Virus record (IMG/VR): IMGVR_UViG_3300047557_001693
Span: 28,532 to 92,531 of that record
Length of the DNA stretch: 64,000 bases
Strand: one strand, 5' to 3'
From: a virus
Lineage: Duplodnaviria; Caudoviricetes
The notes below the pieces were generated by a model. It was given only the letters and a program-made list of their open reading frames with translations. It ran no database searches and was not told the DNA's origin. This document shows, piece by piece, positions 1-64,000 of the stretch. Every line of letters begins with the position of its first letter. Positions within the stretch are counted from its first letter, which is position 1. Made by a program: the position numbers and the translations under genes.

Positions 1-2
1 AA

Positions 3-1253
3 ATGATATTAAATCTTAAAAATGATATTGCATCACTTAATCCTTTAGGATTATCATCAATAAGTTCTTCACCTACTATAAATCCAACAACAATTACATT
101 AGTTTCTCCTACAGGTCAAGAAGTTGCTTATAATAATAAATTATTTAAAATACAAAAGCATACATATGTTTCTGCAACAAATATATTAACATTTGGAAAT
201 GTGGCAACATTTACTCATTTTCAATTATCTATATCAGGTTTAGGAACTATAGCTGATGTTCAAATAAACAGTGCTATAACACCTTCAATACTTGCAACAA
301 TTGTTGCTCTTAATATTAATAATTCTGGAACAGGATTAACTGCAACAAAAGTTGGTAGTGTAGTAACAGTAACTGCTCCTCCATTTACAGGAGGATCGTT
401 TAACGGTGTTCCTATTAGAATAACTACAATTAATACTCCACCATATAATGCAGGTAGTGTTGTAATAAATAGTACTACATATCTAACAACTGCTAATTGG
501 GCTGATTCTCCTATTACTGGTGCTATTTTTGCAGGAGGACAAAGTTTTCCACCTACGTTAATTAAACAAATACCATTTACAGGTGGAGTAAATCAAATAA
601 CTACCTCAAAAGTTAGATTTAGATCACCATTACAACCAACAACTTCTCCACAATATGGAACAGGTAATTGGGCATATAATTCTCAATTTTTATCATATAA
701 TTATAATTTTGGAGATTATGTATTTAATGGTGTTTATTCAGGTGGTATAGATCCTACTGTAGGAAAACTTAAAGTAGAAGTTTTAACTTCAGGTTTAAAT
801 CCTTTACCACCTCCCTTAATTTCAAACTTATATACTGATTCAACTCCTCAAAACTATTTAAGTAGACAATTGTTAGTTAATATATTTAATAATACAAATT
901 CATTTCCAAATAACTTTCAAATTAATTTACTTAATCCATCAAGTTCTGTTTGTACTATACAATCACCACCTACTAGTTTTGATTATTTTAATACTCACGT
1001 ATTTAGATATTCTTATGAATATGTATCTTCACAATCTATAGGTGGTCAATATGCAGATTATGTAGATGTAACTACAACATTTAGTGGTGGTGTAGATCCT
1101 GTATTAACTCCATATGAAGGTGAATTTCAATCAGGTGATATTGGTACATTTGTAACAGATAATCCTTGTGAACCTGTAGTTGTAGAACAAGAATGTTTAT
1201 CTAACAATGATATAATTAGTATTATTAAGCATATAGATAAAATAGTAAGATAA
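3..1253 (+). CDS. Phage tail/structural protein (5'-truncated)
   Basis: ORF open from the window edge; T/S/G/P-rich beta-type sequence with repeated F-x-GG motifs; C-terminal 'ECLSNNDIISIIKHID' helix; directly upstream of the fibre genes. Confidence 0.55.
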   Translation: MILNLKNDIASLNPLGLSSISSSPTINPTTITLVSPTGQEVAYNNKLFKIQKHTYVSATNILTFGNVATFTHFQLSISGLGTIADVQINSAITPSILATIVALNINNSGTGLTATKVGSVVTVTAPPFTGGSFNGVPIRITTINTPPYNAGSVVINSTTYLTTANWADSPITGAIFAGGQSFPPTLIKQIPFTGGVNQITTSKVRFRSPLQPTTSPQYGTGNWAYNSQFLSYNYNFGDYVFNGVYSGGIDPTVGKLKVEVLTSGLNPLPPPLISNLYTDSTPQNYLSRQLLVNIFNNTNSFPNNFQINLLNPSSSVCTIQSPPTSFDYFNTHVFRYSYEYVSSQSIGGQYADYVDVTTTFSGGVDPVLTPYEGEFQSGDIGTFVTDNPCEPVVVEQECLSNNDIISIIKHIDKIVR

Positions 1254-1254
1254 T

Positions 1255-2988
1255 ATGCCATTTTTTGGAAACAAAAGAAAAGACTTTAGTATTCAACCTC
1301 CTACACAGCAGGTTAATGCTACTCCTTTCTTTGTAACAGATAGTGCTAATATTGATTTTACTTTAAATAATTTAAACTTATCAGCAAACCTAACTTTAAC
1401 AGGTGTTATAGCAGGAACTTATGGTAGCAGTACTCAAGTTCCTGTTTTACAAATAGATCAATGGGGTAGAATAACAGGAGTTACTTTACAAACTATATCT
1501 TCTTCAGGATTAGCATTAGAAACTAATGGTACACCTAATGGTGATCAAACACTATTAAATCTTGTTGCAGGTACTAATATGACTATAACTGATGATGGTT
1601 TAGGTAATATTACTTTTGATGCAACTGGTGGTGGAGGTTCAGGAACTGTAACTTCTGTTGGTGTTACTGCAGGTACAGGTATATCTGCATCAGTTACTAA
1701 TCCTACAACTACACCTAATATTACAATAACTAATACTGCTCCTGATCAAACTGTAACTCTTACAGCAGGTACTGGTATATCTGTAAGTGGTACTTATCCA
1801 AGTTTTACTATAAGTTCTACAGTAACTGGTGGAATACCTAAAGGAACTGCATCAGGTACTGACACATATACTACAACTATAAGCGGTGTTACATCTTATA
1901 ATGATGGAGATGCATATCTTATTAGGTTTACTAATGGGAATACTACAGGATGTACTTTAAACATAAACTCATTAGGAGCAAAAACACTTTACAGAAACAA
2001 TGATGGTGCATTAATAGGTGGAGATATAATATCAGGAGCAGAAATGCTTTGTGTTTATAATTCTACGTTAAATGGATTTCAGACTATTGGTACAGCTCCT
2101 AATACGCTTCTTGGTTATGTTACTAATGATGATTCTGTAACCATAACAAAAGGTCAAGTTGTTTATGCTTTTGGTGGCCAAGGAGATAGAATGACTGTCA
2201 AGTTAGCCAATAATACATCTGATGCTACATCAGCAAGAACAGTAGGTGTTGTATTATCTACATCAATAGCTGCAAATCAAAAAGGGCTTATAATGATGCA
2301 AGGATTGTTGGATGGGTTAAATATACTTCCAACAGCAACTTGGTCTGATGGTGATCCTGTATACTTAGGGGCAACAGCAGGGTCTATTACAAAAGTAAAA
2401 CCATATGCTCCAAATCACTTAGTTTATGTTGGAATAGTTACTACAGCGAGTAATGGTTCAGCAGGTAGAATGTATGTAAATATTCAGAATGGCTATGAGC
2501 TTGATGAACTGCACAATGTACAAGCACAATCACCAAGTCTTAATGATACTCTGTATTATGACAGCACTGTTTCTCCTGGTCAATGGAAGACAACAAGTGT
2601 AAATACATTATTAAATACAAGTATTAAAACAGGCTCTTGCGGTGTTACATTTGATGGAGGAGGACAGGTTATACAAACTAAAACTGCATATGTTCAAGTT
2701 CCTTATAACGGAACACTAACAAGTTGGACATTAGTAGCAGATGTATCAGGTAGTTGCACTATAACTGTATTTAAAGACACTTATGCTAACTACCCACCGA
2801 CAACGCCTACAGATAATGTTTATACAGTTCAACCAGCATTATCATCTGCAATTAGAAATCAAAACTTGAGTCCAACATATGTAGGCTCACAAGCAACTGT
2901 AACAGCAGGAGATTACATAGGGTTTACTATATCTGCTATTACTACTATTACTTGGGCTAACTTAACAATACAAATAACAAAGACATGA
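1255..2988 (+). CDS. Tail fibre protein
   Basis: Fibre-shaft motifs 'GVIAGTYGSSTQVPVLQIDQWGRIT', repeated 'TAGTGIS' units and 'NGYELDELHNV'; T/G-rich. Confidence 0.75.
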   Translation: MPFFGNKRKDFSIQPPTQQVNATPFFVTDSANIDFTLNNLNLSANLTLTGVIAGTYGSSTQVPVLQIDQWGRITGVTLQTISSSGLALETNGTPNGDQTLLNLVAGTNMTITDDGLGNITFDATGGGGSGTVTSVGVTAGTGISASVTNPTTTPNITITNTAPDQTVTLTAGTGISVSGTYPSFTISSTVTGGIPKGTASGTDTYTTTISGVTSYNDGDAYLIRFTNGNTTGCTLNINSLGAKTLYRNNDGALIGGDIISGAEMLCVYNSTLNGFQTIGTAPNTLLGYVTNDDSVTITKGQVVYAFGGQGDRMTVKLANNTSDATSARTVGVVLSTSIAANQKGLIMMQGLLDGLNILPTATWSDGDPVYLGATAGSITKVKPYAPNHLVYVGIVTTASNGSAGRMYVNIQNGYELDELHNVQAQSPSLNDTLYYDSTVSPGQWKTTSVNTLLNTSIKTGSCGVTFDGGGQVIQTKTAYVQVPYNGTLTSWTLVADVSGSCTITVFKDTYANYPPTTPTDNVYTVQPALSSAIRNQNLSPTYVGSQATVTAGDYIGFTISAITTITWANLTIQITKT

Positions 2989-3230
2989 CATATAAAATTA
3001 TATCTACACGCACAACACCTGATGGTGTTTTATTTGCAAATGTTGAATATAACTTTGATGGATATATTTATACAGCAGAGATTCCTATTCCTGTTCCATT
3101 GAATGAACAACAAATAACTGAAAGCATTGTAAATCATGGCAAAAGTGAACAATGGAGAAGAGAGGCTATTGCCAACCTTCCTAACATAGTTGCATCATTA
3201 CCATTGAATCAAGAAATAGTTATTGAGTAA
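2985..3230 (+). CDS. Small fibre-associated protein (possible chaperone)
   Basis: 81 aa, overlapping both fibre genes (ATGA and TAATG junctions). Confidence 0.5.
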   Translation: MTYKIISTRTTPDGVLFANVEYNFDGYIYTAEIPIPVPLNEQQITESIVNHGKSEQWRREAIANLPNIVASLPLNQEIVIE

Positions 3231-4951
3231 TGGCTTTAAGATATTGGGTAGGAGGTACTGGTAATTGGGATGCAGCAAATACTGCAAACTGGTCTGCTAC
3301 ATCTGGTGGTGCAGGAGGCGCTTCTGTTCCAATAGTATCTGATGATGTATTCTTTGATGGAAATTCTGGTACTGGAACTGTAACTCTTACTGCAGCAGCA
3401 GTTGTAGGAACAATAGATTTTACAGGCTATACAGGAACGTTTAGATTTGGTGCAAATTTAACTTCTGGTAATACAACATTAGGCACAGGTACTACCTATA
3501 CTACAAATGCTACAGTTACATCTTATAATTTTTCACCAAGAAATATTAACTCCACCTTTACAGCTAATGGTAAAATATTACCTGTAAATTTAAGTACTGG
3601 AGGTATGAGTGGAGGTAATACATTAACCTTTGCTGGAAATGCAGATTTTCAAGGTAATTTAATAACTAACACAGCTACACATAATTATAAAGCTGCTACA
3701 GGAACTACAATTGATTTAAGGATTGGAGGCAATATTGATATTAGAGCTATGCTTACCAATGCTACTGACCATGTTACGATTAAGGGATATGGTACTTCAA
3801 AAACATTTATTGCATCAGGTGGGGTTGCTACTAATTTAAGAGTTTCATTTGTGTCTGGAAGCACATATACATCTGGTAGTAGTGGAAATATTGGAACTGG
3901 AAATCATTTCTTTACAGTAGAATCTGGAGGTCAATTTACGGCTGTTTCTACACATACATTTAGTAATGTAGGAACATTAACTTTATCAGGATTTAATGCT
4001 TCAAATAATTCAGACTTCATAGCTTATGTGCAAGGAACATTGTCGTTAGCAACAGATACTGTTATTAAATCATTTATAAGAATTGATGGTCCAATGGTTA
4101 TCACATCAACAGGTGGTTCAAGATTATTATTGGAAGGAAATTGGAATCATTCAAATACATCAAACTGCACAATAGATATATTAGAATTTAGTGGTACAAC
4201 AACAAGTACAGTAACAACTTGGACAAATACTACAACTATTCAAGTTAAGAGTTTAATAATAAATAAAACAGGTGGTGGTAGTGTAGTATTTAATCCTGCT
4301 AATCCATTATATCCATTTAGATTGTTTATTCCAGCAGGATCAATATATTCTTGGACTCATACATCTGGTACAGTTACTCAAAGCAGTACATCTGTAATAT
4401 TTATAAGTGGAAATGCTGTTACTTCACAACTTAACTATTCATGTGCAGTTCCTTCTTTTAAGTTTTCTTATTTAGAAATAAATACAGGAACACTAAATTT
4501 AAGTTCAACACTAAACTGTGCATTACTTAGATTATCACTTGCGTCAAATACAACATTTACATCTCCAACAACATTTGGATTTACAGTAGATAGACTTCAA
4601 GCAATTAATACATCAAGTGCATTAAGAATTATTGTATTAAAATCAGCAGTTACATATAGCATATTGAATGATTTACTTATGCTTGGAGGTGGACCTTTTG
4701 GTTCTATATCATTACTTGCATCAACAGCACCAACTAAAGCAATATTTAATTTAGAAAATACAGCTCAACAGCAAGTTGAATTAGTTAATCCAACAAACAT
4801 AGACTCATCAGGTAACAATGGTGTTGGTAGTCCAATAAAGCAGACTATTTATACTTTTAATGGAACCATTACAACTACCTTCAATTGGGGAACGGGTATA
4901 GCTCCTGTACCTTCAACTGCTGCAACTGTTGGATATACCTTTGTAAATTAA
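3230..4951 (+). CDS. Tail spike / receptor-binding beta-helix protein
   Basis: N-terminal 'RYWVGGTGNWD..NWSATSGGAGGASVP..DDVFFD' motif of phage and adhesin beta-helix proteins; T/G/S/N-rich body. Confidence 0.65.
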   Translation: MALRYWVGGTGNWDAANTANWSATSGGAGGASVPIVSDDVFFDGNSGTGTVTLTAAAVVGTIDFTGYTGTFRFGANLTSGNTTLGTGTTYTTNATVTSYNFSPRNINSTFTANGKILPVNLSTGGMSGGNTLTFAGNADFQGNLITNTATHNYKAATGTTIDLRIGGNIDIRAMLTNATDHVTIKGYGTSKTFIASGGVATNLRVSFVSGSTYTSGSSGNIGTGNHFFTVESGGQFTAVSTHTFSNVGTLTLSGFNASNNSDFIAYVQGTLSLATDTVIKSFIRIDGPMVITSTGGSRLLLEGNWNHSNTSNCTIDILEFSGTTTSTVTTWTNTTTIQVKSLIINKTGGGSVVFNPANPLYPFRLFIPAGSIYSWTHTSGTVTQSSTSVIFISGNAVTSQLNYSCAVPSFKFSYLEINTGTLNLSSTLNCALLRLSLASNTTFTSPTTFGFTVDRLQAINTSSALRIIVLKSAVTYSILNDLLMLGGGPFGSISLLASTAPTKAIFNLENTAQQQVELVNPTNIDSSGNNGVGSPIKQTIYTFNGTITTTFNWGTGIAPVPSTAATVGYTFVN

Positions 4952-4957
4952 TTAACT

Positions 4958-5416
4958 ATGACTAAAATAACTAAAACAAGTAAAAAAGGTGTAGACCTTA
5001 TTAAAAAGTATGAAGGATTTAGTTCTAAACCATACCTCTGTCCTGCTAATGTAGCTACAATTGGTTTTGGTGCAACATTCTATCCTGATGGCACTAAAGT
5101 TAAATTAACTGATGATCCAATAAATGAAGCTGTTGCTGAGGTTATTCTAAAGAAACATTTAGAAAAATTTGAGCAATATGTAGATAGTTATTGTACAGAT
5201 GCTTTAAATCAAAATCAATTTGATGCATTAGTATCTTTTTGTTTTAATCTTGGTCCAGCTAATCTTAAAGCTAGTACATTATTAAAGAAAGTAAATGCTA
5301 ATCCAAATGATCCTACTATAAGAACTGAGTTTATGAAGTGGGTAAAAGCAGGTGGTAAAACTCTTAAAGGTCTAGTTAGAAGAAGAGAAGAAGAAGCAAG
5401 TTTATACTTTAGTTAG
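4958..5416 (+). CDS. Lysozyme, GH24 (T4/P21-like) endolysin
   Basis: 'IKKYEGF..KPYLCPANVATIGFGAT', 'NQNQFDALVSFCFNLG' and 'GLVRRREEEASLY' motifs. Confidence 0.92.
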   Translation: MTKITKTSKKGVDLIKKYEGFSSKPYLCPANVATIGFGATFYPDGTKVKLTDDPINEAVAEVILKKHLEKFEQYVDSYCTDALNQNQFDALVSFCFNLGPANLKASTLLKKVNANPNDPTIRTEFMKWVKAGGKTLKGLVRRREEEASLYFS

Positions 5417-5424
5417 TATATTTG
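5417..5424 (+). promoter_or_regulatory. Bacteroidota sigma70 -7 element (TAnnTTTG)
   Basis: TATATTTG ending 5 nt before the ATG at 5430; possibly a leaderless transcript. Confidence 0.6.
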
Positions 5425-5429
5425 TATAT

Positions 5430-6782
5430 ATGATTAGGTATATTTTAATTATACTATTTATATATACTAAAGTATATTCACAAGGTTCTAATACTTGTAC
5501 AGGTGCTGCAGCTAATCCTGTAACTTTACCATTCTTTACTAATAATCAAACTACTTGTGGTGATTTAAATGATTATACAGGAAGTAATCCATGTATATTT
5601 ACAACCACAGGTAATTATTATGGTGGACAAGATTGGTTATATAGTTTTGTTCCACCTCAAGATGGTTATATAAATATTGTTCTTAATGATGTACAACCAG
5701 CTACAAATACATATCCAACACTTGTATTATCAAGTGCATGTCCTGGAACTGCAGGAGCATGTATGGGATTTTCAATATATAATCCAGCAACTAGTAATGC
5801 ATCTATAGTTGAATATGTACAAGGAGGTCAAACTTACTTTGTTTTAGTAGATACTTATGTTTGGGGAAATATATTTTCAAACTGTTATCAATTTGATTTA
5901 AATATTCAATTTACTCCTGTACCAGTTCAACCTGCTTGTACTAATATTGGATTTAGTAATAACAATTTTACAGGATGGTTTGGTACAACAGGTTTATCTA
6001 CAAGAGCATACATTGGTGCACCAACACCTAATTATGATGCAACAGCATTAGGTATAGTTAATGGAAGACATACTATAATGACAGGTGGTAATGATCCTTG
6101 TGCAGGATTTCCAAGAGTAGATCCATTAGGTGGACCATTTTCTGTTAGATTAGGAGATGCTAATGTTAATTCTCAAGCAGAACAATTAACACAAACATTT
6201 ATGGTAACTAATACTAATAATAGTTTTACATATAGATATGCTGTAGTGTTTGAAGATCCTGGTCATACATCTAATGAACAACCTTTTTTTAGAGCATTAT
6301 TAAGAGATCAGAATGGTAATGTTATTCCATGTTCAGAATTTGTAGTATCTGCTGCTGGTAATTTACCTGGATTTTTTAACTCACCAAACTGTACAGGAGT
6401 TAGATATAAACCTTGGAGTACAGTAAATGTAGACCTAGATAACTATATAGGACAAGCAGTTACAGCAGAATTTACTACAGGAGATTGTACTCAAAGTGCA
6501 CACTATGGTTATGCTTATATAGATGCTGCATGTTCACAATCATTTTTAGATGCATATCCTGATACTATATGTGTAGGAGAAACTATAACATTAACTGCAC
6601 CTAATGGTTATCAATCTTATCAATGGTTACCTACTAATCAAACTACACAAAGTATTAATGTTACACCATCTGTAAGTACAAATTATCAATTAAATTTAGT
6701 ATCATTTAATGGATGTGTTAGAACAGTTCAGTTACCCATTGTAGTTGTACCAGATCCTACTGCTGCTATATACACAAACTAG
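5430..6782 (+). CDS. Secreted SprB-like / T9SS-cargo-like adhesin domain protein lacking a CTD
   Basis: Sec signal ending VYS|Q; Cys-paired domains 'SVRLGD..AEQL..TF.VT...FTYRYAVVFEDPGH...QPFF' and 'TTGDC...HYGYAYIDAAC'; Ig-like repeat 'TICVGETITLTAP.GYQSYQW..T.Q.TQSI.VTP'. These resemble Bacteroidota gliding-motility-associated proteins. Confidence 0.75.
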   Translation: MIRYILIILFIYTKVYSQGSNTCTGAAANPVTLPFFTNNQTTCGDLNDYTGSNPCIFTTTGNYYGGQDWLYSFVPPQDGYINIVLNDVQPATNTYPTLVLSSACPGTAGACMGFSIYNPATSNASIVEYVQGGQTYFVLVDTYVWGNIFSNCYQFDLNIQFTPVPVQPACTNIGFSNNNFTGWFGTTGLSTRAYIGAPTPNYDATALGIVNGRHTIMTGGNDPCAGFPRVDPLGGPFSVRLGDANVNSQAEQLTQTFMVTNTNNSFTYRYAVVFEDPGHTSNEQPFFRALLRDQNGNVIPCSEFVVSAAGNLPGFFNSPNCTGVRYKPWSTVNVDLDNYIGQAVTAEFTTGDCTQSAHYGYAYIDAACSQSFLDAYPDTICVGETITLTAPNGYQSYQWLPTNQTTQSINVTPSVSTNYQLNLVSFNGCVRTVQLPIVVVPDPTAAIYTN

Positions 6783-6808
6783 GTACAATAAGTAGTATAA
6801 TTTTTGCT

Positions 6809-6816
6809 TATATTTG
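6809..6816 (+). promoter_or_regulatory. Bacteroidota -7 promoter element
   Basis: TATATTTG(CA) in the 81-nt intergenic gap upstream of 6864. Confidence 0.6.
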
Positions 6817-6863
6817 CAGTGAAATAAGGTGTTTCATAAGATATACGATGTAATATTTATCTT

Positions 6864-7331
6864 ATGAAATACAAATTTTTAATATCATTTTTTGCAATAT
6901 TACTGTTTTCAGTAGGAAGTTCTCCAGAACCTTTTACAAAAGGTGATGTAAGAATTGTACCTATTATTGAGAATGAAGATCTAGGTCCTAAGTATTGGTA
7001 CATAAGGACTATTAAACTGTATTATAAAGATAAATTACCTCATGGGATAGAACTTAGAAAAGGTCCTCCTTTGGATTCTTATTGTTCTGATGAGACTGAT
7101 TTAACATTTTACTCTAACTCTGATTCATTAACTATCAAGAGTCATAGTAGACTTTCTTGTGAAATATTAGCAATGTATAACTTGTCAGAAAAAGAGTCTG
7201 ATTGGTTAAAATCTCATTTAGTATATAGATTAAAAATATACAATATAGTTACTGAAAATAAGTATTATATCTATGTAGATAATGTATCTTATTTTAAGGA
7301 TTTATTTAACAAATATAATGTAAACTATTAG
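6864..7331 (+). CDS. Exported hypothetical protein
   Basis: N-terminal signal peptide MKYKFLISFFAILLFSVGSS; no recognisable domain. Confidence 0.6.
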   Translation: MKYKFLISFFAILLFSVGSSPEPFTKGDVRIVPIIENEDLGPKYWYIRTIKLYYKDKLPHGIELRKGPPLDSYCSDETDLTFYSNSDSLTIKSHSRLSCEILAMYNLSEKESDWLKSHLVYRLKIYNIVTENKYYIYVDNVSYFKDLFNKYNVNY

Positions 7332-7357
7332 GTATAAATGGTAATCTGTATATTAAG

Positions 7358-7365
7358 TATATTTG
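7358..7365 (+). promoter_or_regulatory. Bacteroidota -7 promoter element
   Basis: TATATTTG 14 nt before the ATG at 7380, supporting 7380 rather than 7338 as the start. Confidence 0.6.
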
Positions 7366-7379
7366 TTAAAAGATTTGTT

Positions 7380-7940
7380 ATGAAAAATTTGTTTTTGTCA
7401 TTATTTTTTATATTGTTAACTATAACAGTATTTGGACAGGTACCAACACCTAATATTGCTGATGGACAAGTAGTATGTCCTAATGCAGTACATTTCTATG
7501 GAGATCAAGTAATTAACCCTACTTCAACATATACATTTAACATTTTACCTCCACAAGCATTTACTGTTGTTGGACAACAAATACAAGTTACTTGGTTAAC
7601 ACCTGGAGTATACACTATGACTATGACAGAAACTAATGCAGCAGGTTGTCAATTTGTAACAGTAGCTAATATAACTGTACAACCTAATGTTATTGCTACA
7701 ATAGACCCTATAGTATTATGTCAAGATGGTGGTAATGTAACTATTACAGGACAAAATCTTGGTACTAATCCTATATTTAATGGACCTGGAGTATCAGGAA
7801 ATACTTTTAACCCTGCAGGATTAGCTCCTGGAACTTATAATATAACTGTTGTTTCTCAGACTGCAAATGGCTGTTCTATTACTGGAGCAGGTACTGCAAC
7901 TGTAGAACCTTTACCTACTGGAATAATATATACTGACTAA
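7380..7940 (+). CDS. Secreted two-Ig/PKD-like domain protein (SprB-repeat-like) lacking a CTD
   Basis: Signal MKNLFLSLFFILLTITVFG|Q; 'VTWLTPGVYTMTMTETNAAGC' and 'GPGVSGNTFNP..LAPGTYNIT....NGCS' repeats; ends 'PLPTGIIYTD'. Confidence 0.75.
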   Translation: MKNLFLSLFFILLTITVFGQVPTPNIADGQVVCPNAVHFYGDQVINPTSTYTFNILPPQAFTVVGQQIQVTWLTPGVYTMTMTETNAAGCQFVTVANITVQPNVIATIDPIVLCQDGGNVTITGQNLGTNPIFNGPGVSGNTFNPAGLAPGTYNITVVSQTANGCSITGAGTATVEPLPTGIIYTD

Positions 7941-8491
7941 TGAAATATACACTACTTACATTATTGATAAGTATGAATCTCATGGCACAAACAACATATG
8001 AATTATGTGATTCATATATTCAGAAGGAAATAAGAGCAAACACTTCAGCACAATCTATAAACTGGAGTGTTTCCCCTTTAATACCTTATCAAGTTAATGA
8101 TGATGTTATGACAATAACTATCAGTGACTTGGGTACATATGTAATTACTGCTACTTTTAGCAATGGTTATTGTTATACTAAAGACTTATTAGTATTACAA
8201 ATCATTGAATGTAAGGAAAGTTTTTTATGGATACCTAATTCATTTACACCTAATGATGATAGAGTTAATGATACATTTGGTGCTTATGGAATTAACATTA
8301 AAGATTTTAAACTTACTATCTGGAATAGATGGGGAGAATTACTTTTTGTAAGTAATGATTTAAACAATAGATGGGATGGTACATACAAAGGTGAAATTTG
8401 CCAAGATGATGTCTATACCTATAAACTTAGTTATAAAGATGTAAACAATAAACAATACACCAAATTTGGTAGAGTAACACTTTTTAAATAA
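7940..8491 (+). CDS. T9SS type B sorting domain protein (gliding motility-associated C-terminal domain, CHU_C)
   Basis: Signal ending LMA|Q; one Ig-like domain, then 'LWIPNSFTPNDDRVNDTF...LTIWNRWGELLF......WDGTYKG...DDVYTYKL.........GRVTLFK', the canonical type B CTD. Confidence 0.9.
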   Translation: MKYTLLTLLISMNLMAQTTYELCDSYIQKEIRANTSAQSINWSVSPLIPYQVNDDVMTITISDLGTYVITATFSNGYCYTKDLLVLQIIECKESFLWIPNSFTPNDDRVNDTFGAYGINIKDFKLTIWNRWGELLFVSNDLNNRWDGTYKGEICQDDVYTYKLSYKDVNNKQYTKFGRVTLFK

Positions 8492-8499
8492 CCTAACTT

Positions 8500-8808
8500 A
8501 TGAATCAACCAATTCTTTTAGCTTTAATTGCACTAGGTTCAGCTGTAGTAACTACAATTGTACCTAGATTATTTAGTAAAAAGAAAGATACAGTAGATAT
8601 GCTTGCTGAAATTCAAGATAAACTATATAGTGAAATAGATAGACTTGAAAAAAAGATTACTATTCTTGAACAAAGAGAACATGAAGCATATCTATTAGAA
8701 GAAAAATTAGTTAAAAGAATAGCAGAATTAGAACAAGAAAATATAAGACAAGCAAATGAAATTCAACAACTTAAAGCAGAACTTGAGAAATATGTCAAAA
8801 ATAGTTAA
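8500..8808 (+). CDS. Membrane-anchored coiled-coil protein (holin/antiholin candidate)
   Basis: N-terminal hydrophobic helix followed by a heptad coiled coil; in the lysis cluster. Confidence 0.5.
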   Translation: MNQPILLALIALGSAVVTTIVPRLFSKKKDTVDMLAEIQDKLYSEIDRLEKKITILEQREHEAYLLEEKLVKRIAELEQENIRQANEIQQLKAELEKYVKNS

Positions 8809-9052
8809 GAACTCTTTCATTGAATCTTTTAAAGGAAACAATGGTAAGATAGATCATAAAAGATTAACTGTATTTGCATTTGTAATAGGATTCTTTATTA
8901 CAACAGGAATTATACTTTATAAAAAAAATCAAATACCTAATTCAGAATTAGTAGAAATAGTATTAATAACAATGACATCTGTTATACTAGGAGGGATGGG
9001 TTTGACTAAAATAAAAACAAAAATAGAAAAACAGACAGAAAATGAAACTTAG
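8792..9052 (+). CDS. Holin candidate (two TM helices)
   Basis: Two hydrophobic segments and a basic C-terminus; overlaps the M15 endolysin start. The ATG at 8792 is preferred over 8756. Confidence 0.6.
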   Translation: MSKIVKNSFIESFKGNNGKIDHKRLTVFAFVIGFFITTGIILYKKNQIPNSELVEIVLITMTSVILGGMGLTKIKTKIEKQTENET

Positions 9053-9554
9053 TAGAAACTTTAGCTTAGATGAGATGTTAAAATCTCAGACAGCAAGTAG
9101 ATGGGGATTTGATGAGCAATTCAATCCTCCTGATGAGGTAATAAACAATTTAACTTTGTTGTGTACAAAAGTACTACAACCTATTAGAGATGCATTAAAA
9201 GCTAGTATTACTGTAACTTCAGGTTATAGATGTCCTAGACTTAATGCTAAAATAGGTGGTGCATATACTATTATTAATGGTAAACCTGTACAAACTTCAC
9301 AGCACTGTTATGGTCAGGCAGCAGATATTAACTTTATTAAAGATGGTAAAGAATTTAATGGTTCTTTAGTATCTGTAATAAAAGATTTATGTGCAGATCC
9401 TGATTTTAAATTTGATCAATGTATATTAGAATTTGGTTCTGATGAGAATCCTTCATGGATTCACATATCATATTCTAATGATAACAATAGAATGCAAGTA
9501 TTAAGAGCATATAAATCTGGTAAAAAAACTTTATACAAACCCTGGAAACTATGA
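9042..9554 (+). CDS. Peptidase M15 (M15_3) endolysin
   Basis: 'KLSRNFSLDEM', 'VTSGYRCPRLN..IGG', 'SQHCYGQAAD' and 'WIHISY' zinc motifs. Confidence 0.9.
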   Translation: MKLSRNFSLDEMLKSQTASRWGFDEQFNPPDEVINNLTLLCTKVLQPIRDALKASITVTSGYRCPRLNAKIGGAYTIINGKPVQTSQHCYGQAADINFIKDGKEFNGSLVSVIKDLCADPDFKFDQCILEFGSDENPSWIHISYSNDNNRMQVLRAYKSGKKTLYKPWKL

Positions 9555-10138
9555 GTAAAAATAAATCTTGGTTTACTATTGAAAGAATAACAATAATTGT
9601 ATTATTAGTTATGTTATTCTTATTACAACAATGTCACAATGCATGTCCTAAAGAACCTTGGGAAGTAACTAAAACAGTTATTAAAACTCACAGAGATACT
9701 ATTACTAAGGTTAAAGTGGATACTATTACAAAGTATGTTACTTTAAAAGTACCTAAACCAACTCCTGATCCTCAAGATACTGTATTAAGTGTATATACTC
9801 AAGAGCATAGTGACAGTAGTTTAGATGCTATATTTATTAGTAAAGTAGATGGTGTATTAGTAAGCTCTGATTTTAAATACAAACTTAAGGTACCTAAAGA
9901 AATATATAGAACCATTACTCAAGTAGATACAATAACTAATACTGTAACTAATATAGTTAAGGTTAATAAGAATGTATTAGCAATGGGTGGTTTAATATTA
10001 GCTAGTCCAACAGCATATGGTTTTGATGCAGGTATGGGTATATCTTTTTATCACAAAAAAGGTTATCTTTACCAGCTGAACTATCTACCACTATCTAGGA
10101 CAGTAGTAGTAGGTTTTTCATACCAATTAAATAGATAA
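9551..10138 (+). CDS. Spanin-like membrane protein
   Basis: N-terminal TM helix ending in QQC, extended 'DTIT' beta-linker and C-terminal amphipathic beta strands; directly after the endolysin. Confidence 0.5.
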   Translation: MSKNKSWFTIERITIIVLLVMLFLLQQCHNACPKEPWEVTKTVIKTHRDTITKVKVDTITKYVTLKVPKPTPDPQDTVLSVYTQEHSDSSLDAIFISKVDGVLVSSDFKYKLKVPKEIYRTITQVDTITNTVTNIVKVNKNVLAMGGLILASPTAYGFDAGMGISFYHKKGYLYQLNYLPLSRTVVVGFSYQLNR

Positions 10139-10140
10139 TT

Positions 10141-10893
10141 ATGATAACTCTAAACCAAATGATTTATCAGATATATGAAGACCTTCAGATTTCATCTGAT
10201 GATACTTCATTAGATAAACGTTTAATTAAAGATTTAATTAATCAAGAGAGAGCTAATTGGATAAGAAAAGAACATAATAAGAACAGAAGTATTGATGATA
10301 ATATTATACAAGATTTAGGTTGTGTACCTATGTCATTAGTTAATAGACAATCTGATAACTGTTGTGATGTATTTATAGATTGTAAAATACTTAGATCATC
10401 AACTAAAATACCTAATGCAATAGAATTAAACCATGAAAAAATTATTACAAGAATTGCTCCTGTCGATTTCATGTCTATCCCTATTTATTTTATGGATTAT
10501 GATCATGCTATTTATTATGGCAATGGTAGGTATAATACCAAATCATTAGGTGCATTTATTAAAAATAATTATCTATATATTGTTTATAATAAAGGTAATC
10601 ACAACAAACTTATTGAAACTTTAAATATTCAAGGAGTATTTGAAGACCCTACAGAAGCAGGTACTTATCAAACTTGTGATGGTAAACCATGTTTTACTTG
10701 GGATTCTCGTTATCCTATTAATGCATGGATGTGGCAAACACTTGTTAAACCTGCTGTTCTTAATGAATTGAGAACTAAGAGAACTCTTTATAGAGATGAA
10801 AATAACAATGCTAAAGATGATGCTATACCAACAGTAGCAGCTAATTTTACACAAGCTGGTACTGATCCTGGTAGCAATAGACAACAAGAATGA
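10141..10893 (+). CDS. crAss-like tail ring / head-tail connector protein
   Basis: 'MITLNQMIYQI', 'QDLGCVPM', 'C.ILRS..KIP', 'GVFEDP' and 'YPI' motifs; position before the IHF-like, Ttub and Tstab genes. Confidence 0.7.
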   Translation: MITLNQMIYQIYEDLQISSDDTSLDKRLIKDLINQERANWIRKEHNKNRSIDDNIIQDLGCVPMSLVNRQSDNCCDVFIDCKILRSSTKIPNAIELNHEKIITRIAPVDFMSIPIYFMDYDHAIYYGNGRYNTKSLGAFIKNNYLYIVYNKGNHNKLIETLNIQGVFEDPTEAGTYQTCDGKPCFTWDSRYPINAWMWQTLVKPAVLNELRTKRTLYRDENNNAKDDAIPTVAANFTQAGTDPGSNRQQE

Positions 10894-11414
10894 CAAGAAA
10901 AGATTCTAAAAATAAGTTTGATATAAATATTGGTTATGATGATATATATAACCATTATAAGAATTCTACATCATCTAATATTAGCAAAGAAAAATATAAT
11001 ACTGTATTCACTCAGGTTTTTGATGAACTAATGGATATGGTTATTAAGAATGGATATAGTCTTAAGTTTCCACATAAGTTTGGAACATTAGAAATACAGA
11101 AGAAAAAACAGAAAATTGTTTACAGTAAAGATGGTACTGTAAACAGAATCTGTTATAAGGTAGATTGGAAGGCAACTAAAGAATACTGGAAGAAAGTATA
11201 TGGTGATATATCTGCTGAAGAATTAAAGACTATAACTAACAAACCTAAAATATATTGTAAAAACAAATACAGGATGAAATTTAAATATATCAAGAATGAT
11301 GCACAATATAAAGGTAAATCATTAGTAATGTTTATACCTACAAGAAAATGGTGCAGAGAACTTGCTAATCATTTAAAGAGTGATCCTTATAAAACAGATT
11401 ATAAAGAATATTAA
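10890..11414 (+). CDS. IHF/HU-like protein (crAss IHF-type)
   Basis: Basic; 'LKFPHKFGTLEIQKKK' HU arm and 'VDWKATKEYW'; position conserved in crAss-like tail modules. Confidence 0.7.
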   Translation: MTRKDSKNKFDINIGYDDIYNHYKNSTSSNISKEKYNTVFTQVFDELMDMVIKNGYSLKFPHKFGTLEIQKKKQKIVYSKDGTVNRICYKVDWKATKEYWKKVYGDISAEELKTITNKPKIYCKNKYRMKFKYIKNDAQYKGKSLVMFIPTRKWCRELANHLKSDPYKTDYKEY

Positions 11415-11416
11415 CA

Positions 11417-11695
11417 ATGCATTTAATAGCTACAACAATGGATAAAAAACATAATCGTTGGGAGAAATCTGAAACTTCTAATGGTATTACAAAAAGAGTT
11501 TGTGTTGAACAAGTAGAAAATGGTTTTGTAATTACAATGGAAAAATATGGTTCATCTGGTGAAGATGAAAAATATGTTAGTGAATGTAAGAAATACATCT
11601 CTAAGAAAAATCCATTAGAAGGTCAACAACCTAAAACTGAAGAGGAGTCTTATGAAGATAAGATTCTTGATGGTTTAGAAAATCTTTCATTCTAA
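11417..11695 (+). CDS. Hypothetical protein
   Basis: Fills the gap between two co-oriented genes; typical codon usage. Confidence 0.6.
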   Translation: MHLIATTMDKKHNRWEKSETSNGITKRVCVEQVENGFVITMEKYGSSGEDEKYVSECKKYISKKNPLEGQQPKTEEESYEDKILDGLENLSF

Positions 11696-11703
11696 TATAA
11701 ATT

Positions 11704-12642
11704 ATGGCAATCTCTGGAAAACATGTTAGTCTTAAAACCATAGTAGAAAGAGTCTACATGGATTTTGGCTTTAATTACAGCCTATCATTTACTGAAGCAG
11801 CTGAATGGGCAGGTAGTATTTTAGCTTTATTAAAAGTTCCTCTTAGTCTTCAAAACAAGGTTGAGGAAATAACTATTGAAGAATCCAGAGGTGTATTGCC
11901 TTGTGATTTAGAATCTATTGTACAAACTGCTAGAATGGTAGAGGCAGGTAATGATGGTTGTACATCAATGGTAATATCTACATTAGATAGAGGTACAGAA
12001 TATGTTGAAGTATCTGCTATTGATATAGTTAACAGAAAGTTTAAACTATGTGGATGTAATTCATTTACTACTTGTGATGAGTGTACACCAGAAGGATGTG
12101 ATCCAGGTAAACCTATTATTAGATCAGCAGGTGGTTCTTTAGCTAAACCTAATTACAGATTAGAGCCTATGAGATGGGCTACTGATACTTTTCATACTAA
12201 ACAACATTGTTCAGATTATGACTTTTATTGTAAGTCTAATCATACTTATACAGTAAGTGGTAATCATATATTTACCAATTTTACTAATGGTAGAGTGTTA
12301 ATGTCATACTTGGCAATTCCTACTGATGAAGAAGGATTTCCTATGATACCTGCTGATGAGTGGTGGAGACAAGCTGTACAATATGAGATTGCTTACAAGA
12401 TTGCATTTAAACAATTTATACAAGGTAATATTACTGATAAAGTATTCCAAATGATTGAGAGAGAAAGAGATTGGAAAGTTGCTCAAGCAGTTAATAAAAC
12501 TAAGACACCTTCTATTGATGAAATGGAATCATTCAAGAATCAGTGGCTTAAACTTATTCCTCAATATAACAATCATAACAACATGTTTAGAAACATGCAG
12601 TTACCTGAAAAAATGTTTAATCACCCATATAGATATTTTTAA
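11704..12642 (+). CDS. Tail tubular / ring protein (P22 gp4-like, crAss Ttub)
   Basis: 'LPCDL..I', 'IFTNF..G.V.MSYLAIPTDEEGFPMIP' and 'A..PSIDEMES' motifs; position before the Tstab gene. Confidence 0.75.
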   Translation: MAISGKHVSLKTIVERVYMDFGFNYSLSFTEAAEWAGSILALLKVPLSLQNKVEEITIEESRGVLPCDLESIVQTARMVEAGNDGCTSMVISTLDRGTEYVEVSAIDIVNRKFKLCGCNSFTTCDECTPEGCDPGKPIIRSAGGSLAKPNYRLEPMRWATDTFHTKQHCSDYDFYCKSNHTYTVSGNHIFTNFTNGRVLMSYLAIPTDEEGFPMIPADEWWRQAVQYEIAYKIAFKQFIQGNITDKVFQMIERERDWKVAQAVNKTKTPSIDEMESFKNQWLKLIPQYNNHNNMFRNMQLPEKMFNHPYRYF

Positions 12643-12653
12643 TTTGAAGACAT

Positions 12654-15600
12654 ATGCCAGTAAGTAAGAACACTTGGATTAAAGGATTAAATTCAGACTT
12701 TTCAAAACTTAAAACTCAACCAGATAGTTACCTTGATGCTAAAAACATCAGGGTAATTACTGATGAGGGTTCATCAACATTTGCTATAGAAAACATTAGA
12801 GGTAATAAGTTTGACTTTAAGTTACCTCCAATTGAAGCTACACATTCATTTACCAAGATTAATAATTACTCAGGTACAGCATTTATATTTATACAAAGAA
12901 CAGTGTTTGATCCTTCAACAGGTTTTTCTTATGTTGAACAAAATTTCTTTACTATAAATAACATACAAGATAAATCATATGAGTTTATAAGTATTGAATT
13001 AAATAATATACTTGCAGATCCTACATTTATATTTTCTGGTAAAGAAAATTTAAAGTTTTATTTTAATTCTAATAATGTAGTACTATATGATTTTAAACCA
13101 CAATCAGATATTATTAATTCTAGTATAACTGTTACTACAAGTAATATAGAATATATACAAAGAACAGATAAAATTACTGGCCATACTATATTAGGATGGG
13201 GTGTATATAATGATAATGTAGTACTTATAAGTTGTAGTGGAGGAGAATCTTCAGTAGATCCTTTAGATACTGAAGGGTTTTTATGGGATGTAACTTATAA
13301 TAATGCTACTGGTAATATAATTACTTCACAACTAGATGGTTTGTTTTTAAAACCATTAACCACATTAAAATATGCAGGTAGATTAAATCTATCTAGAAAC
13401 TATACTATTAGTGAACATTTAAAATGTAGATTTGAAAGTACTGAAATTACAAGAGTAGTATGGACAGATTGGTATAATAACTTAAGAACTTGTAATATAC
13501 AAGACCCTCAAATATGGGCAACACCTGAAGAATTATTTTCTTATATACCATTACACTTACCACAAAAACCTATTATTGAACAAATAATAGATGGTGGTAC
13601 ATTACCTGCAGGTAAATATCAATACTTCTATCAACTATATTCTAATCAAGGTGCCAAATCTACATACTCACCTGTAAGTAGTTTAATATCATTATTTTCA
13701 GGTGATATTTCTAAATATGTAGTTACAGGTAGTAAACCAGGAGTTAATTCACAAAAGTCAGTTAAGATTCAATTAACTAATTTAGATACTAACTATGATA
13801 TTATTAGAATAGGTTATATAGTATATCAGATTGCAGATTTTCCAGAAGCATTCTTTTTTGATGAAAGATTTATTCCTGATGATGGATTTATAAGTATAGT
13901 TCACAATGGTAATGAGAATGACATTCCTGTAGATTCTACAGAGATTGCTAATCTTAATAGACCACCAGAAATATTTAAAACTCTTGATGTTGTAAGAAAT
14001 AGATTGTTTGCAGCTAATGCAATTACTAAATACTTTGATCCTGCATTTGATGCAAGAGCTTATAGATTTAATTCTTCAAGAATATCTAAACTATATAATG
14101 CAAGTGATACTATATCAACTCCATCAGTTTTAATAAATGCTAATAGTAATACAATATCTATTGAAGGTAATATATCAGGTCCTATTGACTATTCATTAAT
14201 ACCTGATAATTTTGATGTTATAAATCCATTTAATGATGAGAATCCTGATATATCTGTAAATCCATTATCTGCTGGTAACTGGGGAGCTAATTCTCAATAC
14301 AAATATAAATCTGATGGTATAACATTAGGTGGTGAAGGTTTAAATATAAGTTATGAATTTATTGTTGATACTAAATTAGCTAAACTTGCAGGTTTACCAA
14401 ATACAACACCTTATATAAGACCTGCTATGGATGGTGTTAATGATTTTACACAACCATTCACAGATACATATACTTATTATTTATCTAACAATACATCATT
14501 AGATTCTATGAAAAATCCTTATGTAGAATCTTTATTTACAGGATATTCTAGAGGTGAAGTGTATAGATTTGGTATTGTATTCTATGATATATATGGTTAT
14601 CCATCTTATGTTAATTGGATAGGTGATATTAAGTTTCCATTTGCATATGACAGTAATGGAGATTTTGGTTTAACTGATAATAATGCAGGTAATAGAGATT
14701 TTGCAATTCTAACAATAGACCCTTCATATTACTCTGATTCACTTAGTCAAACTATATTTAATAATACTTTATTATTTAGTGGTAGCGTGTCTGATATAAC
14801 AGATTATGTTGATACATTTAATACTTCATTTTTACCTAATGCTTTAGATATAACTGCATCAGTTTATAATTCAACTCAAGTTTATTTTTCATTTCCTGCA
14901 GGTTTAGGTGCTGTTGGTTTAATAATTGAAGCTCTTCCTGGTGGTTCTACTGTAAACAGTACTTCAGCAATAGTTTTTCCTGCAGGTTATTCTCAAGTAA
15001 GTGGTGACTTATATACAAAACAAATAGGTATTAAATTTACATTAGACATTAGTAAACCACAGTTTCAAGCTATTAAAGATCAAATATCTGGATGGTCTTA
15101 TGTAAGAGTTAGAAGAGATATTAATAATAGTACTAGATTAGGTACAGGTGTTTTATTACCAACTGTATATGTAGAATTTGCTCCAGATTCAGTAGGTAAA
15201 TATAATATAGTACCTTATGAAAGAAGTGGTGATATACTTCCTACAAATGATAGATGGTTATTTGATTCAACAATACAAGGTAATCCTAATTGGAGAACAA
15301 GAGCTAGAATACAAACTTTTTATTCACCTAATTTTTTAAATAGAAAATCAGGTTTTTTTATATCAAATGATTATATGAGAATGATAGGTAGGACTAATGA
15401 TTTTAGTCAATTATCATATTATTCTCAAAAAATATTTAATTCTGCAACATGGCCTTCAAATACAGTATTATATTATATAGCATCTGCTGATTTTAATTAT
15501 ACTTATGGACTTGAAACAACTAATCCTTTAGTACCAGATAGTACAGGTACAACTTCAGATTATACAGCTACATCTAAAAATAAATTTGAAATAGCAGGTA

Positions 15601-17408
15601 GAACATATGTTAATTATCCAACAGGTGGAGGCTCTTTACCTGTTAATAGTATTACAGGTTTAGATTTTCCATTTATAAATATGGCTTCTTCTAACATGAA
15701 TGAAGCTGAAAATAATGAATATATGGAATGGGGTAATGCTTGTGAATTAATGACATTTATTCAACCTGGACCTGATACTTCTAGAGCATATAATAGTAAT
15801 ACTTTAAAATTACCATTATATTTAACTTCATATGAAAGATATTTAACAAGTCAATATGGTGGATGGTTAAGATCTGATAGATATGGTAATGATTATATAC
15901 TTACTAATCACTTTCAACCTTGGGATAAAAATACATCAGAAGATAATTATCCTAGTGGATTAGTAACTAATGGTGTATTTGGTGGAGATACTTATGTTAA
16001 TTATTTTGATTGGCAAAGAAGTAATATAAATTATAAAGAAGGTAGTGGATGGGATATAAGTCCAAATCCAGGAAGTAATCCTCCATTTGGATTAGGTTTA
16101 TTTTTTCCTTGTGAATCATCATTTAATACAGAATTAAATATAAGTAATCAACATGCATCTAATAGATTAGATACTGTTGAAGGTAGTTATACAATAACTC
16201 CAAGTTATTATGTTTATAATGATGCACTATCTCAACAAAATACAACTAACCTATTTATATCTAAAGGCTTAAATCAAACTAATGTAGTTCGTGAACCACA
16301 TACTATATATGGTACAGAACCTAAGTTAGATAATGAAAGAATAGATAGTTGGAGATCATTCTTAATTAACAATGCACTTACTGTTAATGGTAACTATGGT
16401 GAGATCAATAGACTAGTTCAATTTAAAGATAAACTATACTATTATCAAAATGATGGATTTGGTGTTGCATCTGTTAATGAGAGAGTACTTGCTAATGAAG
16501 GTGATGCTACACAAACTCAATTAGGTACAGGTACTTTACTTCAAAGATTTGACTATATATCTACTGAAACAGGAGCTAAACATTCATTTGCTGTAAAAGC
16601 TACAGGTTCTGCTATATATCACTATGATGCTTTTATTAATAAGTTGTTTAAATATTCAATGTCTAAAGATGGTGCAGGTGTATCACCACTTACTGATGTT
16701 AATGGTTTAAGTGGATTCTTTAGAACTGCATTTGTTAATACTGAATTAAAAAGTGTAGATAAAATATCTTTAACAGGTAATAGTAGAATAGGTATAACAT
16801 CAGGTTATAATTCAGAATACAATACAGTATATTTTACATTCTTTGATGGAACTAAAAATGTTAAAACTACAATAGCATATAATGAACTATTAGATTCTTT
16901 TGAATCTTTCTGTGACTTTTATCCATCATTATATATCAACATGAGAAAAAGATTTTTGTCAATTAATCCATTGGCAACATCTGAAGTATATACACATAAT
17001 CTAGGATTAAGAAATACTTTTTATGGAACTACATTTCCATCATATATTAAATTTAGAGTTAATGAAAACTCAGACTTTGTAAAGACATTTGATAACTTTA
17101 TTATTAATACTGAAGTTATTGATGTAGCAACAGATCAACAATTAAATGAAACTATTACTAGTTATGCTATATCTAATGACTATCAAATAGTTAATGAAAG
17201 AATTGCTAACTTTACTGAGAAGATTAGATCTTGGAGATTACAAATCCCAAGAGATGAAACTAATCCTAACTTAAATATAAAACCAAGAATGTCTGATAAA
17301 TACATTGATGTACTATTTAAACATACTATTAATGGTGGAGATAAAATATTCAGACTACATGATGTAATGACTGAATACTCATTAAGAAGTAAAATACTAC
17401 CTAGATAA
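12654..17408 (+). CDS. Tail stabilisation / muzzle protein (P22 gp10-like, crAss Tstab)
   Basis: 'KGLNSDFS....PDSYLDAKNIR', 'GYSRGEVYRFGIVFYD..G', 'VFGGDTYV', 'IDSWR.F', 'YG.IN.L' and 'GTG..L.R.DYIS...G' motifs. Confidence 0.8.
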   Translation: MPVSKNTWIKGLNSDFSKLKTQPDSYLDAKNIRVITDEGSSTFAIENIRGNKFDFKLPPIEATHSFTKINNYSGTAFIFIQRTVFDPSTGFSYVEQNFFTINNIQDKSYEFISIELNNILADPTFIFSGKENLKFYFNSNNVVLYDFKPQSDIINSSITVTTSNIEYIQRTDKITGHTILGWGVYNDNVVLISCSGGESSVDPLDTEGFLWDVTYNNATGNIITSQLDGLFLKPLTTLKYAGRLNLSRNYTISEHLKCRFESTEITRVVWTDWYNNLRTCNIQDPQIWATPEELFSYIPLHLPQKPIIEQIIDGGTLPAGKYQYFYQLYSNQGAKSTYSPVSSLISLFSGDISKYVVTGSKPGVNSQKSVKIQLTNLDTNYDIIRIGYIVYQIADFPEAFFFDERFIPDDGFISIVHNGNENDIPVDSTEIANLNRPPEIFKTLDVVRNRLFAANAITKYFDPAFDARAYRFNSSRISKLYNASDTISTPSVLINANSNTISIEGNISGPIDYSLIPDNFDVINPFNDENPDISVNPLSAGNWGANSQYKYKSDGITLGGEGLNISYEFIVDTKLAKLAGLPNTTPYIRPAMDGVNDFTQPFTDTYTYYLSNNTSLDSMKNPYVESLFTGYSRGEVYRFGIVFYDIYGYPSYVNWIGDIKFPFAYDSNGDFGLTDNNAGNRDFAILTIDPSYYSDSLSQTIFNNTLLFSGSVSDITDYVDTFNTSFLPNALDITASVYNSTQVYFSFPAGLGAVGLIIEALPGGSTVNSTSAIVFPAGYSQVSGDLYTKQIGIKFTLDISKPQFQAIKDQISGWSYVRVRRDINNSTRLGTGVLLPTVYVEFAPDSVGKYNIVPYERSGDILPTNDRWLFDSTIQGNPNWRTRARIQTFYSPNFLNRKSGFFISNDYMRMIGRTNDFSQLSYYSQKIFNSATWPSNTVLYYIASADFNYTYGLETTNPLVPDSTGTTSDYTATSKNKFEIAGRTYVNYPTGGGSLPVNSITGLDFPFINMASSNMNEAENNEYMEWGNACELMTFIQPGPDTSRAYNSNTLKLPLYLTSYERYLTSQYGGWLRSDRYGNDYILTNHFQPWDKNTSEDNYPSGLVTNGVFGGDTYVNYFDWQRSNINYKEGSGWDISPNPGSNPPFGLGLFFPCESSFNTELNISNQHASNRLDTVEGSYTITPSYYVYNDALSQQNTTNLFISKGLNQTNVVREPHTIYGTEPKLDNERIDSWRSFLINNALTVNGNYGEINRLVQFKDKLYYYQNDGFGVASVNERVLANEGDATQTQLGTGTLLQRFDYISTETGAKHSFAVKATGSAIYHYDAFINKLFKYSMSKDGAGVSPLTDVNGLSGFFRTAFVNTELKSVDKISLTGNSRIGITSGYNSEYNTVYFTFFDGTKNVKTTIAYNELLDSFESFCDFYPSLYINMRKRFLSINPLATSEVYTHNLGLRNTFYGTTFPSYIKFRVNENSDFVKTFDNFIINTEVIDVATDQQLNETITSYAISNDYQIVNERIANFTEKIRSWRLQIPRDETNPNLNIKPRMSDKYIDVLFKHTINGGDKIFRLHDVMTEYSLRSKILPR

Positions 17409-17410
17409 TT

Positions 17411-20400
17411 ATGGCAGAAAAAAACTCACTCTGGAAAAACATTAGGAAGAAAGCTGAACAAAACAGAAGGACAGGTGCTAAACCTAAAAAGCCTACTGCT
17501 GAAATGCTTAGGCAAGAAAGAAAAATTAAAGCTCAAAAAGCTAATGGTGGTCCTGTAGGTGATGATGATTTAATGCTTTCAAATATTTATAATAAATATC
17601 CTGCTTTTAGAAATATGGGAAATGTTACATTAAAAGCAGATACTGGATTTACAAAAGAAAACACAGGTATTGGAGATATAGAGTTTTTTGATTCAAAAAC
17701 TAAAGAGATTACTTATCCTAATGGTTACAAAGTTGTTAATCCAAGTAATAATGGATCTGGAATTATATATAATCCAAATACAAATACTGAGCAAAATATA
17801 ATGTTAGATATGTTGCATGGGATGCCTTCAGATCCAGTATATAATAAAATAAAATCTGAGCTTGGAGATGCTTATCTTAATTCTGAATTTGCAGAAGATT
17901 TTTATAATGATAGTAAATATTTTAAAAATAAAGTAGGTGAAGAAAAATGGAAAGAATGGTATGGTAATGATAAAGGATTTTTTGATAAAAGTTATTTAGA
18001 TGGTGTTATAAGAAACTTAATGTTTGAAGGAACTGCAGAAGATTTTAAAAAAAACAATTATTGGGAAGATGCTCGTAAAGAATATTTTAAAGATAAGGAT
18101 ATAAAAACTAAATACACTCAGTTAGAAAATTATCTTAAAACAGGACAAGGGTATGTTTTACCAGAAGTAGAAATATTTGGTGATAAAATAAAAGCTAATG
18201 GAGGACCTACCAAATCATTAGTACAACCTCCAGTATTATTAGATGATAATATTATTTATCCTACTGATAATCCTTATATGCCAGGAGTAAATAAAGATAT
18301 TTTAGATTCTGACTATGATAGTTACATGAGATGGAGAGAAGGTTTTATAAATAATCAAGGAATGACTCCTGAAGAATATTATCAAACTTATCCTAGTAGA
18401 CAAGAATATGATAGACAAAATTTTGATCCTGCAAATTTTTATAAAGGTGTTTCATTAGCTCAAGGTGGACCAACAGATGGTAAAGATGATCCTTTTAAAT
18501 CTACTTTAAATCAAGGAGTTACTGTTGCTAAACCTGCTCAAGATTGGGTAAGTTCTTGGGTTCAACATCCTGAATTTGCTAATAGATTAAATGAAAATTT
18601 TCGAGACCATGCTTCAAAATTAAGTAAAAAAATTTATGGAAATAAAGAAGCTAAACAAAGAGCAGCTGAGTCTAATTTAAAAAGTATAAATAAAGCAATA
18701 CCTGGTGTTATAAGTGATATCTACGATACTAAATTTTTATATAACACAAATCCAGAAAATAATTCACAATTACTTGATTTATATAGAGCTAGTTATAATG
18801 ATCCTGAGTATGATAAATTTTTTAAAAAAACCATGAGTAAAAATCCTCAAGGATTTACTGATGAACAAGGTAGAATTGTAATTACAAATGCAGCTAATGA
18901 TCAATATGGTCCAGAATCAGTATCTGTTCATGAGTTAATGCATAAAACAGGTTTATATGATGATGAAACTTTTGATAGAACATTTAAAGGTAAATTTTTA
19001 ACACCTTCTCAAGATAGATTAGATAAAGATTTTAATAGAGGTGAAATGTATCCTTTTTTAATGCAAATGAGATTTGATAATAATTTTCAACCAGGTGAAA
19101 TAATTACTCCAGAAAGATTAAAACAAATTAAAGAATCAGGATATAAAAATCATTTATTTAAATATTATACTGATGATGAAATATCTAAATACTTAAATAC
19201 ACTTGCTAGTAATCAAACACAAACACCTATGCAATATGCTGCTCAAGGTGGATATATGTATGATAGTGGTGGAAATACTAACCCTGTTACACTTTATAAA
19301 AAAGCACAATATGATCCTAATACAGGTAAGATATTAGAATATGCAGGTACTCAAGGTAATGAATACTATGTGACACCTAATACACCTCAAGGTATTGATT
19401 TTGAAAGAAGACTTTCTGAAATTGAAGTTGTTGAAGATACTGGTTTATATAATCCAGATATTGTTGGTCCAACTGCACCAAAGTTTATTCCATCTGAAAC
19501 TGGTTGGATACAAAATCCTAATTGGAGAGGAGGAGATGCTTTAGAATATGTACCAATTGAATCTGCATTATTACCTGCTAGTTTGCCTATTAAAGCAAGT
19601 ACAAATTTAGGTAAAGTAGGTAAGTTTGCAGCAGAAGCTTTAAACCCTTTAGGAGGATTTAGAAATATATCTAAAAAACTAGTTAAATCACCTAATACTT
19701 TTAAATCAGAAATAGATTGGGGTAAATGGAATCCAGATACACCAAACTATCCAGAACTTATTAATGAGTACAATGCAATAGAAGAATCTACTAAAAAAGC
19801 AGGTACCTGGATGAAAAATCCTGATGGTTCTCCTTTTCAAGGAACTCCTGAACAATTTATACAACAGCGAAGTAGTTGGTTTAAAAAATATGTTGAAGAT
19901 GCAGGAGGAAATTATGATGAAGTCATTAATGATCCTTATTTTTATCATGGTTCAAAAACTAAAGGAATAAAAGAGTTTCATACTCCTCAACATGCTGATT
20001 ATACAAAAGCAACAGGAGATACTCCTGAAACTGGTATATTTATAACTAAACGTAAAAGTTTAGCTGATATATATGCTTCAGAAAAATTATTCGATGATTT
20101 AACTCCAAAAATTGGTAAAAAAACAGGAGAAACTTATCAACTTTATGCTCCTGCAAATTATGCTAATCCTGGATTAAAAAATCCAAATAATTCAAATAAA
20201 TTAATAAATACAGGAACTTTAAAATTAAAAGATGTAGATTATTTGGAAAGTTTAGGTTATTCTGGTTTAAAACAATCATCTATGTTTGAAGGAAGTGAAA
20301 GAGCTATATTTAATCCAAATTTACTTAAATCAGCAGTAGGTAATGTAGGATTTTTTGATATAACTAATCCTAATATATATAAAGTAGTAGTTCCGCCAGC

Positions 20401-23400
20401 AGCAATAATAGGAACAGGAGTAGTAGGAGCAGAAGCAATGCAAGGCTCTCAACCTGAACAACAATCAAAAGGTGGTCACATAAATCCATATATGTACTAT
20501 GCAGGTGGACCAATGCAATCAACTAATAACAAATATTCAAAAAATAATATTATGAAATATAAACGAGGAGGTGGTGTTGGAGGTTTCTTCAAAGACTATG
20601 GTAATTATTTAATAAACGCTAACCTTGCTCCTTTTGAAGCTTTAACAGGTAAAGATTTTTTTGACCCTGAATATAATAATAAGATTTTTCAAGTTGGAGA
20701 TAAAATTACTGAAACAGCATCTAACATAGGTATGGGTATGTTAGGTTCTATGTATTTAACACCTCAAGGTTATCAAGCAGCTAGACAAGGTATAAATTCT
20801 ATTTCTGATGAATTTATAGATACTCCACAACAACAGCAGCAACAATATCCTCAACAACAATATTCTCCTAATGTAAATCAAGGATTATCATTTGCAGCTA
20901 CTGGTGGTAATATAAATAATAATTCATTAAATTTGCAAAACTCTATGAGAGGTAAATACAACAGTTATAAAAGAAAGTATTCCAGAGGTGGTACTTTTCA
21001 AAAATATGGAATAAATGAAATTCCTGAATCTGCAGGTTATCATCATCAAAATGCTTATGGTGGAGTACCTATTGGACCTAATGCTATGGCTGAAGGTGGA
21101 GAATTTGTACTTGACAATAATTATGTTGTATCAGATCAAGTAGATGGTATGAACACTCAAACTGATGAGTTTGGTAGAACTATGGCTCAAAATCTTAAAA
21201 GAGATTTGAGTAAATATACATTAAGAGATTTAGATTCTAAAAATAGAGATCAAGAAAGAAGACCTTACAGTGATATTTCTAGCCTTACTATTGAGCAAAT
21301 TAAACAAAATGCTATAATAGAAACTGAAAAGGCAAGAGCTGAAGCACAAGCTAAAGAAGAACAAAGACAAGCTATGGTTAATGGTGCTTTACAATATGCA
21401 GCTGCAGGTGGTAAGTTAAATAAAGATCTTGAAAAGATTTTAAGTAATGATATCCAAAGATATGTTGAAGCAGATAATTATTATGCTTATGGTGGATATC
21501 TTCCTAAAGATAAAGGGTTTAATATGCCTAACTCCTATGCTAAAGGTGGTAGTATTCATATTAAGAAATCTAAAAGAGGTACATTTACTGCTGCAGCTAA
21601 AAAGAGAGGTAAATCTGTACAAGAGTTTGCAAGACAAGTATTAGCTAATAAAGAAAAATATTCTGCAGCTATGGTTAAAAAAGCTAACTTTGCTAGAAAT
21701 GCTTCTAAATGGAAACATGCAGATGGTGGATATACTTTTGGAAATGAAACTCCTGAAATAATTTATCCACAACAACCAATGTTATACAATATAGCTCCAA
21801 CAGATGTTGAACAACCATATGTTATAAATAATAATCAACTTCTCAATAGTATGCCAAAAAGAAATCCTGTAATTTCTGATGAAGGTTTTATATATGATGA
21901 TAGTGAAACAAATGTTAAACCAACTACATCATTAGATTATAATATTGATAAAAATATAATTGATCCTAATAATAAAAATTTAAATGCAAATATAAATTTC
22001 TTAAGAGAAAGTTCAAAAGGTAAAATAGGAGTTACTGGTAGTTATGAAAATTCTACAACTTTAACACCACAAGAGTTAGAAGAAATTAGAACACAACAAG
22101 CAATAAATCAACAAAAATTAAATTTAGGTTTAACTGGTAGTAGAACATTTAATACAAAAAATGATGGTAAAATAATAGTTGGAGGAAGTGTAAATTCTAC
22201 TATGCAACCAGGTTCTGCACCAGTTTATAATTATCAAGGTACTGTTGGTTATAGTACACCTAAAGGAAATACATTTGATGCTAATATTTCAAGAGATGCA
22301 GCTACTGGAGCTACTACTGGAAAAGTTAGTGGTAAAATTGTATTTGGAAAAGCAAAAGGTGGTCCAATGGTATCTAATGTTGCACAACCATTTCAAGTAG
22401 CTGCACAAAACAGAGGTGGAATGATGATGAATTATGCTATGGGTGGTAATATGTATGCTATGGGTGGTCCTGGTGATGAATTAGATCCTGAACAACTTAA
22501 AGCACAAGGATTTGTAGAATATGAAGAATATTTTTACAATCCTACTACTGGTCAATATATTGATAAAGTTTCTATAGACACTAGACGTGAAAAACAACTT
22601 CAGGAACGTATAGATAGATTTATGGAACAAGATGTTAAATTTGATAATTCAGCTATAAAACCTATGGCTAGTTTATTAAGTAATACAGGAATTGAAAATT
22701 CACCTATTAATACAGGTATAATGACATATGATGCAACTCCTCAAGCTACAAATCCACTTGGAGGAATTAAAAAACCTGGAATGGAAAATATGATTGGTTC
22801 TAATACTTTTGAACCAGGAACTACTTATAGTATAGCTAATACAAATCCTTATGGAAGTTATTATGATTTAAGATATTCAGATCCAAATTCTTTTGACTTT
22901 TCTTTAGATAGATTTCCTATTTTAGATAGAGAGGGTAACATTCAAACTACTCCTGAAGATTTTGCAAGATTACAAAGTGTAGCAGGTACAGATATTGAAC
23001 AATCTAGATTAAATAGATTTACTGAACCTTACAATCAAGTAATGTCTACTAGAGATAAAGTTAGAAGAGCTTATCAAAATAAATCTCCTTACTTAGATAA
23101 TATGGTAGATGAGCCTGCTAAATCTAATAAGTCAAATAATTATTTTAGAAATCTAAATACACCTAATGTAATAGATGCTCAAGGTAATACAAGTAGTATT
23201 CTTAGTAGAAGAAATAAAAATCAATCTACACCAGTAGAACCTATTGAAAGAATGCAATCTAGAAATCTTCAGCAATTACCTACAGATAATACACCATTAT
23301 CAATAACAAATAACTATCCAGAGTCTAGTTATAGACCAGCTACATTAACAGAAGAAGAACAAAACATGTTAGATAGAATGTCTAATACAGCAGGCTTTAT

Positions 23401-24601
23401 ACCATCTGATGTAATGTCTGGAAAATTAGGAACTTCTACTGCACCTTTCCCTTATGAAGAAGGACCTGTTAATATTTCTATTCCTAGAGAAGCAAATCCT
23501 GGAGAAAACATTAGATTTATACTACCAGAAGGATCTGATATAATTGAAGATTTACCAGGAACTGTTTCAACTCAAACAAAAGTTTCTGATGCAGCTATAG
23601 GTTTAGATAATAATTTATCAGATCTTCCATTAAATTTTACAGAAAAATCTGCTAAAAAATATGGTTTAAATCCTAATGTAAATAATATTAATATTGTACC
23701 TAAACAACCTAATGATGGTCTTGGAATACCAGATTATATATCAATGGTAGCACAAGCTGCAGGCCCATTAATTCAATCATACTATGGATTAAAAGGAGGT
23801 GATGATGTTAACTATGAAAGAATTAAAGCTGATAAAATAGATCCTTATAAAGCAATACAAATAATAAGAGATTATTTTACAACAGGTGATAATACTACAA
23901 GTTATAACTTAAGACAAAATGCTCCTACATCAGGAAGTTTTATGTCTAATATGAGATCAAAATTACAAAATCTTAAAGATAAAGCAGCTCAAATTGCAAA
24001 TATGCAGTATCAAGCTGATGTAGCTAATACTCAAACGCAAAATCAAGTTAATGCACAAAATGCTCAAATAGCAATGCAGGAGCAAATTGATAGATTACAA
24101 GAGAAAGATGCTGCTAGAACTAATGTAACAGAAGGTTTTAGTGGATTAGGTTCATCTGCTGCTAATATGATTAGAGATTATAGAATTAATCAATTAAATA
24201 AAACTATTGCTGAAAATATTGGTACTAGTAATACTCAATTAGTTAGAGGTGCAGATGGAAAATATAGACTTGTAATGAAACCTAATAGTGGAAATGATTG
24301 GACACCAACACCTTACAATGATCCTTATAAACAAAATGCACCTGCAGCAAATACAGGTGCTAATGCACCATCTGCTAATGTTACTCCTGCTGCTGCACCA
24401 GCTGCTAATACAACACCAAAATCAGTTAATTTTGACGATAATATTAAAGATAAAACAGCAGGTGATGCATTTAGAAAATGGGTTAATGAAAAACATCCTG
24501 ACTATGCTAAAGAAAAAGATTTATGGGTAAGTGGAGAATATAATAATAGTTATATTAAGAAAGCTTGGGATGAATATGGTAAAGAATATTTAGGACAATA
24601 A
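17411..24601 (+). CDS. Virion cargo (ejection) protein 1, multi-module polyprotein-like
   Basis: First gene after the muzzle; ~18 x-[AS]-x-GG-like motifs separate modules, including HELMH zincin, YHGS ART-like and a basic domain; N/Q-rich helical C-terminal core. Confidence 0.7.
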   Translation: MAEKNSLWKNIRKKAEQNRRTGAKPKKPTAEMLRQERKIKAQKANGGPVGDDDLMLSNIYNKYPAFRNMGNVTLKADTGFTKENTGIGDIEFFDSKTKEITYPNGYKVVNPSNNGSGIIYNPNTNTEQNIMLDMLHGMPSDPVYNKIKSELGDAYLNSEFAEDFYNDSKYFKNKVGEEKWKEWYGNDKGFFDKSYLDGVIRNLMFEGTAEDFKKNNYWEDARKEYFKDKDIKTKYTQLENYLKTGQGYVLPEVEIFGDKIKANGGPTKSLVQPPVLLDDNIIYPTDNPYMPGVNKDILDSDYDSYMRWREGFINNQGMTPEEYYQTYPSRQEYDRQNFDPANFYKGVSLAQGGPTDGKDDPFKSTLNQGVTVAKPAQDWVSSWVQHPEFANRLNENFRDHASKLSKKIYGNKEAKQRAAESNLKSINKAIPGVISDIYDTKFLYNTNPENNSQLLDLYRASYNDPEYDKFFKKTMSKNPQGFTDEQGRIVITNAANDQYGPESVSVHELMHKTGLYDDETFDRTFKGKFLTPSQDRLDKDFNRGEMYPFLMQMRFDNNFQPGEIITPERLKQIKESGYKNHLFKYYTDDEISKYLNTLASNQTQTPMQYAAQGGYMYDSGGNTNPVTLYKKAQYDPNTGKILEYAGTQGNEYYVTPNTPQGIDFERRLSEIEVVEDTGLYNPDIVGPTAPKFIPSETGWIQNPNWRGGDALEYVPIESALLPASLPIKASTNLGKVGKFAAEALNPLGGFRNISKKLVKSPNTFKSEIDWGKWNPDTPNYPELINEYNAIEESTKKAGTWMKNPDGSPFQGTPEQFIQQRSSWFKKYVEDAGGNYDEVINDPYFYHGSKTKGIKEFHTPQHADYTKATGDTPETGIFITKRKSLADIYASEKLFDDLTPKIGKKTGETYQLYAPANYANPGLKNPNNSNKLINTGTLKLKDVDYLESLGYSGLKQSSMFEGSERAIFNPNLLKSAVGNVGFFDITNPNIYKVVVPPAAIIGTGVVGAEAMQGSQPEQQSKGGHINPYMYYAGGPMQSTNNKYSKNNIMKYKRGGGVGGFFKDYGNYLINANLAPFEALTGKDFFDPEYNNKIFQVGDKITETASNIGMGMLGSMYLTPQGYQAARQGINSISDEFIDTPQQQQQQYPQQQYSPNVNQGLSFAATGGNINNNSLNLQNSMRGKYNSYKRKYSRGGTFQKYGINEIPESAGYHHQNAYGGVPIGPNAMAEGGEFVLDNNYVVSDQVDGMNTQTDEFGRTMAQNLKRDLSKYTLRDLDSKNRDQERRPYSDISSLTIEQIKQNAIIETEKARAEAQAKEEQRQAMVNGALQYAAAGGKLNKDLEKILSNDIQRYVEADNYYAYGGYLPKDKGFNMPNSYAKGGSIHIKKSKRGTFTAAAKKRGKSVQEFARQVLANKEKYSAAMVKKANFARNASKWKHADGGYTFGNETPEIIYPQQPMLYNIAPTDVEQPYVINNNQLLNSMPKRNPVISDEGFIYDDSETNVKPTTSLDYNIDKNIIDPNNKNLNANINFLRESSKGKIGVTGSYENSTTLTPQELEEIRTQQAINQQKLNLGLTGSRTFNTKNDGKIIVGGSVNSTMQPGSAPVYNYQGTVGYSTPKGNTFDANISRDAATGATTGKVSGKIVFGKAKGGPMVSNVAQPFQVAAQNRGGMMMNYAMGGNMYAMGGPGDELDPEQLKAQGFVEYEEYFYNPTTGQYIDKVSIDTRREKQLQERIDRFMEQDVKFDNSAIKPMASLLSNTGIENSPINTGIMTYDATPQATNPLGGIKKPGMENMIGSNTFEPGTTYSIANTNPYGSYYDLRYSDPNSFDFSLDRFPILDREGNIQTTPEDFARLQSVAGTDIEQSRLNRFTEPYNQVMSTRDKVRRAYQNKSPYLDNMVDEPAKSNKSNNYFRNLNTPNVIDAQGNTSSILSRRNKNQSTPVEPIERMQSRNLQQLPTDNTPLSITNNYPESSYRPATLTEEEQNMLDRMSNTAGFIPSDVMSGKLGTSTAPFPYEEGPVNISIPREANPGENIRFILPEGSDIIEDLPGTVSTQTKVSDAAIGLDNNLSDLPLNFTEKSAKKYGLNPNVNNINIVPKQPNDGLGIPDYISMVAQAAGPLIQSYYGLKGGDDVNYERIKADKIDPYKAIQIIRDYFTTGDNTTSYNLRQNAPTSGSFMSNMRSKLQNLKDKAAQIANMQYQADVANTQTQNQVNAQNAQIAMQEQIDRLQEKDAARTNVTEGFSGLGSSAANMIRDYRINQLNKTIAENIGTSNTQLVRGADGKYRLVMKPNSGNDWTPTPYNDPYKQNAPAANTGANAPSANVTPAAAPAANTTPKSVNFDDNIKDKTAGDAFRKWVNEKHPDYAKEKDLWVSGEYNNSYIKKAWDEYGKEYLGQ

Positions 24602-24618
24602 TTAAATAAAAATAAGAT

Positions 24619-26502
24619 ATGAGATTTTATAAACCTAGATTAAGAGAATATGTATCTACTCAAGTAGATATGCCTTGGGAATTCTTACAAGGAGTTGCTG
24701 AACAAAAACAAAAAAGTTATGATGCTGCTTTAGCACAAGGTGATGCTGCTAATAAACTTTTAAACTTTGAAGTTAATCCTGGTGATATGCCAGGTAAGCA
24801 ACATGTTCAAAATGAATATAATGATCAATTATATCAAATTACAGATTATATAAGACAAACAGGTGACTTTAATACTGCATCTAGAGAGTTTGCTAAAGTT
24901 ATTAAAAACATTGCTCAAGATAAAAGAATACAAGTTATGACTAATGCTGTTAAACCATATAGTGAACAAAAACCTGTTATAGAAAAAATGATTACTGAAA
25001 ATAAACTTCTTAATCCTTGGCAAAGTAATTGGAATCCAATGTATTCTACATATAATCCTGAAACAGGTGAGTTAAGAAATTATAATCAAAGTGTGGGTTA
25101 TGAAACTCCTGATTATAATAAATATTTAAAAGAAACATTTGGTGATTTAAGATTAAGTACAAGTGGAAATTCTTATGAAGTAGTAGATCCTATAAATGGA
25201 ACAATACAAAACATATCTACTGAAGGAGGTGCTATTACAGCTAAAGATATAATGAATAGAGCTAAAACATCACTATATAACTATAGAGCAACACCTGCTT
25301 ATTTTGATCATAAACAAGAAGCTTTATATAGATTTAGAAATGGTTTAGTAAGTGAAGAAAAACTTAAAGAATTTGAAACTGATCCTAATAAAGCAGTATC
25401 TGAATTATCTGATGAAATAGCAGTTAACAAATTATATGTACATGGCTTACAACAAATTGAAAGTAAGTTTAGTAGAAAAGTTGATACTGATTATATGCCA
25501 GAATGGAAATATAATCAATTAAATCCTCCTGATGCTCCTGATACTGATTGGATTCCTTTAGAAGCTATGAATATTGCAGGAACTGTTACTGATAATGAAT
25601 TTGAAAATCAAGAAGGTTCTTTAAAACAACCTAAAGCAGATAGTAAATATGGATGGATGAGAAAAGACATGGGAGTTCCAGAAACAAGAAAAGATTATTA
25701 TAAACCATTTAAAGAATTAAGTAAAGAAAATAAACAAATTGCTTTAAAATGGTTTGAAACTACAAATAATCCTAAATTAAAAAGATTATATGAAAATAAC
25801 CAATTAGATCAAAAAACATTAGGATGGGTTAATGGAGAAATTAATAAATATAGAAATCAGTTTTTTGCTACAGCAAAACAAAATGTTCAAGGTAGAGGAT
25901 TTAAAGATCCAGGAAAAGTTGCTAAACAATATGTTGGTGTAGAATCTTCAAATGGAACATTTGATGCTGAAAATTTAACTTCAGGTGCAGGATTTTTAAC
26001 AAGTAGTACTGAAGTTTATAATGTAAAAACAAATGAAAAAATGCCATTAAACAAAATACCTATTGCTCCTGGAGATAAAGCTGAAATATCTAAAGAGTTT
26101 AGTTGGAAGTCTCCATTCTTTACATTATCAGGTAATAATCCACTATGGTCTGTTCCAAGACAACTTGTAATTAAAGATAAAGATGGTGCTATAAAAGGTA
26201 TTTATGCTATTCCTAGAATAAAAGAAGATAGAGAATTTACAGCTGCTGCTATAAATTCTAGTGCATTATATACACCAGGAGTAAAAGCACAATCTCATAG
26301 ATCAGCATATAATATACAATTTAATCCAGTAAATCCTAGTACACTTCAACCTTTAACTCAAGATGAAATACAATCTTATTTACAAACAGGAAAAGAAATG
26401 AAAGGATCATATGATATTTATGATAAAAGTGGTAATTTAGTAAACGATGTAATATTACCTACTCCTGAAGACGCAACTTATTTTTTAAATGAAATTGAAT
26501 AA
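24619..26502 (+). CDS. Virion cargo (ejection) protein 2
   Basis: N-terminus 'MRFYKP...YVSTQVDMPWEFL' and helical content; lies between cargo 1 and the vRNAP gene as in crAss-like phages. Confidence 0.6.
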   Translation: MRFYKPRLREYVSTQVDMPWEFLQGVAEQKQKSYDAALAQGDAANKLLNFEVNPGDMPGKQHVQNEYNDQLYQITDYIRQTGDFNTASREFAKVIKNIAQDKRIQVMTNAVKPYSEQKPVIEKMITENKLLNPWQSNWNPMYSTYNPETGELRNYNQSVGYETPDYNKYLKETFGDLRLSTSGNSYEVVDPINGTIQNISTEGGAITAKDIMNRAKTSLYNYRATPAYFDHKQEALYRFRNGLVSEEKLKEFETDPNKAVSELSDEIAVNKLYVHGLQQIESKFSRKVDTDYMPEWKYNQLNPPDAPDTDWIPLEAMNIAGTVTDNEFENQEGSLKQPKADSKYGWMRKDMGVPETRKDYYKPFKELSKENKQIALKWFETTNNPKLKRLYENNQLDQKTLGWVNGEINKYRNQFFATAKQNVQGRGFKDPGKVAKQYVGVESSNGTFDAENLTSGAGFLTSSTEVYNVKTNEKMPLNKIPIAPGDKAEISKEFSWKSPFFTLSGNNPLWSVPRQLVIKDKDGAIKGIYAIPRIKEDREFTAAAINSSALYTPGVKAQSHRSAYNIQFNPVNPSTLQPLTQDEIQSYLQTGKEMKGSYDIYDKSGNLVNDVILPTPEDATYFLNEIE

Positions 26503-26516
26503 TAAAATATAAAACT

Positions 26517-29500
26517 ATGCCAGAAGAAAAATTAAACTCCAGTAAGTTAATAGGTATGATGAAAAATTCAGCACCATCTAATCCTGTGATGATTGCTGAT
26601 GAATCAAAATATGATTTAGGTTCTGGATTCACTATTGATCCAAATCCACAATATGCAACTGAAAATATAGAAGATCTTTATGAATCAAGAGCACAAATGC
26701 AGGGTGCTGCTGATAAATGGGGTAATGGTATAGTTAAATTAATAGGTAAAACAGGTACAGCAGTAGTTGGTGGTGTTGGTATGATTGGTTCAGTAGCATA
26801 TAATGTTGCAGGTCAATTAGAAGATTTATGGACAGGTGTAGATGATACATCATTTAAACAAATATATGATAATGATTTTTACAATGCTTTAAATAAAGCT
26901 AATGAAGCAATGGATGAAGATTTTAAACACTATGTTACTAGAGAAGCTCAGGAATATAGTGCTTTTGAAAAAATGGGTACTGCTAATTTTTGGTCTAATG
27001 ACTTCTTACAAGGTGCTTCATTTGTTGTAGGTGCAGTATTAACTGAAGGTGCTTTTGCAGCAATGGCTAGTGTTGGTAGATTAAATAATCTTACAAAAGC
27101 AATTAGAGCTGTAGATAAAGCTATAGGTGCTACAGATAATGTAGTTGGTAGTGTAGGTAGTATGATGAGTAAATCAGCAATTAGACAAACTGGTTATGAA
27201 GCAGCTACATTAGGTAGACAAATGATTACTAGTGCAGGTTATGAATCTGCAGTAGAAGCAAATTCATTTGTTAAAGATGCTAAAGAAAAATGGTTATTAG
27301 ACTTTACTGAAAAAAATAGAAGAGAACCTACTGCTGAAGAAACAGCTGCTGCAATGGATGAAATATATAAAGTAGGTAATAGTGTATTTGGTATTAACTT
27401 AATTGTTACAGGACTTACACAAGCTAAAAGTATACCTGGAATGTTTTCACCTAAATTAGGTAAGATGTTAGGTAGTACTTATAATCCTGAAAAAAAGTTT
27501 TTAAAAGAGATAGTTGAAACTGCAACTTTAACTGATAAGCAATTAATTAGAGCAGCTAAAAACCTTGGAAAAACTGTAGATGAAGTTAAGGCTATGCCTA
27601 ATATTAGTAAATATGCAATATTAACTGGAGGTGAAAAATTTGCAAGAGGTGCTGTTAGAGGTTTAGAAGGTGCTGTGTTTGAAGGTGGTCAAGAAGGTTT
27701 ACAAAAAGCAATTAGTTATGCAGGAGAAGATTATCTTCAAGATAGATTTGATCCTTCAGAATCTGAAGATATTATTAAATCAGGAATTGCAGGTTTGACA
27801 AAAGCTTTTGGTAATAATGCGGAAAGTTGGACTGAAATATTTATTGGTGCTATATTAGGTTCTGCAGGTGGACCTGGACCAAGTGGTTCTAGATTAAAAG
27901 GATGGCAAGGAGGAATTATTGAAGCTTTTAGAGATCCTGCTAATTCTCCTGAATTAAATAGTTTTATTGATTTAGCTAATAATTATGCAGCAAATAGTGA
28001 AGGTATAATGAATAATTATATTAAGCACTTTAATCTAATTACTAATTCTCAATTAAAGAAAGATAATTTTGCTGAACAAAATGATGTTTATAATTATAAA
28101 TCAGAAGAAGCTAAACAGATGTTTGATTATTTAAACATGATGTCTAAGATGGACAGGCTTTCAGAAGTTGAAGAAAAATATCTTGCAGAATTAAATAAAC
28201 TTACTAAAGAACAATTTCAAGAAAGATATGGTTATGAAAATTTAACTGAAAAAGATTTCTTAAAAAGAAAAACAGATATAAATCTTAATATAAAAGAACA
28301 AATTGAATCTGTTAAAAATTCTAGAGATAAAGCTTCTGGTATTTATAGAGGTGGTGATGTTGATGTATTAGATCAAATTGCATATACTGTATATGCTAAT
28401 AAAAATTTAAGTGATAGAAAAAAACAAATGCTATCAGAAATATCTAATACTTTAAATAAAGCTGTATCTCAAAGAACAGCTGAAATTTCAAAGATGGCTA
28501 ATTTTAAAGAAATTAGAGATCTTCAATATTCAATTAATCAGTTAAAAAACTCAAGAGTTGAACCACAAAGTGAACAAGCTCAAGTTGATCAGATAGTAAA
28601 GTTAGAAGCTGAATTAGATAAGCTTCTTGAAAAAACTTATAATAAAGAATTAAAGAATACTGCTCCTGATGCAAAACTTGCTAAAGATTTTCAAAAGTTT
28701 AAAGCAGATGTATTGTTTCACATTGAAGATTTTAATTCTATTTCAGAAGATATAGAAAATGTAGATCCTATAGATAAAGCTGATATACAAAAGAAGTTAG
28801 ATGATATTGGTAAAATTCTTAATCAAGAGCAAGAATATGCAAAACTTTTTAATAGATTACTAACAAGAGAAGGTATTCAAAGCTTAGAAGAATCTGTTAA
28901 TAAATTAAAAGATGATATTGTAAAAGAACATATTGAATTACAAGATTATTTAATGTTTGAAAAGTTTAAAAAGGAAGATCCTAATAAAAAACTTTTTGAA
29001 GCACAGGAACAAATTCTTAAACAGAAAAGAAAAAAAGTAAACTTTGATGTTGCTGTAAGTGCACAAGTCCAAAATACTATTGGACAGATTAATGACATGA
29101 AAACATTAATCAATGGATTATCTCTTGAAGATAATATGAAAGAAAGCTTAATTGTATCTTTTGAAAAGTTACATGAAATTCTTGCAAAATATGAAACTAT
29201 TCCTACAGAAGAAGGTAAAAAGACTTTTTTACAAAATGAAATAAAACCAATGTTTGAAGATTTTAAGAACAGACTTAAGTTTCTTGAAATCTATAGCCCA
29301 GAATCTTATAATAAAGTAATAGGTTCTGAAATATACACTAAATTAAATAACCTTATTAAAAGTTTAGGTGCAACTACTCCAGCAAATTCATCTGCAACAT
29401 TATCTCCTGTTAACTCAGATCCTTCTAGATTACAAACTATGGAGTGGTTACCTAGTCCTGAAGTAGATGCTATTAAAAATACAGTTACTGATATAGATGA

Positions 29501-32500
29501 AAAACTAAACTTTAAAATTGTAAGAGAAGATTTAGGTGAAGGACATCCTGACTTTGCACTACCTAATAATCAGATTGGTGAAAACATGGTAGGTACTGGT
29601 GTAATGGTAGCTAAAGGTATTCCTGAATTAAAAGAAATGATGGGTGATACTGCACCTGGAGTTAAGTATGCAATTGAAGTTTACTATGAAAACACACTTG
29701 TAGGATATTTAAATACACCTAACAAGTATAGGTTTGGTCAAAACATGGATGAGTTTAATGGTAGCCCAGAGCACCTTGGAATGCTTAATCCTAAATATGT
29801 AATGACAGATGAAGCTACTGGTGAAATAAAAGCATCAACTGATGGTAAAAGATTTATAAGCATATATGAAAATTCAGTAGAAGCATTCAATAGATTGTTA
29901 ACTCAAGCTAAGGATAATGATAAAACAGAGTTTACTAATGAAGAGTTTACATCTATCTATGATATAAACTTTGATTACTCAGGCATGAGATCAGGAAATA
30001 TATCAGTAGATGATTTAACTAAAGTTGCTAATGGTAATACTGTTTCTAACCTAGCAGATATATTTGAAGACATTCCTGATGGGTTACCTGAAAGAGGAAT
30101 GATTATATTCAACAAGTATCTTGATAAATACTATGTGTATGATCCTGCTACAAAGACTGGAATTAATATTGATGAAAAATACAATCACTATTTAAATAAC
30201 CATTTTAGTCATGCATTAAATATTATAAGAGATAATAACTTTGCTGTATCAGCTTTATATAAAATAAGAGGTAAAGAGTTATTTACTGTATTTAAAGATG
30301 AAGCTTTAGATGTTGATGATGTTAATTTTAATGAAGAGTTAAATAATGACCTTGATAAAATAATTGAATATGTTAAAGATTTAAAAGACAAATATCAATT
30401 ATCATCTTTATTTACTAAAGATGGTAATGAAACTACTTTAGCAAAATATTTAACTGAAGTTGAATCTAAATATAGATTTACCTCTTTAGGTAGAAACTAT
30501 AAATTAAACTTTATTGTTAAAAAAACTAATGATGATCCTGTAATTGAATTACAATTATCTGTTAGTAGAGAAGGTTCAGGATTTACAAATGTTACTTTAG
30601 CAGTATATAATTTAAATAGAAATCTAATACCTTTTTCAAAAGGTGCTAAATTAAGTAGTAAATCACAAGGGTTTTTATTTAACAATAGTGCTTTATTATT
30701 TACTAAAGATGGTTTAAAATATGATGGTAAAATACTTAAAACAACCAAAGATTTTGTAAATTTTTTAAATGCTAGAATAAAAGATAAATTAGAATTTAGG
30801 AAAAAAGGTACTAGTGAATATGATGAAAATGATGTTTACAATTTATCATATGTAGATCCTAATACAGGTAATCAAGAAGTAGCTGCAATTCAAAATGTTA
30901 AAAGAAACTTATCTTCTGAAGATATAGTATCTAATCTTGATAAATTTAATACTGTAAAATTACCTGAACTAAAAGTAACCTTTACTAAGAAGAGTGGTGT
31001 TATTGATAGTGAGATAGAAACTGCAATTGAGAAAGCTTTAGCTACTACTGATAAAACTCAAGATAAATATTTAACTAGTACACTTGATTTATTAAACTAT
31101 ACTTTTAATAATCAGAATGAAGAAACTAAGAATGCATATAGAATTAAATATAACAATGCTGCAAATCATCTTAATAAACTTATTAATGATAGATTAAAGT
31201 TTAGACAGCAAGGGCAACAAACTTCTGTTTCTGAAATAGTTATTGGTAATTTTAAAACTAAATTTGATTCTACAACAAATTTGTGGAAAATTTATGATTT
31301 ACAAGATAATAGTTTAGGTTTAAGTTTTAAAACAAAAGAAGAAGCTGTTAAAGAATTAGAATTAACTGAAATTCAACAAAAGGTACAAGATATATTACTT
31401 ACTGAAGATAATTATTTAAATTGGAGTAATATAAGAGATAAATCTGATTATGATAAATTTGAAGATGCTGTTAACTTTTTAATGTCTAATATAGATCAAG
31501 CAGCTTCTAAAAAAATATTAACTAAACAAGATATTGAAGATATTTGGAGTAATCACAAAGTAGGAAGAAATACTAAAACAAAAGATGCTGTAATTTCTTT
31601 ATTACTCAAAATGCAAGCATTATCTACTAAACAACCAACACAACAAGCACCTCCTCAACCTCCAACTCAACCACCTGCAGATGATTCATCTAGTGGACCA
31701 TTAGGTACATTCTATGCATCAGATGTATTATCTACTGAAAATGAAGAAATAGCTGCTAAGAGAGAAAGATTACTTCAAATACTTCCTGATTGGATTAGTA
31801 TTAAAGATATAGATACTGTATTAGAAGGTTTATCTAAAAGTGGATTTACCTATGGTATGTTTAGAAACTCAGCAATCTATTTAGCTAAGAATGCTCCTAA
31901 AGGTGTTGAGTACCATGAAGCATTCCATGCTGTGTTTAGAGTATTGTTAACTGATAGTCAAATTAGTAAAATACTTTCTGAAGCAAGAGTTAAGTATGGT
32001 GTACCTACTGCAGAGCAACTTAAAGATTTAAAATCTAAATCACCTAAGTATAGTAAGTTAACTAAAGAACAGTTAACTAATCTTTACTATGAAGAAAGAA
32101 TGGCTGATGAGTTTATGGATTACATGCAAAATGGTAAACCAATGAAATCAGATTCTTTCATTAAAAAGATGTTTGATAAGATTATCAATTTTATCAGAAA
32201 CATGTTTGGTTTAGGTAATGTTAAACAACCACTTAGCAGTGAGATAGAACAATTGTTTGAAGACATTGCTACAGGTAAATTTAAATCTGCACCTAAAGTC
32301 AAGCAGTCTATTATACCATTAGATGTTGATGCATATAAACTATTGAAAAATAATGACAATAGTTTTATGGATGGTAAGACCACTAACAATATTATTAATA
32401 GAGTTTTCTTTGAAGTACTAGAGTTTAAAAATAACAATGGGTACTTTACTCAAGATATTATCTATCAATTTATAGATAGTGTTAAAAATGAAATATACTC

Positions 32501-35500
32501 TATAAATAACTTTACAGATTTAATTTCTAAATTAGCTGAAACTAATCCATCTGAAGCTTTAAGAGTTCAGAATAACATTATGTCAATATATGATAATATT
32601 GATAATGATTATAATAAGAAAGAAGTAGTTGATGTAATTACTAAAATGATGCAGATGTATAAGTTCTTTGATTATGATATTGATGATGATCTTGAATCTG
32701 AAAAAGGTACTGAACTAATCCAAAAGTCTAATCAAAGAATTGGTGGTGTAGATTCTCTTAGTAAGAAGTTAAAGCAGTATATAATGTTTACTCCATCATT
32801 ATCAGATGATTTTGGTTTTAGATTAACTGATAATGAAATTAGAGAACTAGTAAGTAATGATAGTAATCCAATTGGATTAAGAAAATCATTCATGAATTAT
32901 GTAGATGGATTTAAACTACATGCTTCAATGGAAAGAATGTTAGTTAATACTAATAGAGAACAACTGTTAAATAAACTGTATCAGCTTACACATGAAAACA
33001 TGGATCTTGATTCATTCTATACAAGATTAGCTACAGATATATATACAGACCTTAAACTTCCAATACCAGCTGATTTTAAAACTGCTTTGTTAGAAATACC
33101 ATTAAGTCAGTTAGCAAAGTCACCATACTTTAGAATGTTTGTTTCTGGTTATAATAAACATAAAGTAGATTCTATATTAAATAGATATGATAAGAAGACA
33201 GGTCAAACTAAACTTCACAGATCTAATCTTAATGATGTTCAAGATAATCAGTTAAAGATTTGGTATAATGATTTTAGATCATCTAACTTTATGGGATTAT
33301 CTAAATCAGTTATTACACAAGCAATTTCTGATATTAATGCTAACTTATTATTTGATAAACCTTCTAGATTTGATTCAGCATTTAATATTGTAAAACAAAA
33401 TCTTAGAGATGTATTAAAACTTAATTTATCAGATACATATATTAAACTATCATTGTTCCACAACAATGCTCAATTGTTTCAACAAGTTGAACCAGGTAGT
33501 GAGATTGAAAGAATTAAAAGATTATATGAATCTTACAATGATATTAAGTTTCTAACTAAAGACATTGTACTAGCAATAAGTAGTTCAATTAAATTTAATT
33601 CAGAAGGTAATGTTGTAGCACACCACTTTACTAAGTCTGAACAAGAACTTGAAAAGGATAATCAAGATACTGTAGAAGACATTGAATTAAATGCAGCTAA
33701 TCTTGGTTCTGTATCTAGAATTAAAGACTTAGCATTAGCTAACTCAATGTTTGATGCATCAGCATCTCCATCAACATTTACTAATGTTAACAATGAGAAG
33801 GTTTATAACCATTTATATCCTAACTACATTACAACACTATCATTAATTGTAAGAAATAAGTTCTCTAAATCTGATTTTGATTTTATAGATGCTTTTGATT
33901 ACAACCAAGGTTTTGAATTGTTTAAGAAATTTATGGTTGAGAACAATTTAGCATCATCATTAGATGATGATTTAATTCTTAATATATACTACAGACAGTT
34001 AAGAAACAATCCTATCTTAAATGATAAAGAAGTAAGAAAGCAATTTGTAGATAACTTTGAAGTATATATTAATGATGGTTTAAAATCACAATCATTTGAT
34101 GCATCATTTAAAGGTATTGAGTATGCTGATTCATTCTTTAGTCTTGATTCAAGAGCTAAGATCTTATTTAACTTAAATCAATATTCTAATGTAGAAGATA
34201 ATAACATTGACAAAGTAGTTAGTACTACTGATGAAAATGATAAAACTACTAAAGTAAGATTGTATCCTATAACTTGGACACAGAATGAAGGTAAGAGTAC
34301 TCAATGGTCAGCATTAGCACCAGATCAATTATATGTTAATGATATTGGTGAACTAAATGATAAGGCTTTAGAATACTACAGACAATTATTAAAATCTGAA
34401 TTACAAAGAGTATTTGAAGAATATAAAGAGATTATTGATGGTGCTGGTGTAATTGAAGGTTATAACTTAATAAAAGGTAATGCAGAAGCTAAACAGAAGG
34501 TTATTGACAACCTTACAAACTTTAATGATGTTGATACACTATTAAAAGAAGCAAGTAACTTTAGAGCTTTAAAACTAACTCACTTTGAAGTATTAAAGAA
34601 TATTAATCCTGAAATGTATAATAAGTTAATACTTAATGCTATACAAGGTAATTTAAATTTTGATAATCAACTTATTGCTGGAACAATATTTACTCATCAT
34701 TTTAATGAGTTTATTGACTTTTTAAAATCACCTGACATTAGAATTATAAGTAACATTGAAAACATGTTACCTCAGTACTATACTAAAGATGGTGGTCCTG
34801 ATATTAATAGATTAAAACAATTCTTCTTAAACTACTTCTTTAATTCAGCATCACTCAATAATATATTTATAGGTGATTTAAATGCTAATCTTAAAGATAG
34901 TACTGACTTATTTAAAAGATATGCTGGACCTAATTCAGCTGGTGCTTCTCAAGGATTTGGAGAAAGTAATATAGCTGTATTTAGAGACATTAAGATTGAT
35001 GGTATTAATACTACAGATGCTCAGTCTATGTCTACTATGTGGTGGTATATGAATCAATACTTACCAACTAATGGTAAATGGAATTCAGAGATTGAAAAGA
35101 TTTATGCTAAGATGTTAAAGCTTGAAGATATTACAGCTGATGAACTTGCTATACTTCAAGAAACAGGTAATCTTTTAAATCCTAGAAAGACATCTGCATT
35201 TACATTTAACTTCTATGGTAAAACATCAACAGCTGTATTATCAAGAAAAGAAGTTTCTTATGTTCCTGAAAATCTTAAAGAAGAATTTGAAAGAGAAGTT
35301 GTTAAACTATTACCATCATCAGGTTTAATTTATGGAACTAAAGCATTTAATGACCAAGTTAAACTTGTAAAGAGTTTTTATAGACCTAGAAGAAATACTG
35401 AAGAACTTCATAATCTTTTAAATAAGATGGAAGAATCTGGAATTGACTTAGCATTTTTTGAATCAGCTGTTAAAACTATTAAGTATGATATACAAGATAT

Positions 35501-38500
35501 AAACTCTGATGGCTATACATACATGAAGATTAACAATGAGTTCATTAGAGAACAGGTTATAACTGACTCTGTTAAAGATGAAATTGTACATGGAACTCAG
35601 TTAATGCAATTAGTTTGGAGTGAACAAATTGATGATAGTTTAGAAGTTAAGTTTAATGGTAAAAATGTAAACATAGGAGAACTTAGAAGAACATATAAAA
35701 ACTTACTAGGATGGAGAGTAACTAATGGATTTGAAACTTTATACAAAGCCATTATTAAGAATGATAAAGCTAACTACAAAGTGTTACTTGAATCATTTAA
35801 ACAATCTATTATTGAACAAGGTGGTGATCCTACACTACTAGAATTGTTTAACTCATTAGGTGAAGTACCTGAATATAATTTAAATAATCCTAGAACATTA
35901 GGAATGTATGAAAAGATGTTTATGTCTTTTATTAGTAAGACAGTCTTTTCAAGAAAAACAGCAGGACACAAATTTACATTAAGAACTGATTATGGTCACA
36001 ATGTTATTAGAAGAGCTGATGGTAGTGTAGTCTCAAGACAAGACTATGATGCTAATCCTGAAATGTTTAAAGATTATGAAGTTACACCTTTAAGGTTAAC
36101 TCAAGATCCTAAAAATCCTAATGTTAAATATGCTGAGTGTAAAATACCAATGCAGTTAGCATCTATGTTAGAAATAGATGAGAATGGATTTATTACATCT
36201 AAAGCTGCTGAAATGCTAGGTATTCGTATTCCATCACAGGATAAACATTCAATGGTTTATTTAAAAGTTGTTGAAGTATTACCTGCAGAACTAGGTCCAC
36301 AAATTATAATGCCTAAAGAAATTATTAAGCTTTCAGGTGCTGACTTTGATATTGACTCTGAGTTTGCAAGAGCATTAGAACACTTTATGTCTAATGGTAA
36401 AATAATTGAATATGGTGGATACTTAACTGCAGATAGTGATAATGTTGGTGTAGCTTATGGTGAATATTTAGAAAGTAAGTTTAACTCTAAAGAAGTTAAA
36501 GTACAAGCTAACTATCTTCTTAAGGACAATGCTGAATACAATGAAGCTGTTGCTGATTATGACATGGCTAAAGGTTTATTATCTAAAGCTGATAAATCAG
36601 ATAAAGAAAGTATTAGAAAACTAAAACAAGTTGTAGAAACATTAAAAGAAACTATTAAGGCATATAAGTATGAAGCATCTTTACAAGCTATGGAGTATTT
36701 TAAATACCCTGCTTCATTTGATGCATTTAAAGATAAATATGAAAAACAAATATTAAATAATGTTGACAACTTTAATAAAGGTAAACTATCTCAGATTACA
36801 CCTATAACTCTAGAAGAAGCCAACAATCATCTTTTAAATGTTGAAAAAGTTTTTGTAAATAATTCTGGAAACTTAGATTCTGAAGGTAATAGAATTGCTG
36901 AAAAACCAGCTAGTGATGATGCAGCAAAAGACTTTATGAGTAATTTTTATGATGTTGTTGAAGATCCTTTAGTAGCTGTAGATTATTCTACACCACAAGC
37001 TGTAATTAAAGCATCTAATGCTAATGCTATTGGTCAACAGAATATTGGTATAGCAGCTCTTGCAAATGTTATGTTCCAGTATTTCAAAGACAACAATACT
37101 GATATTAAAGACTTAGGTACTATAGATTCTTATATAGCTAATGGTGTTAGGATTAATGACTTAATATCTACAGTTATTACAATGGCTGTGGATAATGCTA
37201 AAGAACAGTATGCTATTAGATTTAACTTAACTCCTGCTACACAATCAGTTTTTGTAAGCATGTTGATGTTAAAGAATGATTTTAAATTTGTGTCTGCATT
37301 AATGGTACAACCTGTACTTATAGATTATACAGCATTAGAATCATTTAAAAAATCACCTATTAAAAATAAAAAAGAGGAAGGTGAAATTGGAAATAATCTT
37401 TTTGATTTAATGGCTCAATATGATAATGCTGAATCAATTTATAATTATTTTCCTAAAGGTATTACTTATGATATACTTAAGAAAGCTAAACTGTATAAAC
37501 AGAAAGTTGATAACAAACAAGAATTGTTACCTGATGATTTAACTGAAGAACAATATAGATCTGTTCAGAAGTTTGTAATTAATACATTTAGTCTTTATCA
37601 TGAGAAAACACAATCAATGTTCCATTTCTCTAGAGTACTTTCATTAATTAAAGGATTATCATCTTCAATTGGAGAAGGTATTGAAGGTATAAATGAATCT
37701 ATGGAAAGAATTGGTATTGAAGTTAAGAGAAATAGTACAGGAGAATTATATTTAGATCATACACCTGAATATAAAGAAGCAATGTTAGATCCTGATGATG
37801 CAAGTTTCCCAATTGACTATTTGCAAATAATTAATGGCAATAGTTTCTTGAGAGCTGAAGTACTTGCTTTCTTTAGAACTTCACAACTATTACCTAAATT
37901 TTTCTTAAGTAGAACACCATTAGCTATGAAGATGTATGAGGATGTTGCTAACAACATTAAATACATGAAGACTGAAGATTCTGAAAAACTTATTAGACTT
38001 ATTAATGGTTACCTATCAGTAACAAGTTTTATTAATAAATATGATAAAGATGGTAACTTAATCAAGTTCTCAGATTTAATTGGTACAGAGGAAGCTAATT
38101 CACAATTAGTTGATATTCTTAGAGAGTTAAAAAAATATCCTGACCCAGTAGTTAGTAAAAATGAATTTATCAGATTCTTGGATTATGATAAAATTACTTA
38201 TACTGGAAAGAATAATAATAGTTTAAATGGTAAAACAACTTATACACTTAAAGTAGACTCATTTGCTAAACTTACTCCATCTGAATCAAGAAAGTTAACT
38301 AATGCATTTCAACAACTATTTGTAAGTACAGATCCTAAAGTTAAAGACTTTGCTAACAAAATAGTATTCCACATATTAGGTAAAGACTTAGCAATGTATA
38401 GAAACAACAGTTATGTTTCATTTATACCTCCACAAGTATTAAGACCATTTATTCAACAGATAGATACAGTTCATTCAGAACTTTTAACACCATCACCAAA

Positions 38501-39758
38501 TTTTAAAGCATTATTTGGTATAGGTGAACAAGAGTTAATTAATGACTTTACTGAAAAGTTTATTAGAGATATTAATAATACAATGTCTATTAGAGGTAAT
38601 AGGAGAGAGAACATTGGTAGAAATACTAAAAATGCTATGCATAATGCTTATTATAAGCTTTCACCACAAGATAAACTTATTGTTGAAAAAGATAGTGTTT
38701 TAAAACCATTAATTGAAAAACTATCATTAAAAGATAGTGAATTAACAAAAGATGATTATGATATGTATTCACCTATTAAATGGACACCTACAAATGATGG
38801 ATTTGAAGTTAACATATTTAAAAACTTCTTTACTGATGATGGACAATTAAGACATCCTGTAGTTGTTAAGTTTAATAAAAAAGTATTAAAGTCAATAGGA
38901 TTATTTGGATATGAAGTTGTAGAAAAAAATGGTAAGTACTATTCTAATATTATATTTCCTAAAGGATTTAATATATTGTTTGATGATGGTAAAAGACTTT
39001 ACTTTAGAACTGATTTAACTGTAGGTAAAGGTACAGTAAGTAATAATCCTAATGCAGGTGTCAAAGCTGTGTATACACAGACAACTACTATTGGTAATAA
39101 GTTTATAACACCATATGCATTTCCTATTAAAGATCAAGTGCAAGAAGTTGTTAAACCAGAAACTCCAACTCCATCTCCAACTACACCAACAACATCTAAT
39201 AAACCAGGATTACAACCAAGAGCTGGACAAACTACAACAATTAAAACACAACCTGTATCACAAACATTTACACCTGGTACTAAAGATTACTATAAAAATC
39301 TTGCTAAAAATGGAACTAAGTTTCAAATAACTTATGAAGATGAAGTATTTGAGTTTGTAGTAAATATTACTAATACTCAAGTAGGTAAAAAATATATTGA
39401 CTTTATAGAAAATTTTGCTACTGGTAAAGAATTAGCTCTTGGGCAAAAAAAAGGAGGTGCTTATATCCAAGCTGAATCAGTAATAAAATCTTTTTTAAAT
39501 ATTGAAAAAGAAAACTTTAATGAACTTTTAAATGATCTTAAAGACATAAGATTTTTTGAAGTTAAAGATGTTCAGTCAACACCTACAGCTCAACCTACTA
39601 CTGGTAAATATAAAACTCAATTATTTTACATGAGTATAAAAGGTAAATTAGAAGGTCAAAATTTAGATTGGTCATATGAGCAGTACATGGAATGGGCAAA
39701 TAGTTTAACTGATGAGGTACTTGAAAATGAGCTTAAATGTTTTGGGCTTATAAATTAA
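26517..39758 (+). CDS. Giant virion RNA polymerase fused to a membrane-helix cargo region and a zincin domain
   Basis: Catalytic 'SGADFDIDS' (36342-36356) preceded by 'GIRIPSQDKHSM'; 'TDAQS' and 'AVDNAKE' motifs; HEAFH at 31914-31928; GxxxG hydrophobic helices at the N-terminus. Confidence 0.88.
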   Translation: MPEEKLNSSKLIGMMKNSAPSNPVMIADESKYDLGSGFTIDPNPQYATENIEDLYESRAQMQGAADKWGNGIVKLIGKTGTAVVGGVGMIGSVAYNVAGQLEDLWTGVDDTSFKQIYDNDFYNALNKANEAMDEDFKHYVTREAQEYSAFEKMGTANFWSNDFLQGASFVVGAVLTEGAFAAMASVGRLNNLTKAIRAVDKAIGATDNVVGSVGSMMSKSAIRQTGYEAATLGRQMITSAGYESAVEANSFVKDAKEKWLLDFTEKNRREPTAEETAAAMDEIYKVGNSVFGINLIVTGLTQAKSIPGMFSPKLGKMLGSTYNPEKKFLKEIVETATLTDKQLIRAAKNLGKTVDEVKAMPNISKYAILTGGEKFARGAVRGLEGAVFEGGQEGLQKAISYAGEDYLQDRFDPSESEDIIKSGIAGLTKAFGNNAESWTEIFIGAILGSAGGPGPSGSRLKGWQGGIIEAFRDPANSPELNSFIDLANNYAANSEGIMNNYIKHFNLITNSQLKKDNFAEQNDVYNYKSEEAKQMFDYLNMMSKMDRLSEVEEKYLAELNKLTKEQFQERYGYENLTEKDFLKRKTDINLNIKEQIESVKNSRDKASGIYRGGDVDVLDQIAYTVYANKNLSDRKKQMLSEISNTLNKAVSQRTAEISKMANFKEIRDLQYSINQLKNSRVEPQSEQAQVDQIVKLEAELDKLLEKTYNKELKNTAPDAKLAKDFQKFKADVLFHIEDFNSISEDIENVDPIDKADIQKKLDDIGKILNQEQEYAKLFNRLLTREGIQSLEESVNKLKDDIVKEHIELQDYLMFEKFKKEDPNKKLFEAQEQILKQKRKKVNFDVAVSAQVQNTIGQINDMKTLINGLSLEDNMKESLIVSFEKLHEILAKYETIPTEEGKKTFLQNEIKPMFEDFKNRLKFLEIYSPESYNKVIGSEIYTKLNNLIKSLGATTPANSSATLSPVNSDPSRLQTMEWLPSPEVDAIKNTVTDIDEKLNFKIVREDLGEGHPDFALPNNQIGENMVGTGVMVAKGIPELKEMMGDTAPGVKYAIEVYYENTLVGYLNTPNKYRFGQNMDEFNGSPEHLGMLNPKYVMTDEATGEIKASTDGKRFISIYENSVEAFNRLLTQAKDNDKTEFTNEEFTSIYDINFDYSGMRSGNISVDDLTKVANGNTVSNLADIFEDIPDGLPERGMIIFNKYLDKYYVYDPATKTGINIDEKYNHYLNNHFSHALNIIRDNNFAVSALYKIRGKELFTVFKDEALDVDDVNFNEELNNDLDKIIEYVKDLKDKYQLSSLFTKDGNETTLAKYLTEVESKYRFTSLGRNYKLNFIVKKTNDDPVIELQLSVSREGSGFTNVTLAVYNLNRNLIPFSKGAKLSSKSQGFLFNNSALLFTKDGLKYDGKILKTTKDFVNFLNARIKDKLEFRKKGTSEYDENDVYNLSYVDPNTGNQEVAAIQNVKRNLSSEDIVSNLDKFNTVKLPELKVTFTKKSGVIDSEIETAIEKALATTDKTQDKYLTSTLDLLNYTFNNQNEETKNAYRIKYNNAANHLNKLINDRLKFRQQGQQTSVSEIVIGNFKTKFDSTTNLWKIYDLQDNSLGLSFKTKEEAVKELELTEIQQKVQDILLTEDNYLNWSNIRDKSDYDKFEDAVNFLMSNIDQAASKKILTKQDIEDIWSNHKVGRNTKTKDAVISLLLKMQALSTKQPTQQAPPQPPTQPPADDSSSGPLGTFYASDVLSTENEEIAAKRERLLQILPDWISIKDIDTVLEGLSKSGFTYGMFRNSAIYLAKNAPKGVEYHEAFHAVFRVLLTDSQISKILSEARVKYGVPTAEQLKDLKSKSPKYSKLTKEQLTNLYYEERMADEFMDYMQNGKPMKSDSFIKKMFDKIINFIRNMFGLGNVKQPLSSEIEQLFEDIATGKFKSAPKVKQSIIPLDVDAYKLLKNNDNSFMDGKTTNNIINRVFFEVLEFKNNNGYFTQDIIYQFIDSVKNEIYSINNFTDLISKLAETNPSEALRVQNNIMSIYDNIDNDYNKKEVVDVITKMMQMYKFFDYDIDDDLESEKGTELIQKSNQRIGGVDSLSKKLKQYIMFTPSLSDDFGFRLTDNEIRELVSNDSNPIGLRKSFMNYVDGFKLHASMERMLVNTNREQLLNKLYQLTHENMDLDSFYTRLATDIYTDLKLPIPADFKTALLEIPLSQLAKSPYFRMFVSGYNKHKVDSILNRYDKKTGQTKLHRSNLNDVQDNQLKIWYNDFRSSNFMGLSKSVITQAISDINANLLFDKPSRFDSAFNIVKQNLRDVLKLNLSDTYIKLSLFHNNAQLFQQVEPGSEIERIKRLYESYNDIKFLTKDIVLAISSSIKFNSEGNVVAHHFTKSEQELEKDNQDTVEDIELNAANLGSVSRIKDLALANSMFDASASPSTFTNVNNEKVYNHLYPNYITTLSLIVRNKFSKSDFDFIDAFDYNQGFELFKKFMVENNLASSLDDDLILNIYYRQLRNNPILNDKEVRKQFVDNFEVYINDGLKSQSFDASFKGIEYADSFFSLDSRAKILFNLNQYSNVEDNNIDKVVSTTDENDKTTKVRLYPITWTQNEGKSTQWSALAPDQLYVNDIGELNDKALEYYRQLLKSELQRVFEEYKEIIDGAGVIEGYNLIKGNAEAKQKVIDNLTNFNDVDTLLKEASNFRALKLTHFEVLKNINPEMYNKLILNAIQGNLNFDNQLIAGTIFTHHFNEFIDFLKSPDIRIISNIENMLPQYYTKDGGPDINRLKQFFLNYFFNSASLNNIFIGDLNANLKDSTDLFKRYAGPNSAGASQGFGESNIAVFRDIKIDGINTTDAQSMSTMWWYMNQYLPTNGKWNSEIEKIYAKMLKLEDITADELAILQETGNLLNPRKTSAFTFNFYGKTSTAVLSRKEVSYVPENLKEEFEREVVKLLPSSGLIYGTKAFNDQVKLVKSFYRPRRNTEELHNLLNKMEESGIDLAFFESAVKTIKYDIQDINSDGYTYMKINNEFIREQVITDSVKDEIVHGTQLMQLVWSEQIDDSLEVKFNGKNVNIGELRRTYKNLLGWRVTNGFETLYKAIIKNDKANYKVLLESFKQSIIEQGGDPTLLELFNSLGEVPEYNLNNPRTLGMYEKMFMSFISKTVFSRKTAGHKFTLRTDYGHNVIRRADGSVVSRQDYDANPEMFKDYEVTPLRLTQDPKNPNVKYAECKIPMQLASMLEIDENGFITSKAAEMLGIRIPSQDKHSMVYLKVVEVLPAELGPQIIMPKEIIKLSGADFDIDSEFARALEHFMSNGKIIEYGGYLTADSDNVGVAYGEYLESKFNSKEVKVQANYLLKDNAEYNEAVADYDMAKGLLSKADKSDKESIRKLKQVVETLKETIKAYKYEASLQAMEYFKYPASFDAFKDKYEKQILNNVDNFNKGKLSQITPITLEEANNHLLNVEKVFVNNSGNLDSEGNRIAEKPASDDAAKDFMSNFYDVVEDPLVAVDYSTPQAVIKASNANAIGQQNIGIAALANVMFQYFKDNNTDIKDLGTIDSYIANGVRINDLISTVITMAVDNAKEQYAIRFNLTPATQSVFVSMLMLKNDFKFVSALMVQPVLIDYTALESFKKSPIKNKKEEGEIGNNLFDLMAQYDNAESIYNYFPKGITYDILKKAKLYKQKVDNKQELLPDDLTEEQYRSVQKFVINTFSLYHEKTQSMFHFSRVLSLIKGLSSSIGEGIEGINESMERIGIEVKRNSTGELYLDHTPEYKEAMLDPDDASFPIDYLQIINGNSFLRAEVLAFFRTSQLLPKFFLSRTPLAMKMYEDVANNIKYMKTEDSEKLIRLINGYLSVTSFINKYDKDGNLIKFSDLIGTEEANSQLVDILRELKKYPDPVVSKNEFIRFLDYDKITYTGKNNNSLNGKTTYTLKVDSFAKLTPSESRKLTNAFQQLFVSTDPKVKDFANKIVFHILGKDLAMYRNNSYVSFIPPQVLRPFIQQIDTVHSELLTPSPNFKALFGIGEQELINDFTEKFIRDINNTMSIRGNRRENIGRNTKNAMHNAYYKLSPQDKLIVEKDSVLKPLIEKLSLKDSELTKDDYDMYSPIKWTPTNDGFEVNIFKNFFTDDGQLRHPVVVKFNKKVLKSIGLFGYEVVEKNGKYYSNIIFPKGFNILFDDGKRLYFRTDLTVGKGTVSNNPNAGVKAVYTQTTTIGNKFITPYAFPIKDQVQEVVKPETPTPSPTTPTTSNKPGLQPRAGQTTTIKTQPVSQTFTPGTKDYYKNLAKNGTKFQITYEDEVFEFVVNITNTQVGKKYIDFIENFATGKELALGQKKGGAYIQAESVIKSFLNIEKENFNELLNDLKDIRFFEVKDVQSTPTAQPTTGKYKTQLFYMSIKGKLEGQNLDWSYEQYMEWANSLTDEVLENELKCFGLIN

Positions 39759-39759
39759 T

Positions 39760-39767
39760 TATCTTTG
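39760..39767 (+). promoter_or_regulatory. Bacteroidota -7 promoter element
   Basis: TATCTTTG in the 27-nt gap before the ATG at 39786. Confidence 0.55.
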
Positions 39768-39785
39768 TAAAAAATGATTGTATAA

Positions 39786-42700
39786 ATGAAGTGTGTAAAT
39801 AAATCTCTTCCAGAGTATAAAAGTTTAAAAGAAAAAACTGGACTACCTGATCTTGTTCTATCATCTATTATAACTGAGTTTCAATTTAAGTTTAAGAATG
39901 ATGAATTCCCTTCAATGGGATATATAAACAATAGACCTGCTTTTAATAGAGATGCTGAATTAAACAGATTTTATAGCACAGATTCAGGTCAAACTTTTTG
40001 GATTGGTTTAACTACTAAACAAAAACTAGATATATTAAATAAGTATAGAAAAAAATATCCTCTATTAGAAATTACATTTGAAAGATCATATGGAAATCAA
40101 TATCTAAAATTAGTTGCTTACAATAAAACTGTTAGTGAGCAAGTAAGTAAAGAAGCATTCATGAATTTAGTTAATGATTTATCTAAAAGGTTAAATATAC
40201 CTTATGAGATAATAACTAAAGATGATGCTAAAAAAATACTTGGTAATCAGTATAATGGTGAACCAGCATTTTTTTATAAAGGAAAAGTTTACTTTACAGA
40301 ATTTAGTATAGAAGATCCTATACATGAATTTGCTCACCCATTTGTTAGAGCAATAATGAAAACTAATCCTGACTTGTTTGTAAATATTATGAATGAAGTT
40401 ATTAAAGAACATCCTGATGTTTATGATGAAGTTCAAAAACTGTATCCAGAATATTTTAATAAACAAGGTGAAGTTAGTTTATTAGGTTATGAAGAAATGG
40501 CTGTTAGAGCTATTACTAAATTAGGTATAGGTAATATTGATACTAAAACAGGTAAGTCAGTTTTACAAAGACTATGGGATACTATATTAAACTTTATACA
40601 ATCTATTGTTGGTGGAAATATTAAAATAGGAGATATTAAACCTAATGCTAAACTAAAAGATTTAGCAGATTTACTTACTAGTTTTAAAGGAACTATTAAT
40701 TTAGAAACAACTCCTGTTAAATCAGGTGTACAAGAACTATTTAATAATAATCCTGAACTAGCTTCTATAGGAACTCCTGAACAATACTCTCAATACTTAG
40801 ATACTAAGCAAGCTGATGTAGTATTACCAACAGATAGAATAGTTTTTGGACACCCTGGAATTGGTAAAACTTATTTAAAAGAGAGTGGTAGAACAGATGT
40901 AATTGACTTTGACTCTGACTATAAGAGTAGAATTAATAAGAAATTTAATTTACCTGAAGGATTTAAAGCAAGAAATGATTTTCAAAAAAGTAATAAAGAA
41001 GAGTATCAACAAGCTGTAAGAGAACTTTGGACTGAAGCTAAACAAGAGGCAAATAAAACAGGTAAAAAACTGTTTGCTTCTGATATGATTTTATTAAGGG
41101 AATTTGCCAAAGATTTTGACAAAGTAATAACAATGTCAAAAGAAACCTTTGTAGATAGAGCTAAACAAAGAAATGACTACACAGAGGGAGAAACAGAGAA
41201 ATGGAAAACTTCTTTAGATACTGAAATTTCTAAAATAGATAAATCTAAAGTTTTTACTACTGATAAATATCTTTCTGATTTATTATTAGGTTCTAAACAA
41301 GATATAGAAGGATTTAAAAGTTTTGTAAGTAAATCTCAAAAATCAATTAGTTCTGAAAAACCAATGTTTAACAGAACTTCACAACCTGATAATATATCAC
41401 TAGAACATTCTACTGCACTTGAATATCAAAAAGAAAGACTTGGAGATAATCTTAGTCAAGTTCAATTAAACATTGCTCAAAAGCTTATTAATAAAAAAAT
41501 AAAACCTGGTGATAATAACTATGTTGAAGATACTAATGAGTATACTAGAGCAACAGGTTATTTAAAAACATTAGAAGGTCCTAATGAGCAACCTTCATAT
41601 TATTCTTTTAATGAAGAAGATGAAGGTAAATATGCTGAATACAGAGAGTGGGGTAATCAATATGATGATTTAACTCAAGCTGTATTAATGGGTTATACAT
41701 TTGAAGAAGCACATTTATATGTTTTAAATAAACATGATGATAGAGTAAATGAAGGTAAGGATAATATTGAAGATATTTCTATTCCTGAAAATGTATTAAA
41801 AGATGTTTATGATGAATTAATAAATGTTATTAATACAGAACTTGATGGTTACTTGTTATTACCTCAAGTAATATTTAAATCTGAAAAAAATAAAATTGCA
41901 GGTACAGCAGATATTGTTGCTATATCACCTGATGGTAAGATTAAAATACTTGATGTTAAAAGTTCTAAAGCAGGATTTGAAAGCTTTGAGTATAAAAGAG
42001 AACATAAAAAAGATGGTGTTGCTAATGCTTCTAAGTTTAATAGATATAAAGCTCAGTTGAGTATTTATAAAGCAATGGCTCAAGAAGAAGGATTTGTATT
42101 TGAAGATAATAATGAACTTGGTATTTTCAACATACACTCATTAAGTTCAAATAATAAAACTGTTGATACAGCTACACCAGAAGGTTTATTTTATGTAGAT
42201 GGTTTCCAATATATTGCTGACAAGTTTACTAATAATGTATCTAATACACTTTCAAAGAAAGAGATAGAAACTATTAAGAAAATTAAAATAGCTTTAGAAG
42301 AACAGTTATATGTTCTACAAAAAAATGTTAATGTTAAAGCTGGAGATTTTAAAAAGAGAGAACTTGAAAGATTTAAAGAAGCACTATCAACTATTGAACA
42401 AGCTAAAGTTCTTTACTCATTTGTTAATGAAACTTTCAAAACCTTTGTGCAGAAAGAATTATCTGATGGTAAAATTTTCTATGGTATAAAATATAACATT
42501 AGAACTCTTGCTAATAAAATTGAGAAGGGTGAAGTTACAGGTAATGATGCTTTACAAGAATTATATTACTATAAGTCTCTTGTAGAGATATACAGTCCTA
42601 TCATTGAAAACATTAGTGCAATATTCTCATATAAAGATTCTCCTGAAATGTCAAGTAAGATAGGAGAAATTATAAAAGCATTTAATCAAATTAAGTCAGA

Positions 42701-45473
42701 TTACAAAACATCAGCAATTCCTTTGATTGCAGATATTCTTTTTGAACAAGTTAATCCTGAACTTAATGAAAAAATTAAAAAGTTTATAGATCCTATAAAG
42801 AAAGAAGTTGAGCAATTAAAACAAACTAAAGGTGTTGGTTCTCCTGAATATAAATTTAAGTTAAAAGTACTAGAAAAAAGGTCTTTAAAATTAAAATCAG
42901 AAGAGGGGTTGACTAAAGAATCTATTATTAGAACATTGGAAGAAGGTAGTCTTGAAGATATATCAACTATAGATTGGAGAACTTCTCCAGCAATTAGTTC
43001 AAGCAATGAATTAGTTTCTTTACTAGCTAAAACTCTTAAAGAAAAGTTAGAAAATAATAGACAGAAATCTATTGATTTAGAATATGCAGCTAAAAAAGCA
43101 TTTCAAGATTATGTAGGTGATCAGAATACATTTGATCCAACTAAGGTTAATGAACCATTTTATGAAATTGTAGATGTATTTACTGGAAAATTTGATGATA
43201 CTGGTAAACCTATATATGAACAACAAGCTTACTTTATATCAGATGTAGATCATAATAAGTTTGAAAAAAACTATGCTCAAGCTAAAGCTAAATCTATAGA
43301 ACAAGGTAATAAAGCAGGTGCTTATATGAAAGAGTGGTATAGAGTTAATATGCAATTAAGACCACAAGAAGATGTTACAGTAACTAATCCTTATACTGGA
43401 GAAACTGTAATTATTGAGAAAGGTTTAAATACTCTTTTAAAAGAAAAAATAAGAGATAGAGAAAATGGTATTATTACTGAATCTGAATTAGAATCTTTTA
43501 AAAAATCAATGGAAGGGTATGAGGAAGATGGTAAAGTTTATTACTATAATAAAGATTTATTAATTCCTAATATGTCTATATATAAAAGTAATAAAGTAGA
43601 TTCTTTGTCAGCTAAACAAAAGAAATATTATAACTTCTTAATATCTACATTACTAACATCTAAAAACAGAACTCCTGTATTAAGACAAAATAAATTTAGA
43701 TTACCATCTGTAGCAAAACAAGCATCTGAAAGAATATTTCAAAATGGTGTAATAGATTATATTAAGTATAATATATCAGATACATTTGGTGAAATGGAAG
43801 AAGATATTGATAGATATGGTGAAAAAACATCATCTGGTATTAAAACAGTACCTATATTGTTTTCTCAAAAGATGAATGTAGCAGATATATCTAAAGATTT
43901 ATTAAGATCTGTAATGCTATATGACAGTGCTTCATTAATATATGAAGCTAGAACATCAACACTTCCATTAGCACAATCTATTTTAGATATTGCTCAAGTT
44001 ACTCCACCTCTTTACAGAGATAGTTTATCTAATAAAGTAGCAAATGCTTTTGCTAAAAGAGCAGGTATTGATAATGAGTTTCTAAAAAGTGATTCTAACA
44101 ATGTAGCTAAATTTTTAGAAGCTTGGATTAACACACATATATATGGTGAAACTAATCTTAAACAAGATATATCTATATTTGGTAAAAAGGTAGCATTAGA
44201 TAAACTAGCAGATAGTATAAAATCATTTGCATCTAGAACACAGATTGGTGGTATTAATCCTATTGGTGCAGTAGCTAACTCTTTACAAGCTAATGTTCAA
44301 TTATTAATTGAATCACATGGTGGTCAATATGTTAATAAGAAAAAAATAGCTGAAGGTAAAGCTGAGTATGCTAGAGAAATGGCTAAAGGTGAATTTATTA
44401 AAGACTTTAATAATGGTACACCTACAAGTAAAATAGGTCAATTAGCAGCTATATATGATGCTTTACAAGGAGAATACCTTGATAAGTATGGTAACAAAAT
44501 TACAGCTACAAATGCTAGAAAACTATTTAGTTCAGATAGTTGGTTCTTTTTACATCATCAAGGTGAACATGAAGTTCAAATGAGTATGATGATTGCATTT
44601 TTAAAATCAGTAGAAGTAGAGCAAAATGGTAATAAGATAAATCTATATGATGCTTATGAACTTGATAAGAATGGTAGAATTAAATTAAAAGATGGTGTTA
44701 AACTTCCTGGTAAAAAATCTCAAAATGGACTTATATCTATAACTGTTCAAAATAGATTACATGCTCTCAATAAAAGAATGCATGGTGTGTATAATAGTTT
44801 TGATAGACCTGATATTAAAAAGAATCTTTGGGGAAGATTATTATTTATGTATAGAGATTTTGTTGTACCAGGTTTTAAAAAGAGATATAAAACTTTAGGT
44901 ATAGATAATGAACTTGATGATATTACAGAAGGTTATTATACAACATTTGTTAGAAAAGTAGGTGAGGATTATAAAAAATTAGCAAGACAATTAATAGGTC
45001 TTGAAAAAAGTGATCTTCAAGATTGGGAAAAAGCTAACTTAAGAAAATCTTTTATGGAAATAGGTGTAGTATTTACTACAGGTATATTAGTAATGCTGCT
45101 TACTGCAATGTTAAAAGAAGCTGATGATGATGATAAAAAATATTTACAGTATTTAACATTTTTAACATTAAGATTAAATAATGAAATGGGTATTTATGGT
45201 ACATTTGGTGACCCTCAAACTGCTGGATTACCTAATGTGAAAGAAGTTTGGAAAACATTTAAACAACCTTCAGCAATTATTGGTACTGTAGATAGATTTA
45301 TGAATTTATTATATCAAGTAACAGCTCCTGGTGAAGAATATAAAACAAATAGTGGTATTTGGAAAAAAGGAGATAGCAAACTACTTGCTGATTTCTATAA
45401 ACTAATTGGTATTACTGGAACTAATATTGATCCTGAGAATGCAATTAAGTACATCCAAATGTCTTCAAAATAA
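39786..45473 (+). CDS. Large virion cargo protein with zincin, P-loop kinase-like and PD-(D/E)XK nuclease domains
   Basis: HEFAH (40323-40337), GHPGIGKT (40848-40871), 'IAGTADIV......KILDVKS' with 'YKAQLSIY'; long helical C-terminal region with a hydrophobic helix. Confidence 0.75.
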   Translation: MKCVNKSLPEYKSLKEKTGLPDLVLSSIITEFQFKFKNDEFPSMGYINNRPAFNRDAELNRFYSTDSGQTFWIGLTTKQKLDILNKYRKKYPLLEITFERSYGNQYLKLVAYNKTVSEQVSKEAFMNLVNDLSKRLNIPYEIITKDDAKKILGNQYNGEPAFFYKGKVYFTEFSIEDPIHEFAHPFVRAIMKTNPDLFVNIMNEVIKEHPDVYDEVQKLYPEYFNKQGEVSLLGYEEMAVRAITKLGIGNIDTKTGKSVLQRLWDTILNFIQSIVGGNIKIGDIKPNAKLKDLADLLTSFKGTINLETTPVKSGVQELFNNNPELASIGTPEQYSQYLDTKQADVVLPTDRIVFGHPGIGKTYLKESGRTDVIDFDSDYKSRINKKFNLPEGFKARNDFQKSNKEEYQQAVRELWTEAKQEANKTGKKLFASDMILLREFAKDFDKVITMSKETFVDRAKQRNDYTEGETEKWKTSLDTEISKIDKSKVFTTDKYLSDLLLGSKQDIEGFKSFVSKSQKSISSEKPMFNRTSQPDNISLEHSTALEYQKERLGDNLSQVQLNIAQKLINKKIKPGDNNYVEDTNEYTRATGYLKTLEGPNEQPSYYSFNEEDEGKYAEYREWGNQYDDLTQAVLMGYTFEEAHLYVLNKHDDRVNEGKDNIEDISIPENVLKDVYDELINVINTELDGYLLLPQVIFKSEKNKIAGTADIVAISPDGKIKILDVKSSKAGFESFEYKREHKKDGVANASKFNRYKAQLSIYKAMAQEEGFVFEDNNELGIFNIHSLSSNNKTVDTATPEGLFYVDGFQYIADKFTNNVSNTLSKKEIETIKKIKIALEEQLYVLQKNVNVKAGDFKKRELERFKEALSTIEQAKVLYSFVNETFKTFVQKELSDGKIFYGIKYNIRTLANKIEKGEVTGNDALQELYYYKSLVEIYSPIIENISAIFSYKDSPEMSSKIGEIIKAFNQIKSDYKTSAIPLIADILFEQVNPELNEKIKKFIDPIKKEVEQLKQTKGVGSPEYKFKLKVLEKRSLKLKSEEGLTKESIIRTLEEGSLEDISTIDWRTSPAISSSNELVSLLAKTLKEKLENNRQKSIDLEYAAKKAFQDYVGDQNTFDPTKVNEPFYEIVDVFTGKFDDTGKPIYEQQAYFISDVDHNKFEKNYAQAKAKSIEQGNKAGAYMKEWYRVNMQLRPQEDVTVTNPYTGETVIIEKGLNTLLKEKIRDRENGIITESELESFKKSMEGYEEDGKVYYYNKDLLIPNMSIYKSNKVDSLSAKQKKYYNFLISTLLTSKNRTPVLRQNKFRLPSVAKQASERIFQNGVIDYIKYNISDTFGEMEEDIDRYGEKTSSGIKTVPILFSQKMNVADISKDLLRSVMLYDSASLIYEARTSTLPLAQSILDIAQVTPPLYRDSLSNKVANAFAKRAGIDNEFLKSDSNNVAKFLEAWINTHIYGETNLKQDISIFGKKVALDKLADSIKSFASRTQIGGINPIGAVANSLQANVQLLIESHGGQYVNKKKIAEGKAEYAREMAKGEFIKDFNNGTPTSKIGQLAAIYDALQGEYLDKYGNKITATNARKLFSSDSWFFLHHQGEHEVQMSMMIAFLKSVEVEQNGNKINLYDAYELDKNGRIKLKDGVKLPGKKSQNGLISITVQNRLHALNKRMHGVYNSFDRPDIKKNLWGRLLFMYRDFVVPGFKKRYKTLGIDNELDDITEGYYTTFVRKVGEDYKKLARQLIGLEKSDLQDWEKANLRKSFMEIGVVFTTGILVMLLTAMLKEADDDDKKYLQYLTFLTLRLNNEMGIYGTFGDPQTAGLPNVKEVWKTFKQPSAIIGTVDRFMNLLYQVTAPGEEYKTNSGIWKKGDSKLLADFYKLIGITGTNIDPENAIKYIQMSSK

Positions 45474-45478
45474 AAATC

Positions 45479-45510
45479 AAAAGGGGGGCTAATTTTGACC
45501 CCCCTCTTTT
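45479..45510. terminator. Bidirectional intrinsic terminator
   Basis: AAAA-GGGGGG-ctaattttga-CCCCCC-TCTTTT hairpin between convergent gene blocks, with A and T tails on either side. Confidence 0.85.
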
Positions 45511-45516
45511 AAACTT

Positions 45517-45945
45517 CTAAGCACCTGTACTTCCAAAACCACCTTCACCTCTTTCAGTAGAAGATAATTCTTCAACTTCTTGAAAGTCAATCTGTGGATA
45601 AGGTAGTATAATTAATTGACCAACTCTATCTCCTGGTTTATAGAATGAAGTATCAGGAATATGTTTAAATCTAAATTTAATCTCTCCTCTATAACCTGAA
45701 TCAATAACACCAACAGAGTTAGTTAGAATTAATCCAGAGTTACTTATAGAGCTTCTAGGAAATAATAGACCTACATATCCTTCAGGAATTTCTACAGATA
45801 ATCCTGTACCATATTCCATATAACCATATTCTGCTCTATCAACTTTAGCTAATGTTGTAGCTGTTAAATCCACAGCAGCATCCCCAGCTTTAGCATATGC
45901 TGGAGTTACTGCATTAGGATCAAGTTTTTTAAACTTAACTATCAT
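45517..45945 (-). CDS. dut: Trimeric dUTPase
   Basis: Motifs 'AAVDL', 'PRSS', 'GVIDSGYRGEI', 'GDRVGQL' and 'RGEGGFGSTG'. Confidence 0.96.
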   Translation of the reverse strand: MIVKFKKLDPNAVTPAYAKAGDAAVDLTATTLAKVDRAEYGYMEYGTGLSVEIPEGYVGLLFPRSSISNSGLILTNSVGVIDSGYRGEIKFRFKHIPDTSFYKPGDRVGQLIILPYPQIDFQEVEELSSTERGEGGFGSTGA

Positions 45946-46262
45946 TTTACACCAAATAAATATTTAACCCAATTAGGAATAAGGTTTAACTTTTTTTCTA
46001 ACATACTACTATTCATAGATGAAGTACCTAATTTAGATCTTAGATCTCTAACTTCAAATCTAAGGTCATTAATCTTGTGATTAAGATCTTTAATAATAGT
46101 TTCTGAAGCTTTAAGACCATTTTCTAATGAAATAATCTGTGAGATTTTTTGATCAATTAAAGATTGATGTTCTTCAAAGCTAATTGTTGATATTGTTTCA
46201 ACAATTGTAGAGTCACTTTTAGCTACAACTCTTTTACGTGGTTTGGATTTCTTATCTTCCAT
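45942..46262 (-). CDS. Coiled-coil hypothetical protein
   Basis: Heptad pattern, ends 'IPNWVKYLF'; overlaps both neighbours. Confidence 0.6.
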   Translation of the reverse strand: MEDKKSKPRKRVVAKSDSTIVETISTISFEEHQSLIDQKISQIISLENGLKASETIIKDLNHKINDLRFEVRDLRSKLGTSSMNSSMLEKKLNLIPNWVKYLFGVK

Positions 46263-46911
46263 TTTTAGTTATTGATTTTATTGTTTGTTCAAAAGGATTA
46301 CCTTCAATATTTTGTACCAAAGATAACATTTCTTGTGCTATTTCTCTAATCTCAACTTGAGCATGTTCACTATTTCTAAGTTTTAGAAAGTTAGCAAAAC
46401 TTCTCATGTTAAACATTACATCGGCTTGTATTTGAGAATTATAAGTTTTAAAAAACCTAGCAGATTCTTTAGCTCTCTTTCTACCAAGAACTGGTGTGAG
46501 GTCTTCTAAACACTGATGATAGAGCTGATTACCATACCTTGTATATTCATCCAATACATCCACCCAACTTTTTCTTTGTAGATGTTCAACACTACAAGGA
46601 GTACTTCCCCAATCTTCAGGTAGATAAAACTTATCTTCTTTCAATTCTTTATACCTAGCTGATTCTGCATTAATAGAAGCCATCCTATGCTTTAATAGAT
46701 GTATGTGGGATGCAATATCACAATTAACTAAGAAGTGCACTGTAGCCTTCTCAAATGGTGTTTCATGACCATTACTCCACAACATATCTATTAGAGCAGG
46801 TATTCTCTTAACCTTATCTTCTGATAGTTCCCTAGAGGTGCTTGTCCATGCAGAACAAGCTATTACCTCATCAGAACCATAGAATCCTAATAATTCTACT
46901 GTATTATTCAT
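46252..46911 (-). CDS. thyX: FAD-dependent thymidylate synthase
   Basis: 'GHETPFE', ThyX motif 'KHRMASINAESARY', 'AKESAR' and 'NMRSF.NFLKLR...HAQ.EIR'. Confidence 0.93.
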   Translation of the reverse strand: MNNTVELLGFYGSDEVIACSAWTSTSRELSEDKVKRIPALIDMLWSNGHETPFEKATVHFLVNCDIASHIHLLKHRMASINAESARYKELKEDKFYLPEDWGSTPCSVEHLQRKSWVDVLDEYTRYGNQLYHQCLEDLTPVLGRKRAKESARFFKTYNSQIQADVMFNMRSFANFLKLRNSEHAQVEIREIAQEMLSLVQNIEGNPFEQTIKSITKNGR

Positions 46912-47356
46912 ATTTATTTAATATCCATTTTGAAAATTTTATTAAAGTTTCTACATCAGCACAACTTTTTATCATATTTGCTAAATGACTTATTACTTGT
47001 ATATTATCTGGTGTATAACCTAATAAAGGATTTATTTTATCTAAAGAAGGACTGTTTAAATTTCCACCAGAAGTACCTTTTTTAATTATTAAAGGTATTT
47101 CTAATATTGGACAATTTTCTGGAATTTTGATATCAGATGGTTCTATTTCAAAAATAATATTTTTAAGTTTAGCTCTAGTTTTAGCTCTTCTATACATCTT
47201 CATTTCAGCAGATTGAGTTTTAACTCTATTTGAGTTACAACTATTGCATAAAGTAACAGTTTTTGATTTAATTTCAAAAATTTCTAAACAATTTGTACAT
47301 TGTCTATGTGTACTTGAAACTAACCATCCTTCTCTGTTTTTTATTAAATTATCCAT
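46904..47356 (-). CDS. Free-standing HNH endonuclease with N-terminal Zn ribbon
   Basis: CxxC...CxxC, then 'CPILEIPL...SPSLDKINP..GYTPDNIQVISHLANMIKS'. Confidence 0.8.
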   Translation of the reverse strand: MDNLIKNREGWLVSSTHRQCTNCLEIFEIKSKTVTLCNSCNSNRVKTQSAEMKMYRRAKTRAKLKNIIFEIEPSDIKIPENCPILEIPLIIKKGTSGGNLNSPSLDKINPLLGYTPDNIQVISHLANMIKSCADVETLIKFSKWILNKYE

Positions 47357-47372
47357 AATTTTGTATTTTTAA

Positions 47373-47380
47373 CAAAGATA
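47373..47380 (-). promoter_or_regulatory. Bacteroidota -7 promoter element for the HNH gene
   Basis: CAAAGATA on + (TATCTTTG on -), 16 nt upstream of the HNH start. Confidence 0.6.
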
Positions 47381-47385
47381 CAAAA

Positions 47386-49305
47386 TTATTTTATAGGACA
47401 ACTACCATTATCACAATCTTCAATGTCAAAATCTTTTTCTGAAATTTCAACAGACTCAATAGGTTTACATTTAGAAGCCATATTTATATATGTTTCTTCA
47501 TCTATAGTTTCATAAGGAGCTTGTTGAAAACCGTGACCATAATATAATAAAAAAGAAAGTGTTTTAAAGTTATCTGAATAATAAGTGTTCAAGTACTCTT
47601 TAATTTCATGAAGATCTTCTTTTTTATAATAAACTGTACAACTAACAGAATTATCTGACCATTCTGCTTGCATTCTTCTAACCATTTCTAATTGCTCTTT
47701 CCAAGAATAATTAGCTGCTACAGGAGTGGTTTCTGGTAATTTACAAGGAAATTCTACAACCATTGTTGAAGAATCTTCTTTACCATCAAAACCTTTAACA
47801 GGTTCAATATTGTAACCATGTTTTCTACAAACATCTATAAGTGGAGAATTAGTAGCAATTCTAATTCTTCTAATATAAAAAGGTCCAGCGGGATTAGGAT
47901 GAACTCCAGGAGTTACACCTGCAAGTAAACTCAAAGTACCACTTGGTTTAACTGTAGTTAATTTAATGCTTACAGGAAATCCTTTAGCTTTAGAATACTC
48001 TTTATCATATGCTCTTAACCATTTATAAGCATCTTTTAACCAACTTCTTTGTTCTTCAGTAGCTTGTAATATACCTGTTACACCTATACCCATTCTCATA
48101 TTAGAATTAACTATGTTTTCAGTTTCTTTTAATGAGCAATGTAAAGCTAATGAATGTTTATTAACTCTATATGTTATAGATAATATTTTTAATAATTCAT
48201 GATAATCATTAATATTTGGTAGATATATTTCAGACAAACAACAAGTTTCATAATTGTTTAATGACTGTTCTGCACAAGGGTTAAATACAACAACATCTTT
48301 ATCAGGATATTCATTTTCTCCTGTTCTACCAATTAATCTTGCAAGTCTTAAATTAATTAATCCATAAGGTTCACCTTGATCATAAGTATCCCAAAATTCT
48401 TTTGGTAATAATGAAGTATCATCACATGCTACTGAATTATTAGACATAGCTCTCCAATTAGGAATTGAATGTAAATCCCATCTTTTAGCTTTAAGATATT
48501 CTAAATCATCATAATCACCAATAGCAATTTGAGCAGACCTTCTAACATTACCTGATACAACAATATATCCAATAATATTCATTATATCTAAACAATCAAT
48601 AGGTCTAACTTTTTTATTACTTCTACTATTAAGAATCTTATTAATTTCTCCAATACCCCAGCAAAGTTCTTCAGGACCAGATGCTAATCCGCCAAATCCT
48701 TTAATAGGAGCACCTTTACTTCTAATAAGTTGAGTACTATAACTAAATCCTTCTCCACTATAAAAATGAGCTTTTAAAACTTTACCTAAAAATTTTACCC
48801 ATCCTTCTCTTGTATCAGGAATAATAAAATCAGCAGATGAATTATCAATTCTTTCAATTTTAACTTCATTTTTTACTTTTGGTAATTGATATACATATTC
48901 TCTTTGAATATTATAACCAACACCACTACCTAACATAAGCATTTCAAATGCCCATGTAAAAGGTCTAATAGGAGAATCAACTACAACTCCTGCACAATTT
49001 TGCAAACTAGGTAATCCTAATTTATCTACAGTATTTGTACCTAATTGCCACATAAATCTACCAGCTACAGACCATTTTAAATCCATTCTAGAATTAAAAT
49101 AAAATTTCTTTTCATCTTCTGTAAAATTAATACCAAGTTGTTTTTCACAAGAATCAATTTCTCTTTCTACAACTTGCCAAAATTCTTCAGTTTTTGAATC
49201 AGGATTATCATTTTCAATTCTTCTGGCATATGTTCTTTTAAATGTTATATAGCCAATTTCTCCCCAGTTGACTTTTTTATTTTTGTCAATATATTTTTTA
49301 TCCAT
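47386..49305 (-). CDS. nrdJ: Class II (B12-dependent) monomeric ribonucleotide reductase
   Basis: 'TFKRTYAR', 'GRFMW', 'LQNC', 'GNVRRSA', 'NPCAE', 'TVKPSGT' and C-terminal 'CDNGSCPIK'. Confidence 0.93.
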   Translation of the reverse strand: MDKKYIDKNKKVNWGEIGYITFKRTYARRIENDNPDSKTEEFWQVVEREIDSCEKQLGINFTEDEKKFYFNSRMDLKWSVAGRFMWQLGTNTVDKLGLPSLQNCAGVVVDSPIRPFTWAFEMLMLGSGVGYNIQREYVYQLPKVKNEVKIERIDNSSADFIIPDTREGWVKFLGKVLKAHFYSGEGFSYSTQLIRSKGAPIKGFGGLASGPEELCWGIGEINKILNSRSNKKVRPIDCLDIMNIIGYIVVSGNVRRSAQIAIGDYDDLEYLKAKRWDLHSIPNWRAMSNNSVACDDTSLLPKEFWDTYDQGEPYGLINLRLARLIGRTGENEYPDKDVVVFNPCAEQSLNNYETCCLSEIYLPNINDYHELLKILSITYRVNKHSLALHCSLKETENIVNSNMRMGIGVTGILQATEEQRSWLKDAYKWLRAYDKEYSKAKGFPVSIKLTTVKPSGTLSLLAGVTPGVHPNPAGPFYIRRIRIATNSPLIDVCRKHGYNIEPVKGFDGKEDSSTMVVEFPCKLPETTPVAANYSWKEQLEMVRRMQAEWSDNSVSCTVYYKKEDLHEIKEYLNTYYSDNFKTLSFLLYYGHGFQQAPYETIDEETYINMASKCKPIESVEISEKDFDIEDCDNGSCPIK

Positions 49306-49327
49306 AATTTATTTTTTTAAAGGGTGC

Positions 49328-49335
49328 CAAAGATA
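49328..49335 (-). promoter_or_regulatory. Bacteroidota -7 promoter element for nrdJ
   Basis: CAAAGATA on + (TATCTTTG on -), immediately downstream of the upstream gene's terminator. Confidence 0.6.
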
Positions 49336-49336
49336 T

Positions 49337-49370
49337 AAAAAACCCCTGTATGTTTCAACAGGGGTATTTT
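49337..49370 (-). terminator. Intrinsic terminator
   Basis: On -: ACCCCTGT-tgaaacat-ACAGGGGT-TTTTT after the phosphoesterase stop. Confidence 0.8.
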
Positions 49371-49372
49371 AT

Positions 49373-50242
49373 TTAAATTGGCATAGGAATATTTATTGGA
49401 AGTTTACCATCCAATATTACAGCACAAGCCACTACTGGCTTTCTAGTGTTCTGTTTACCATATGCAAAAGCATATTTCTCATGGTCTATACCACAACCTA
49501 CAGTTACTCCAAATATTAAATCCTTGTAACTTGCCAAGAATCTAGTATTCATAACTGTATGTAGGTGACCTATTACTGTAGATTGTCTGTTTTCTCTAGC
49601 AGCATTAATAGCTGCCATTTCACCAGACATACCAGTACCATGTTGATAAATAACACCATTTACTTGATGTACAAAATCCCATTCCCATGTTGGAGGACTT
49701 TGTAATAATTCCTGATATGTCTTTAACCAAGTTTTAGGTAAACCTGCAGAGAAAGCTTTTCTAAATGGTAATGCATCATGATTCCCAATACAAACTTTAA
49801 CATTGGGAAATGTGTAATACCATCTTTTCATTCTTTCTAATGCAAGGTTAAACTCATCACCTGCTGACATACCTTCAGGGTCTTTCTCATGATAGCTAAT
49901 AGCATGATTATCAACTGCATCACCTATATGAATTACAGTACCACAATCATACTCTTGTTGAATCTTTCTACAGAATTCAAGATAACCTTCTTTTGTAAAA
50001 GGTTCATGAGGGTCACCTATAACCAATACATTATCTGGATCTCCATCTAAGTATGGTTCTACCCAACCCTCACTATACTTTTCTACATTCCTGAAAAGTT
50101 CTTTAGCTAACCTAATTATCTCTGAATTACTTTCACCAGTAAGTTCACTGATTTTATCAGCTGACTTTTTATAATAACCTGGTTTTGATTTCAGAAACTC
50201 GTATACAAGGTTTATCCTTGCATTGTAACTTAATTTACTCAT
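49373..50242 (-). CDS. Calcineurin-like metallophosphoesterase with an N-terminal HTH-like segment
   Basis: Motifs 'GDPH', 'GDAVD', 'GNHD', 'QHG' and 'GHLH'. Confidence 0.88.
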   Translation of the reverse strand: MSKLSYNARINLVYEFLKSKPGYYKKSADKISELTGESNSEIIRLAKELFRNVEKYSEGWVEPYLDGDPDNVLVIGDPHEPFTKEGYLEFCRKIQQEYDCGTVIHIGDAVDNHAISYHEKDPEGMSAGDEFNLALERMKRWYYTFPNVKVCIGNHDALPFRKAFSAGLPKTWLKTYQELLQSPPTWEWDFVHQVNGVIYQHGTGMSGEMAAINAARENRQSTVIGHLHTVMNTRFLASYKDLIFGVTVGCGIDHEKYAFAYGKQNTRKPVVACAVILDGKLPINIPMPI

Positions 50243-50256
50243 ATAGTTTCTTTTTA

Positions 50257-50264
50257 CAAATATA
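50257..50264 (-). promoter_or_regulatory. Bacteroidota -7 promoter element
   Basis: CAAATATA on + (TATATTTG on -), 14 nt upstream of the start at 50242. Confidence 0.55.
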
Positions 50265-50273
50265 AGAAGATAA

Positions 50274-50864
50274 TTAACTTATAATATCTTCAGGTTCATC
50301 TGCATTCTTATACTTGAGATAATAAGTTTCCTGTTCTAGATCAGGAATAGAAGATAGTTCTGCATCTTCTGGAAGCTTCATGTCTATCTTATTTTCTATT
50401 TCTAATCTTCTCCACTCTTTTTTATAAAGAACTCCTGCTGGACCAAATTTATCTGATGACGTAACTGAGTAAAAATCTAATATTTGTTTTTTATCTTCAG
50501 CCCTAAATTTAGAATATGCACCTTTGTCAAATAATTCTAATGATTTTTTAGATAAGTTTGATATTTCAAACACTATTATTATACTAAATTTATCATTATC
50601 AATTATTGAGTGAAAAGATGAATATCTTTTAAACTTATTCAATAATTCTTCAAATTGTGGATGAGGACTAAACTTATAAACTACAAAAATGTGAGTATCC
50701 AAATCAGGAAACTCTTCACAGTATCTGAATGCATTGACAAAATTACATTTAGGAAAGTGTTCACTATCCTTAAAGTCTGCAAGTTTGCCATTCTTATTTG
50801 CAATTAATGGAAGCAAATAAGCAACAGTTTTTGTTTTTATATTTTTTATTTCATCCAAACTCAT
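50274..50864 (-). CDS. Conserved crAss-like hypothetical protein
   Basis: 196-aa ORF with 'YLLP', 'GAYSKF' and 'AELSSIP' motifs, next to the exonuclease. Confidence 0.6.
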   Translation of the reverse strand: MSLDEIKNIKTKTVAYLLPLIANKNGKLADFKDSEHFPKCNFVNAFRYCEEFPDLDTHIFVVYKFSPHPQFEELLNKFKRYSSFHSIIDNDKFSIIIVFEISNLSKKSLELFDKGAYSKFRAEDKKQILDFYSVTSSDKFGPAGVLYKKEWRRLEIENKIDMKLPEDAELSSIPDLEQETYYLKYKNADEPEDIIS

Positions 50865-51607
50865 ATAACAAGATTATCTACATCAACATTTATTGGATTC
50901 AAAAACCCAGTAGCTGGAAAATCATCTTTTATTTTTAGACATATATAATTCTGATAAAACTTTGATATTCCATGATATTCACCATACTGATTAATGTATT
51001 CTTGAAAAACAATATTTCTCATAGATTCAACATCATCTATATTTAATAACAGTTTATCAGCAAAGGATTTACCTTTACCTTCTAAACCTTTAATATTATC
51101 TGCTGAGTCACCTATAATCATAGATTTCCAAAAATATAAATTAGCATCTTCTTCAGTTACAGTTACCCATTCATTCTTTTTATAGTTATAATGAGTACCT
51201 TCTAACATAAGAAGGTCTTTATCTATAGCACAGATTATGCTACCATCAACCTTTACTCTGACACTATTTACCATATCATCAGCTTCAATACCATGTAATG
51301 CAATAAACTTCCACTTATCTATCATATGATTTTTAATATCTTTAAGATATTTAAGTGGTTCTCTATCCTTCCTATTAGCTTTATATTCAGGATATACTGC
51401 ATTTCTTTCAGTACATTTACCAAAACCTACAAAGCCAATATATTTACTGACTCCAATAGTTATTAGTATATTGCTTATGATTTGATCAGTAGATTTTAAA
51501 ATGTCTTCTAAAGATTTATCAAAAGTTTTATTATCAGAATCCCAATGTGCTATAAAACATATGCTATCAGCATCAATTACGGCTACTCTTTCTGATTGTA
51601 ATTCCAT
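50861..51607 (-). CDS. 5'-3' exonuclease (T7 gp6 / RNase H-like flap nuclease)
   Basis: 'IDADS', 'YPEYKANR', 'EADD', 'DKDL' and 'GDSADNIKGL.GKG'. Confidence 0.92.
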   Translation of the reverse strand: MELQSERVAVIDADSICFIAHWDSDNKTFDKSLEDILKSTDQIISNILITIGVSKYIGFVGFGKCTERNAVYPEYKANRKDREPLKYLKDIKNHMIDKWKFIALHGIEADDMVNSVRVKVDGSIICAIDKDLLMLEGTHYNYKKNEWVTVTEEDANLYFWKSMIIGDSADNIKGLEGKGKSFADKLLLNIDDVESMRNIVFQEYINQYGEYHGISKFYQNYICLKIKDDFPATGFLNPINVDVDNLVI

Positions 51608-52013
51608 GTTGAAGTAATTTTTTAATTATAAGATACCAGTCTTCTTTTTTTAATACCACAACCTCATCCTTTTCTTTCTTGTGAAATACTACGTTAACGT
51701 AATCTTCCCTTTCTGGTACAAGTTTGGGGATACTTTCTTCCATATCTTCAAGAACAAGAAAAACATTTAGACCTGATTTAACAGCTTTACATTGTATATT
51801 ATAAGTAACACCATTGACATCTATCTTGGCATCATCCATAATTCTACTTGTAGCTCTTGTTGTAGCAGCTCTGTCAAAACCTAGGTCTTTTAGTTCTTTA
51901 ACTATCTTTCTTTCATAATTATGTCCTATTCTTCTAACATTAGGTTTAGACTTAATTTTTTCAGAAGGTAGTTCATTCTTATTCTTGATCTTCTTTCTAT
52001 CTGGTTTCCTCAT
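51573..52013 (-). CDS. PD-(D/E)XK Holliday junction resolvase-like nuclease
   Basis: 'GHNYERKIVKELK..GF', 'DDAKIDV' and 'IQCK' motifs. Confidence 0.75.
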   Translation of the reverse strand: MRKPDRKKIKNKNELPSEKIKSKPNVRRIGHNYERKIVKELKDLGFDRAATTRATSRIMDDAKIDVNGVTYNIQCKAVKSGLNVFLVLEDMEESIPKLVPEREDYVNVVFHKKEKDEVVVLKKEDWYLIIKKLLQHGITIRKSSRN

Positions 52014-52188
52014 AAGTTTTGTTATTAGTAAGCATATTAATCACATCTTGATATGCTTCAACTTTACCTTCATAAAACCTTATAGTTAAATCATCAGCTG
52101 TAATAGTATCAAGCTCAGTTGCTACTCTATCACAAGCATCTCTTTTCTTATAAAGAACTTGAAGTAAAGATTCTATTAATTTATCCAT
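51997..52188 (-). CDS. Small hypothetical protein
   Basis: ATG start MDKLIE at 52188, just after a -7 element (52192-52199); 'YEGKVEAYQDVI'. Confidence 0.55.
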   Translation of the reverse strand: MDKLIESLLQVLYKKRDACDRVATELDTITADDLTIRFYEGKVEAYQDVINMLTNNKTYEETR

Positions 52189-52200
52189 ACACAAATATAT

Positions 52201-52228
52201 AAAAAGTGGGAGACAAAATCCCCCACTT
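52201..52228 (-). terminator. Intrinsic terminator
   Basis: On -: AAGTGGGGGA-ttttg-TCTCCCACTT-TTT, followed by a TATATTTG promoter element at 52192-52199. Confidence 0.75.
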
Positions 52229-52244
52229 AAGTTGTTAATGGAAA

Positions 52245-52541
52245 TTAACCTTCAGTAACAAAAGCATTTACTTCTGCAGAATAGTTAGTTTCAGGATAGT
52301 TAGATGTAACTTCTGAAACAATAGTATTTGGAATGTCAGTAGTTGGTTTAACTGGCATGTCAAATACAGGATTAATTACATAATCAACTGTTGTAGCTGT
52401 TGGTTTAGCAAATCCAAATGTAACAAGTACATTTCTCATATCTTTAATAGATACACCAAAATGGTCTGCCATTGTTTTAATGTCTGTTTTGTATGCTTTA
52501 AAAGCAGCAACTTCTCTTTGTGAGATATTAATAGTTCTCAT
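52245..52541 (-). CDS. Small HTH-like hypothetical protein
   Basis: 'IKTMADHFGVSIKDMRNVL' resembles a helix-turn-helix. Confidence 0.5.
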   Translation of the reverse strand: MRTINISQREVAAFKAYKTDIKTMADHFGVSIKDMRNVLVTFGFAKPTATTVDYVINPVFDMPVKPTTDIPNTIVSEVTSNYPETNYSAEVNAFVTEG

Positions 52542-53566
52542 AATAAATAATCATTTAAATTTATTGTTAATTGTTTAGTTAGATCATATCCCTTAATGGA
52601 TATGTAATCTGAAATATCTTTTATACCATCAGGTATGAGAAAACTTCTTATTCCAAATTTCTCTGAAAACTTCTTCATATTAGAAATACCTGTTTCATCA
52701 TTGTCATAGTTAATTATTATCTCTTTAAATCTTAATGATAATAATTCAAACTGATTTTCATTTAGAAACATCATTTCACTTTGTGGACTAATTGCATTTA
52801 TACCAAACAATCTGAATACCATGCAATCTTTTAAGCCTTTTGTTATAACTAGTTTATCAGACTGTTGTTCTAATTGATTCCAACCACTAAATATGTGTCT
52901 TGGAATATTACTAGTCCATTTCTTACTTTTCTCAGCATTTGGTCTAAGAATTTTTCTCATACCATTACCATGCTCATAACTATATGCATAATCTTCAACA
53001 GACTCTGTATATACATTTACAAGTTCTTCATTATTTACACTTATCCAATAATCTGTAATAGGAACTACATTATAAAAATTAAGTATATCTCTGTTGAGAT
53101 AGTATTTATCCCAATAGATATCACTACCTCTCCAATCTCTCTTTTTAATCTTTATAACTGTACTATACCTATCAAGCTTATCAGGTAAGCCTACATAATT
53201 CAGAGATGGTATAATTTTTTTATTGTCTAACTTCTTGATGATACCTAAATCATTAGCTATAATTCTAAGAGTTTCTTGAAAATTTAAATCTTCATTAAAC
53301 TTGACTTTCATGTACCTCTGTACATATGAAAAACAATCATGATATTCTCCTGTACCAAAATCCTTATAATACAATCCTTTAGGAAATGCTTTAATAGAAC
53401 ATGATGGAGTTTTATCAAATCTTAAATCTGAGCAAAATAATTTATTTACATCAATAAAGTTCTTACAATAATACTTAAAGATTTGGTACTCAGAAACTTC
53501 TCTGAGCACCATATCTTTAGTAAAGTGATTTACATCAACACCACCAAAATTAGAATGGTAAGTCAT
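52538..53566 (-). CDS. dnaG: DNA primase (DnaG-like TOPRIM, crAss type)
   Basis: Degenerate Zn-binding region 'CSDLRFDKTPSC...YKDFGTG'; TOPRIM motifs 'ITKGLKDCM', 'PQSE', 'YDNDETG' and 'KDISD'. Confidence 0.85.
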   Translation of the reverse strand: MTYHSNFGGVDVNHFTKDMVLREVSEYQIFKYYCKNFIDVNKLFCSDLRFDKTPSCSIKAFPKGLYYKDFGTGEYHDCFSYVQRYMKVKFNEDLNFQETLRIIANDLGIIKKLDNKKIIPSLNYVGLPDKLDRYSTVIKIKKRDWRGSDIYWDKYYLNRDILNFYNVVPITDYWISVNNEELVNVYTESVEDYAYSYEHGNGMRKILRPNAEKSKKWTSNIPRHIFSGWNQLEQQSDKLVITKGLKDCMVFRLFGINAISPQSEMMFLNENQFELLSLRFKEIIINYDNDETGISNMKKFSEKFGIRSFLIPDGIKDISDYISIKGYDLTKQLTINLNDYLL

Positions 53567-54110
53567 TGGCTGTTGTTGGAGCTACAAATGAATCAGTATC
53601 TGGAACTTTAGCAACAGGCTTTACATCTCTGTCTTCATTAAATACCAATTTGGTACTAGCTACTGCAGGATATTCAGCACCATCTTGAATTGCTTCTGCA
53701 AATTCTGGAAGACCAATAGAAGCTCTTAGTCCAGTATTACCATCTTGTTTAAGATAACCTTCACCATTGAATTTAATTCTCAATGAATTACCAGCAAGTT
53801 TATTGTTGTATACTTCACCAAGTTCTTCAATAGTGTTGGCTTTAGAAGAAAGATAATCAGCATCTTTTACAACTTTAGTAAAGATGTGTCTAATTTTCTT
53901 GTAAGATGTAGGTGCTGCTTTTTCTGAAAGATAGAAACGGAAATCAGTAGTTGCTTCTGCATCACCATCTTTTAGATAAAGAGAGAATGTAATTACAGGA
54001 TTACCATTTTGATTAGTTTCACCTTTAACAGATTTAATTGTTACTTCATGAATGCCTGGTCTAATATACTTAGGCTTGTTTACTTCTTGAACATCTTGTC
54101 CACCGAACAT
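53550..54110 (-). CDS. Single-stranded DNA-binding protein (phage type)
   Basis: OB-like beta N-terminus 'PGIHEVTIKSV' and an SSB-like C-terminal tail 'NDLPF'; adjacent to the Sak4-like ATPase. Confidence 0.65.
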   Translation of the reverse strand: MFGGQDVQEVNKPKYIRPGIHEVTIKSVKGETNQNGNPVITFSLYLKDGDAEATTDFRFYLSEKAAPTSYKKIRHIFTKVVKDADYLSSKANTIEELGEVYNNKLAGNSLRIKFNGEGYLKQDGNTGLRASIGLPEFAEAIQDGAEYPAVASTKLVFNEDRDVKPVAKVPDTDSFVAPTTANDLPF

Positions 54111-54134
54111 AATTTTAAAATTTATTTATTGTTA

Positions 54135-54863
54135 TTATTTAAGGAATACTTTATCCCAATTGCCTGTTAGTTTACCATCAACCATTTCAGTTAATGTAAT
54201 TTCTTGATTCTTCAAGTGGTCAGGTCTTGCACCACATGTTACTTCTTCTGAAGTTTTAAAGTTTAGAGTCACTTTATCAGACTTTCTGCTCAATAAACCA
54301 ATAGCATCTGCTTTAGCACATACAATAGATTTAATCTTACCTGATAAATCTAAGTCTACTGCTGATACTTCTTTACCATTAGTTTCTAGCATTTTATCTT
54401 TTAAGTGACCTAGTAGAATAATACTACCATCTTCTGGTACCAATGTTTCAATGTAATCTAGAATCTTAAAGAAAGCCTCTCTAAGATATAGATAACCTGC
54501 ACCATTAGGTAATTTCAACACACTATCACCTGCAAAGTTCTTACCCATAGGAGTTTCCATATAGAGTGTCTTTGCATATGATAGACACATTTCTTCCAAT
54601 GCAGTAACAGTATCTACTGCAATGTACTTGTAAGGTTTATTAGCTTTAACAATTTCCTGACCAACAGCTTTCAATGTTGCAAGACTATCAATTTTAAGTT
54701 TGAGAGCTTCAACATAATCAGAGCCATTCTCGAAGTCTAGAATTAGACAATTATCTAACAGAGCCAAGGCTGATGTTTTACCAGCCTTTGGCTTTGAATA
54801 GATAACCATCCTCTTAGGGTTAGCTCTTGTAGCAGCTACCTTTTGAGTTGGTAAATTAATCAT
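54135..54863 (-). CDS. AAA_24 / Sak4-like ATPase (recombination)
   Basis: Walker A 'SKPKAGKTS', 'LDFENGS', Walker B 'IAVDTVT', 'LPNGAGY' and 'GARP.HL'. Confidence 0.85.
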   Translation of the reverse strand: MINLPTQKVAATRANPKRMVIYSKPKAGKTSALALLDNCLILDFENGSDYVEALKLKIDSLATLKAVGQEIVKANKPYKYIAVDTVTALEEMCLSYAKTLYMETPMGKNFAGDSVLKLPNGAGYLYLREAFFKILDYIETLVPEDGSIILLGHLKDKMLETNGKEVSAVDLDLSGKIKSIVCAKADAIGLLSRKSDKVTLNFKTSEEVTCGARPDHLKNQEITLTEMVDGKLTGNWDKVFLK

Positions 54864-54864
54864 G

Positions 54865-55206
54865 TTACAGTTTAGCAGCTAATTCTAAAATGCGTTCTAC
54901 TAATACAGGATACAAACCAGGATATTGACTCTTAACTAAGTCAATAGGAGTACCACCAATGATAATTGGTGTTCTCTGACCATCTCTGTTCTGTAATTCT
55001 GTCTTAGGAACAACAGTTGTTAATTCAAGCACTTTACATAGAGTGTTAATGCTATCAATAGCTTCAACTCTTGTATCACAAGGATAGCGTTGAGTTTTAA
55101 TCTCATTAACATAAGCAATGTATTCTGCTTTCATTTGTTCACTAGGATCAGTTGTTTCTGATACATTCTCAACCACAGGGGTTTCTTCGTTTTGTACAAT
55201 TTCCAT
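54865..55206 (-). CDS. Hypothetical protein
   Basis: 113-aa ORF tightly packed in the operon. Confidence 0.55.
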   Translation of the reverse strand: MEIVQNEETPVVENVSETTDPSEQMKAEYIAYVNEIKTQRYPCDTRVEAIDSINTLCKVLELTTVVPKTELQNRDGQRTPIIIGGTPIDLVKSQYPGLYPVLVERILELAAKL

Positions 55207-55231
55207 TTTAATTTAATTGTTTACTTGTTTA

Positions 55232-56464
55232 TTAATAATATCCTCTTTCATTTAAATAACCATATCCTAATCTAGGATTTAAAGTTTCCTGATCATAGAA
55301 TGTACTCTTATCATCTACATAGTTAAAACAATCCATACAATAATACTGTGACATAGTATTATCATATTTCACATTTCTATGCTGACAATTCTCATCAAAT
55401 AATCCAAGCTGTTTAGATAATGTTTTATTTTCTAAATCATCTTGTCTTTTAAGTTCTTCCTCTTCATTCATATAATCAATAAACTCTTCAATCATATCTG
55501 ACAAATAAGGATAATCAGGTTGTGCAGAATCAACAATTCTATCATAATTTTCTATAAAGTCAATAAAAAAGTCAAATGCAATACTATATGCATAAGACAT
55601 TTTATTAGATTTTATATACTTTGGGCTACTCTTAAATAAAGCATATAGTTTATCATATAATGGACCTTTACCTTGAGCTTTATGATATACAGGTTTATCT
55701 GCAGGTCTAACATAAGTATACTGCTTATCAGCAGATAAAATAATATCAAGAATTACATTATAACAAACTTCAACTTGTGATATTACTACATACTCTGTTG
55801 AAGTATGAGGATTATGATAACCACAAGATATGTTGAAACATGCAATACCAACATTTCTTTTAGATAGTGCACCAACATCTGTTGCAATGCCAGTACATTC
55901 TTTATACTTATAACCTTCTAGGATTGGTGCTACAAATGTACTAAATTCTTGGTCAAATAATTTAACCCCATTAGAATAATTTATAAAATCTGCATCACCT
56001 TTTCTATCTGCTTGACCTATAAACTTACAATCTTTGAAGAAATCTAAATCACAGGAATTAGAACCTATGCATCCAATTTCTTCTTGAAGGAAGAATGCAA
56101 CTTTGATATTATCTACAGCATCTAACAGATTTAGACACATAAATACACCTACAAGATCATCACCACCAGTACCTACTTGTCTAGCACCATCAAATGCTAA
56201 CAAGTAATCACCATTTCTGACAATAGTTTTATTAGGACAGAATCTATGAACCTGATCTAAATGTGACACTACACAAGGGTAAAGATCTGCTTTACCTTTA
56301 GTAACATATATATTACCATGTGCATCTTCTTCTACAACTAAAGAGTATTTATTGTTAAGTAATTTAAGATAATTGTTAAGTGTTGGTATTATTTGTTCTT
56401 TCTCTTTAGAAGATTCAGACTGCCAGCCTAAAACTTCAATTAATAATTCTTCATTAAAAGTCAT
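55232..56464 (-). CDS. M28/M20-family zinc peptidase with a C-terminal Cys/His cluster
   Basis: 'SHLDQV', 'GGDDLVG', 'QEEIGC.GS', 'DRKG' and 'GYHNPHT'; C-terminal 'CQH...YYCMDC'. Confidence 0.85.
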   Translation of the reverse strand: MTFNEELLIEVLGWQSESSKEKEQIIPTLNNYLKLLNNKYSLVVEEDAHGNIYVTKGKADLYPCVVSHLDQVHRFCPNKTIVRNGDYLLAFDGARQVGTGGDDLVGVFMCLNLLDAVDNIKVAFFLQEEIGCIGSNSCDLDFFKDCKFIGQADRKGDADFINYSNGVKLFDQEFSTFVAPILEGYKYKECTGIATDVGALSKRNVGIACFNISCGYHNPHTSTEYVVISQVEVCYNVILDIILSADKQYTYVRPADKPVYHKAQGKGPLYDKLYALFKSSPKYIKSNKMSYAYSIAFDFFIDFIENYDRIVDSAQPDYPYLSDMIEEFIDYMNEEEELKRQDDLENKTLSKQLGLFDENCQHRNVKYDNTMSQYYCMDCFNYVDDKSTFYDQETLNPRLGYGYLNERGYY

Positions 56465-58040
56465 TGTTATTATTATTTGTCATTGTTATTTCAGGAACTT
56501 GTTCTTCAGTCTCATCTAATTCTTCTAACCATTCATCTTCTTCTAAATCATCATCATCTAATGATACAATATCAGGTAATAGTTGATAAGAACCATTAAT
56601 ATTTCTTACAGAATTAATATCATAAACATGTTCTAATGAATATAAAACATTATCCTCATTTACAAACTTACCACTTAATGGACATTTAAATGTATCTTTT
56701 AATGTTGATACACTTAACTGAGAAGTTTCACTATTAAGTAAATTAAAATTGTCTAGATATGGTAAACCATATGGACTATTGATAGAAGTTTGTCTATTAA
56801 TATGTAAATCATACTGTGATCTATATGATGCAGATGTTACTTTAGATGGAATATAATTCAAATCAACAATAAAATTCTTATCATATTTATTTTCCCAATA
56901 ACCAGGAGACATTTTTGTAATATCTTTATTACCACCATTAGCCCACTTTCTATGATTATAGATATTAACAAAACCATTTTCTGAAGCATATCTATGAAAC
57001 AATGATATAAGCTTTGTATCACAAACATAAATTCTATCCATAACTTTAGTACCATCTGTTGTAGTCCATAGTAATGCTCTACCTAAAATAGAATTTACAT
57101 TCTTTGGTTTCATTACAATTAAACTAACATTGTTATTTAAAGCATAGAATCTAATTTGACTCTGATTAGCATCATTACGCATACAAGAACTACCTAACTC
57201 ACCTGAATTTTTAAAATAATTATTGTAGTGATAATAATATTCAATTTTCTCACCACTAACAATTTCAAATAATTCAGGATCATAACTATTTAGCATCTTA
57301 TTATATTCTAAATATGCTTGTATCTTCTTTTCATCAAAATCTTTAAATGATTTTATAAAAAACTTACTATATGATACAGTTCTCATGTAATTAGTAAAAT
57401 GATTAACATTATCATTAGCATACTCATTATCATAACCTGCTTTAATCATACTAACAACTGCTTGTAGATATTTAGCTTTAGTAAGATATGTAATAGTATT
57501 ATTTTCTTCTTTCACATAATGATAGAATTCATCTAATGCACTTGCATTATCAATTGAATATGTATCAAATGACTTATTAATAATATTATTAGATATTCTA
57601 CTAAATCCACCCATGTTATTACCACATATATCAATATGCTTATCTACTTTAAACTTTGCTATAATACAATACTCTGATCCTTTCTCATATATAGTGTAAT
57701 CAAGATTATATACATCACAAATACTATCTATATTATTATGAGTATATAGTGATGATATGCCAGCTCTATTACTTCTGAGTTGTATAGTAGGATTTATCAA
57801 AATTTGAGTTCTTCTCTTACTTTGTACATAAGTTAAATACTCATAATAATTGCGATCATAACTATAATAATAACTATTTTTAATTATAAGTATTTTGTTT
57901 TTTGGATTAGCAGGATCTTGTGCAAAGTTTATATAAATAAACCTACTAGATTTATTTAATGAAATATAGTATTGTAATTCTGCTGGTAGTTTTAATTTTA
58001 TTGTGTTTCTTGAAACTTGACTAATTATTATTTTACTCAT
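56454..58040 (-). CDS. Conserved phage hypothetical protein (SCMR / GRALLW / MDRIY family)
   Basis: 'GELGSSCMR', 'ILGRALLW', 'MDRIY' and 'PYLD' motifs; acidic tail; overlaps the peptidase start. Confidence 0.6.
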   Translation of the reverse strand: MSKIIISQVSRNTIKLKLPAELQYYISLNKSSRFIYINFAQDPANPKNKILIIKNSYYYSYDRNYYEYLTYVQSKRRTQILINPTIQLRSNRAGISSLYTHNNIDSICDVYNLDYTIYEKGSEYCIIAKFKVDKHIDICGNNMGGFSRISNNIINKSFDTYSIDNASALDEFYHYVKEENNTITYLTKAKYLQAVVSMIKAGYDNEYANDNVNHFTNYMRTVSYSKFFIKSFKDFDEKKIQAYLEYNKMLNSYDPELFEIVSGEKIEYYYHYNNYFKNSGELGSSCMRNDANQSQIRFYALNNNVSLIVMKPKNVNSILGRALLWTTTDGTKVMDRIYVCDTKLISLFHRYASENGFVNIYNHRKWANGGNKDITKMSPGYWENKYDKNFIVDLNYIPSKVTSASYRSQYDLHINRQTSINSPYGLPYLDNFNLLNSETSQLSVSTLKDTFKCPLSGKFVNEDNVLYSLEHVYDINSVRNINGSYQLLPDIVSLDDDDLEEDEWLEELDETEEQVPEITMTNNNNNDF

Positions 58041-58050
58041 AATACATAAT

Positions 58051-58088
58051 AAAAAAAGTACCCTACACTATAAGCATAGGGTACTATT
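58051..58088 (-). terminator. Intrinsic terminator
   Basis: On -: AGTACCCTA-tgcttatagtg-TAGGGTACT-TTTTTT. Confidence 0.8.
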
Positions 58089-58103
58089 GTTTATAATTTA
58101 CAG

Positions 58104-58583
58104 TTAGTTTGCTACAAAATCATAAAGTGTAGCTAAGTTACCATAAGCACCATCAGCACTTGTACTTGCTACCCAAGAACCATTTCTATCAACAACATAA
58201 TATTTTGCTGGAGATTTCTTTTGGTTTTTAACTTTTGCAAATAATGCAGCTACAGTTTCATCATCTGGTCTTCTTACATCTTCCAATGTAATATCATCTT
58301 CATCAGATACTGAATTGTGTTCATTTATACAGTTTTCAATGAAATCCATATAATCTTCACTAATCAATGATATAAAAATATCAGCTTCAGATGCTTTTTT
58401 CTGAGCAAATGATTCATTCTTGATAAAATTTACATCATAGTTTTTACTACCAGTAGTAATATACTGATCTTGTTCTAATCTTAACAAGATTTCTGGTTCT
58501 ACATTTAAACCAAGTTGTTCAGCAAATGCTACACAAGCAGTTGCAATTGATAAATCATCTACTAAAAAGATTGATCTTTCCAT
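58104..58583 (-). CDS. Acidic hypothetical protein
   Basis: 159-aa ORF followed by a terminator. Confidence 0.55.
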   Translation of the reverse strand: MERSIFLVDDLSIATACVAFAEQLGLNVEPEILLRLEQDQYITTGSKNYDVNFIKNESFAQKKASEADIFISLISEDYMDFIENCINEHNSVSDEDDITLEDVRRPDDETVAALFAKVKNQKKSPAKYYVVDRNGSWVASTSADGAYGNLATLYDFVAN

Positions 58584-58594
58584 TTTAATTAAAT

Positions 58595-59638
58595 TTAGAT
58601 TTGTTTGTTATAATATTTATTTATTTCTAAACTGTCAGGTTCAGGTAATTCAAAGAATTTACCAGATTCAGGTTTAACATATAGACCTTTTGCTATACCA
58701 TCTCTAGATAATCTGTTCTTGATTATCTTTAACATTAACATTCTGTCTTTTAGTTTACTAATATCATAGCCTAGTGAAGTATCCATATCTAGTTTATATG
58801 GACACATTAGACCTAGAACTACGTCAGCATCTTGATAGGGATTAGTAGTGTCTTTAAAGTCACCTTGAGAAGGAGATAAGTCTACACCTTTAAACTTTTG
58901 TCTGTCAACAGAACTTAAGCCTTGATTAAACTGCTGTAAGACAATAGGTGTAAAACCAAAGAGATTTCTCAAGATTACAAAATACTCACTCATCTTATCC
59001 ATAACTTCCTTAGTCTGAAAGCCTCTCTCTTTTTTCAACAGATACAAATGGTCTAATGCTATAATGTTGTAGCTATTAGGATCATTTGGTTTATAACCAG
59101 CTATTCTTTTCTTTACACTACCATCAGTGTCAGTATAATCTTCAAAGATTACTTCACCATTAGCTACTGCAAACTTAAATAACTCATTGTAAATACCTGT
59201 TGGATTAATAGAATCAAATCTAAAGTTTATACTGTCTGCCATTTGTTCTACAATAGGTATGACATTAAAAACTATTTGTTTCTCTTCATCTGTTAATCTG
59301 AAATTACCTAAACCTTTAATTTTCTCAGGAGGAATTACTATTCCATGTAACTGATAGATAATACTAGATGTCCAGTTACACATCTTAGTTATCTTATCTA
59401 TCTCAAAGGAATAATAAAAAACATTGTACTTAATATTATTGTCTTGAGCATTCTTAATAGCATTTCTTATCATATAGTCTAGTAGTGTGGTCTTATAAGT
59501 ACCAGAACTACCACCTATCAAATAATAAGTACCTCTTTGAATACCAAATACATATTTATTAAGTGTGTCAAATCCATTTGATAAGCCCTGATACTTACCA
59601 CTTAGACCTTGTTCAATTCTTGTAGTTAGAAAACTCAT
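58595..59638 (-). CDS. dnaB: DnaB-like replicative helicase (crAss type)
   Basis: 'GLSNGFDTLN', Walker A 'GGSSGTYKTT', 'SFEI', 'IALDHL', 'QQFN', 'QDADVV' and 'IKNR'. Confidence 0.88.
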   Translation of the reverse strand: MSFLTTRIEQGLSGKYQGLSNGFDTLNKYVFGIQRGTYYLIGGSSGTYKTTLLDYMIRNAIKNAQDNNIKYNVFYYSFEIDKITKMCNWTSSIIYQLHGIVIPPEKIKGLGNFRLTDEEKQIVFNVIPIVEQMADSINFRFDSINPTGIYNELFKFAVANGEVIFEDYTDTDGSVKKRIAGYKPNDPNSYNIIALDHLYLLKKERGFQTKEVMDKMSEYFVILRNLFGFTPIVLQQFNQGLSSVDRQKFKGVDLSPSQGDFKDTTNPYQDADVVLGLMCPYKLDMDTSLGYDISKLKDRMLMLKIIKNRLSRDGIAKGLYVKPESGKFFELPEPDSLEINKYYNKQI

Positions 59639-60141
59639 ATCCTTTCAACCCTTTCATCAGTATTAATTTCAACATCTAAATCAGCATACTTATCCCATGT
59701 CATTTGATTAAACCATGTTCTAATATCCTGAAAGAAGTTTTCACTATTACCCTTCTTTCTAAGTTTCATCTCTACAACTAAACCTTTGTACATTCTCTCT
59801 GCAACATTAGAATCTTTTCTCAAATAATGATTGAACTTAGACAAACAATGCTTACCATCAGCAGAGTCAATACTTTTGGCTTTTAATACCCTAGTACCAA
59901 CTTTGTGAGGATAAGCATCATAAGTCTTAACAAATAACATCATTGCATCAGATACCTTTGGTCTTATTACATCTAAACCTTCATTAGTTATCTCAAAATC
60001 TTGATTCATATAACCTAATTCTATTAGACTATCAAAATCAATTTCATTTGGTAAACCATTAGCTAATACATGTAAATATGCATATTCTAATACTGTGAGT
60101 CCAAGATTATCAGTTACTTCTGTGTCAATTACTATCTTCAT
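59635..60141 (-). CDS. Putative replication initiator / helicase-loader-like protein
   Basis: N-terminal wHTH-like segment, 'YDAYP' and C-terminal 'TWFNQMTWDKY'; directly upstream of dnaB. Confidence 0.5.
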   Translation of the reverse strand: MKIVIDTEVTDNLGLTVLEYAYLHVLANGLPNEIDFDSLIELGYMNQDFEITNEGLDVIRPKVSDAMMLFVKTYDAYPHKVGTRVLKAKSIDSADGKHCLSKFNHYLRKDSNVAERMYKGLVVEMKLRKKGNSENFFQDIRTWFNQMTWDKYADLDVEINTDERVERI

Positions 60142-60517
60142 CTTCTAAATCCTCCTCTTTTAAACCTGCTATTTGAACTAGTGATGTAGACATAACTATA
60201 ATAGATTTAGCTTGTTTCTCTCTATCTTCATCAGATAAAGATGAATCTAAATATAGTTGTGTATACTTACCTTCAAAGAATCTAACAATATCTATTGCAG
60301 TATCACCAATAAATAGTAGAAACTCTTTGCTTCCATCTTCAGTTTTACCTGAAGTAAAGAAAGCAATTTTTTCATCTGTAGTATCAAATATTGTCATTAT
60401 ATCAGTTCCTTCTTTAACATAAGATAGTAATTCATAAAATGAATTCTTACCTTCTGTAAAATTTTCTGAATAATCTACAATATTATCTAATCCTACAATT
60501 GTTTTAATAGTACCCAT
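60125..60517 (-). CDS. Hypothetical protein
   Basis: 130-aa acidic ORF overlapping its neighbours. Confidence 0.55.
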   Translation of the reverse strand: MGTIKTIVGLDNIVDYSENFTEGKNSFYELLSYVKEGTDIMTIFDTTDEKIAFFTSGKTEDGSKEFLLFIGDTAIDIVRFFEGKYTQLYLDSSLSDEDREKQAKSIIVMSTSLVQIAGLKEEDLEDEDSN

Positions 60518-60713
60518 TATTTTTAAACATTAAGTCATAATCATCCTCCTCTATAATCCTTTCATTGTATAGTTCTTCAACTTGTGATAATTCCACATCA
60601 ACTTCATAAACATCGTTTATCAATAGTTTTACTTTTTCTGGAGTATTGCTCCAAATTCCTGGATAAACTGATTTTATACAGTTAATGCAGAATACTAACT
60701 CATCTTTTGTCAT
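60504..60713 (-). CDS. Small hypothetical protein
   Basis: 69-aa ORF with ATGA-type overlap with the helicase stop. Confidence 0.5.
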   Translation of the reverse strand: MTKDELVFCINCIKSVYPGIWSNTPEKVKLLINDVYEVDVELSQVEELYNERIIEEDDYDLMFKNNGYY

Positions 60714-61840
60714 AGATTTCTAGAATTAATGAATGTTATTTTTTGTTTATCTAAGTTCTCTGAACATTTTTCCCACCATACTTCATCTTGTGTACCTATT
60801 GTAACTAAAATCCATATAACAGCTTCATGATTAGGTCTGAATCTTACAATCCTACCCATTTGCTGTATAATGTTTCTTTCTACACTATTTACTTGAATAA
60901 TAATAGCAGAATCTAAATCTGGTATGTTCTCACCCTCATTTAATGCTTTAACACAACTAAGTTTGTCAATCTCTTTAGCCCTTAGTCTAGCTAAACTATT
61001 ACCTTTTGATTTAGAATGAAAGGTATCTGAACACATCTCTTCAGCTTGAGCTATTGAATGACAGAATATTAATGATCTATCATTTGTAATATACTTATCT
61101 CTAATTAGTTTAGCAACATCTGTTTTAGATTTAAGATTACCTAAGAATCGTTGCCTGTTTAATTGTGCAAACATAGCAGCTTTCTGCTTACCAGCATACT
61201 TTAACTGCAATATTTGTTTAGATAAATATTGATAGTGATTATATTCTGTAGTCAAAAATGGTTTTGCTTTAGTACCAGCTTGTATATACTTGTTAGTGTT
61301 ATCTAACTGTATTTGTACAAGATTGATTCTATATGGAGCAACAACACCATTTTCTACAGCATCATCCAGTTTATATTCATATACTACAGGACAATGTAAC
61401 TTAACCAACATCTTCTTAATTTCATCAGATGGTGGAGTAGCAGATAGACCAAGAACTCTATCAGAAGTATTCTGAGTAAAGAATTTAGAATTATTTTCAG
61501 TAATGTTCTGAAGCTCATCTAATATAATGAGATCATAATGATTACTTTCAATCTTGTTTAGTGAAACATAGCAATACCTATCAAGAAACTTGTAGTATCT
61601 TGTCATTTTCCACTTCTTAAATTCATCTAACCAGTTCTGATCTCTCAAGCTTTCTGTGGGAACAGCAAGTAAAATCTTAGGTTTTTTAATACCTAATGTC
61701 TTTACTAAATACTCAATAGCTAACAGAGCACATCTGGATTTACCAGAACCTGTAGCCATAGCCAATGAACCTTTACAATTATTGTCTATCCAAGTTTGTA
61801 ATGCTTCATTTTGAATTTCATTCTTTTTAGTTGTACTCAT
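60710..61840 (-). CDS. Superfamily 2 DNA helicase (UvsW/XPB-like)
   Basis: 'ATGSGKS', 'VPT', 'LDELQ', 'GLSATP', 'LNEGENIPDLD' and 'QQMGRIVR'. Confidence 0.9.
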   Translation of the reverse strand: MSTTKKNEIQNEALQTWIDNNCKGSLAMATGSGKSRCALLAIEYLVKTLGIKKPKILLAVPTESLRDQNWLDEFKKWKMTRYYKFLDRYCYVSLNKIESNHYDLIILDELQNITENNSKFFTQNTSDRVLGLSATPPSDEIKKMLVKLHCPVVYEYKLDDAVENGVVAPYRINLVQIQLDNTNKYIQAGTKAKPFLTTEYNHYQYLSKQILQLKYAGKQKAAMFAQLNRQRFLGNLKSKTDVAKLIRDKYITNDRSLIFCHSIAQAEEMCSDTFHSKSKGNSLARLRAKEIDKLSCVKALNEGENIPDLDSAIIIQVNSVERNIIQQMGRIVRFRPNHEAVIWILVTIGTQDEVWWEKCSENLDKQKITFINSRNL

Positions 61841-62069
61841 TTATGTATTCTAAACAAAGTTCTTCTATGTATTCTATACAATTCTTTTTACCATCTAACC
61901 AAAACAAAACATCTATCAAATCACCTTCAACTAATTCTACATGATTTATTTCAAAACTATCTCCTGTTCCTGGATGTTCCCATGTTCTAGGTTCACCTGG
62001 TTCAAAGTAACCTGATACTTGTAATTTAAAATCTGATTCTCTTATTAATACTGTTTCTAATTGTGTCAT
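61827..62069 (-). CDS. Small conserved phage protein
   Basis: 'GYFEPGEPRTWEHPG' motif; overlaps the helicase start. Confidence 0.55.
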   Translation of the reverse strand: MTQLETVLIRESDFKLQVSGYFEPGEPRTWEHPGTGDSFEINHVELVEGDLIDVLFWLDGKKNCIEYIEELCLEYINEYN

Positions 62070-62070
62070 A

Positions 62071-62277
62071 TTACCATTTATCTAAATTTATTGTTTTAGG
62101 TACAAGCATTTGTTGCCTGATTTCTTTTTTAATTAAAGGGTTTCTATATGTGCCAGTTTTAACTACTGGTACATGCTTTCTAACCCATTTAGTAGGAATA
62201 TACCTCTTCCTATAATGAGAGTCATGAAAACTAGGAGTACAAGACACCAAGCACAGTAACAAGAGTATAGCTCTCAT
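62071..62277 (-). CDS. Small lipoprotein
   Basis: Signal MRAILLLLCLVS|C (lipobox); basic mature part. Confidence 0.6.
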   Translation of the reverse strand: MRAILLLLCLVSCTPSFHDSHYRKRYIPTKWVRKHVPVVKTGTYRNPLIKKEIRQQMLVPKTINLDKW

Positions 62278-62519
62278 TATTTAAATGCTCTATGTCTTTC
62301 CTTTCTTATAGTTTTTGTTGATAATACTTGTTTTGGATCAATATTATTATTTTTCAACAACCATTCTTGAACATAACTATCAATGACAGTTTCATCAAAA
62401 TAAACTAATTTAACAGTATCTCTACTATTATCTTTCATAGTTACTTCTATATGTTCTGTAATAATATAATTAGTTCTGCAAGAAGCAAATAACAATGCTA
62501 TTATTACCAGTTGTTTCAT
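62277..62519 (-). CDS. Small lipoprotein
   Basis: Signal MKQLVIIALLFAS|C (lipobox). Confidence 0.65.
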   Translation of the reverse strand: MKQLVIIALLFASCRTNYIITEHIEVTMKDNSRDTVKLVYFDETVIDSYVQEWLLKNNNIDPKQVLSTKTIRKERHRAFK

Positions 62520-62523
62520 ACTA

Positions 62524-62531
62524 CAAAGATA
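62524..62531 (-). promoter_or_regulatory. Bacteroidota -7 promoter element
   Basis: CAAAGATA on + (TATCTTTG on -), 4 nt before the lipoprotein ATG; possibly leaderless. Confidence 0.55.
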
Positions 62532-63371
62532 CTAAAATATGTACCTGATTGTAGATAGGTCAAAGTATTCACTGTATAAAGCCTTGAAATCTTTAATCAT
62601 CTGAGCTTTCAAATCCCATTTGTATCTGATGTTATCAGCAGCATACTGTGAATCTTTTCTTTCCTGAATTTCAGGTTTCCAACATAGTTCATTAACTTGT
62701 TTGTCATTCTTGATAAACTGTACATTATTATAAGTCAAGAATATACATTCTGACTTAAAATCTATACCTTTTAGTTTTTCAAACAATTCTCTGTAATGTT
62801 CTAGCCAATTATCATGATATATGATAGGACTAAAATTAAGATGTACCTCCATCTTCTCTTGAAGTTTAGGTATCATACTAATTCTAGTATCTATACTATC
62901 TGTATTAGGTTCTAGAATATCTGAATAAACTTGTGGCATCAAACTAACTCTAATTCTGTGCTTGTCCTTAACTAAATTATAGTCTCTAAATCTGGATGGA
63001 TATTTGGTTGCAAATGTAGATTTTAAACATGGATGATTGTTAAAAAAGTCAAAAACCTTTTGCCAATCATAATACTTACTATGTAAACATACATCTGTAC
63101 TACAACCTATATCAATAACATAGTATTTTTCATCTACTTGATTTGGTACTTTGGGCCATCTTTGAGATGTAGACCAATTATAAATAGACATTAGTATTGC
63201 ATCAACATTCTCATTGACAAATACTTTACTATCATTATGTCTACCTACATAGCAGTAAGAAGACATACATCCACCTAAACAACCATAAATAAAATTAGGA
63301 CTTATTGCATCAGAACTTCTACCATTATCCCTCGTTAGTAGAGTCTTGGTTTTCTGGTGCTTTATTTCCAT
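62532..63371 (-). CDS. Spore photoproduct lyase family radical SAM protein
   Basis: 'NGRSSDAISPN..YGCLGGCMSSYCYVGRH', 'DIGCSTD', 'FATKY', 'R+RVSLMPQ' and 'EVHLNFSPII'. Confidence 0.8.
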   Translation of the reverse strand: MEIKHQKTKTLLTRDNGRSSDAISPNFIYGCLGGCMSSYCYVGRHNDSKVFVNENVDAILMSIYNWSTSQRWPKVPNQVDEKYYVIDIGCSTDVCLHSKYYDWQKVFDFFNNHPCLKSTFATKYPSRFRDYNLVKDKHRIRVSLMPQVYSDILEPNTDSIDTRISMIPKLQEKMEVHLNFSPIIYHDNWLEHYRELFEKLKGIDFKSECIFLTYNNVQFIKNDKQVNELCWKPEIQERKDSQYAADNIRYKWDLKAQMIKDFKALYSEYFDLSTIRYIF

Positions 63372-63627
63372 CTTTTAAAATAAATACAATGTGACCTTTG
63401 TTAAACATCATGTCAGATATAATCATATCTTCATTTACATCAAAATAATACTTTAGATTAGTTCCTATTTGAAGATACGGTCCACCACTTGGATCTACCA
63501 TTTTATAATCTCCATGCATTACAAATCTCATGTAATTTGGTTCATAACCTGTCATAATTACCTTGTTTTCTTCTGTTTTCTCAAATGTGATTTCATCACC
63601 ACTCCTGTTAAAATAGCTTGTTTTCAT
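63325..63627 (-). CDS. Hypothetical protein
   Basis: 'NRSGDEITF' and 'VDPSGGPY' motifs of small phage proteins. Confidence 0.55.
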   Translation of the reverse strand: MKTSYFNRSGDEITFEKTEENKVIMTGYEPNYMRFVMHGDYKMVDPSGGPYLQIGTNLKYYFDVNEDMIISDMMFNKGHIVFILKDGNKAPENQDSTNEG

Positions 63628-63824
63628 AGTTTTACATATTTTGTCTTTACATATTGAGTGTCAATAGGAACTAGCTCAGTATTGTTAAAATAAATAGCTT
63701 GTTCTTTTGTTATCTCATCAAAACAAAAATATCCTTGTTGATAAGATAATTTGTAGTGACTTATATTTTGACTACCATCTGATAAAAGTATTACACTACA
63801 TATAATTTTTAAAATTGTTTCCAT
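63624..63824 (-). CDS. Small hypothetical protein with hydrophobic N-terminus
   Basis: 66-aa ORF with ATGA overlap to the next gene. Confidence 0.45.
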   Translation of the reverse strand: METILKIICSVILLSDGSQNISHYKLSYQQGYFCFDEITKEQAIYFNNTELVPIDTQYVKTKYVKL

Positions 63825-63842
63825 TTTTCTTATTGTTGTTGT

Positions 63843-63998
63843 TTATTGAACTATATATCTATAACTAATAGAACCATTTTTATATTTTATTATTTTAAAA
63901 CCAGATGAGTTTAGATTTGTTGGTCTACCAAATTCATCATAAACTTCATATTCTAACTTATCAGGATTATAAACACTAATAACACTATATTCAGTACT
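63843..63998 (-). CDS. 3' end of a gene with a T9SS type A-like C-terminal domain (truncated by the window edge)
   Basis: My own translation (not in the ORF track): STEYSVISVYNPDKLEYEVYDEFGRPTNLNSSGFKIIKYKNGSISYRYIVQ*. Confidence 0.55.
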   Translation of the reverse strand, partial: STEYSVISVYNPDKLEYEVYDEFGRPTNLNSSGFKIIKYKNGSISYRYIVQ

Positions 63999-64000
63999 AT

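What the first reader, a model, noticed from the sequence alone, without database searches (positions are those of the whole stretch)
6741..7940. Shared C-terminal tail P-x-P-T-x-x-I-Y-T-[ND]* on the two CTD-less adhesin subunits
Seen: the 450-aa protein ends VVVPDPTAAIYTN* (6741-6782) and the 186-aa protein ends TVEPLPTGIIYTD* (7899-7940). Length, register and stop position match although the proteins otherwise differ. Conserved extreme termini argue against random truncation. Inference: this is either a donor beta-strand that completes the next subunit's Ig fold (strand-exchange polymerisation, with the CTD protein as secretion pilot or anchor) or an unrecognised short sorting signal.
Basis: partly seen in the sequence, partly recalled or inferred. 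Interest (0 to 1): 0.8.

Follow-up and report, generated by a model that had tools for sequence, protein, structure and literature searches.

The report
Phage docking tail for secretion carrier
Two secreted phage proteins end in the same short tail, which most likely is a missing beta-strand that plugs into a small neighbouring carrier protein so that they can ride out of the host cell through its type IX secretion system.

Summary
Both ORFs end as described. The same end, P-x-P, 2-5 residues, [ILV]-x-[HT]-[ND]-stop, closes 76 of 96 CTD-less homologs of the 450-aa protein and 0 of 24 homologs with a T9SS CTD.

The window is phage DNA. In bacterial genomes the homologs are 729-2668-aa proteins fused to a CHU_C domain, and none has the tail (0 of 66). 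In viral contigs they are short, tail-ended and unfused.

In a second census, 23 of 28 small signal-peptide + Ig + CHU_C "carrier" genes have a tail protein within 4.5 kb, against 0 of 33 large CHU_C genes.

The tail aligns with strand A of the next PKD/Ig domain of the bacterial homologs. The carrier's Ig domain lacks exactly that strand. A complex prediction puts the tail into that Ig domain: score 0.66, best control 0.01.

Best reading: a split Ig domain acts as a docking tag, and cargo hitch-hikes on a type B CTD carrier. All of this is in silico. The donor-strand idea is supported, polymerisation is not. I found no published precedent.

The parts
5430..6782 (+). Cargo 1: 450-aa secreted protein. 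It has a signal peptide, an N-terminal region of about 350 aa that matches no Pfam family, one Ig-like domain and the tail.
   Evidence: 261 homologs were found. The closest bacterial ones (56-67% identity over all 450 aa) are the N-terminal part of 1640-1958-aa CHU_C proteins.
6750..6779 (+). Tail of cargo 1, PDPTAAIYTN. The stop follows at 6780-6782.
   Evidence: It aligns with P-x-P plus strand A of the next PKD domain in bacterial homologs.
6864..7331 (+). 155-aa protein with a signal peptide and no tail. It is a conserved member of the cassette in the close phage group. Its role is unknown.
   Evidence: no family match. Homologs sit in the same cassette in L094, L098 and L099.
7380..7940 (+). 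Cargo 2: 186-aa secreted protein with a signal peptide, two Ig/PKD-like domains and the tail. Its stop overlaps the carrier's start codon (TAATG).
   Evidence: AF2 model: mean pLDDT 91.6; the last strand is 166-176; 177-186 is not assigned as a strand.
7908..7937 (+). Tail of cargo 2, PLPTGIIYTD. The stop follows at 7938-7940.
   Evidence: In the predicted complex residues 176-186 form the interface, and I183 makes the best-defined contacts.
7940..8491 (+). Carrier: 183-aa protein with a signal peptide (residues 1-17, inferred), an Ig-like domain without strand A (about 18-91, nt 7991-8212) and a T9SS type B CTD (CHU_C, residues 98-174, nt 8231-8461).
   Evidence: PF13585 E 1.3e-16; TIGR04131 E 2.1e-14. 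AF2 pLDDT 89.6, with Ig strands 18-22, 27-32, 39-45, 50-53, 56-61, 65-74 and 79-90. Alignments.
4958..5416 (+). Context only: phage lysozyme immediately upstream of the cassette.
   Evidence: PF00959, E 1.6e-40. A lysozyme-like 151/152-aa ORF sits just upstream of the cassette in L098 and L099, and about 730 bases upstream of it in L128.

Best explanation
The tail is the detached first beta-strand (strand A) of an Ig/PKD-like domain. The rest of that domain (strands A' to G) is the N-terminal domain of the small carrier encoded next door.

Proposed course of events:
1. All three proteins are exported to the periplasm by their own signal peptides.
2. Signal-peptide cleavage leaves the carrier's Ig domain with an open edge.
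3. The cargo's C-terminal strand, with its conserved Ile in the core and the terminal [HT][ND]-COOH next to the carrier's new N-terminus, inserts there and completes the fold.
4. The carrier's type B CTD (CHU_C) is then read by the host's type IX secretion system. CTD-less cargo is thus carried across the outer membrane and probably held on the cell surface.

One carrier gene serves two or three different cargo genes. Phages apparently made this by splitting host multi-domain T9SS adhesins at a domain boundary.

Shown: the motif, its distribution, its homology to strand A, the gene linkage and the shortened carrier N-terminus. Predicted: the binding mode. Inferred: signal-peptide cleavage, periplasmic assembly, co-secretion and surface display.
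For: 1. Alternative C-termini. Of the 120 listed homologs of the 450-aa protein, 24 carry PF13585 or PF18962 and 0 of these end in the tail. 96 carry neither and 76 end in the strict tail. Of the other 20, 11 have close variants such as IYKN, IYEN, IIFN and YSDQN, and 9 look truncated or different.

2. The tail is kept whatever precedes it: one, two or three Ig/PKD domains, in proteins of 294, 381 and 455 aa. It also ends an unrelated family of about 200 aa.

3. Split versus fused.
- Bacterial loci: 66 homolog ORFs, 57 of them also matching the carrier at their C-end (729-2668 aa), 0 with the tail.
- Viral loci: 47 homolog ORFs, 9 fused and 38 unfused. Of the unfused, 34 have the strict tail and 4 the variants YSDQN or NSDN.

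4. Linkage, carrier-centred census. 23 of 28 distinct small carriers have a strict-tail signal-peptide protein within 4.5 kb. Of the other five, four have variant tails and one lies at a contig edge. 0 of 33 CHU_C proteins of at least 400 aa have such a neighbour (Fisher p 2.6e-12, not corrected for relatedness). Gene order varies, with the carrier before or after the cargo, so read-through fusion is excluded. The stop of the 186-like gene overlaps the carrier's start in the window and at least ten loci.

5. Homology to strand A.
- The closest bacterial homologs read through the tail position as P-x-P-Q-A-S-F-T-A-T..C, which is the start of their next PKD domain.
- In 1354 internal linkers of 150 giant repeat proteins, the fourth residue after P-x-P is I, F or L in 64%, as in the tail. 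Only 34 of the 1354 match the full tail pattern, and 0 of the 150 proteins end in it.

6. Carrier anatomy. Across 15 carriers the predicted mature N-terminus lies 4-9 residues before the first Cys, against 12 in complete domains. The AF2 model (pLDDT 89.6) starts with A' (18-22) and has no strand A. Domain 2 of the 186-aa protein has both A (105-108) and A' (111-114).

7. Complex prediction.
- ipSAE was 0.66, 0.64 and 0.68. The best of 3 controls was 0.01.
- That mark was reached by 58 of 80 solved complexes and by 2 of 110 mismatched pairs. These counts hold only roughly, because my own alignments were used.
- Partner pLDDT was 86, and the runs agree in at least 98% of contacts.
- The interface is partner residues 112, 114-116 and 176-186 against carrier residues 18, 29-38, 57, 69, 71, 73-75, 77-80, 82-84 and 86. 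All of these lie in the Ig domain and none in CHU_C.
- Contact with carrier residue 18, the first mature residue, fits a chain break at the A/A' junction.

8. Tails within one genome resemble each other: IYTN/IYTD, ISHN/ISHD, YSDQN/NSDN, IFH/IYKQ.
Against: - Nothing here is experimental.
- The controls were unrelated proteins, not a tail-less partner. A structure model may rebuild a tandem Ig pair from any such pieces.
- Only cargo 2 was modelled. The tail of cargo 1 was not.
- In the N-domain-centred set, 13 of 35 viral loci with a tail protein had no small CHU_C ORF within about 6 kb. Records of 94.8, 71.5, 23.1 and 25.7 kb had no CHU_C match at all. They are 7-32% complete, so a carrier may lie elsewhere, as it does in the complete 294-kb record G006.
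- In L110 and L111 the adjacent CHU_C ORF is 111 aa and has no Ig domain.
- There are two or three cargos per carrier, and the stoichiometry is unexplained.
- In the AF2 monomer the last six residues have pLDDT about 87. They are not modelled as disordered and may pack on their own domain. I could not inspect coordinates.
- Some tails lack the final N/D: ITH, IFH, IYKQ, ITIQ.
- Tail-carrier covariation rests on two or three clades only and was not tested statistically.
- My five literature searches found no precedent for T9SS transport of a non-covalent complex.
Confidence: 0.6

Rival explanations
1. Heteropolymer by strand exchange. Tails insert into the first Ig domain of another tail protein, for example cargo 1 into cargo 2 and cargo 2 into the carrier. 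This would build a short fibre anchored by the CHU_C protein.
For: - There are two or three tail proteins per carrier.
- In the AF2 monomer, residues 21-29 of the 186-aa protein, which precede the first strand of domain 1, are not assigned as a strand.
- The docking of cargo 2 on the carrier predicted is compatible with being the last link of such a chain.
Against: - The 186-like proteins keep a full-length segment of 8-12 residues before the first Cys that resembles an internal linker plus strand A (PTPNIADGQVVC). Only the carriers are shortened to 4-9 residues.
- The N-terminal region of the 450-aa family is not an Ig domain.
Confidence: 0.12
2. Autonomous short sorting or retention signal. 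The tail is read directly by a host factor, such as a T9SS shuttle, an outer-membrane protein or a C-terminal processing enzyme. The neighbouring carrier only works in the same pathway.
For: - 13 of 35 tail loci have no carrier nearby, and four fragmentary records (23-95 kb) have none at all.
- The extreme C-terminal position and the conserved last two residues resemble C-terminal recognition motifs in general (my own knowledge, not tested here).
Against: - No NCBIfam or Pfam model of a C-terminal sorting signal matches.
- No candidate processing enzyme is conserved in the cassettes.
- The motif is homologous to a structural strand.
- It is predicted to fit the carrier's Ig domain.
- Linkage to small carriers is strong: 23 of 28 against 0 of 33.
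Confidence: 0.12
3. Secretion blocker. The cargo-carrier complex forms as proposed, but it jams or occupies the host T9SS or its PorP/SprF-type shuttles instead of being displayed. The phage would thereby shut down gliding or surface receptors, for example to exclude other phages.
For: - It rests on the same binding evidence as the main explanation.
- One paper in the search listing (PMC9804748, title and abstract start only) links gliding-motility mutations to phage resistance in Flavobacterium.
- The cassette lies beside lysis genes.
Against: - There is no direct evidence for it.
- The cargo N-domains are diverse and homologous to ordinary secreted adhesin parts, which fits display better than plugging.
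Confidence: 0.08
4. Functionless remnant. The tail is only what was left of an inter-domain linker when host genes were truncated.
For: The tail aligns with the linker plus strand A of bacterial homologs.
Against: - The end point and the last four residues are conserved across proteins of about 40% identity or less, in three unrelated architectures.
- Only 34 of 1354 internal linkers match the pattern.
- I183 is 95% and D186 88% conserved, against a mean of 64%.
Confidence: 0.03

Closest known systems
Type V pili of Bacteroidota (FimA/Mfa1 family), strand-exchange assembly
   Same: The phylum is the same. A C-terminal donor strand fills a groove left open at the N-terminal edge of a beta-sandwich after an N-terminal segment is removed. 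The mechanism is recalled from the literature. PMC4789730 and related papers were seen only as titles and abstract starts.
   Different: - Type V pilins are lipoproteins, activated by Arg-specific cleavage of an N-terminal strand, and they polymerise.
- Here the signal peptides have no lipobox Cys and the groove would be exposed by signal-peptide cleavage alone.
- The fold is a small Ig/PKD domain.
- The result would be a 1:1 docking onto a secretion carrier.
- There is no sequence relationship to pilin families in Pfam or NCBIfam.
Chaperone-usher pili, donor-strand complementation
   Same: An incomplete Ig-like fold is completed in trans by a strand from another subunit.
   Different: In those pili the missing strand is the C-terminal G strand and the donor is an N-terminal extension, with a periplasmic chaperone and an usher (recalled). 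Here the missing strand is the N-terminal A strand and the donor is the extreme C-terminus. No chaperone or usher genes are present.
T9SS type B CTD (CHU_C, TIGR04131) substrates with PorP/SprF-type shuttles
   Same: The carrier has a bona fide type B CTD. According to the abstract of PMC12618676 and the title and abstract start of PMC9143113, such CTDs need PorP/SprF-like shuttles and anchor proteins at the surface.
   Different: All described substrates carry the CTD covalently. Here the passenger and the CTD are separate gene products. No PorP/SprF gene was found in the phage contig, so a host shuttle would be needed.
Hitch-hiker (piggyback) export, as in the Tat pathway
   Same: A signal-less partner is exported bound to a signal-bearing one. 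The concept appears in the abstract start of PMC4273604 in the listing.
   Different: The membrane, the machine and the signal all differ. My searches found no report of this for T9SS.
Phage-encoded T9SS cargo ('Cryophage', PMC7468147)
   Same: That phage carries genes with T9SS sorting domains that are presumed to hijack the host system (passages read).
   Different: Those are type A CTDs fused to their enzymes. No split arrangement or C-terminal tail is described there.

Membership tests
T9SS type B CTD substrates (CHU_C PF13585 / TIGR04131) | C-terminal CHU_C domain scoring above the curated cut-off | tested here: met
   Carrier 7940-8491: PF13585 60.9 bits (cut-off 27); TIGR04131 53.4 bits (cut-off 35).
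T9SS type B CTD substrates (CHU_C PF13585 / TIGR04131) | The same feature, asked of the two tail proteins | tested here: not met
   The 450-aa and 186-aa proteins have no CHU_C or Por_Secre_tail match at E up to 0.1 in Pfam or up to 1 in NCBIfam.
T9SS type B CTD substrates | A cognate PorP/SprF-like shuttle gene nearby | tested here: not met
   No PF11751 match in the 92.5-kb contig at E up to 0.1. The contig is estimated 64% complete, and a host shuttle could serve instead.
T9SS-dependent secretion | Export that depends on the T9SS core genes | not testable with these tools
   This needs a host and T9SS mutants.
Type V pilins (FimA/Mfa1) | Lipoprotein signal peptide with a lipobox Cys, plus an Arg-protease site that releases the N-terminal strand | tested here: not met
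   Read from the sequences. The signal peptides end ...VYSQ/GS...VFGQ/VP and ...LMAQ/TT, with no Cys at the predicted cleavage site. No pilin family match.
Donor-strand complementation (mechanism, not a sequence family) | An acceptor Ig-like domain that lacks one strand | tested here: met
   The carrier AF2 model has A', B, C, C', E, F and G but no strand A. Its N-terminus is shortened in 15 of 15 aligned carriers.
Donor-strand complementation (mechanism, not a sequence family) | The donor strand occupies the vacant position in the complex | tested here: inconclusive
   This is a prediction only. ipSAE 0.66 against a best control of 0.01. Tail residues 176-186 contact carrier residues 29-38 (the second Ig strand) and 77-86 (the last). 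Coordinates were not inspected and there is no experiment.
PKD domain (PF00801 / PF18911) | A score at or above the gathering cut-off | tested here: inconclusive
   186-aa protein: PF00801 23.5 bits, exactly at the 23.5 cut-off; PF18911 20.8 bits, below the cut-off of 27. Many homologs carry both annotations.
Known C-terminal sorting signals in NCBIfam (for example the PEP-CTERM type) | A match to a curated signal model at the C-terminus | tested here: not met
   No such match for the window's two tail proteins, nor for the four tail-ended homologs P0047, P0058, P0066 and P0103, at E up to 1.

The most novel reading that the evidence does not exclude
Phages of Bacteroidota have evolved a natural tag-and-catcher system. 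A roughly 10-residue C-terminal strand on several unrelated secreted cargo proteins snaps into a strand-deficient Ig domain on one small type B CTD carrier. CTD-less proteins would then be secreted and displayed through the host T9SS as non-covalent complexes. This would be the first in-trans secretion signal for T9SS and a phage-specific way to remodel the infected cell's surface. Because the cassette lies beside a lysozyme gene in two phage lineages (crAss-sized and jumbo), it may even take part in the outer-membrane step of lysis.
Probability: 0.4. Interest if true: 0.85.

Novelty: new variant of a known kind. Interest (0 to 1): 0.75.

Why it matters
- T9SS substrates are defined by a covalently attached C-terminal domain. 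A secretion signal supplied in trans by a separate carrier would change how T9SS cargo is predicted, because the tail proteins are invisible to CTD-based searches.
- It would show that the translocon can pass non-covalent complexes.
- It would reveal a widespread but unannotated phage module.
- It offers a minimal natural tag and acceptor pair for surface display in Bacteroidota.
- It gives a concrete, testable entry point into what Bacteroidota phages do to the host envelope late in infection.

Tried and rejected
- Isopeptide (SpyTag-like) bond through the terminal N/D: rejected. The carrier Ig domain has no conserved Lys or catalytic Glu/Asp. Its conserved residues are C23, W42, G65, C78 and C91.
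- Read-through or frameshift fusion of cargo and carrier: rejected. The carrier has its own signal peptide and lies upstream of the cargo in several loci.
- The search of protein representatives with the 186-aa family profile: the best 150 of 32,022 hits were all giant multi-repeat proteins. It found no further small tail proteins, and was useful only for internal-linker statistics.
- GenBank phages: tblastn with the 450-aa protein found nothing. With the carrier it found three uncultured records at 29-37% identity. No cultured phage is therefore available as a model.
- blastn of the cassette against phages: one 415-base match at 66% identity in the lysozyme gene only.
- PHROGs: no family for any of the four cassette proteins.
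- Foldseek of the carrier model against the PDB: only generic tandem Ig/FN3 matches with TM 0.45 or less. No solved complex of this kind was seen.
- ESM Atlas on the N-region of the 450-aa protein: the best named hit was Choice_anch_L / GBD_T9SS_assoc at 0.81, below the level the tool treats as more than a lead.
- Tail-carrier covariation table: suggestive only, with too few independent clades.
- Complex prediction gave no 'no support' or 'no verdict' result. Its single job passed.
Full report
**What is there.** The window is part of a 92.5-kb viral record. Virion structural genes flank the region. Downstream of a phage lysozyme (4958-5416, PF00959) lie four ORFs, each beginning with a signal-peptide-like N-terminus:
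- a 450-aa protein (5430-6782);
- a 155-aa protein (6864-7331);
- a 186-aa protein (7380-7940);
- a 183-aa protein (7940-8491).

Only the last has a T9SS signal: CHU_C, PF13585 at E 1.3e-16 and TIGR04131 at E 2.1e-14. Of the contig's 108 ORFs of at least 60 aa, no other ends in the broad pattern [ILVFM]x[HTSY][ND].

**The tail is a conserved terminal element.** Among the 120 listed homologs of the 450-aa protein (261 found):
- 24 are annotated with a T9SS CTD, and none ends in [ILVFM]x[HT][ND];
- 96 are not so annotated, and 76 end that way;
- of the remaining 20, 11 have near variants and 9 look truncated or different.

The tail persists although the proteins have one, two or three Ig/PKD domains and share only about 40% identity. 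In the 186-aa family, 34 of 41 listed homologs end IYTD. A third, unrelated family of signal-peptide proteins of about 200 aa in large phages ends GPISHN, GAISHN or GPITHN. The background is low: 1 of 718 other ORFs in bacterial flanks.

**Phage-specific split of a bacterial architecture.** I searched one genome per prokaryote species with the N-domain alignment and examined the best 80 of 586 confirmed matches.
- All 80 lie in contigs labelled mostly as Bacteroidota MAGs.
- Of 66 homolog ORFs, 57 also match the window's carrier at their C-end. They are 729-2668 aa long, with a median of 1268. None has the tail.

In IMG/VR there were 47 homolog ORFs. Nine are fused forms. The other 38 are short and unfused; 34 have the strict tail and 4 the variants YSDQN or NSDN. 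The closest bacterial homologs are 56-67% identical over the whole 450 aa. They continue through the tail position into their next PKD domain as P-Y-P-Q-A-S-F-T-A-T-T-P-T-C. The phage gene therefore looks like the N-terminal part of a host adhesin, cut just after strand A of the next domain.

**Linkage to a special small carrier.** In the N-domain-centred viral set, 22 of 35 loci with tail proteins also hold a small CHU_C ORF within about 6 kb. In two of these it is only a 111-aa ORF without an Ig domain. It lies on either side of the cargo. A second, carrier-centred census took the best 80 of 213 confirmed loci.
- It gave 28 distinct small carriers (signal peptide + Ig + CHU_C, at most 230 aa). 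23 of them have a strict-tail, signal-peptide protein within 4.5 kb.
- Of the other five, one is at a contig edge and four have neighbours with variant ends: YSDQN/NSDN, ITH, IFH/IYKQ and ITIQ.
- None of 33 CHU_C proteins of at least 400 aa has such a neighbour (Fisher p 2.6e-12, uncorrected for relatedness).

The stop of the 186-like gene overlaps the carrier's ATG in the window and at least ten loci. This suggests coupled translation.

**Counter-examples.** Thirteen loci have no nearby carrier. Eleven of them form one clade, ending VSVFTN. Records of 94.8, 71.5, 23.1 and 25.7 kb have no CHU_C match. These records are estimated 7-32% complete. In the complete 294-kb record G006 the 383-aa tail protein lies about 30 kb from a lysozyme + 184-aa tail protein + 191-aa carrier cassette. 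Adjacency is therefore not obligatory.

**Why strand A.** I examined 1354 internal linkers from 150 giant repeat proteins of the same domain type.
- After P-x-P the consensus is x-V-[ST]-[IFL]-[TS]-G-L, with Cys at +11 or +12.
- The hydrophobic fourth residue corresponds to the invariant Ile of the tail.
- Only 34 of the 1354 linkers match the whole tail pattern, so the terminal [HT][ND] is special to the tails.

Carriers begin their mature chain 4-9 residues before the first Cys, for example TTYELC and QQTVELC. The 186-like proteins and internal domains have about 12. The AF2 models agree:
- The carrier (pLDDT 89.6) has Ig strands 18-22, 27-32, 39-45, 50-53, 56-61, 65-74 and 79-90, so it starts with A'.
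- Domain 2 of the 186-aa protein (pLDDT 91.6) has A at 105-108 and A' at 111-114. Its residues 177-186 are not a strand in the monomer.

**Predicted complex.** I submitted the carrier (residues 18-183, alignment A4) with the last domain plus tail of the 186-aa protein (residues 100-186, alignment A5).
- The verdict was that the model supports binding.
- Scores were 0.66, 0.64 and 0.68. The best of three controls was 0.01.
- That mark was reached by 58 of 80 solved complexes and 2 of 110 mismatched pairs. The counts hold only roughly, because my own alignments were used.
- Partner pLDDT was 86, and the runs agree in at least 98% of contacts.
- The interface is tail residues 176-186 (plus 112 and 114-116) against carrier residues 18, 29-38, 57, 69, 71, 73-75, 77-80, 82-84 and 86. 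All lie in the Ig domain and none in CHU_C.
- The conserved I183 makes the best-defined contacts.

This supports, but does not show, insertion of the tail beside strand B with its C-terminus next to the carrier's new N-terminus. The controls were unrelated proteins, not a tail-less partner, and the model could be rebuilding a tandem Ig pair.

**Mechanism proposed.**
1. All parts are exported by Sec.
2. The A-less Ig domain of the carrier captures the C-terminal strand of one cargo in the periplasm.
3. The type B CTD takes the complex through the host T9SS. By analogy with type B substrates (abstract of PMC12618676; title and abstract start of PMC9143113), it then holds the complex on a PorP/SprF-type shuttle at the surface.

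The phage contig has no PorP/SprF gene, so a host shuttle would be used. Steps 1 to 3 are inferred.

**Rivals.**
- A heteropolymer by strand exchange, which is not excluded.
- A direct host-read signal.
- A T9SS-blocking complex.
- A functionless remnant, which the conservation contradicts.

**Comparison with what is known.** The proposal works like donor-strand complementation, and most like the type V pili of the same phylum. It also resembles hitch-hiker export. It is a member of neither pilus family: there is no lipobox, no Arg-cleavage logic, no chaperone or usher, and no family match. Phage-encoded T9SS cargo has been reported with fused type A CTDs (PMC7468147, passages read). Five full-text searches found no split cargo-carrier arrangement, no in-trans CTD and no such C-terminal motif.

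**Verdict.**
- Confidence is about 0.6 that the tail docks cargo onto the carrier's Ig domain for T9SS-dependent export.
- The rest is spread over the rivals.
- Novelty: a new variant of known principles, in a new setting.

Noticed in passing
window 4958-10138; L098 and L099 5014-9625; L128 1834-4152: The cargo-carrier cassette sits beside a phage lysozyme. In the window group it is followed by two small ORFs with hydrophobic N-terminal stretches (8500-8808, 8756-9052), an M15 peptidase (9042-9554) and a 195-aa ORF with a hydrophobic N-terminal stretch. The lysozyme next to the cassette in the 294-kb record G006 looks similar to the window's on reading, which suggests a shared lysis-linked module. 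A role in envelope disruption is possible but untested.
   Followed up: partly
window 6864-7331: A 155-aa signal-peptide protein with no family match is conserved inside the cassette in L094, L098 and L099. It has no tail and no CTD. A chaperone-like or regulatory role is conceivable.
   Followed up: partly
L110 and L111 5415-5750; L120 728-1063; L173 6229-6630: Very small ORFs of 111-133 aa consist of a signal peptide plus CHU_C only, with no Ig domain. Some lie next to tail proteins. Their role is unexplained.
   Followed up: no
L081 and L083; L141; L146; L174; L183: Variant tails change together within a genome: YSDQN with NSDN, and IFH with IYKQ. L146 (ITH) and L183 (ITIQ) each show one variant tail. 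This is compatible with co-evolution with one shared acceptor, but too few lineages were seen to test it.
   Followed up: partly
L121 3375-3974; L137, L140, L143, L144, L148, L149 (about 193-215-aa ORFs): A third family of signal-peptide proteins, with a fold unlike the two-Ig proteins, carries the same tail (GPISHN, GAISHN, GPITHN). It sits in the cassette of large phages.
   Followed up: partly
L100, L101, L103, L104, L107, L108, L122-L124: Nine viral-contig ORFs are fused forms of 877-1347 aa (N-domain to CHU_C), like the bacterial ones. Both the split and the fused architecture therefore occur in contigs classed as viral.
   Followed up: no
window 17411-24601, 26517-39758, 39786-45473: Giant ORFs of 2396, 4413 and 1895 aa lie on the + strand. 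They were not analysed.
   Followed up: no
window 5430-6540 (residues 1 to about 370 of the 450-aa protein): The N-terminal region has no Pfam, NCBIfam or PHROG match, but it is very common at the N-terminus of Bacteroidota CHU_C proteins (586 confirmed matches in species genomes). The ESM Atlas gives only a lead, at 0.81, to Choice_anch_L / GBD_T9SS_assoc.
   Followed up: partly

Follow-up and report, generated by a model that had tools for sequence, protein, structure and literature searches.

A freshwater crAss-like phage carries a compact set of genes whose products correspond to the parts of one large Bacteroidota surface adhesin, here divided over three polypeptides, hereafter called head, middle and carrier. 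[quoted passage not shown] All three parts would reach the periplasm via Sec, with leaders obeying the Bacteroidota Q-rule. The C-terminal tail of one subunit, whose counterpart in the fused host protein is the opening strand of the "next" PKD/Ig domain, would complete the Ig domain of the following subunit, in the docking order head, middle, carrier. The carrier, an Ig domain with a type B C-terminal domain (CTD), would be exported by the host T9SS and kept at the surface by a host protein of PorP/SprF type, and the CTD-less head and middle would ride out on it. The infected cell would thereby present a short adhesin whose tip is host-like and of lectin type. Since the parts would snap together through an end strand, only the last piece would need the host T9SS signal. 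A split-adhesin anatomy had been proposed in a preliminary description of this DNA and was borne out: the head resembles the N-terminus and the carrier the C-terminus of host adhesins, the trio recurs as a unit, and a complex prediction for middle and carrier passes its controls.

Gene layout and parts of the cassette

The window (the whole stretch analysed, 64,000 nucleotides, positions 28,532 to 92,531 of virus record IMGVR_UViG_3300047557_001693) contains four densely packed ORFs on the + strand. These ORFs, their tails and the flanking genes are as follows.

4958..5416, + strand: phage lysozyme (endolysin 1), flank; PF00959, E=1.6e-40; phrog_7
5430..6782, + strand: head protein, ORF of 450 aa
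6750..6779, + strand: head C-terminal tail (residues 441-450), with IYTN-stop as its end; put forward as a donor strand
6864..7331, + strand: p155, ORF of 155 aa, absent from the preliminary description
7380..7940, + strand: middle protein, 186 aa (alternative start at 7338, giving 200 aa)
7905..7937, + strand: middle-protein C-terminal tail (residues 176-186), a donor strand predicted to dock on the carrier
7940..8491, + strand: carrier protein, ORF of 183 aa
8500..9554, + strand: p102, p98 and M15 peptidase (endolysin 2), flank; PF08291, E=2.7e-14; phrog_894, E=1.5e-38

The start of the carrier gene and the stop of the middle gene overlap by one base, and the G+C content is level throughout. 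All four cassette genes are under purifying selection, with dN/dS values of 0.25 (head, against the relative L015), 0.18 (p155), 0.41 (middle) and 0.15 (carrier). A scan of 4800-9700 returned no promoters or terminators above shuffles. Dataset X19, RNA-Seq by label, is probably DNA and covered only parts of the region. In the downstream flank, p102 consists of an N-terminal TM segment and a coiled coil and p98 is a membrane protein; the coiled-coil and LysB-like matches in this stretch were weak. The phage itself was placed by a virion structural protein at 10141-10890, which matched 49 phage records; of these, the ones listed by name were either crAss-like (Cellulophaga phi14:2, Bacteroides DAC15/17, PhiCrAss) or uncultured phages. 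A DNA search of GenBank phages with the region gave a single match, at 65%, in the lysozyme part.

Inspection of the translations placed a Sec-type leader followed by Gln on all three proteins, as previously described: ...KVYS/QGSN in the head (residues 1-18, then Gln19), ...TVFG/QVPT in the middle protein (1-19, Gln20) and ...NLMA/QTTY in the carrier (1-16, Gln17). The Gln is kept in 20/20 head, 10/10 middle and 12/12 carrier homologues (carriers by eye), and such a Q-rule for Bacteroidota leaders is given in the available part of PMC5837995.

The head was predicted by AF2 with a pLDDT of 89.6 and a pTM of 0.82. It comprises a PPC/collagen-binding-like domain (about 19-165), a CBM/MAM-like jelly roll (about 168-372), an Ig-like domain (about 376-440) and a free tail (441-450), these last 10 residues having no secondary structure. 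VIA-align returned ColG s3b for residues 17-161 (Z 12.1) and the porphyran-binding CBM 8xmz for 168-372 (Z 12.2). Behind its leader, the middle protein has two Ig/PKD-like domains and a tail ending in IYTD-stop. As to the PKD/Ig stalk claimed for it earlier, the PKD match is marginal, its 23.5 bits being equal to the cut-off. Its family comprises 41 proteins, all on contigs of at most 52 kb; 39 of them end in the tail, and 34 keep the IYTD ending, even at about 60% overall identity. The additional protein p155 has a hydrophobic N-terminus and belongs to no known family, with no match in Pfam, NCBIfam or PHROG; its 37 representative clusters are all unannotated, and the Atlas clusters are unnamed. 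It adjoins the cassette in L015/L114, L115, L122, L119 and L135 and is an accessory cassette member in some lineages.

A type B CTD was found on the 183-aa protein only, as had been stated. The carrier matched PF13585 (CHU_C; E=1.3e-16, 60.9 bits where the cut-off is 27, residues 98-174 of 183) and TIGR04131 (E=2.1e-14, 53.4 bits where the cut-off is 35); head, p155 and middle matched neither, and across all 92,531 bp of the viral record nothing but the carrier matched CHU_C. It is made up of one Ig-like domain (about 17-95) and the CTD (about 98-183), the latter matching the C-terminal end of GhpA (9flp) in a sequence search of the PDB (E=6e-11). Predicted alone by AF2, the CTD reached a pLDDT of 79-94 and the Ig domain 43-63, a low value that may only reflect a 12-row alignment. 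The carrier family holds 35 proteins on contigs of at most 99 kb. From its CTD matches the carrier is predicted to be a substrate of the host T9SS. According to the available part of PMC11205867, a cognate PorP-like gene usually accompanies a type B CTD protein, and PorP-like proteins provide the anchoring. The reported lack of a PorP-like gene extended to the full 92.5-kb record (about 64% complete), in which PF11751 (PorP_SprF) had 0 matches; the same search found 7-8 copies in each of three candidate-host MAGs. In the loci read, no PorP-like gene could be seen next to the host adhesin. Having none of its own, the phage would have to borrow a PorP/SprF-type outer-membrane partner, of a kind usually encoded near such cargo, from the host.

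Host origin of the head and spread of the cassette

Aligned with the N-terminal ~455 residues of bacterial adhesins, the head, together with its leader, is 61-69% identical to them across 96-100% of its length. The carrier aligned at 35% with the final 134 residues of these adhesins. These are proteins of 1640-1967 aa from freshwater Bacteroidia, with PKD domains, SprB repeats and CHU_C, and their genes lie on Mb-scale bacterial contigs in a conserved locus after ftsA-ftsZ. None of the 79 bacterial loci with a head homologue ends within 60 aa past the head: 62 complete ORFs continue for 254-1771 aa, 16 run off the locus and one has a frame break. The complete viral heads are short in every case (29/29) and stop at one and the same point. 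In a tree, nine phage heads formed one clade (support 100/99) inside the host tree, sister to the adhesins of 1955-1967 aa. The head thus appears, by sequence comparison, to be a copy of the tip of a chromosomal host adhesin, acquired in what looks like a single capture.

The likeness of the head to a host gene, and the arrangement of the pieces in the order of the fused protein, could also suggest a captured adhesin gene in decay, with the three ORFs as its fragments, or an assembly chimera with host DNA. Pseudogene pieces are ruled out by the separate leader and Gln on every piece and by dN/dS values all below 0.5 (0.15-0.41). A chimeric host insert, which the preliminary description had named as the finding that would undo its proposal, was not what the data showed: contigs from three other studies run across both cassette borders, the G+C content is even, and the relatives L015/L114, L115 and L122 are syntenic with the window at the cassette, which rules out an assembly chimera as well. 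Taken with the 36 distinct carriers and 55 distinct tail proteins found in many phage types (best 80 of 309 stretches), these observations leave a fragmented copy or a chimera so improbable as to be nearly negligible.

Those counts come from a survey in which the loci of the best 80 of 309 CHU_C stretches in viral contigs were examined; the alignment-based scan was productive, and a pattern scan with the carrier alone found nothing. The cassette (head, two-Ig middle protein of ~186 aa and Ig+CTD carrier of ~185 aa) recurs in many unrelated viral contigs. Leader-plus-tail ORFs were present at 37 of 46 loci with small carriers and at none of 34 with long fused CTD proteins (Fisher p=2e-14; best 80 of 309), so that fused type B CTD proteins account for 34/80 of the viral loci among these best stretches. 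The tail proteins range from 150 to 632 aa. Some loci have only a head and a carrier, or a 111-aa leader-plus-CTD mini-protein, and solo heads with the tail were seen on four contigs (20-95 kb, estimated 7-32% complete) with no CHU_C gene. The viruses that bear the cassette are varied: some are crAss-like, others have tail sheaths, and others again are contigs 100-320 kb long. A tblastn search of GenBank phages with the carrier gave three records, none from a cultured phage; two megaphage matches, in published records, are long fused CTD proteins. The spread among unrelated phages and the host-copied tip together point to a common, selected re-dressing of the infected-cell surface, in adhesion, phage exclusion or decoying.

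The location of the cassette bears on a different reading, in which its function in the crAss-like lineage would lie in lysis or release, for instance through a late weakening or marking of the outer membrane. This function would account for its site between two endolysins, beside genes of holin or spanin type, and the order lysozyme, cassette, p102, p98, M15 peptidase is kept in the window, L015/L114, L115 and L122, with an M15 peptidase after the cassette in L002 also. The placement in a lysis region, part of the preliminary description, holds within the crAss-like lineage but not elsewhere: most other phages have non-lysis neighbours (thymidylate synthase-like, DNA ligase, GH16 and 2H phosphoesterase genes, among others). 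Moreover, the head is a probable adhesin-tip copy with CBM-like folds and not a lysis protein, the proteins have neither lipobox nor membrane segment apart from their leaders, and none of the four matched a PHROG or Pfam lysis family, the flanking genes alone being lysis-like. A lysis role is accordingly held to be quite improbable.

The C-terminal tail and its predicted docking

Heads and middle proteins share a C-terminal consensus, P.P..[I/L]x[H/T][D/N]-stop, which was present in 20/20 aligned heads and 10/10 aligned middle proteins (alignment A2) and in none of the 12 aligned carriers; all 29 complete viral heads end in the form P.P..[ILV]x[HT][ND]. In alignments with fused host proteins, the tail positions are those of the first strand of the next PKD domain; the invariant terminal N/D is specific to the phages and is not conserved in the hosts. 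Two consistent tail classes were seen, ..SPI[Q/S]H[N/D] in the middle position and ..G[P/A/S]I[S/T]H[N/D] in the distal one, which would fit two acceptor sites in a chain. An intein-like reading of the terminal H-N was dropped, as the fold is Ig-like and the stop codon comes next. A covalent link of SpyTag type was likewise rejected, there being no sign of one because the Ig domain of the carriers lacks an invariant Lys.

Prediction of the middle-carrier complex gave an ipSAE of 0.70 in three runs, with 0.40 for the best control. The ipSAE mark was reached by 58/80 solved complexes and 2/110 mismatched pairs, calibration counts that hold only roughly. The predicted interface joins middle residues 176-186 (plus 112 and 114-116) to carrier residues 18, 20, 29-38, 57 and 69-84; the runs agreed in at least 98% of contacts, and the partner pLDDT was 85. 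The inputs were shallow alignments of our own, and only the interface of the carrier was scored. That the middle tail docks on the carrier's Ig domain is a prediction only, and the split domain may dock from the "memory" that the model has of intact PKD/Ig folds, which is the hypothesis itself and no proof of binding. Because a control in which the middle protein was replaced still reached 0.40, with 63 confident contacts, the tails of head and middle may compete for one site and form no chain. Beyond this interface, head docking, the joint export of the parts, their display at the surface and any phenotype are inferred.

These results may also be taken to mean that the proteins act separately. 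Only the carrier would then be exported, head and middle would be soluble periplasmic or outer-membrane mimics of the host adhesin tip, and the tail would be recognised by something else: a T9SS or attachment component of the host, a domain of a host adhesin, or a factor that sorts proteins or protects them from proteases. The solo heads that retain the tail on contigs with no CHU_C gene agree with separate action, as do the loci reduced to head and carrier or to the mini-protein and a complex prediction that scored no head contact. However, the tail is strictly tied to small carriers (37/46 versus 0/34 loci), the predicted tail-on-Ig interface passes its controls, and the solo-head contigs are fragments. 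We consider separate action unlikely, though deserving of serious attention.

If the split adhesin assembles as proposed, the principle may be a general one, a modular "tag-and-carrier" device for export in phages of Bacteroidota, in which any periplasmic protein with a ~10-residue tail could, as the tail complements a split Ig/PKD domain, be clipped non-covalently onto a minimal Ig+type B CTD carrier and pass through the T9SS folded; this extension is offered tentatively, as something we would not yet expect to hold. Nothing among the results spoke for a further suggestion of the preliminary description, jamming of the SprF/T9SS channel, and the changes in gliding and adhesion and the superinfection exclusion that it had envisaged are purely inferential.

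Comparison with known systems

Host adhesins annotated with a "gliding motility-associated C-terminal domain" in Bacteroidia/Flavobacteriales MAGs (P0001-P0030) resemble the head in their leader and in their PPC-like, CBM-like and Ig domains. Each of them is one chain, its stalk about 1100-1500 aa long, whereas the phage has three chains with their own leaders and about three stalk domains in total. SprB/SprF-type type B cargo (TIGR04131) is like the carrier in having a CTD above cut-off, a Sec leader and several PorP/SprF genes in the likely hosts, but the carrier is minimal (about 185 aa), the phage has no PorP-like gene, and the functional parts are on other polypeptides. The only solved chain found by sequence, the GhpA "grappling hook" of Aureispira (9flp, 5898 aa), whose residues 5812-5886 match the carrier CTD, is a giant single-chain bacterial fibre, neither split nor from a phage.

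In chaperone-usher pili, an Ig-like fold is completed by the terminal strand of a neighbour, a mechanism termed donor-strand complementation, and a similar completion by the strand of a neighbour is proposed here from the model. Donor-strand complementation in the type V FimA/Mfa pili of Bacteroidota is covered in the available part of PMC4789730. Unlike such pili, the cassette shows no lipoprotein precursor, proteolytic maturation signal or sign of a homopolymer, its proposed export is via the T9SS and not the type V pilus route, and its putative donor strand is C-terminal and derived from a split PKD domain. The leaders contain no lipobox Cys, and there was no match to FimA/Mfa, chaperone or usher families. 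The engineered SpyTag/SpyCatcher pair is a split Ig-like CnaB2 domain in which a terminal strand docks and a covalent isopeptide bond forms. The likeness lies in a short terminal strand entering the rest of a split Ig-like domain, covalently there and with no such sign here.

To our knowledge, a protein exported by the T9SS requires a CTD of its own, and a CTD-less rider on a carrier would, if true, change this rule. The general device would, if true, also be the first known way for hitch-hikers to pass the T9SS and a docking pair made naturally from a split domain, with heads of 150-632 aa, copied from host adhesins, freely swapped between phages. The small natural tag (about 10 residues) and its carrier (about 185 aa) would then be available for surface display in Bacteroidota.

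Proteins of phages addressed to the T9SS already appear in print, so that the novelty claimed in the preliminary description is narrowed to the split, tail-linked form. The available parts of the sources describe Cryophage proteins as phage-encoded T9SS-cargo enzymes with a type A CTD (PMC7468147) and report ORFs with T9SS sorting domains in gut phage lineages (PMC6949934). As far as those parts go, both share with the cassette the Bacteroidota phages, the proteins addressed to the host T9SS and the variability between phage strains, but their cargo is single-chain, with type A CTDs in the Cryophages, while here it is type B, split and equipped with a docking tail. Split, tail-linked cargo was not found in these or in the other accessible parts of the published literature, supplementary gene tables (PMC10367356 Supplementary Data 4, PMC7468147) aside. 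Phage T9SS cargo as such is therefore known already, and what appears new here is its split, tail-linked architecture.

Composition and setting of the cassette

The three open reading frames and leaders from which the preliminary description started were present as described in the window translation, and a fourth cassette ORF with a leader-like start, p155, was recognized in addition. The three are hereafter called the head, the middle and the carrier. The type B C-terminal domain (CTD) that had been assigned to the carrier was confirmed by profile search, with CHU_C and TIGR04131 both above their curated cut-offs, and this match is the sole one in the entire 92,531-bp IMG/VR record, which is about 64% complete by estimate.

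Features of the window in and around the cassette
3-4951, + strand: four T/S/G/N-rich ORFs (416, 577, 81 and 573 aa) upstream of the lysozyme, probably tail fibres
4958-5416, + strand: lysozyme (PF00959, E=1.6e-40), upstream of the four cassette ORFs
5430-6782, + strand: head, 450 aa
6864-7331, + strand: p155, 155 aa
7380-7940, + strand: middle, 186 aa
7940-8491, + strand: carrier, 183 aa, Ig domain and type B CTD
within 8500-10138, + strand: p102, 3' of the cassette, N-terminal transmembrane segment and coiled coil, weak Rz-like LysB match (E=0.068)
within 8500-10138, + strand: p98, membrane protein, after p102
9042-9554, + strand: M15 peptidase, a second endolysin type, after p98
9551-10138, + strand: p195, hydrophobic at its start, then a Cys-containing stretch
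10141-10890, + strand: virion structural protein
12654-45473, + strand: consecutive giant ORFs (1584, 2396, 627, 4413 and 1895 aa)

Every gene between bases 3 and 45473 lies on the + strand, in close packing. The virion structural protein was matched by 49 phage records; the records listed by name are either crAss-like (Cellulophaga phi14:2, Bacteroides DAC15/17 and PhiCrAss isolates) or from uncultured phages. The run of giant ORFs is as expected for crAss-like phages, its 627-aa member being without a PHROG match, and the other arm of the record encodes ribonucleotide reductase, primase and helicases. The proteins p102, p98 and p195 are candidate holin- or spanin-like factors of a crAss-like Bacteroidota phage. 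Two unlike endolysins, the GH24-like lysozyme and the M15 peptidase, enclose the cassette within one late operon. The four ORFs at 3-4951 showed no family match except to a PHROG of unknown function, in the C-terminal part of the 577-aa protein, and the window version of these ORFs differs from that of a relative, L015.

The cassette genes are real and resident in the phage. Pairwise dN/dS against L015 was 0.25 for the head, 0.18 for p155, 0.41 for the middle and 0.15 for the carrier (0.14 for the M15 endolysin), and against the relative L115 was about 0.30 for both middle and carrier. The G+C content is uniform over the cassette region, and 0.67-0.73 of sampled words from 4958-9554 were present in 15 freshwater or lake metagenome runs whose studies are not those of the possible source samples. 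Contigs from three of these runs, each from a different study, bridge the lysozyme-head border (X4 record 17, X9 record 25, X11 record 4) and the carrier-p102 border (X4 record 24, X11 record 5, X9 record 31). Single long contigs cover the cassette outside the head gene. Inside that gene, at about 5500-6240, each of the three independent DNA assemblies showed repeated contig breaks; several loose contig ends fall near 6236-6268, and a stretch of 233 bases is skipped once (6262 to 6496). This pattern suggests strain-level hypervariability of the ligand-binding domains of the head.

Host origin of the head

A search among longer proteins returned 521 matches to the head at E<=1e-5. The best were proteins of 1640-1967 aa with PKD domains, SprB repeats and CHU_C, which shared 61-69% identity over the whole 450-aa head, leader included; the head corresponds to residues 1-455 of these host adhesins and the carrier to their last 134 residues, at 35%. 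The adhesin genes come from bacterial contigs as large as 4.2 Mb. The species-representative genomes that encode them are freshwater Bacteroidia/Flavobacteriales MAGs, where they follow ftsA-ftsZ at a conserved position. By this homology the head represents a host adhesin tip. Its AlphaFold2 model was confident (pLDDT 89.6) and comprised three domains: a PPC/collagen-binding-like domain (ColG s3b, Z 12.1, rmsd 2.4, 108 residues aligned), a carbohydrate-binding-module/MAM-like jelly roll (porphyran-binding CBM 8xmz, Z 12.2, rmsd 3.3, 130 aligned) and an Ig-like domain, with the final ten residues in no strand.

Head homologues were examined at 79 bacterial loci, none of which showed a stop within 60 aa past the head. 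Complete ORFs at 62 of them extend 254-1771 aa further, most reaching a CHU_C-type end; at 16 the ORF leaves the locus, and at one (L042) the frame is broken. The viral head loci numbered 30, and all 29 complete ones stop at the same place (379-459 aa), the head of L017 being truncated by the contig end. In a midpoint-rooted maximum-likelihood tree of nine phage heads and 35 host N-terminal parts from the top of the same search, which has long branches on a few distant rows, the phage heads grouped as a single clade (support 100/99) that falls within the host sequences, with the adhesins of 1955-1967 aa as its sister. Such a placement is consistent with a single acquisition from a host and later transfer among phages. 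The receiving genomes are not related to each other: crAss-like phages (window, L015/L114, L115, L122), genomes whose neighbouring protein is sheath-like and 1186 aa long (L008, L009, L016) and contigs of 100-320 kb.

The conserved tail and its predicted docking

The head-middle-carrier layout of the preliminary description recurs across viral loci. The full cassette, consisting of a head, a middle of about 185 aa with two Ig-like domains and a carrier of about 185-190 aa with Ig and CHU_C domains, was found in the window and at L002/L004, L015, L018 (with the genes in a different order), L019/20, L026/27, L028, L030 and L031; the L029 contig ends after the middle gene. Head and carrier alone occur at L021, L024 and L025, and L022/23 combine a head with a 111-aa mini-protein of leader and CTD.

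Variant proteins at related loci
L022:7415-7750: 111-aa leader and CHU_C protein, adjoining a tail-bearing head gene
L031:2728-3063: 111-aa leader and CHU_C protein
L021:9309-11078, L021:11088-13376 and L024:9084-11381: leader-bearing proteins of 589-765 aa beside the cassette, on large viral contigs
L117:2915-4276 and L118:3018-4394: unrelated heads of 453-458 aa with another N-terminus, ending ...VFTN or ...IYTN

The 111-aa proteins would be the smallest conceivable T9SS substrates. The protein at L021:9309-11078 matches Chondroitinase_B (E=1.5e-59), and because the 589-765-aa proteins may end in a further type of T9SS sorting domain, several secreted cargoes may stand together at these two loci.

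Heads and middles share a C-terminal ending of about ten residues, here called the tail, of the form P.P..[I/L/V]x[H/T/S][D/N]-stop. It was present in 20/20 aligned heads and 10/10 aligned middle proteins and absent from all aligned carriers; the window has IYTN and IYTD, L002 has SDQN and SDN, and many other loci have SHD or SHN. Database relatives of the middle carried the tail in 39 of 41 cases, the other two being fragments or aberrant, and 34 of the 41 end in IYTD even at about 60% overall identity. Contigs were at most 52 kb for all 41 middle relatives and at most 99 kb for the 35 carrier relatives, no member of either family being found on contigs of bacterial-chromosome size. The unrelated heads of L117 and L118, which lie upstream of a middle and a carrier, indicate that the tail has been joined to unrelated cargo.

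To relate tails to carriers, IMG/VR was scanned with the carrier alignment, which gave 309 CHU_C-encoding stretches, and the best 80 loci among these were examined. A small carrier (140-215 aa, 36 distinct sequences) was encoded at 46 of these and long fused CTD proteins only (460-1225 aa) at 34. Tail ORFs, called by a leader and a strict regular expression, were found at 37 of the 46 small-carrier loci versus 0 of 34 with long CTD proteins (Fisher p=2e-14, the 80 loci being not all independent, with near-copies among them). In total the small-carrier loci had 69 such ORFs of 150-632 aa, with 55 distinct sequences. Five of the nine exceptions (L113, L116, L120, L125, L156) are cut directly upstream of the carrier, and L119, L126, L135 and L186 have variant tails missed by the expression (...IEHN, ...PIYKQ, ...NITH and ...PIFH). 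In crAss-like syntenic relatives the 450-aa head is swapped for one of 294 aa, and this swap and the size range of the heads (150-632 aa) may be likened to the modular exchange of receptor-binding proteins.

When the tail is aligned to the fused host proteins, it falls on the strand that opens the following PKD domain (host ...P.PVASF..., then ...C.EPV...), and the mature carrier begins just ahead of the equivalent Cys. By this alignment the split point lies within a domain and separates its first strand from the remainder. The tail is a proposed donor strand. Tails directly upstream of the carrier are of the type [T/V]LSPI[Q/S]H[N/D] and those of the more distal protein of the type [L/I]G[P/A/S]I[S/T]H[N/D]; this pair of related, non-identical tail types suggests a pair of acceptor sites.

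The complex of head residues 366-450, mature middle and mature carrier was predicted with an own alignment per chain. The ipSAE values were 0.70, 0.70 and 0.69 versus 0.00, 0.01 and 0.40 for controls, passing a mark reached by 58/80 solved complexes and 2/110 mismatched pairs, counts that are approximate here given the own alignments and the three chains folded. Contact agreement between runs was at least 98% and partner pLDDT was 85. The confident interface joins middle residues 176-186 (the tail), 112 and 114-116 to carrier residues 18, 20, 29-38, 57 and 69-84, within the Ig domain, with tail residue 183 placed against carrier residues 31-34, 69, 71, 82 and 84. In the 0.40 control the middle was replaced and 63 confident contacts remained, so the very similar tail of the head, when free, may occupy the same site. 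The docking expresses model confidence rather than a measurement, and the model may well have put the split domain back together because it knows intact PKD/Ig folds. Modelled alone by AlphaFold2, the carrier had a CTD at pLDDT 79-94 and a five-stranded Ig domain at 43-63; the weak Ig model fits an incomplete domain and could equally stem from the 12-row alignment. The split-adhesin anatomy of the preliminary description is supported, and four findings add to it: an origin of the head in a host, a split peculiar to phages, the conserved tail and the predicted docking.

Proposed export and comparison with known systems

All cassette parts would enter the periplasm by leaders that follow the Bacteroidota Q-rule (PMC5837995); proteins obeying this rule have been noted in Porphyromonas phages (PMC10367356). 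The host T9SS would take the carrier via its CTD. Type B CTD proteins are held at the surface by PorP/SprF-like proteins (PMC11205867); no PorP/SprF-like gene was found in the roughly 64% complete phage record, and candidate hosts have 7-8 PorP/SprF genes each. Because the parts would reach the periplasm, the carrier would be T9SS cargo and the hosts have PorP/SprF, the cassette may be read as a minimal adhesin, assembled in the periplasm and then exported and displayed through one CTD, with a host-like, lectin-type head as its tip. On balance we lean slightly towards this full mechanism, a split adhesin assembled and exported on one T9SS carrier. Such a cassette might make infected cells adhere to the cellular or substrate targets of the host adhesin, might mask or act as a decoy against other phages, or might interfere with the host's own adhesin.

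The novelty put forward in the preliminary description narrows to the split, tail-linked form: no description of split cargo, the tail motif or T9SS hitch-hiking was found in full-text literature outside subscription journals and supplements, and the small carrier was found in no cultured phage of the GenBank phage set. It does not extend to phage-encoded T9SS cargo as such, which has been published: the cargo of 'Cryophage' consists of type A CTD enzymes (PMC7468147), and gut phage lineages have ORFs with T9SS sorting domains (PMC6949934). Fused type B CTD proteins are moreover common in viral contigs, at 34 of the best 80 loci, and the published megaphage records L193 (LR745206.1) and L194 (LR756502.1), of 634-642 kb, encode CHU_C at four and three places, the two proteins inspected being long, fused and leader-bearing (1205 and 898 aa).

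Follow-up and report, generated by a model that had tools for sequence, protein, structure and literature searches.

A cargo ORF behind the ring and muzzle genes

The window analyzed here, a stretch of 64,000 nucleotides from a 92.5-kb virus record (CheckV completeness 64%), holds a reading frame that we confirmed to be open from 17411 to 24601 on the plus strand and that translates into 2396 aa. It follows the genes of two tail ring proteins and of a muzzle protein:

10141-10893 (+): tail ring protein 2 (PF25702, E 2.9e-37)
11704-12642 (+): tail ring protein 1 (PF24228, E 1.2e-47)
12654-17408 (+): muzzle protein (PF25731, E 1.8e-145), ending 2 nt 5' of the cargo ORF
17411-24601 (+): cargo protein ORF, 2396 aa, an enlarged cargo (ejection) protein of the C1 type whose cassettes are exchangeable

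The order ring 2, ring 1, muzzle, cargo ORF is that of gp43 to gp46 in PhicrAss001, and the ORF lies immediately 3' of the ring and muzzle genes, as a member of the C1 family should. From its position and its similarities, the 2396-aa product is recognizable as an expanded homologue of the crassvirus cargo protein C1 (PhicrAss001 gp45), and it would by extension be expected in virions, on the portal wing and tail barrel. Its modules can be mapped as follows:

17411-17551 (+): aa 1-47, conserved basic N-terminal leader ending in KANGG; many HSPs stop at residue 47
17552-18205 (+): aa 48-265, variable cassette closed by KANGG (261-265); about four relatives cover it
18206-18469 (+): aa 266-353, variable cassette closed by LAQGG (349-353), an edge of the alignment with relative P0006
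18470-19252 (+): aa 354-614, putative gluzincin-type metallopeptidase cassette closed by Y-A-A-Q-G-G (609-614), with HELMH at 507-511 and E545
19253-19273 (+): aa 615-621, single heptad junction unit YMYDSGG
19274-19681 (+): aa 622-757, variable cassette
19682-20476 (+): aa 758-1022, putative ART-PolyVal-like ADP-ribosyltransferase cassette closed by QSKGG (1018-1022)
20477-20584 (+): aa 1023-1058, junction cluster, HINPYMYYAGGPM...KYKRGGGVGG
20984-21370 (+): aa 1192-1320, probable CARG1 portal-binding domain with three internal GGs (1193, 1217, 1229)
21536-21730 (+): aa 1376-1440, basic three-helix module between YAKGG and HADGG (PHROG 20603)
22349-22471 (+): aa 1647-1687, junction element near-invariant in the 41-row alignment A2, KAKGGPMVSNVAQPFQVAAQNRGGMMMNYAMGGNMYAMGGP
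23066-24232 (+): aa 1886-2274, conserved C-terminal helical module without AxGG

The leader starts with MAEKNSLW or MSEKNSLW in 42 of 48 relatives (38 of the 48 also having a GG in their first 60 residues) and is modeled by AF2 as two helices (block pLDDT 73-78). Behind it the protein soon becomes variable: no Pfam family matches aa 48-265 better than E 0.1, and P0006, 89% identical over aa 1-353, next aligns from residue 1105 onward. The metallopeptidase cassette is homologous to g070 of Cellulophaga phage phi14:2, and in all 20 aligned copies its H507, E508, H511, E545, A610, G613 and G614 are invariant, the trailing Y609 being kept in 18. Since MPTase-PolyVal (PF18818) has no match at E <= 1 in a six-frame search of the record, and none in a Pfam scan of the cargo segments, the in-chain zincin is, as far as profiles tell, of another and unnamed type. 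The ADP-ribosyltransferase assignment comes from a PF18760 match at aa 844-982 that is under the family cut-off (E 3.7e-6, 28.2 against 31.2 bits) and from 44-45% identity of the cassette to P0052 and P0054, both of which score above that cut-off. With these two predicted activities, the chain would carry two unrelated enzymatic domains, at least two being the mark of a polyvalent protein.

As for the scaffold, the CARG1 region matches PF25725 below its cut-off (E 3.1e-5, 24.5 against 27 bits), a score that would by itself be insufficient, and aligns with residues 424-551 of gp45 (BLASTP, 29% identity, E 2e-6), while relative P0007 reaches 28.6 bits to the same profile; taken together, these results support the assignment. 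The basic three-helix module is confidently modeled (block pLDDT 84-91); a query of aa 1151-1450, comprising it and CARG1, matched 2318 clusters (50% identity), the matches listed mostly spanning the basic module alone. In the ESM Atlas, this module retrieves nothing but virus clusters, which bear the automatic name "transcriptional regulator" and no Pfam family. The junction cluster is found again in most relatives as GGxINPYMYYxGGPMxYxxGG, and the junction element has twelve invariant residues in A2 (G1650, G1651, P1652, N1656, Q1659, F1661, Q1666, N1667, G1670, M1671, G1678 and G1679). At the C-terminus, AF2 predicts long helices (block pLDDT 72-82), aa 2100-2274 being covered by about 31 relatives. 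For the cargo protein as a whole, NCBIfam gave no match and phmmer against PDB sequences gave 0 matches at E <= 1. In three large relatives (P0004, P0007 and P0039), CARG1 is the sole Pfam match, which indicates that most cassettes are still without a family name.

The GG motif and the module borders

The earlier note had described 18 double-glycine sites in this protein, lying at module borders. All 18 xxGG cores are indeed at the nucleotide positions it gave, and every listed site stands; as a count, however, the list falls short: GG dipeptides, overlaps included, number 28 in the protein and form 27 runs. Those not listed are the nine runs at aa 707, 748, 832, 1057, 1217, 1229, 1591, 1784 and 2129, and the 28th dipeptide, at 1054, is part of the listed GGG run at 1053. 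The GGs at aa 1193, 1217 and 1229 fall inside the CARG1 domain and hence are not linker sites. Composition-preserving shuffles of the ORF yield 15.6 +/- 3.7 GG dipeptides, and at least 28 in 3 of 5000 cases. The enrichment is stronger for A-x-G-G, with 14 occurrences against 1.05 expected; the 41 other ORFs of the window have five in total, and four neighboring ORFs, three of them giant (1584, 627, 4413 and 1895 aa), have none. Twelve of the 18 sites are of the AxGG type, the looser ones being YDSGG, QSKGG, YYAGG, YKRGG, YSRGG and QNRGG.

In 50 related proteins, which together supply 1124 unique GG contexts, alanine occupies position -2 in 46% of cases and position -3 in 10%, whereas tyrosine occupies -3 in 31% and -2 in 7%; methionine stands at -4 in 17%, P or Y at +1 in 30%, and M, I, V or L at +2 in 53%. 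Such positional preferences imply an ordered motif and not composition alone, and the family consensus can be written (M)-Y-A-x-G-G-[P/Y]-hydrophobic. Tandem heptads are frequent, a GG-to-GG spacing of exactly seven residues being observed 133 times when the runner-up spacing is observed 54 times. Every one of 47 close relatives contains 6-23 AxGG (0.7-2.1 expected), 133 further diverse proteins contain 593 (98 expected), and the motif is retained among proteins with <50% identity. Its alanine (GCT/GCA) and glycine (GGT/GGA) codons vary and no long DNA word is conserved, so that the conserved unit is the peptide.

These figures bear on the idea that the motif has no function at the protein level and is a by-product of low-complexity linkers, a DNA recombination signal, or a source of methionines for internal starts. 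The linkers around the motifs are rich in M, Y, Q and G, methionine is enriched at -4 and +2, and cassette exchange clearly occurs at GG sites, all of which would fit. However, the order of residues is fixed while codons vary and the motif persists below 50% identity; for internal starts no evidence emerged, and the sole case followed is a contig-end artefact. Position-specific conservation thus appears largely to refute this idea, which we consider highly improbable.

The alignment of relatives, proposed in the earlier note as a check on its claim about module borders, shows homology breakpoints coinciding with the motifs. In an all-against-all BLAST of 48 proteins (6397 HSP ends), 28% of HSP ends fall no more than 3 residues from a GG, compared with 9% of random positions, and among the 59 dipeptides with at least 450 occurrences GG is the most enriched near HSP ends (ratio 2.96), followed by GP, YA, GY and QG. 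Individual cassettes behave alike: P0007 is 98% identical over aa 262-616, with its edges on KANGG and YAAQGG, and the ART-like stretch ends at a GG of its own in six distant proteins (P0050, P0052, P0053, P0054, P0056 and P0058). The basic module, for its part, is flanked by GG upstream in 110 and downstream in 110 of 113 diverse proteins (on both sides in 109), and brackets are kept even when modules are permuted, the basic module lying ahead of CARG1 in gp45 but behind it in the cargo ORF. Together with the family identity, these comparisons support a modular chain punctuated by GG junctions, and they bear out the suggestion that a packaged, cargo-type chain may string together unrelated, exchangeable modules.

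The junctions may also be flexible. We modeled the two halves of the protein with AF2 (41-row alignments A1 and A2) and used the models solely for their pattern of order and disorder, mean pLDDT being poor (47.4 and 49.3), the ART region (aa 837-1150) coming out unfolded and neither model matching a PDB entry in Foldseek at E <= 0.001. Sixteen of the 18 listed motifs fall in 10-residue blocks with a mean pLDDT <50, as judged by eye, against a baseline of 61% of residues with pLDDT <50; since both models are poor, this disorder is weak evidence. Some motifs, moreover, lie in folded parts, namely in CARG1 strands and in a helical hairpin at 1333 (block pLDDT 70), which speaks for an uncut chain.

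Hinges, docking peptides, or cleavage sites

Our preferred reading, to which we would give about an even chance, is that the motifs are brackets or hinges between cassettes and are not cut. The C1 protein of a divergent crAss-like phage would have grown to 2396 aa through exchangeable cassettes (the gluzincin, the ART-PolyVal-like domain and others without assignment) inserted in a fixed scaffold, made of the basic leader, CARG1, the basic three-helix module, the 40-residue junction element and the C-terminal helical module. Each cassette would be bracketed by (M)-Y-A-x-G-G, [P/Y] and a hydrophobic residue, often as two or three seven-residue units, and these brackets would join the modules at the level of the protein and remain intact in virions. 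As glycine hinges, each set between two short strands of aromatic or hydrophobic character, they could let cassettes fold, unfold and refold independently during the passage of the chain through the tail, and they could offer a standard in-frame socket for cassette exchange among phages. We thus infer a hinge or bracket function and cleavage that is not obligatory. On the other hand, an invariant Y-A-x-G-G exceeds the needs of a plain hinge and usually denotes recognition by a partner, be it a protease or a binding site.

If the partner were a protease, the chain would be a polyprotein: a phage or host enzyme, possibly the in-chain gluzincin itself, would cut at (M)YAxGG or right next to it, either inside the head or once the chain is injected, and free the zincin, the ADP-ribosyltransferase, a 60-residue basic peptide and other cassettes as separate proteins. 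A strict short motif at both ends of cassettes has the layout of the sites in viral polyproteins, and the leader closes with a GG at residues 46-47 in 40 of 41 leader-bearing relatives (in a tally that took GG or GS). The gluzincin, present in 25 of 48 relatives, speaks against an uncut chain in its own right, being conserved throughout its catalytic HExxH + E and apparently active, in line with the zincin processing that Iyer et al. (2017, PMC5512222) predicted for polyvalent proteins, of which they cite DdrB of phage P1 as a processed example. In phi14:2, besides, C1 is divided between two ORFs, its N part being g070 and its C part g069, which indicates that the two can work unlinked.

Several observations nevertheless weigh against cutting, and the earlier note's proposal that the motifs are protease-processing tags finds no support in them. 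The 92.5-kb, 64%-complete record yielded no peptidase of the C48, C39, C5, S78 or M23 families, PF02902, PF03412, PF00770, PF01551 and the prohead protease PF04586 having no match there at E <= 1; the search of this part of the genome thus found no cognate GG protease alongside the chain, and a host enzyme is a possible substitute. Nor are motifs denser where the zincin is present: the 23 of 48 relatives without HExxH have 7.5 AxGG per 1000 aa against 5.6 in those with the cassette, and HExxH is likewise missing from C1 of PhicrAss001, cr108_1 and cr128_1, which have as many motifs or more. GG-specific proteases disfavor proline after GG. Here proline is the residue most frequently found at that place (P 17.6%, Y 13.3%, K 10.4% in 1307 runs from 48 proteins; 6 of the 27 runs of the cargo ORF), and not the small, non-proline residue that a GG-directed cut would accept. 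Cutting at tandem heptads would leave seven-residue scraps, cutting at related motifs located at extreme protein ends (MKDGGWLDKYQ... at a start; ...KKGGWLDKYN and ...KGGYLTIKKKK before a stop) would free nothing sizeable, and other ORFs in cargo position are without the motif. Finally, the solved portal-bound segment of gp45 (residues 425-552) opens with A-F-G-G-W, continuous with the domain, so that the chain continues past this GG, which argues against a cut there; this junction (A425-G428) is nonetheless an atypical one, fused to CARG1, and uninformative on other sites. The accessible text of PMC6235969 and PMC10172136 gives no size or terminus data for gp45. All in all, we regard the polyprotein as unlikely without being far-fetched.

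Two related candidates were considered and rejected. Short ORFs starting within junctions (MAVGGP, MRYDGGGP, MMYATGG) might have been natural split genes; at least P0068 is the contig-end truncation of a continuous ORF, and a scan of viral contigs for its short-start ORF gave no match. A ubiquitin-like conjugation, suggested by the annotation of a ThiF beside a metalloprotease in PhicrAss001, is not favored by the record, which has no ThiF and whose 410-aa M42-like ORF is unrelated to PhicrAss001 gp77.

If the partner were instead a binding site, the motifs would be linear docking peptides, likewise uncut, that tie the chain to a protein of the portal, capsid interior, tail lumen or host envelope, or to a chaperone, and that serve to load the head or to pull the chain into the cell. 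Both sides of the GG are strictly conserved, motifs work in terminal positions at either end as well as inside the chain, and repeated copies would supply avidity. In gp45, A-F-G-G-W-L is ordered within the portal-bound segment, and motifs flank both resolved segments (206-210 and 260-264 around 214-245; 424-428 and 559-563 around 425-552). Yet no partner was identified, the absence of the motif from other cargo-position ORFs implies that it is not a general loading signal, and, apart from A425-G428, the motifs lie outside the resolved density described in PMC10172136. The capsid-loading tags that the earlier note also put forward could be a candidate role. Docking strikes us as decidedly unlikely, and the uncut hinge or bracket as the preferred reading.

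No phages of the human gut are more abundant than the crassviruses. The present locus and its 47 relatives indicate that C1 is also able to carry enzymatic cassettes (ADP-ribosyltransferase-like and metallopeptidase) and thereby behaves like the polyvalent proteins of other mobile elements; the bracket motif, in turn, offers a straightforward way to read cassette borders from the sequence of thousands of phage proteins that otherwise defy annotation. Whether C1 is cut at GG also bears on a question raised by the PhicrAss001 structure, namely whether a single C1 chain spans portal and tail. A bolder generalization, quite unlikely in our estimate, is that C1 and related Bacteroidota polyvalent proteins with [Y/F/M]-[A/Q/K]-x-G-G are true polyproteins, in which GG-directed cutting at the brackets, whether by a host enzyme or by the gluzincin of the chain, in the head or once injected, would free an effector cocktail of ADP-ribosyltransferase, metallopeptidase and 60-residue basic DNA-binding peptide. 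Were it true, C1 would be the tailed-phage counterpart of the GG-X core maturation of adenoviruses and asfarviruses, and the motif a universal plug-in socket for new effectors. Our literature search found no paper that names the motif or ties C1 to polyvalent proteins, ADP-ribosyltransferases or proteolysis.

Comparison with known systems

The closest known protein is gp45 of Bacteroides phage PhicrAss001, with which the cargo ORF shares its gene position, CARG1 (29%, E 2e-6), the basic module (37%, E 9e-4) and the AxGG motif, of which gp45 has eight, flanking its two resolved segments. It differs by its length (2396 against 842 aa), by its extra cassettes (gluzincin, ART-PolyVal-like and several others), by the reversed order of CARG1 and basic module and by its lower PF25725 score, 24.5 bits for a cut-off of 27. 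In Bayfield et al. (2023, PMC10172136), the solved C1 sits on the portal wing within the head, and its ejection via the tail, with the N-terminus leading, is proposed; the published view of C1 is that of a channel-forming ejection protein. The accessible text of that paper mentions neither the GG motif nor processing ("cleav" and "proteol": 0 occurrences each).

With the polyvalent proteins of phages and conjugative elements, which according to Iyer et al. (2017, PMC5512222) string many effector domains on one injected chain, are predicted to be processed by zincins and include the processed DdrB of phage P1, the cargo ORF shares unrelated enzymatic domains on a DNA-accompanying polypeptide, here predicted as an ART-PolyVal-type domain and a zincin. 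The idea of a many-effector injected chain, possibly zincin-processed, is therefore already in print there. Here, in contrast, the carrier is a crassvirus C1 scaffold, MPTase-PolyVal was not detected, and the words "crAss", "linker" and "glycine" have 0 occurrences in the accessible text of that article, which thus gives no account of the junction motif.

A further comparison is provided by phi14:2, whose g070 and g069 are virion proteins by MS/MS according to the record annotation. Its g070 has a CARG1-like sequence and two zincin cassettes (HEFTH and HEFIH) split by QYVGGG and AAMGGP, and its g069 resembles the C-terminal helical module, as judged by eye from the translation; unlike here, they are two ORFs of 593 and 420 aa, with 2 AxGG apiece.

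Precedents that would favor cutting are found in GG-directed maturation, as performed by the adenovirus protease at (M/I/L)XGG, before X, and by pS273R of African swine fever virus between GG and X; double-glycine leaders are cut by C39 peptidases, and lactococcal phage tail lysins cleave themselves at a glycine-rich site. The likeness lies in a Gly-Gly pair at the borders of functional units, preceded at a distance of two to three positions by a conserved residue. The differences are that Y-A-x, and not hydrophobic-x, stands upstream here, that proline is frequent after GG, that no C5, C48, C39 or M23 domain was found in the record and that cutting of the chain is a prediction.

Junction motifs that mark exchange points have other parallels in the VENN motif of CdiA among polymorphic toxins and in the glycine-rich motifs that separate the hypervariable segments of T-even gp38 adhesins, where a short conserved peptide likewise signals where variable modules are exchanged. 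In those systems, one or a few junctions serve a single domain, whereas here at least 12 brackets surround whole cassettes, some of them putatively enzymatic.

Identity and gene neighbourhood of the ORF

The ORF under study (17411-24601, + strand, 2396 aa) belongs to a block of co-oriented genes in an AT-rich window (26-36% GC), whose source record, a viral contig of 92.5 kb, has an estimated completeness of 64% in CheckV. Three genes recognized by Pfam profiles lie upstream of it:

10141-10893, + strand: tail ring protein 2 (PF25702, E 2.9e-37)
11704-12642, + strand: ring protein 1 (PF24228, E 1.2e-47)
12654-17408, + strand: muzzle protein (PF25731, E 1.8e-145)

ORFs of 627, 4413, and 1895 aa follow downstream, and the gene order of the block is that of gp43-gp50 in Bacteroides phage PhicrAss001, where cargo protein 1 (C1, gp45) is encoded next after the muzzle gene. 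By size and order alone, we take large ORFs of the record beyond the window to be a putative terminase, portal, acidic coiled-coil protein, and capsid protein. In the ORF product, Pfam finds crAss_CARG1 only (PF25725, the portal-binding domain of C1; aa 1192-1320, E 3.1e-5, 24.5 bits vs a 27-bit cut-off) and PHROGs finds family 20603 only (aa 1387-1428). BLASTP aligns aa 1177-1317 with gp45 424-551 (29% identity, E 2e-6), that is, the CARG1 stretch with the portal-wing domain of gp45, residues 425-552 of which are described as resolved on the portal wing in the gp45 passages of Bayfield et al. (2023, PMC10172136). It also aligns aa 1379-1441, corresponding to a basic three-helix module (aa 1376-1440), with gp45 373-429 (37% identity, E 9e-4), the two modules standing in opposite order in gp45. 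On these matches together with the synteny, the ORF is classified as a C1 homologue.

Upstream of the ring genes, the tail gene block also contains a phage lysozyme (4958-5416, +; PF00959, E 1.6e-40) together with a cell-wall peptidase of the Peptidase_M15 family (9042-9554, +; PF08291, E 2.7e-14). A CHU_C sorting domain of type IX secretion (PF13585, E 1.3e-16) is found in a 183-aa ORF (7940-8491, +) that follows an ORF with weak PKD-like matches (7338-7940). The domain suggests a Bacteroidota host with a T9SS, and the 183-aa product is perhaps a virion surface protein mimicking host cargo. For the 4413-aa ORF (26517-39758, +), no Pfam family matches at E <= 0.01, and tblastn with residues 1162-4161 of its product yields only weak similarity (20-28% identity, E from 4e-11 to 2e-6) to crAss-like phage genes whose annotations read 'putative RNA polymerase', 'DNA helicase' or 'exonuclease V'; virion RNA polymerase proteins may be fused in it. 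In the replication block, a 410-aa ORF (55232-56464, -) has a sub-threshold Peptidase_M42 match (E 4.4e-4, 19.8 vs a 23.2-bit cut-off) and shows no relation to gp77 of PhicrAss001, annotated as a 'metalloprotease'.

A recurrent double-glycine motif

The earlier note had described the ORF as a polyprotein with some 18 xxGG motifs, proposed to be protease-processing or capsid-loading tags, and all 18 cores were found where it had placed them. The ORF holds 28 overlapping GG dipeptides in 27 runs, when shuffling predicts 15.6 +/- 3.7 and reached 28 in 3 of 5000 trials. A narrower motif, A-x-G-G (AxGG; 14 vs 1.05 expected), accounts for this enrichment; it totals five occurrences in the window's other 41 ORFs and none in four neighbouring ones (1584, 627, 4413, and 1895 aa); the 4413-aa ORF has 11 GG for 11.5 expected, with zero AxGG. 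The observation generalizes well beyond the ORF, every close relative being enriched as well (6-23 AxGG per protein vs 0.7-2.1 expected). When 1124 distinct GG contexts of 50 related proteins are tallied, M (17%), Y (31%), and A (46%) occupy positions -4, -3, and -2, P (17%) and Y (13%) position +1, and M/I/V/L together 53% of position +2, with a second enrichment of G at -7/-6 and +7/+8. The spacing between successive GGs is exactly 7 in 133 cases from 48 proteins (next peak 54), hence a heptad unit such as GG-N-M-Y-A-M-GG. Since the order of residues is fixed, the signal is a motif rather than an effect of composition, and since its codons vary, the conserved entity is the peptide; that the motifs have no role at the protein level thus seems very improbable to us.

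The solved relative gp45 (842 aa) contains 8 AxGG. In the parts of the structural account that deal with this chain, SAYGG (206-210) and FAEGG (260-264) enclose the tail-barrel-bound helix (214-245), and the portal-bound segment (425-552) opens on A-F-G-G (425-428), with FAYGG (559-563) after it; the motifs therefore flank ordered parts. They could themselves be docking peptides, a reading to which we give little credence.

Scaffold, cassettes and their borders

Sixty proteins of 1350-3014 aa were retrieved by word-indexed searching of 5.8 billion proteins; their best local alignments cover 5-32% of the query, no more, and 47 (P0004-P0049 and P0055) group with the ORF in one family.

Segments of the ORF product and approximate number of relatives sharing each (BLAST map)
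aa 1-47: scaffold, leader; ~43
aa 1105-1445: scaffold, CARG1 and basic module; ~45-50
aa 1648-1687: scaffold, conserved stretch; ~29
aa 2100-2274: scaffold, conserved stretch; ~31
aa 48-265: rare cassette; ~4
aa 266-353: rare cassette; ~8
aa 354-616: rare cassette; ~16
aa 611-757: rare cassette; ~17
aa 758-1026: rare cassette; ~9-12
aa 1446-1623: rare cassette; ~3
aa 1688-1885: rare cassette; ~8

Most cassettes lack a Pfam name. The one at aa 354-614 is likely a gluzincin: H507, E508, H511, and E545 are invariant in 20/20 aligned copies, and its homologue in Cellulophaga phage phi14:2, g070, is annotated as a virion protein by MS/MS in the record of that phage; Pfam MPTase-PolyVal does not match it. 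The aa 758-1022 cassette is likely ART-PolyVal-like (PF18760 at aa 844-982, E 3.7e-6, 28.2 vs a 31.2-bit cut-off), being 44-45% identical to proteins above that cut-off. Other relatives carry ADPrib_exo_Tox or DUF3597. In the marine crassvirus phi14:2 (locus 11518-14676), the C1 region is split by a 114-nt gap into g070, with CARG1-like sequence and two zincin cassettes, and g069, which resembles the C-terminal helical module.

Module borders coincide with the motifs. In an all-against-all BLAST of 48 proteins, 28% of 6397 ends of local alignments fall at most 3 residues from a GG (9% at random; median distance 10 vs 36 residues). The GG ratio (2.96) is the highest among 59 dipeptides occurring at least 450 times, followed by GP, YA, GY, and QG, all pieces of the junction motif, when AA stands at 0.83; as these ends are non-independent and BLAST extends into a shared motif from both sides, the statistic shows coincidence, not the side that owns the motif. 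Individual cases agree: identity to P0006 is 89% over 1-353, ending at LAQGG; P0007 (3014 aa, different elsewhere) shares 98% identity with the ORF product between KANGG and YAAQGG (262-616); and alignments of the leader break off at residue 47 for ten relatives. The ART cassette also occurs outside the C1 family (P0050-P0061), where AxGG is not enriched; in six such proteins (P0050, P0052, P0053, P0054, P0056, P0058) a GG of their own, aligned with QSKGG 1018-1022, closes the shared stretch, and the junction takes a related form, [Y/F/M]-[Q/A/K]-x-G-G. Those proteins also have a K-x-GG-W-L-D-K-Y unit, which can be internal, extreme N-terminal (MKDGGWLDKYQ) or extreme C-terminal (KKGGWLDKYN*), as do the non-C1 polyvalent proteins P0059, P0062, P0070, P0078, and P0080, and GGWL also starts the CARG1 domain of gp45 and of the cr108_1 C1. 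In a relative on a metagenome contig (L006, 1-2550), a small helical insert of ~45 aa (QDQMMQLIQAY...AEEL) sits between two GG units of the NRGGMMM junction element, conserved elsewhere along its length, which shows that a cassette can enter within a cluster of junctions; the ORF after it (2573-4591) is the homologue of the window's 627-aa ORF.

An exhaustive phmmer search of 1.84 billion cluster representatives with aa 1151-1450 gave 2318 matches at E <= 0.001 (1295 at E <= 1e-10), most of those listed covering the basic module alone. Among the best 150 of the 2318, 133 were proteins beyond the earlier relatives, with 593 AxGG for 98 expected and the module in 118. A GG lies a few residues upstream of the module ([Y/F]-A-x-G-G-x-I-H-I-K) in 110 of 113 evaluable cases, just downstream (K-W-K-H-A-x-G-G) in 110, and on both flanks in 109; module and bracket therefore move together among proteins of 93 to 2639 aa below 50% identity. 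In P0109 (229 aa) the module occurs twice, and its upstream bracket has K-S-G or K-A-G in place of x-G-G, which is a natural variant.

Cut or uncut chain

The modular chain of the earlier note is thus supported by the cassette mosaic and its borders on GG. As for its proteolytic processing, we hold it to be unlikely, though the most serious of the alternatives. The motif is conserved more strictly than a hinge requires, brackets every cassette and ends the leader; the chain includes an apparently active metallopeptidase, its N and C parts are separate genes in phi14:2, and such processing is predicted in the relevant section of Iyer et al. (2017, PMC5512222). However, profile searches found no Peptidase_C48, C39, C5, M23 or S78 in the record, which is 64% complete, a host enzyme being possible. 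Zincins occur in 25/48 relatives, with 5.6 motifs per 1000 aa when present vs 7.5 when absent, and the C1 of PhicrAss001, cr108_1, and cr128_1 have motifs but no HExxH. Moreover, the residue after GG is most often proline (17.6% of 1307 runs), heptad tandems and motifs at extreme chain ends make poor sense as release sites, and one motif is continuous with its own domain in the described part of the gp45 structure, where the chain is modelled straight through GG at one site. In their gp45 passages, Bayfield et al. (2023, PMC10172136) treat it as one chain, 179 residues of which could bridge 420 Å, and their mass spectrometry of PhicrAss001 is an in-gel digest, without size information. In Shkoporov et al. 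(2018, PMC6235969), virion bands range from 15 to >300 kDa, including 85 and 100 kDa, and the passages covered assign none to gp45.

In AlphaFold2 (AF2) models, poor overall, 16 of the 18 motifs fall in blocks of mean pLDDT <50 (means read by eye) vs a 61% baseline, so modelled junctions tend to be of low confidence. We give an even chance to the motifs being uncut brackets or hinges, serving also as sockets for exchange. In a literature collection that lacks ~1.7 million PubMed Central articles and all subscription-only papers, no paper was found that names the motif or ties the C1 of crassviruses to polyvalent proteins, to ADP-ribosyltransferases or to proteolysis. As a modular chain, the ORF product matches the published concept of polyvalent proteins, here built on a crassvirus C1 scaffold.
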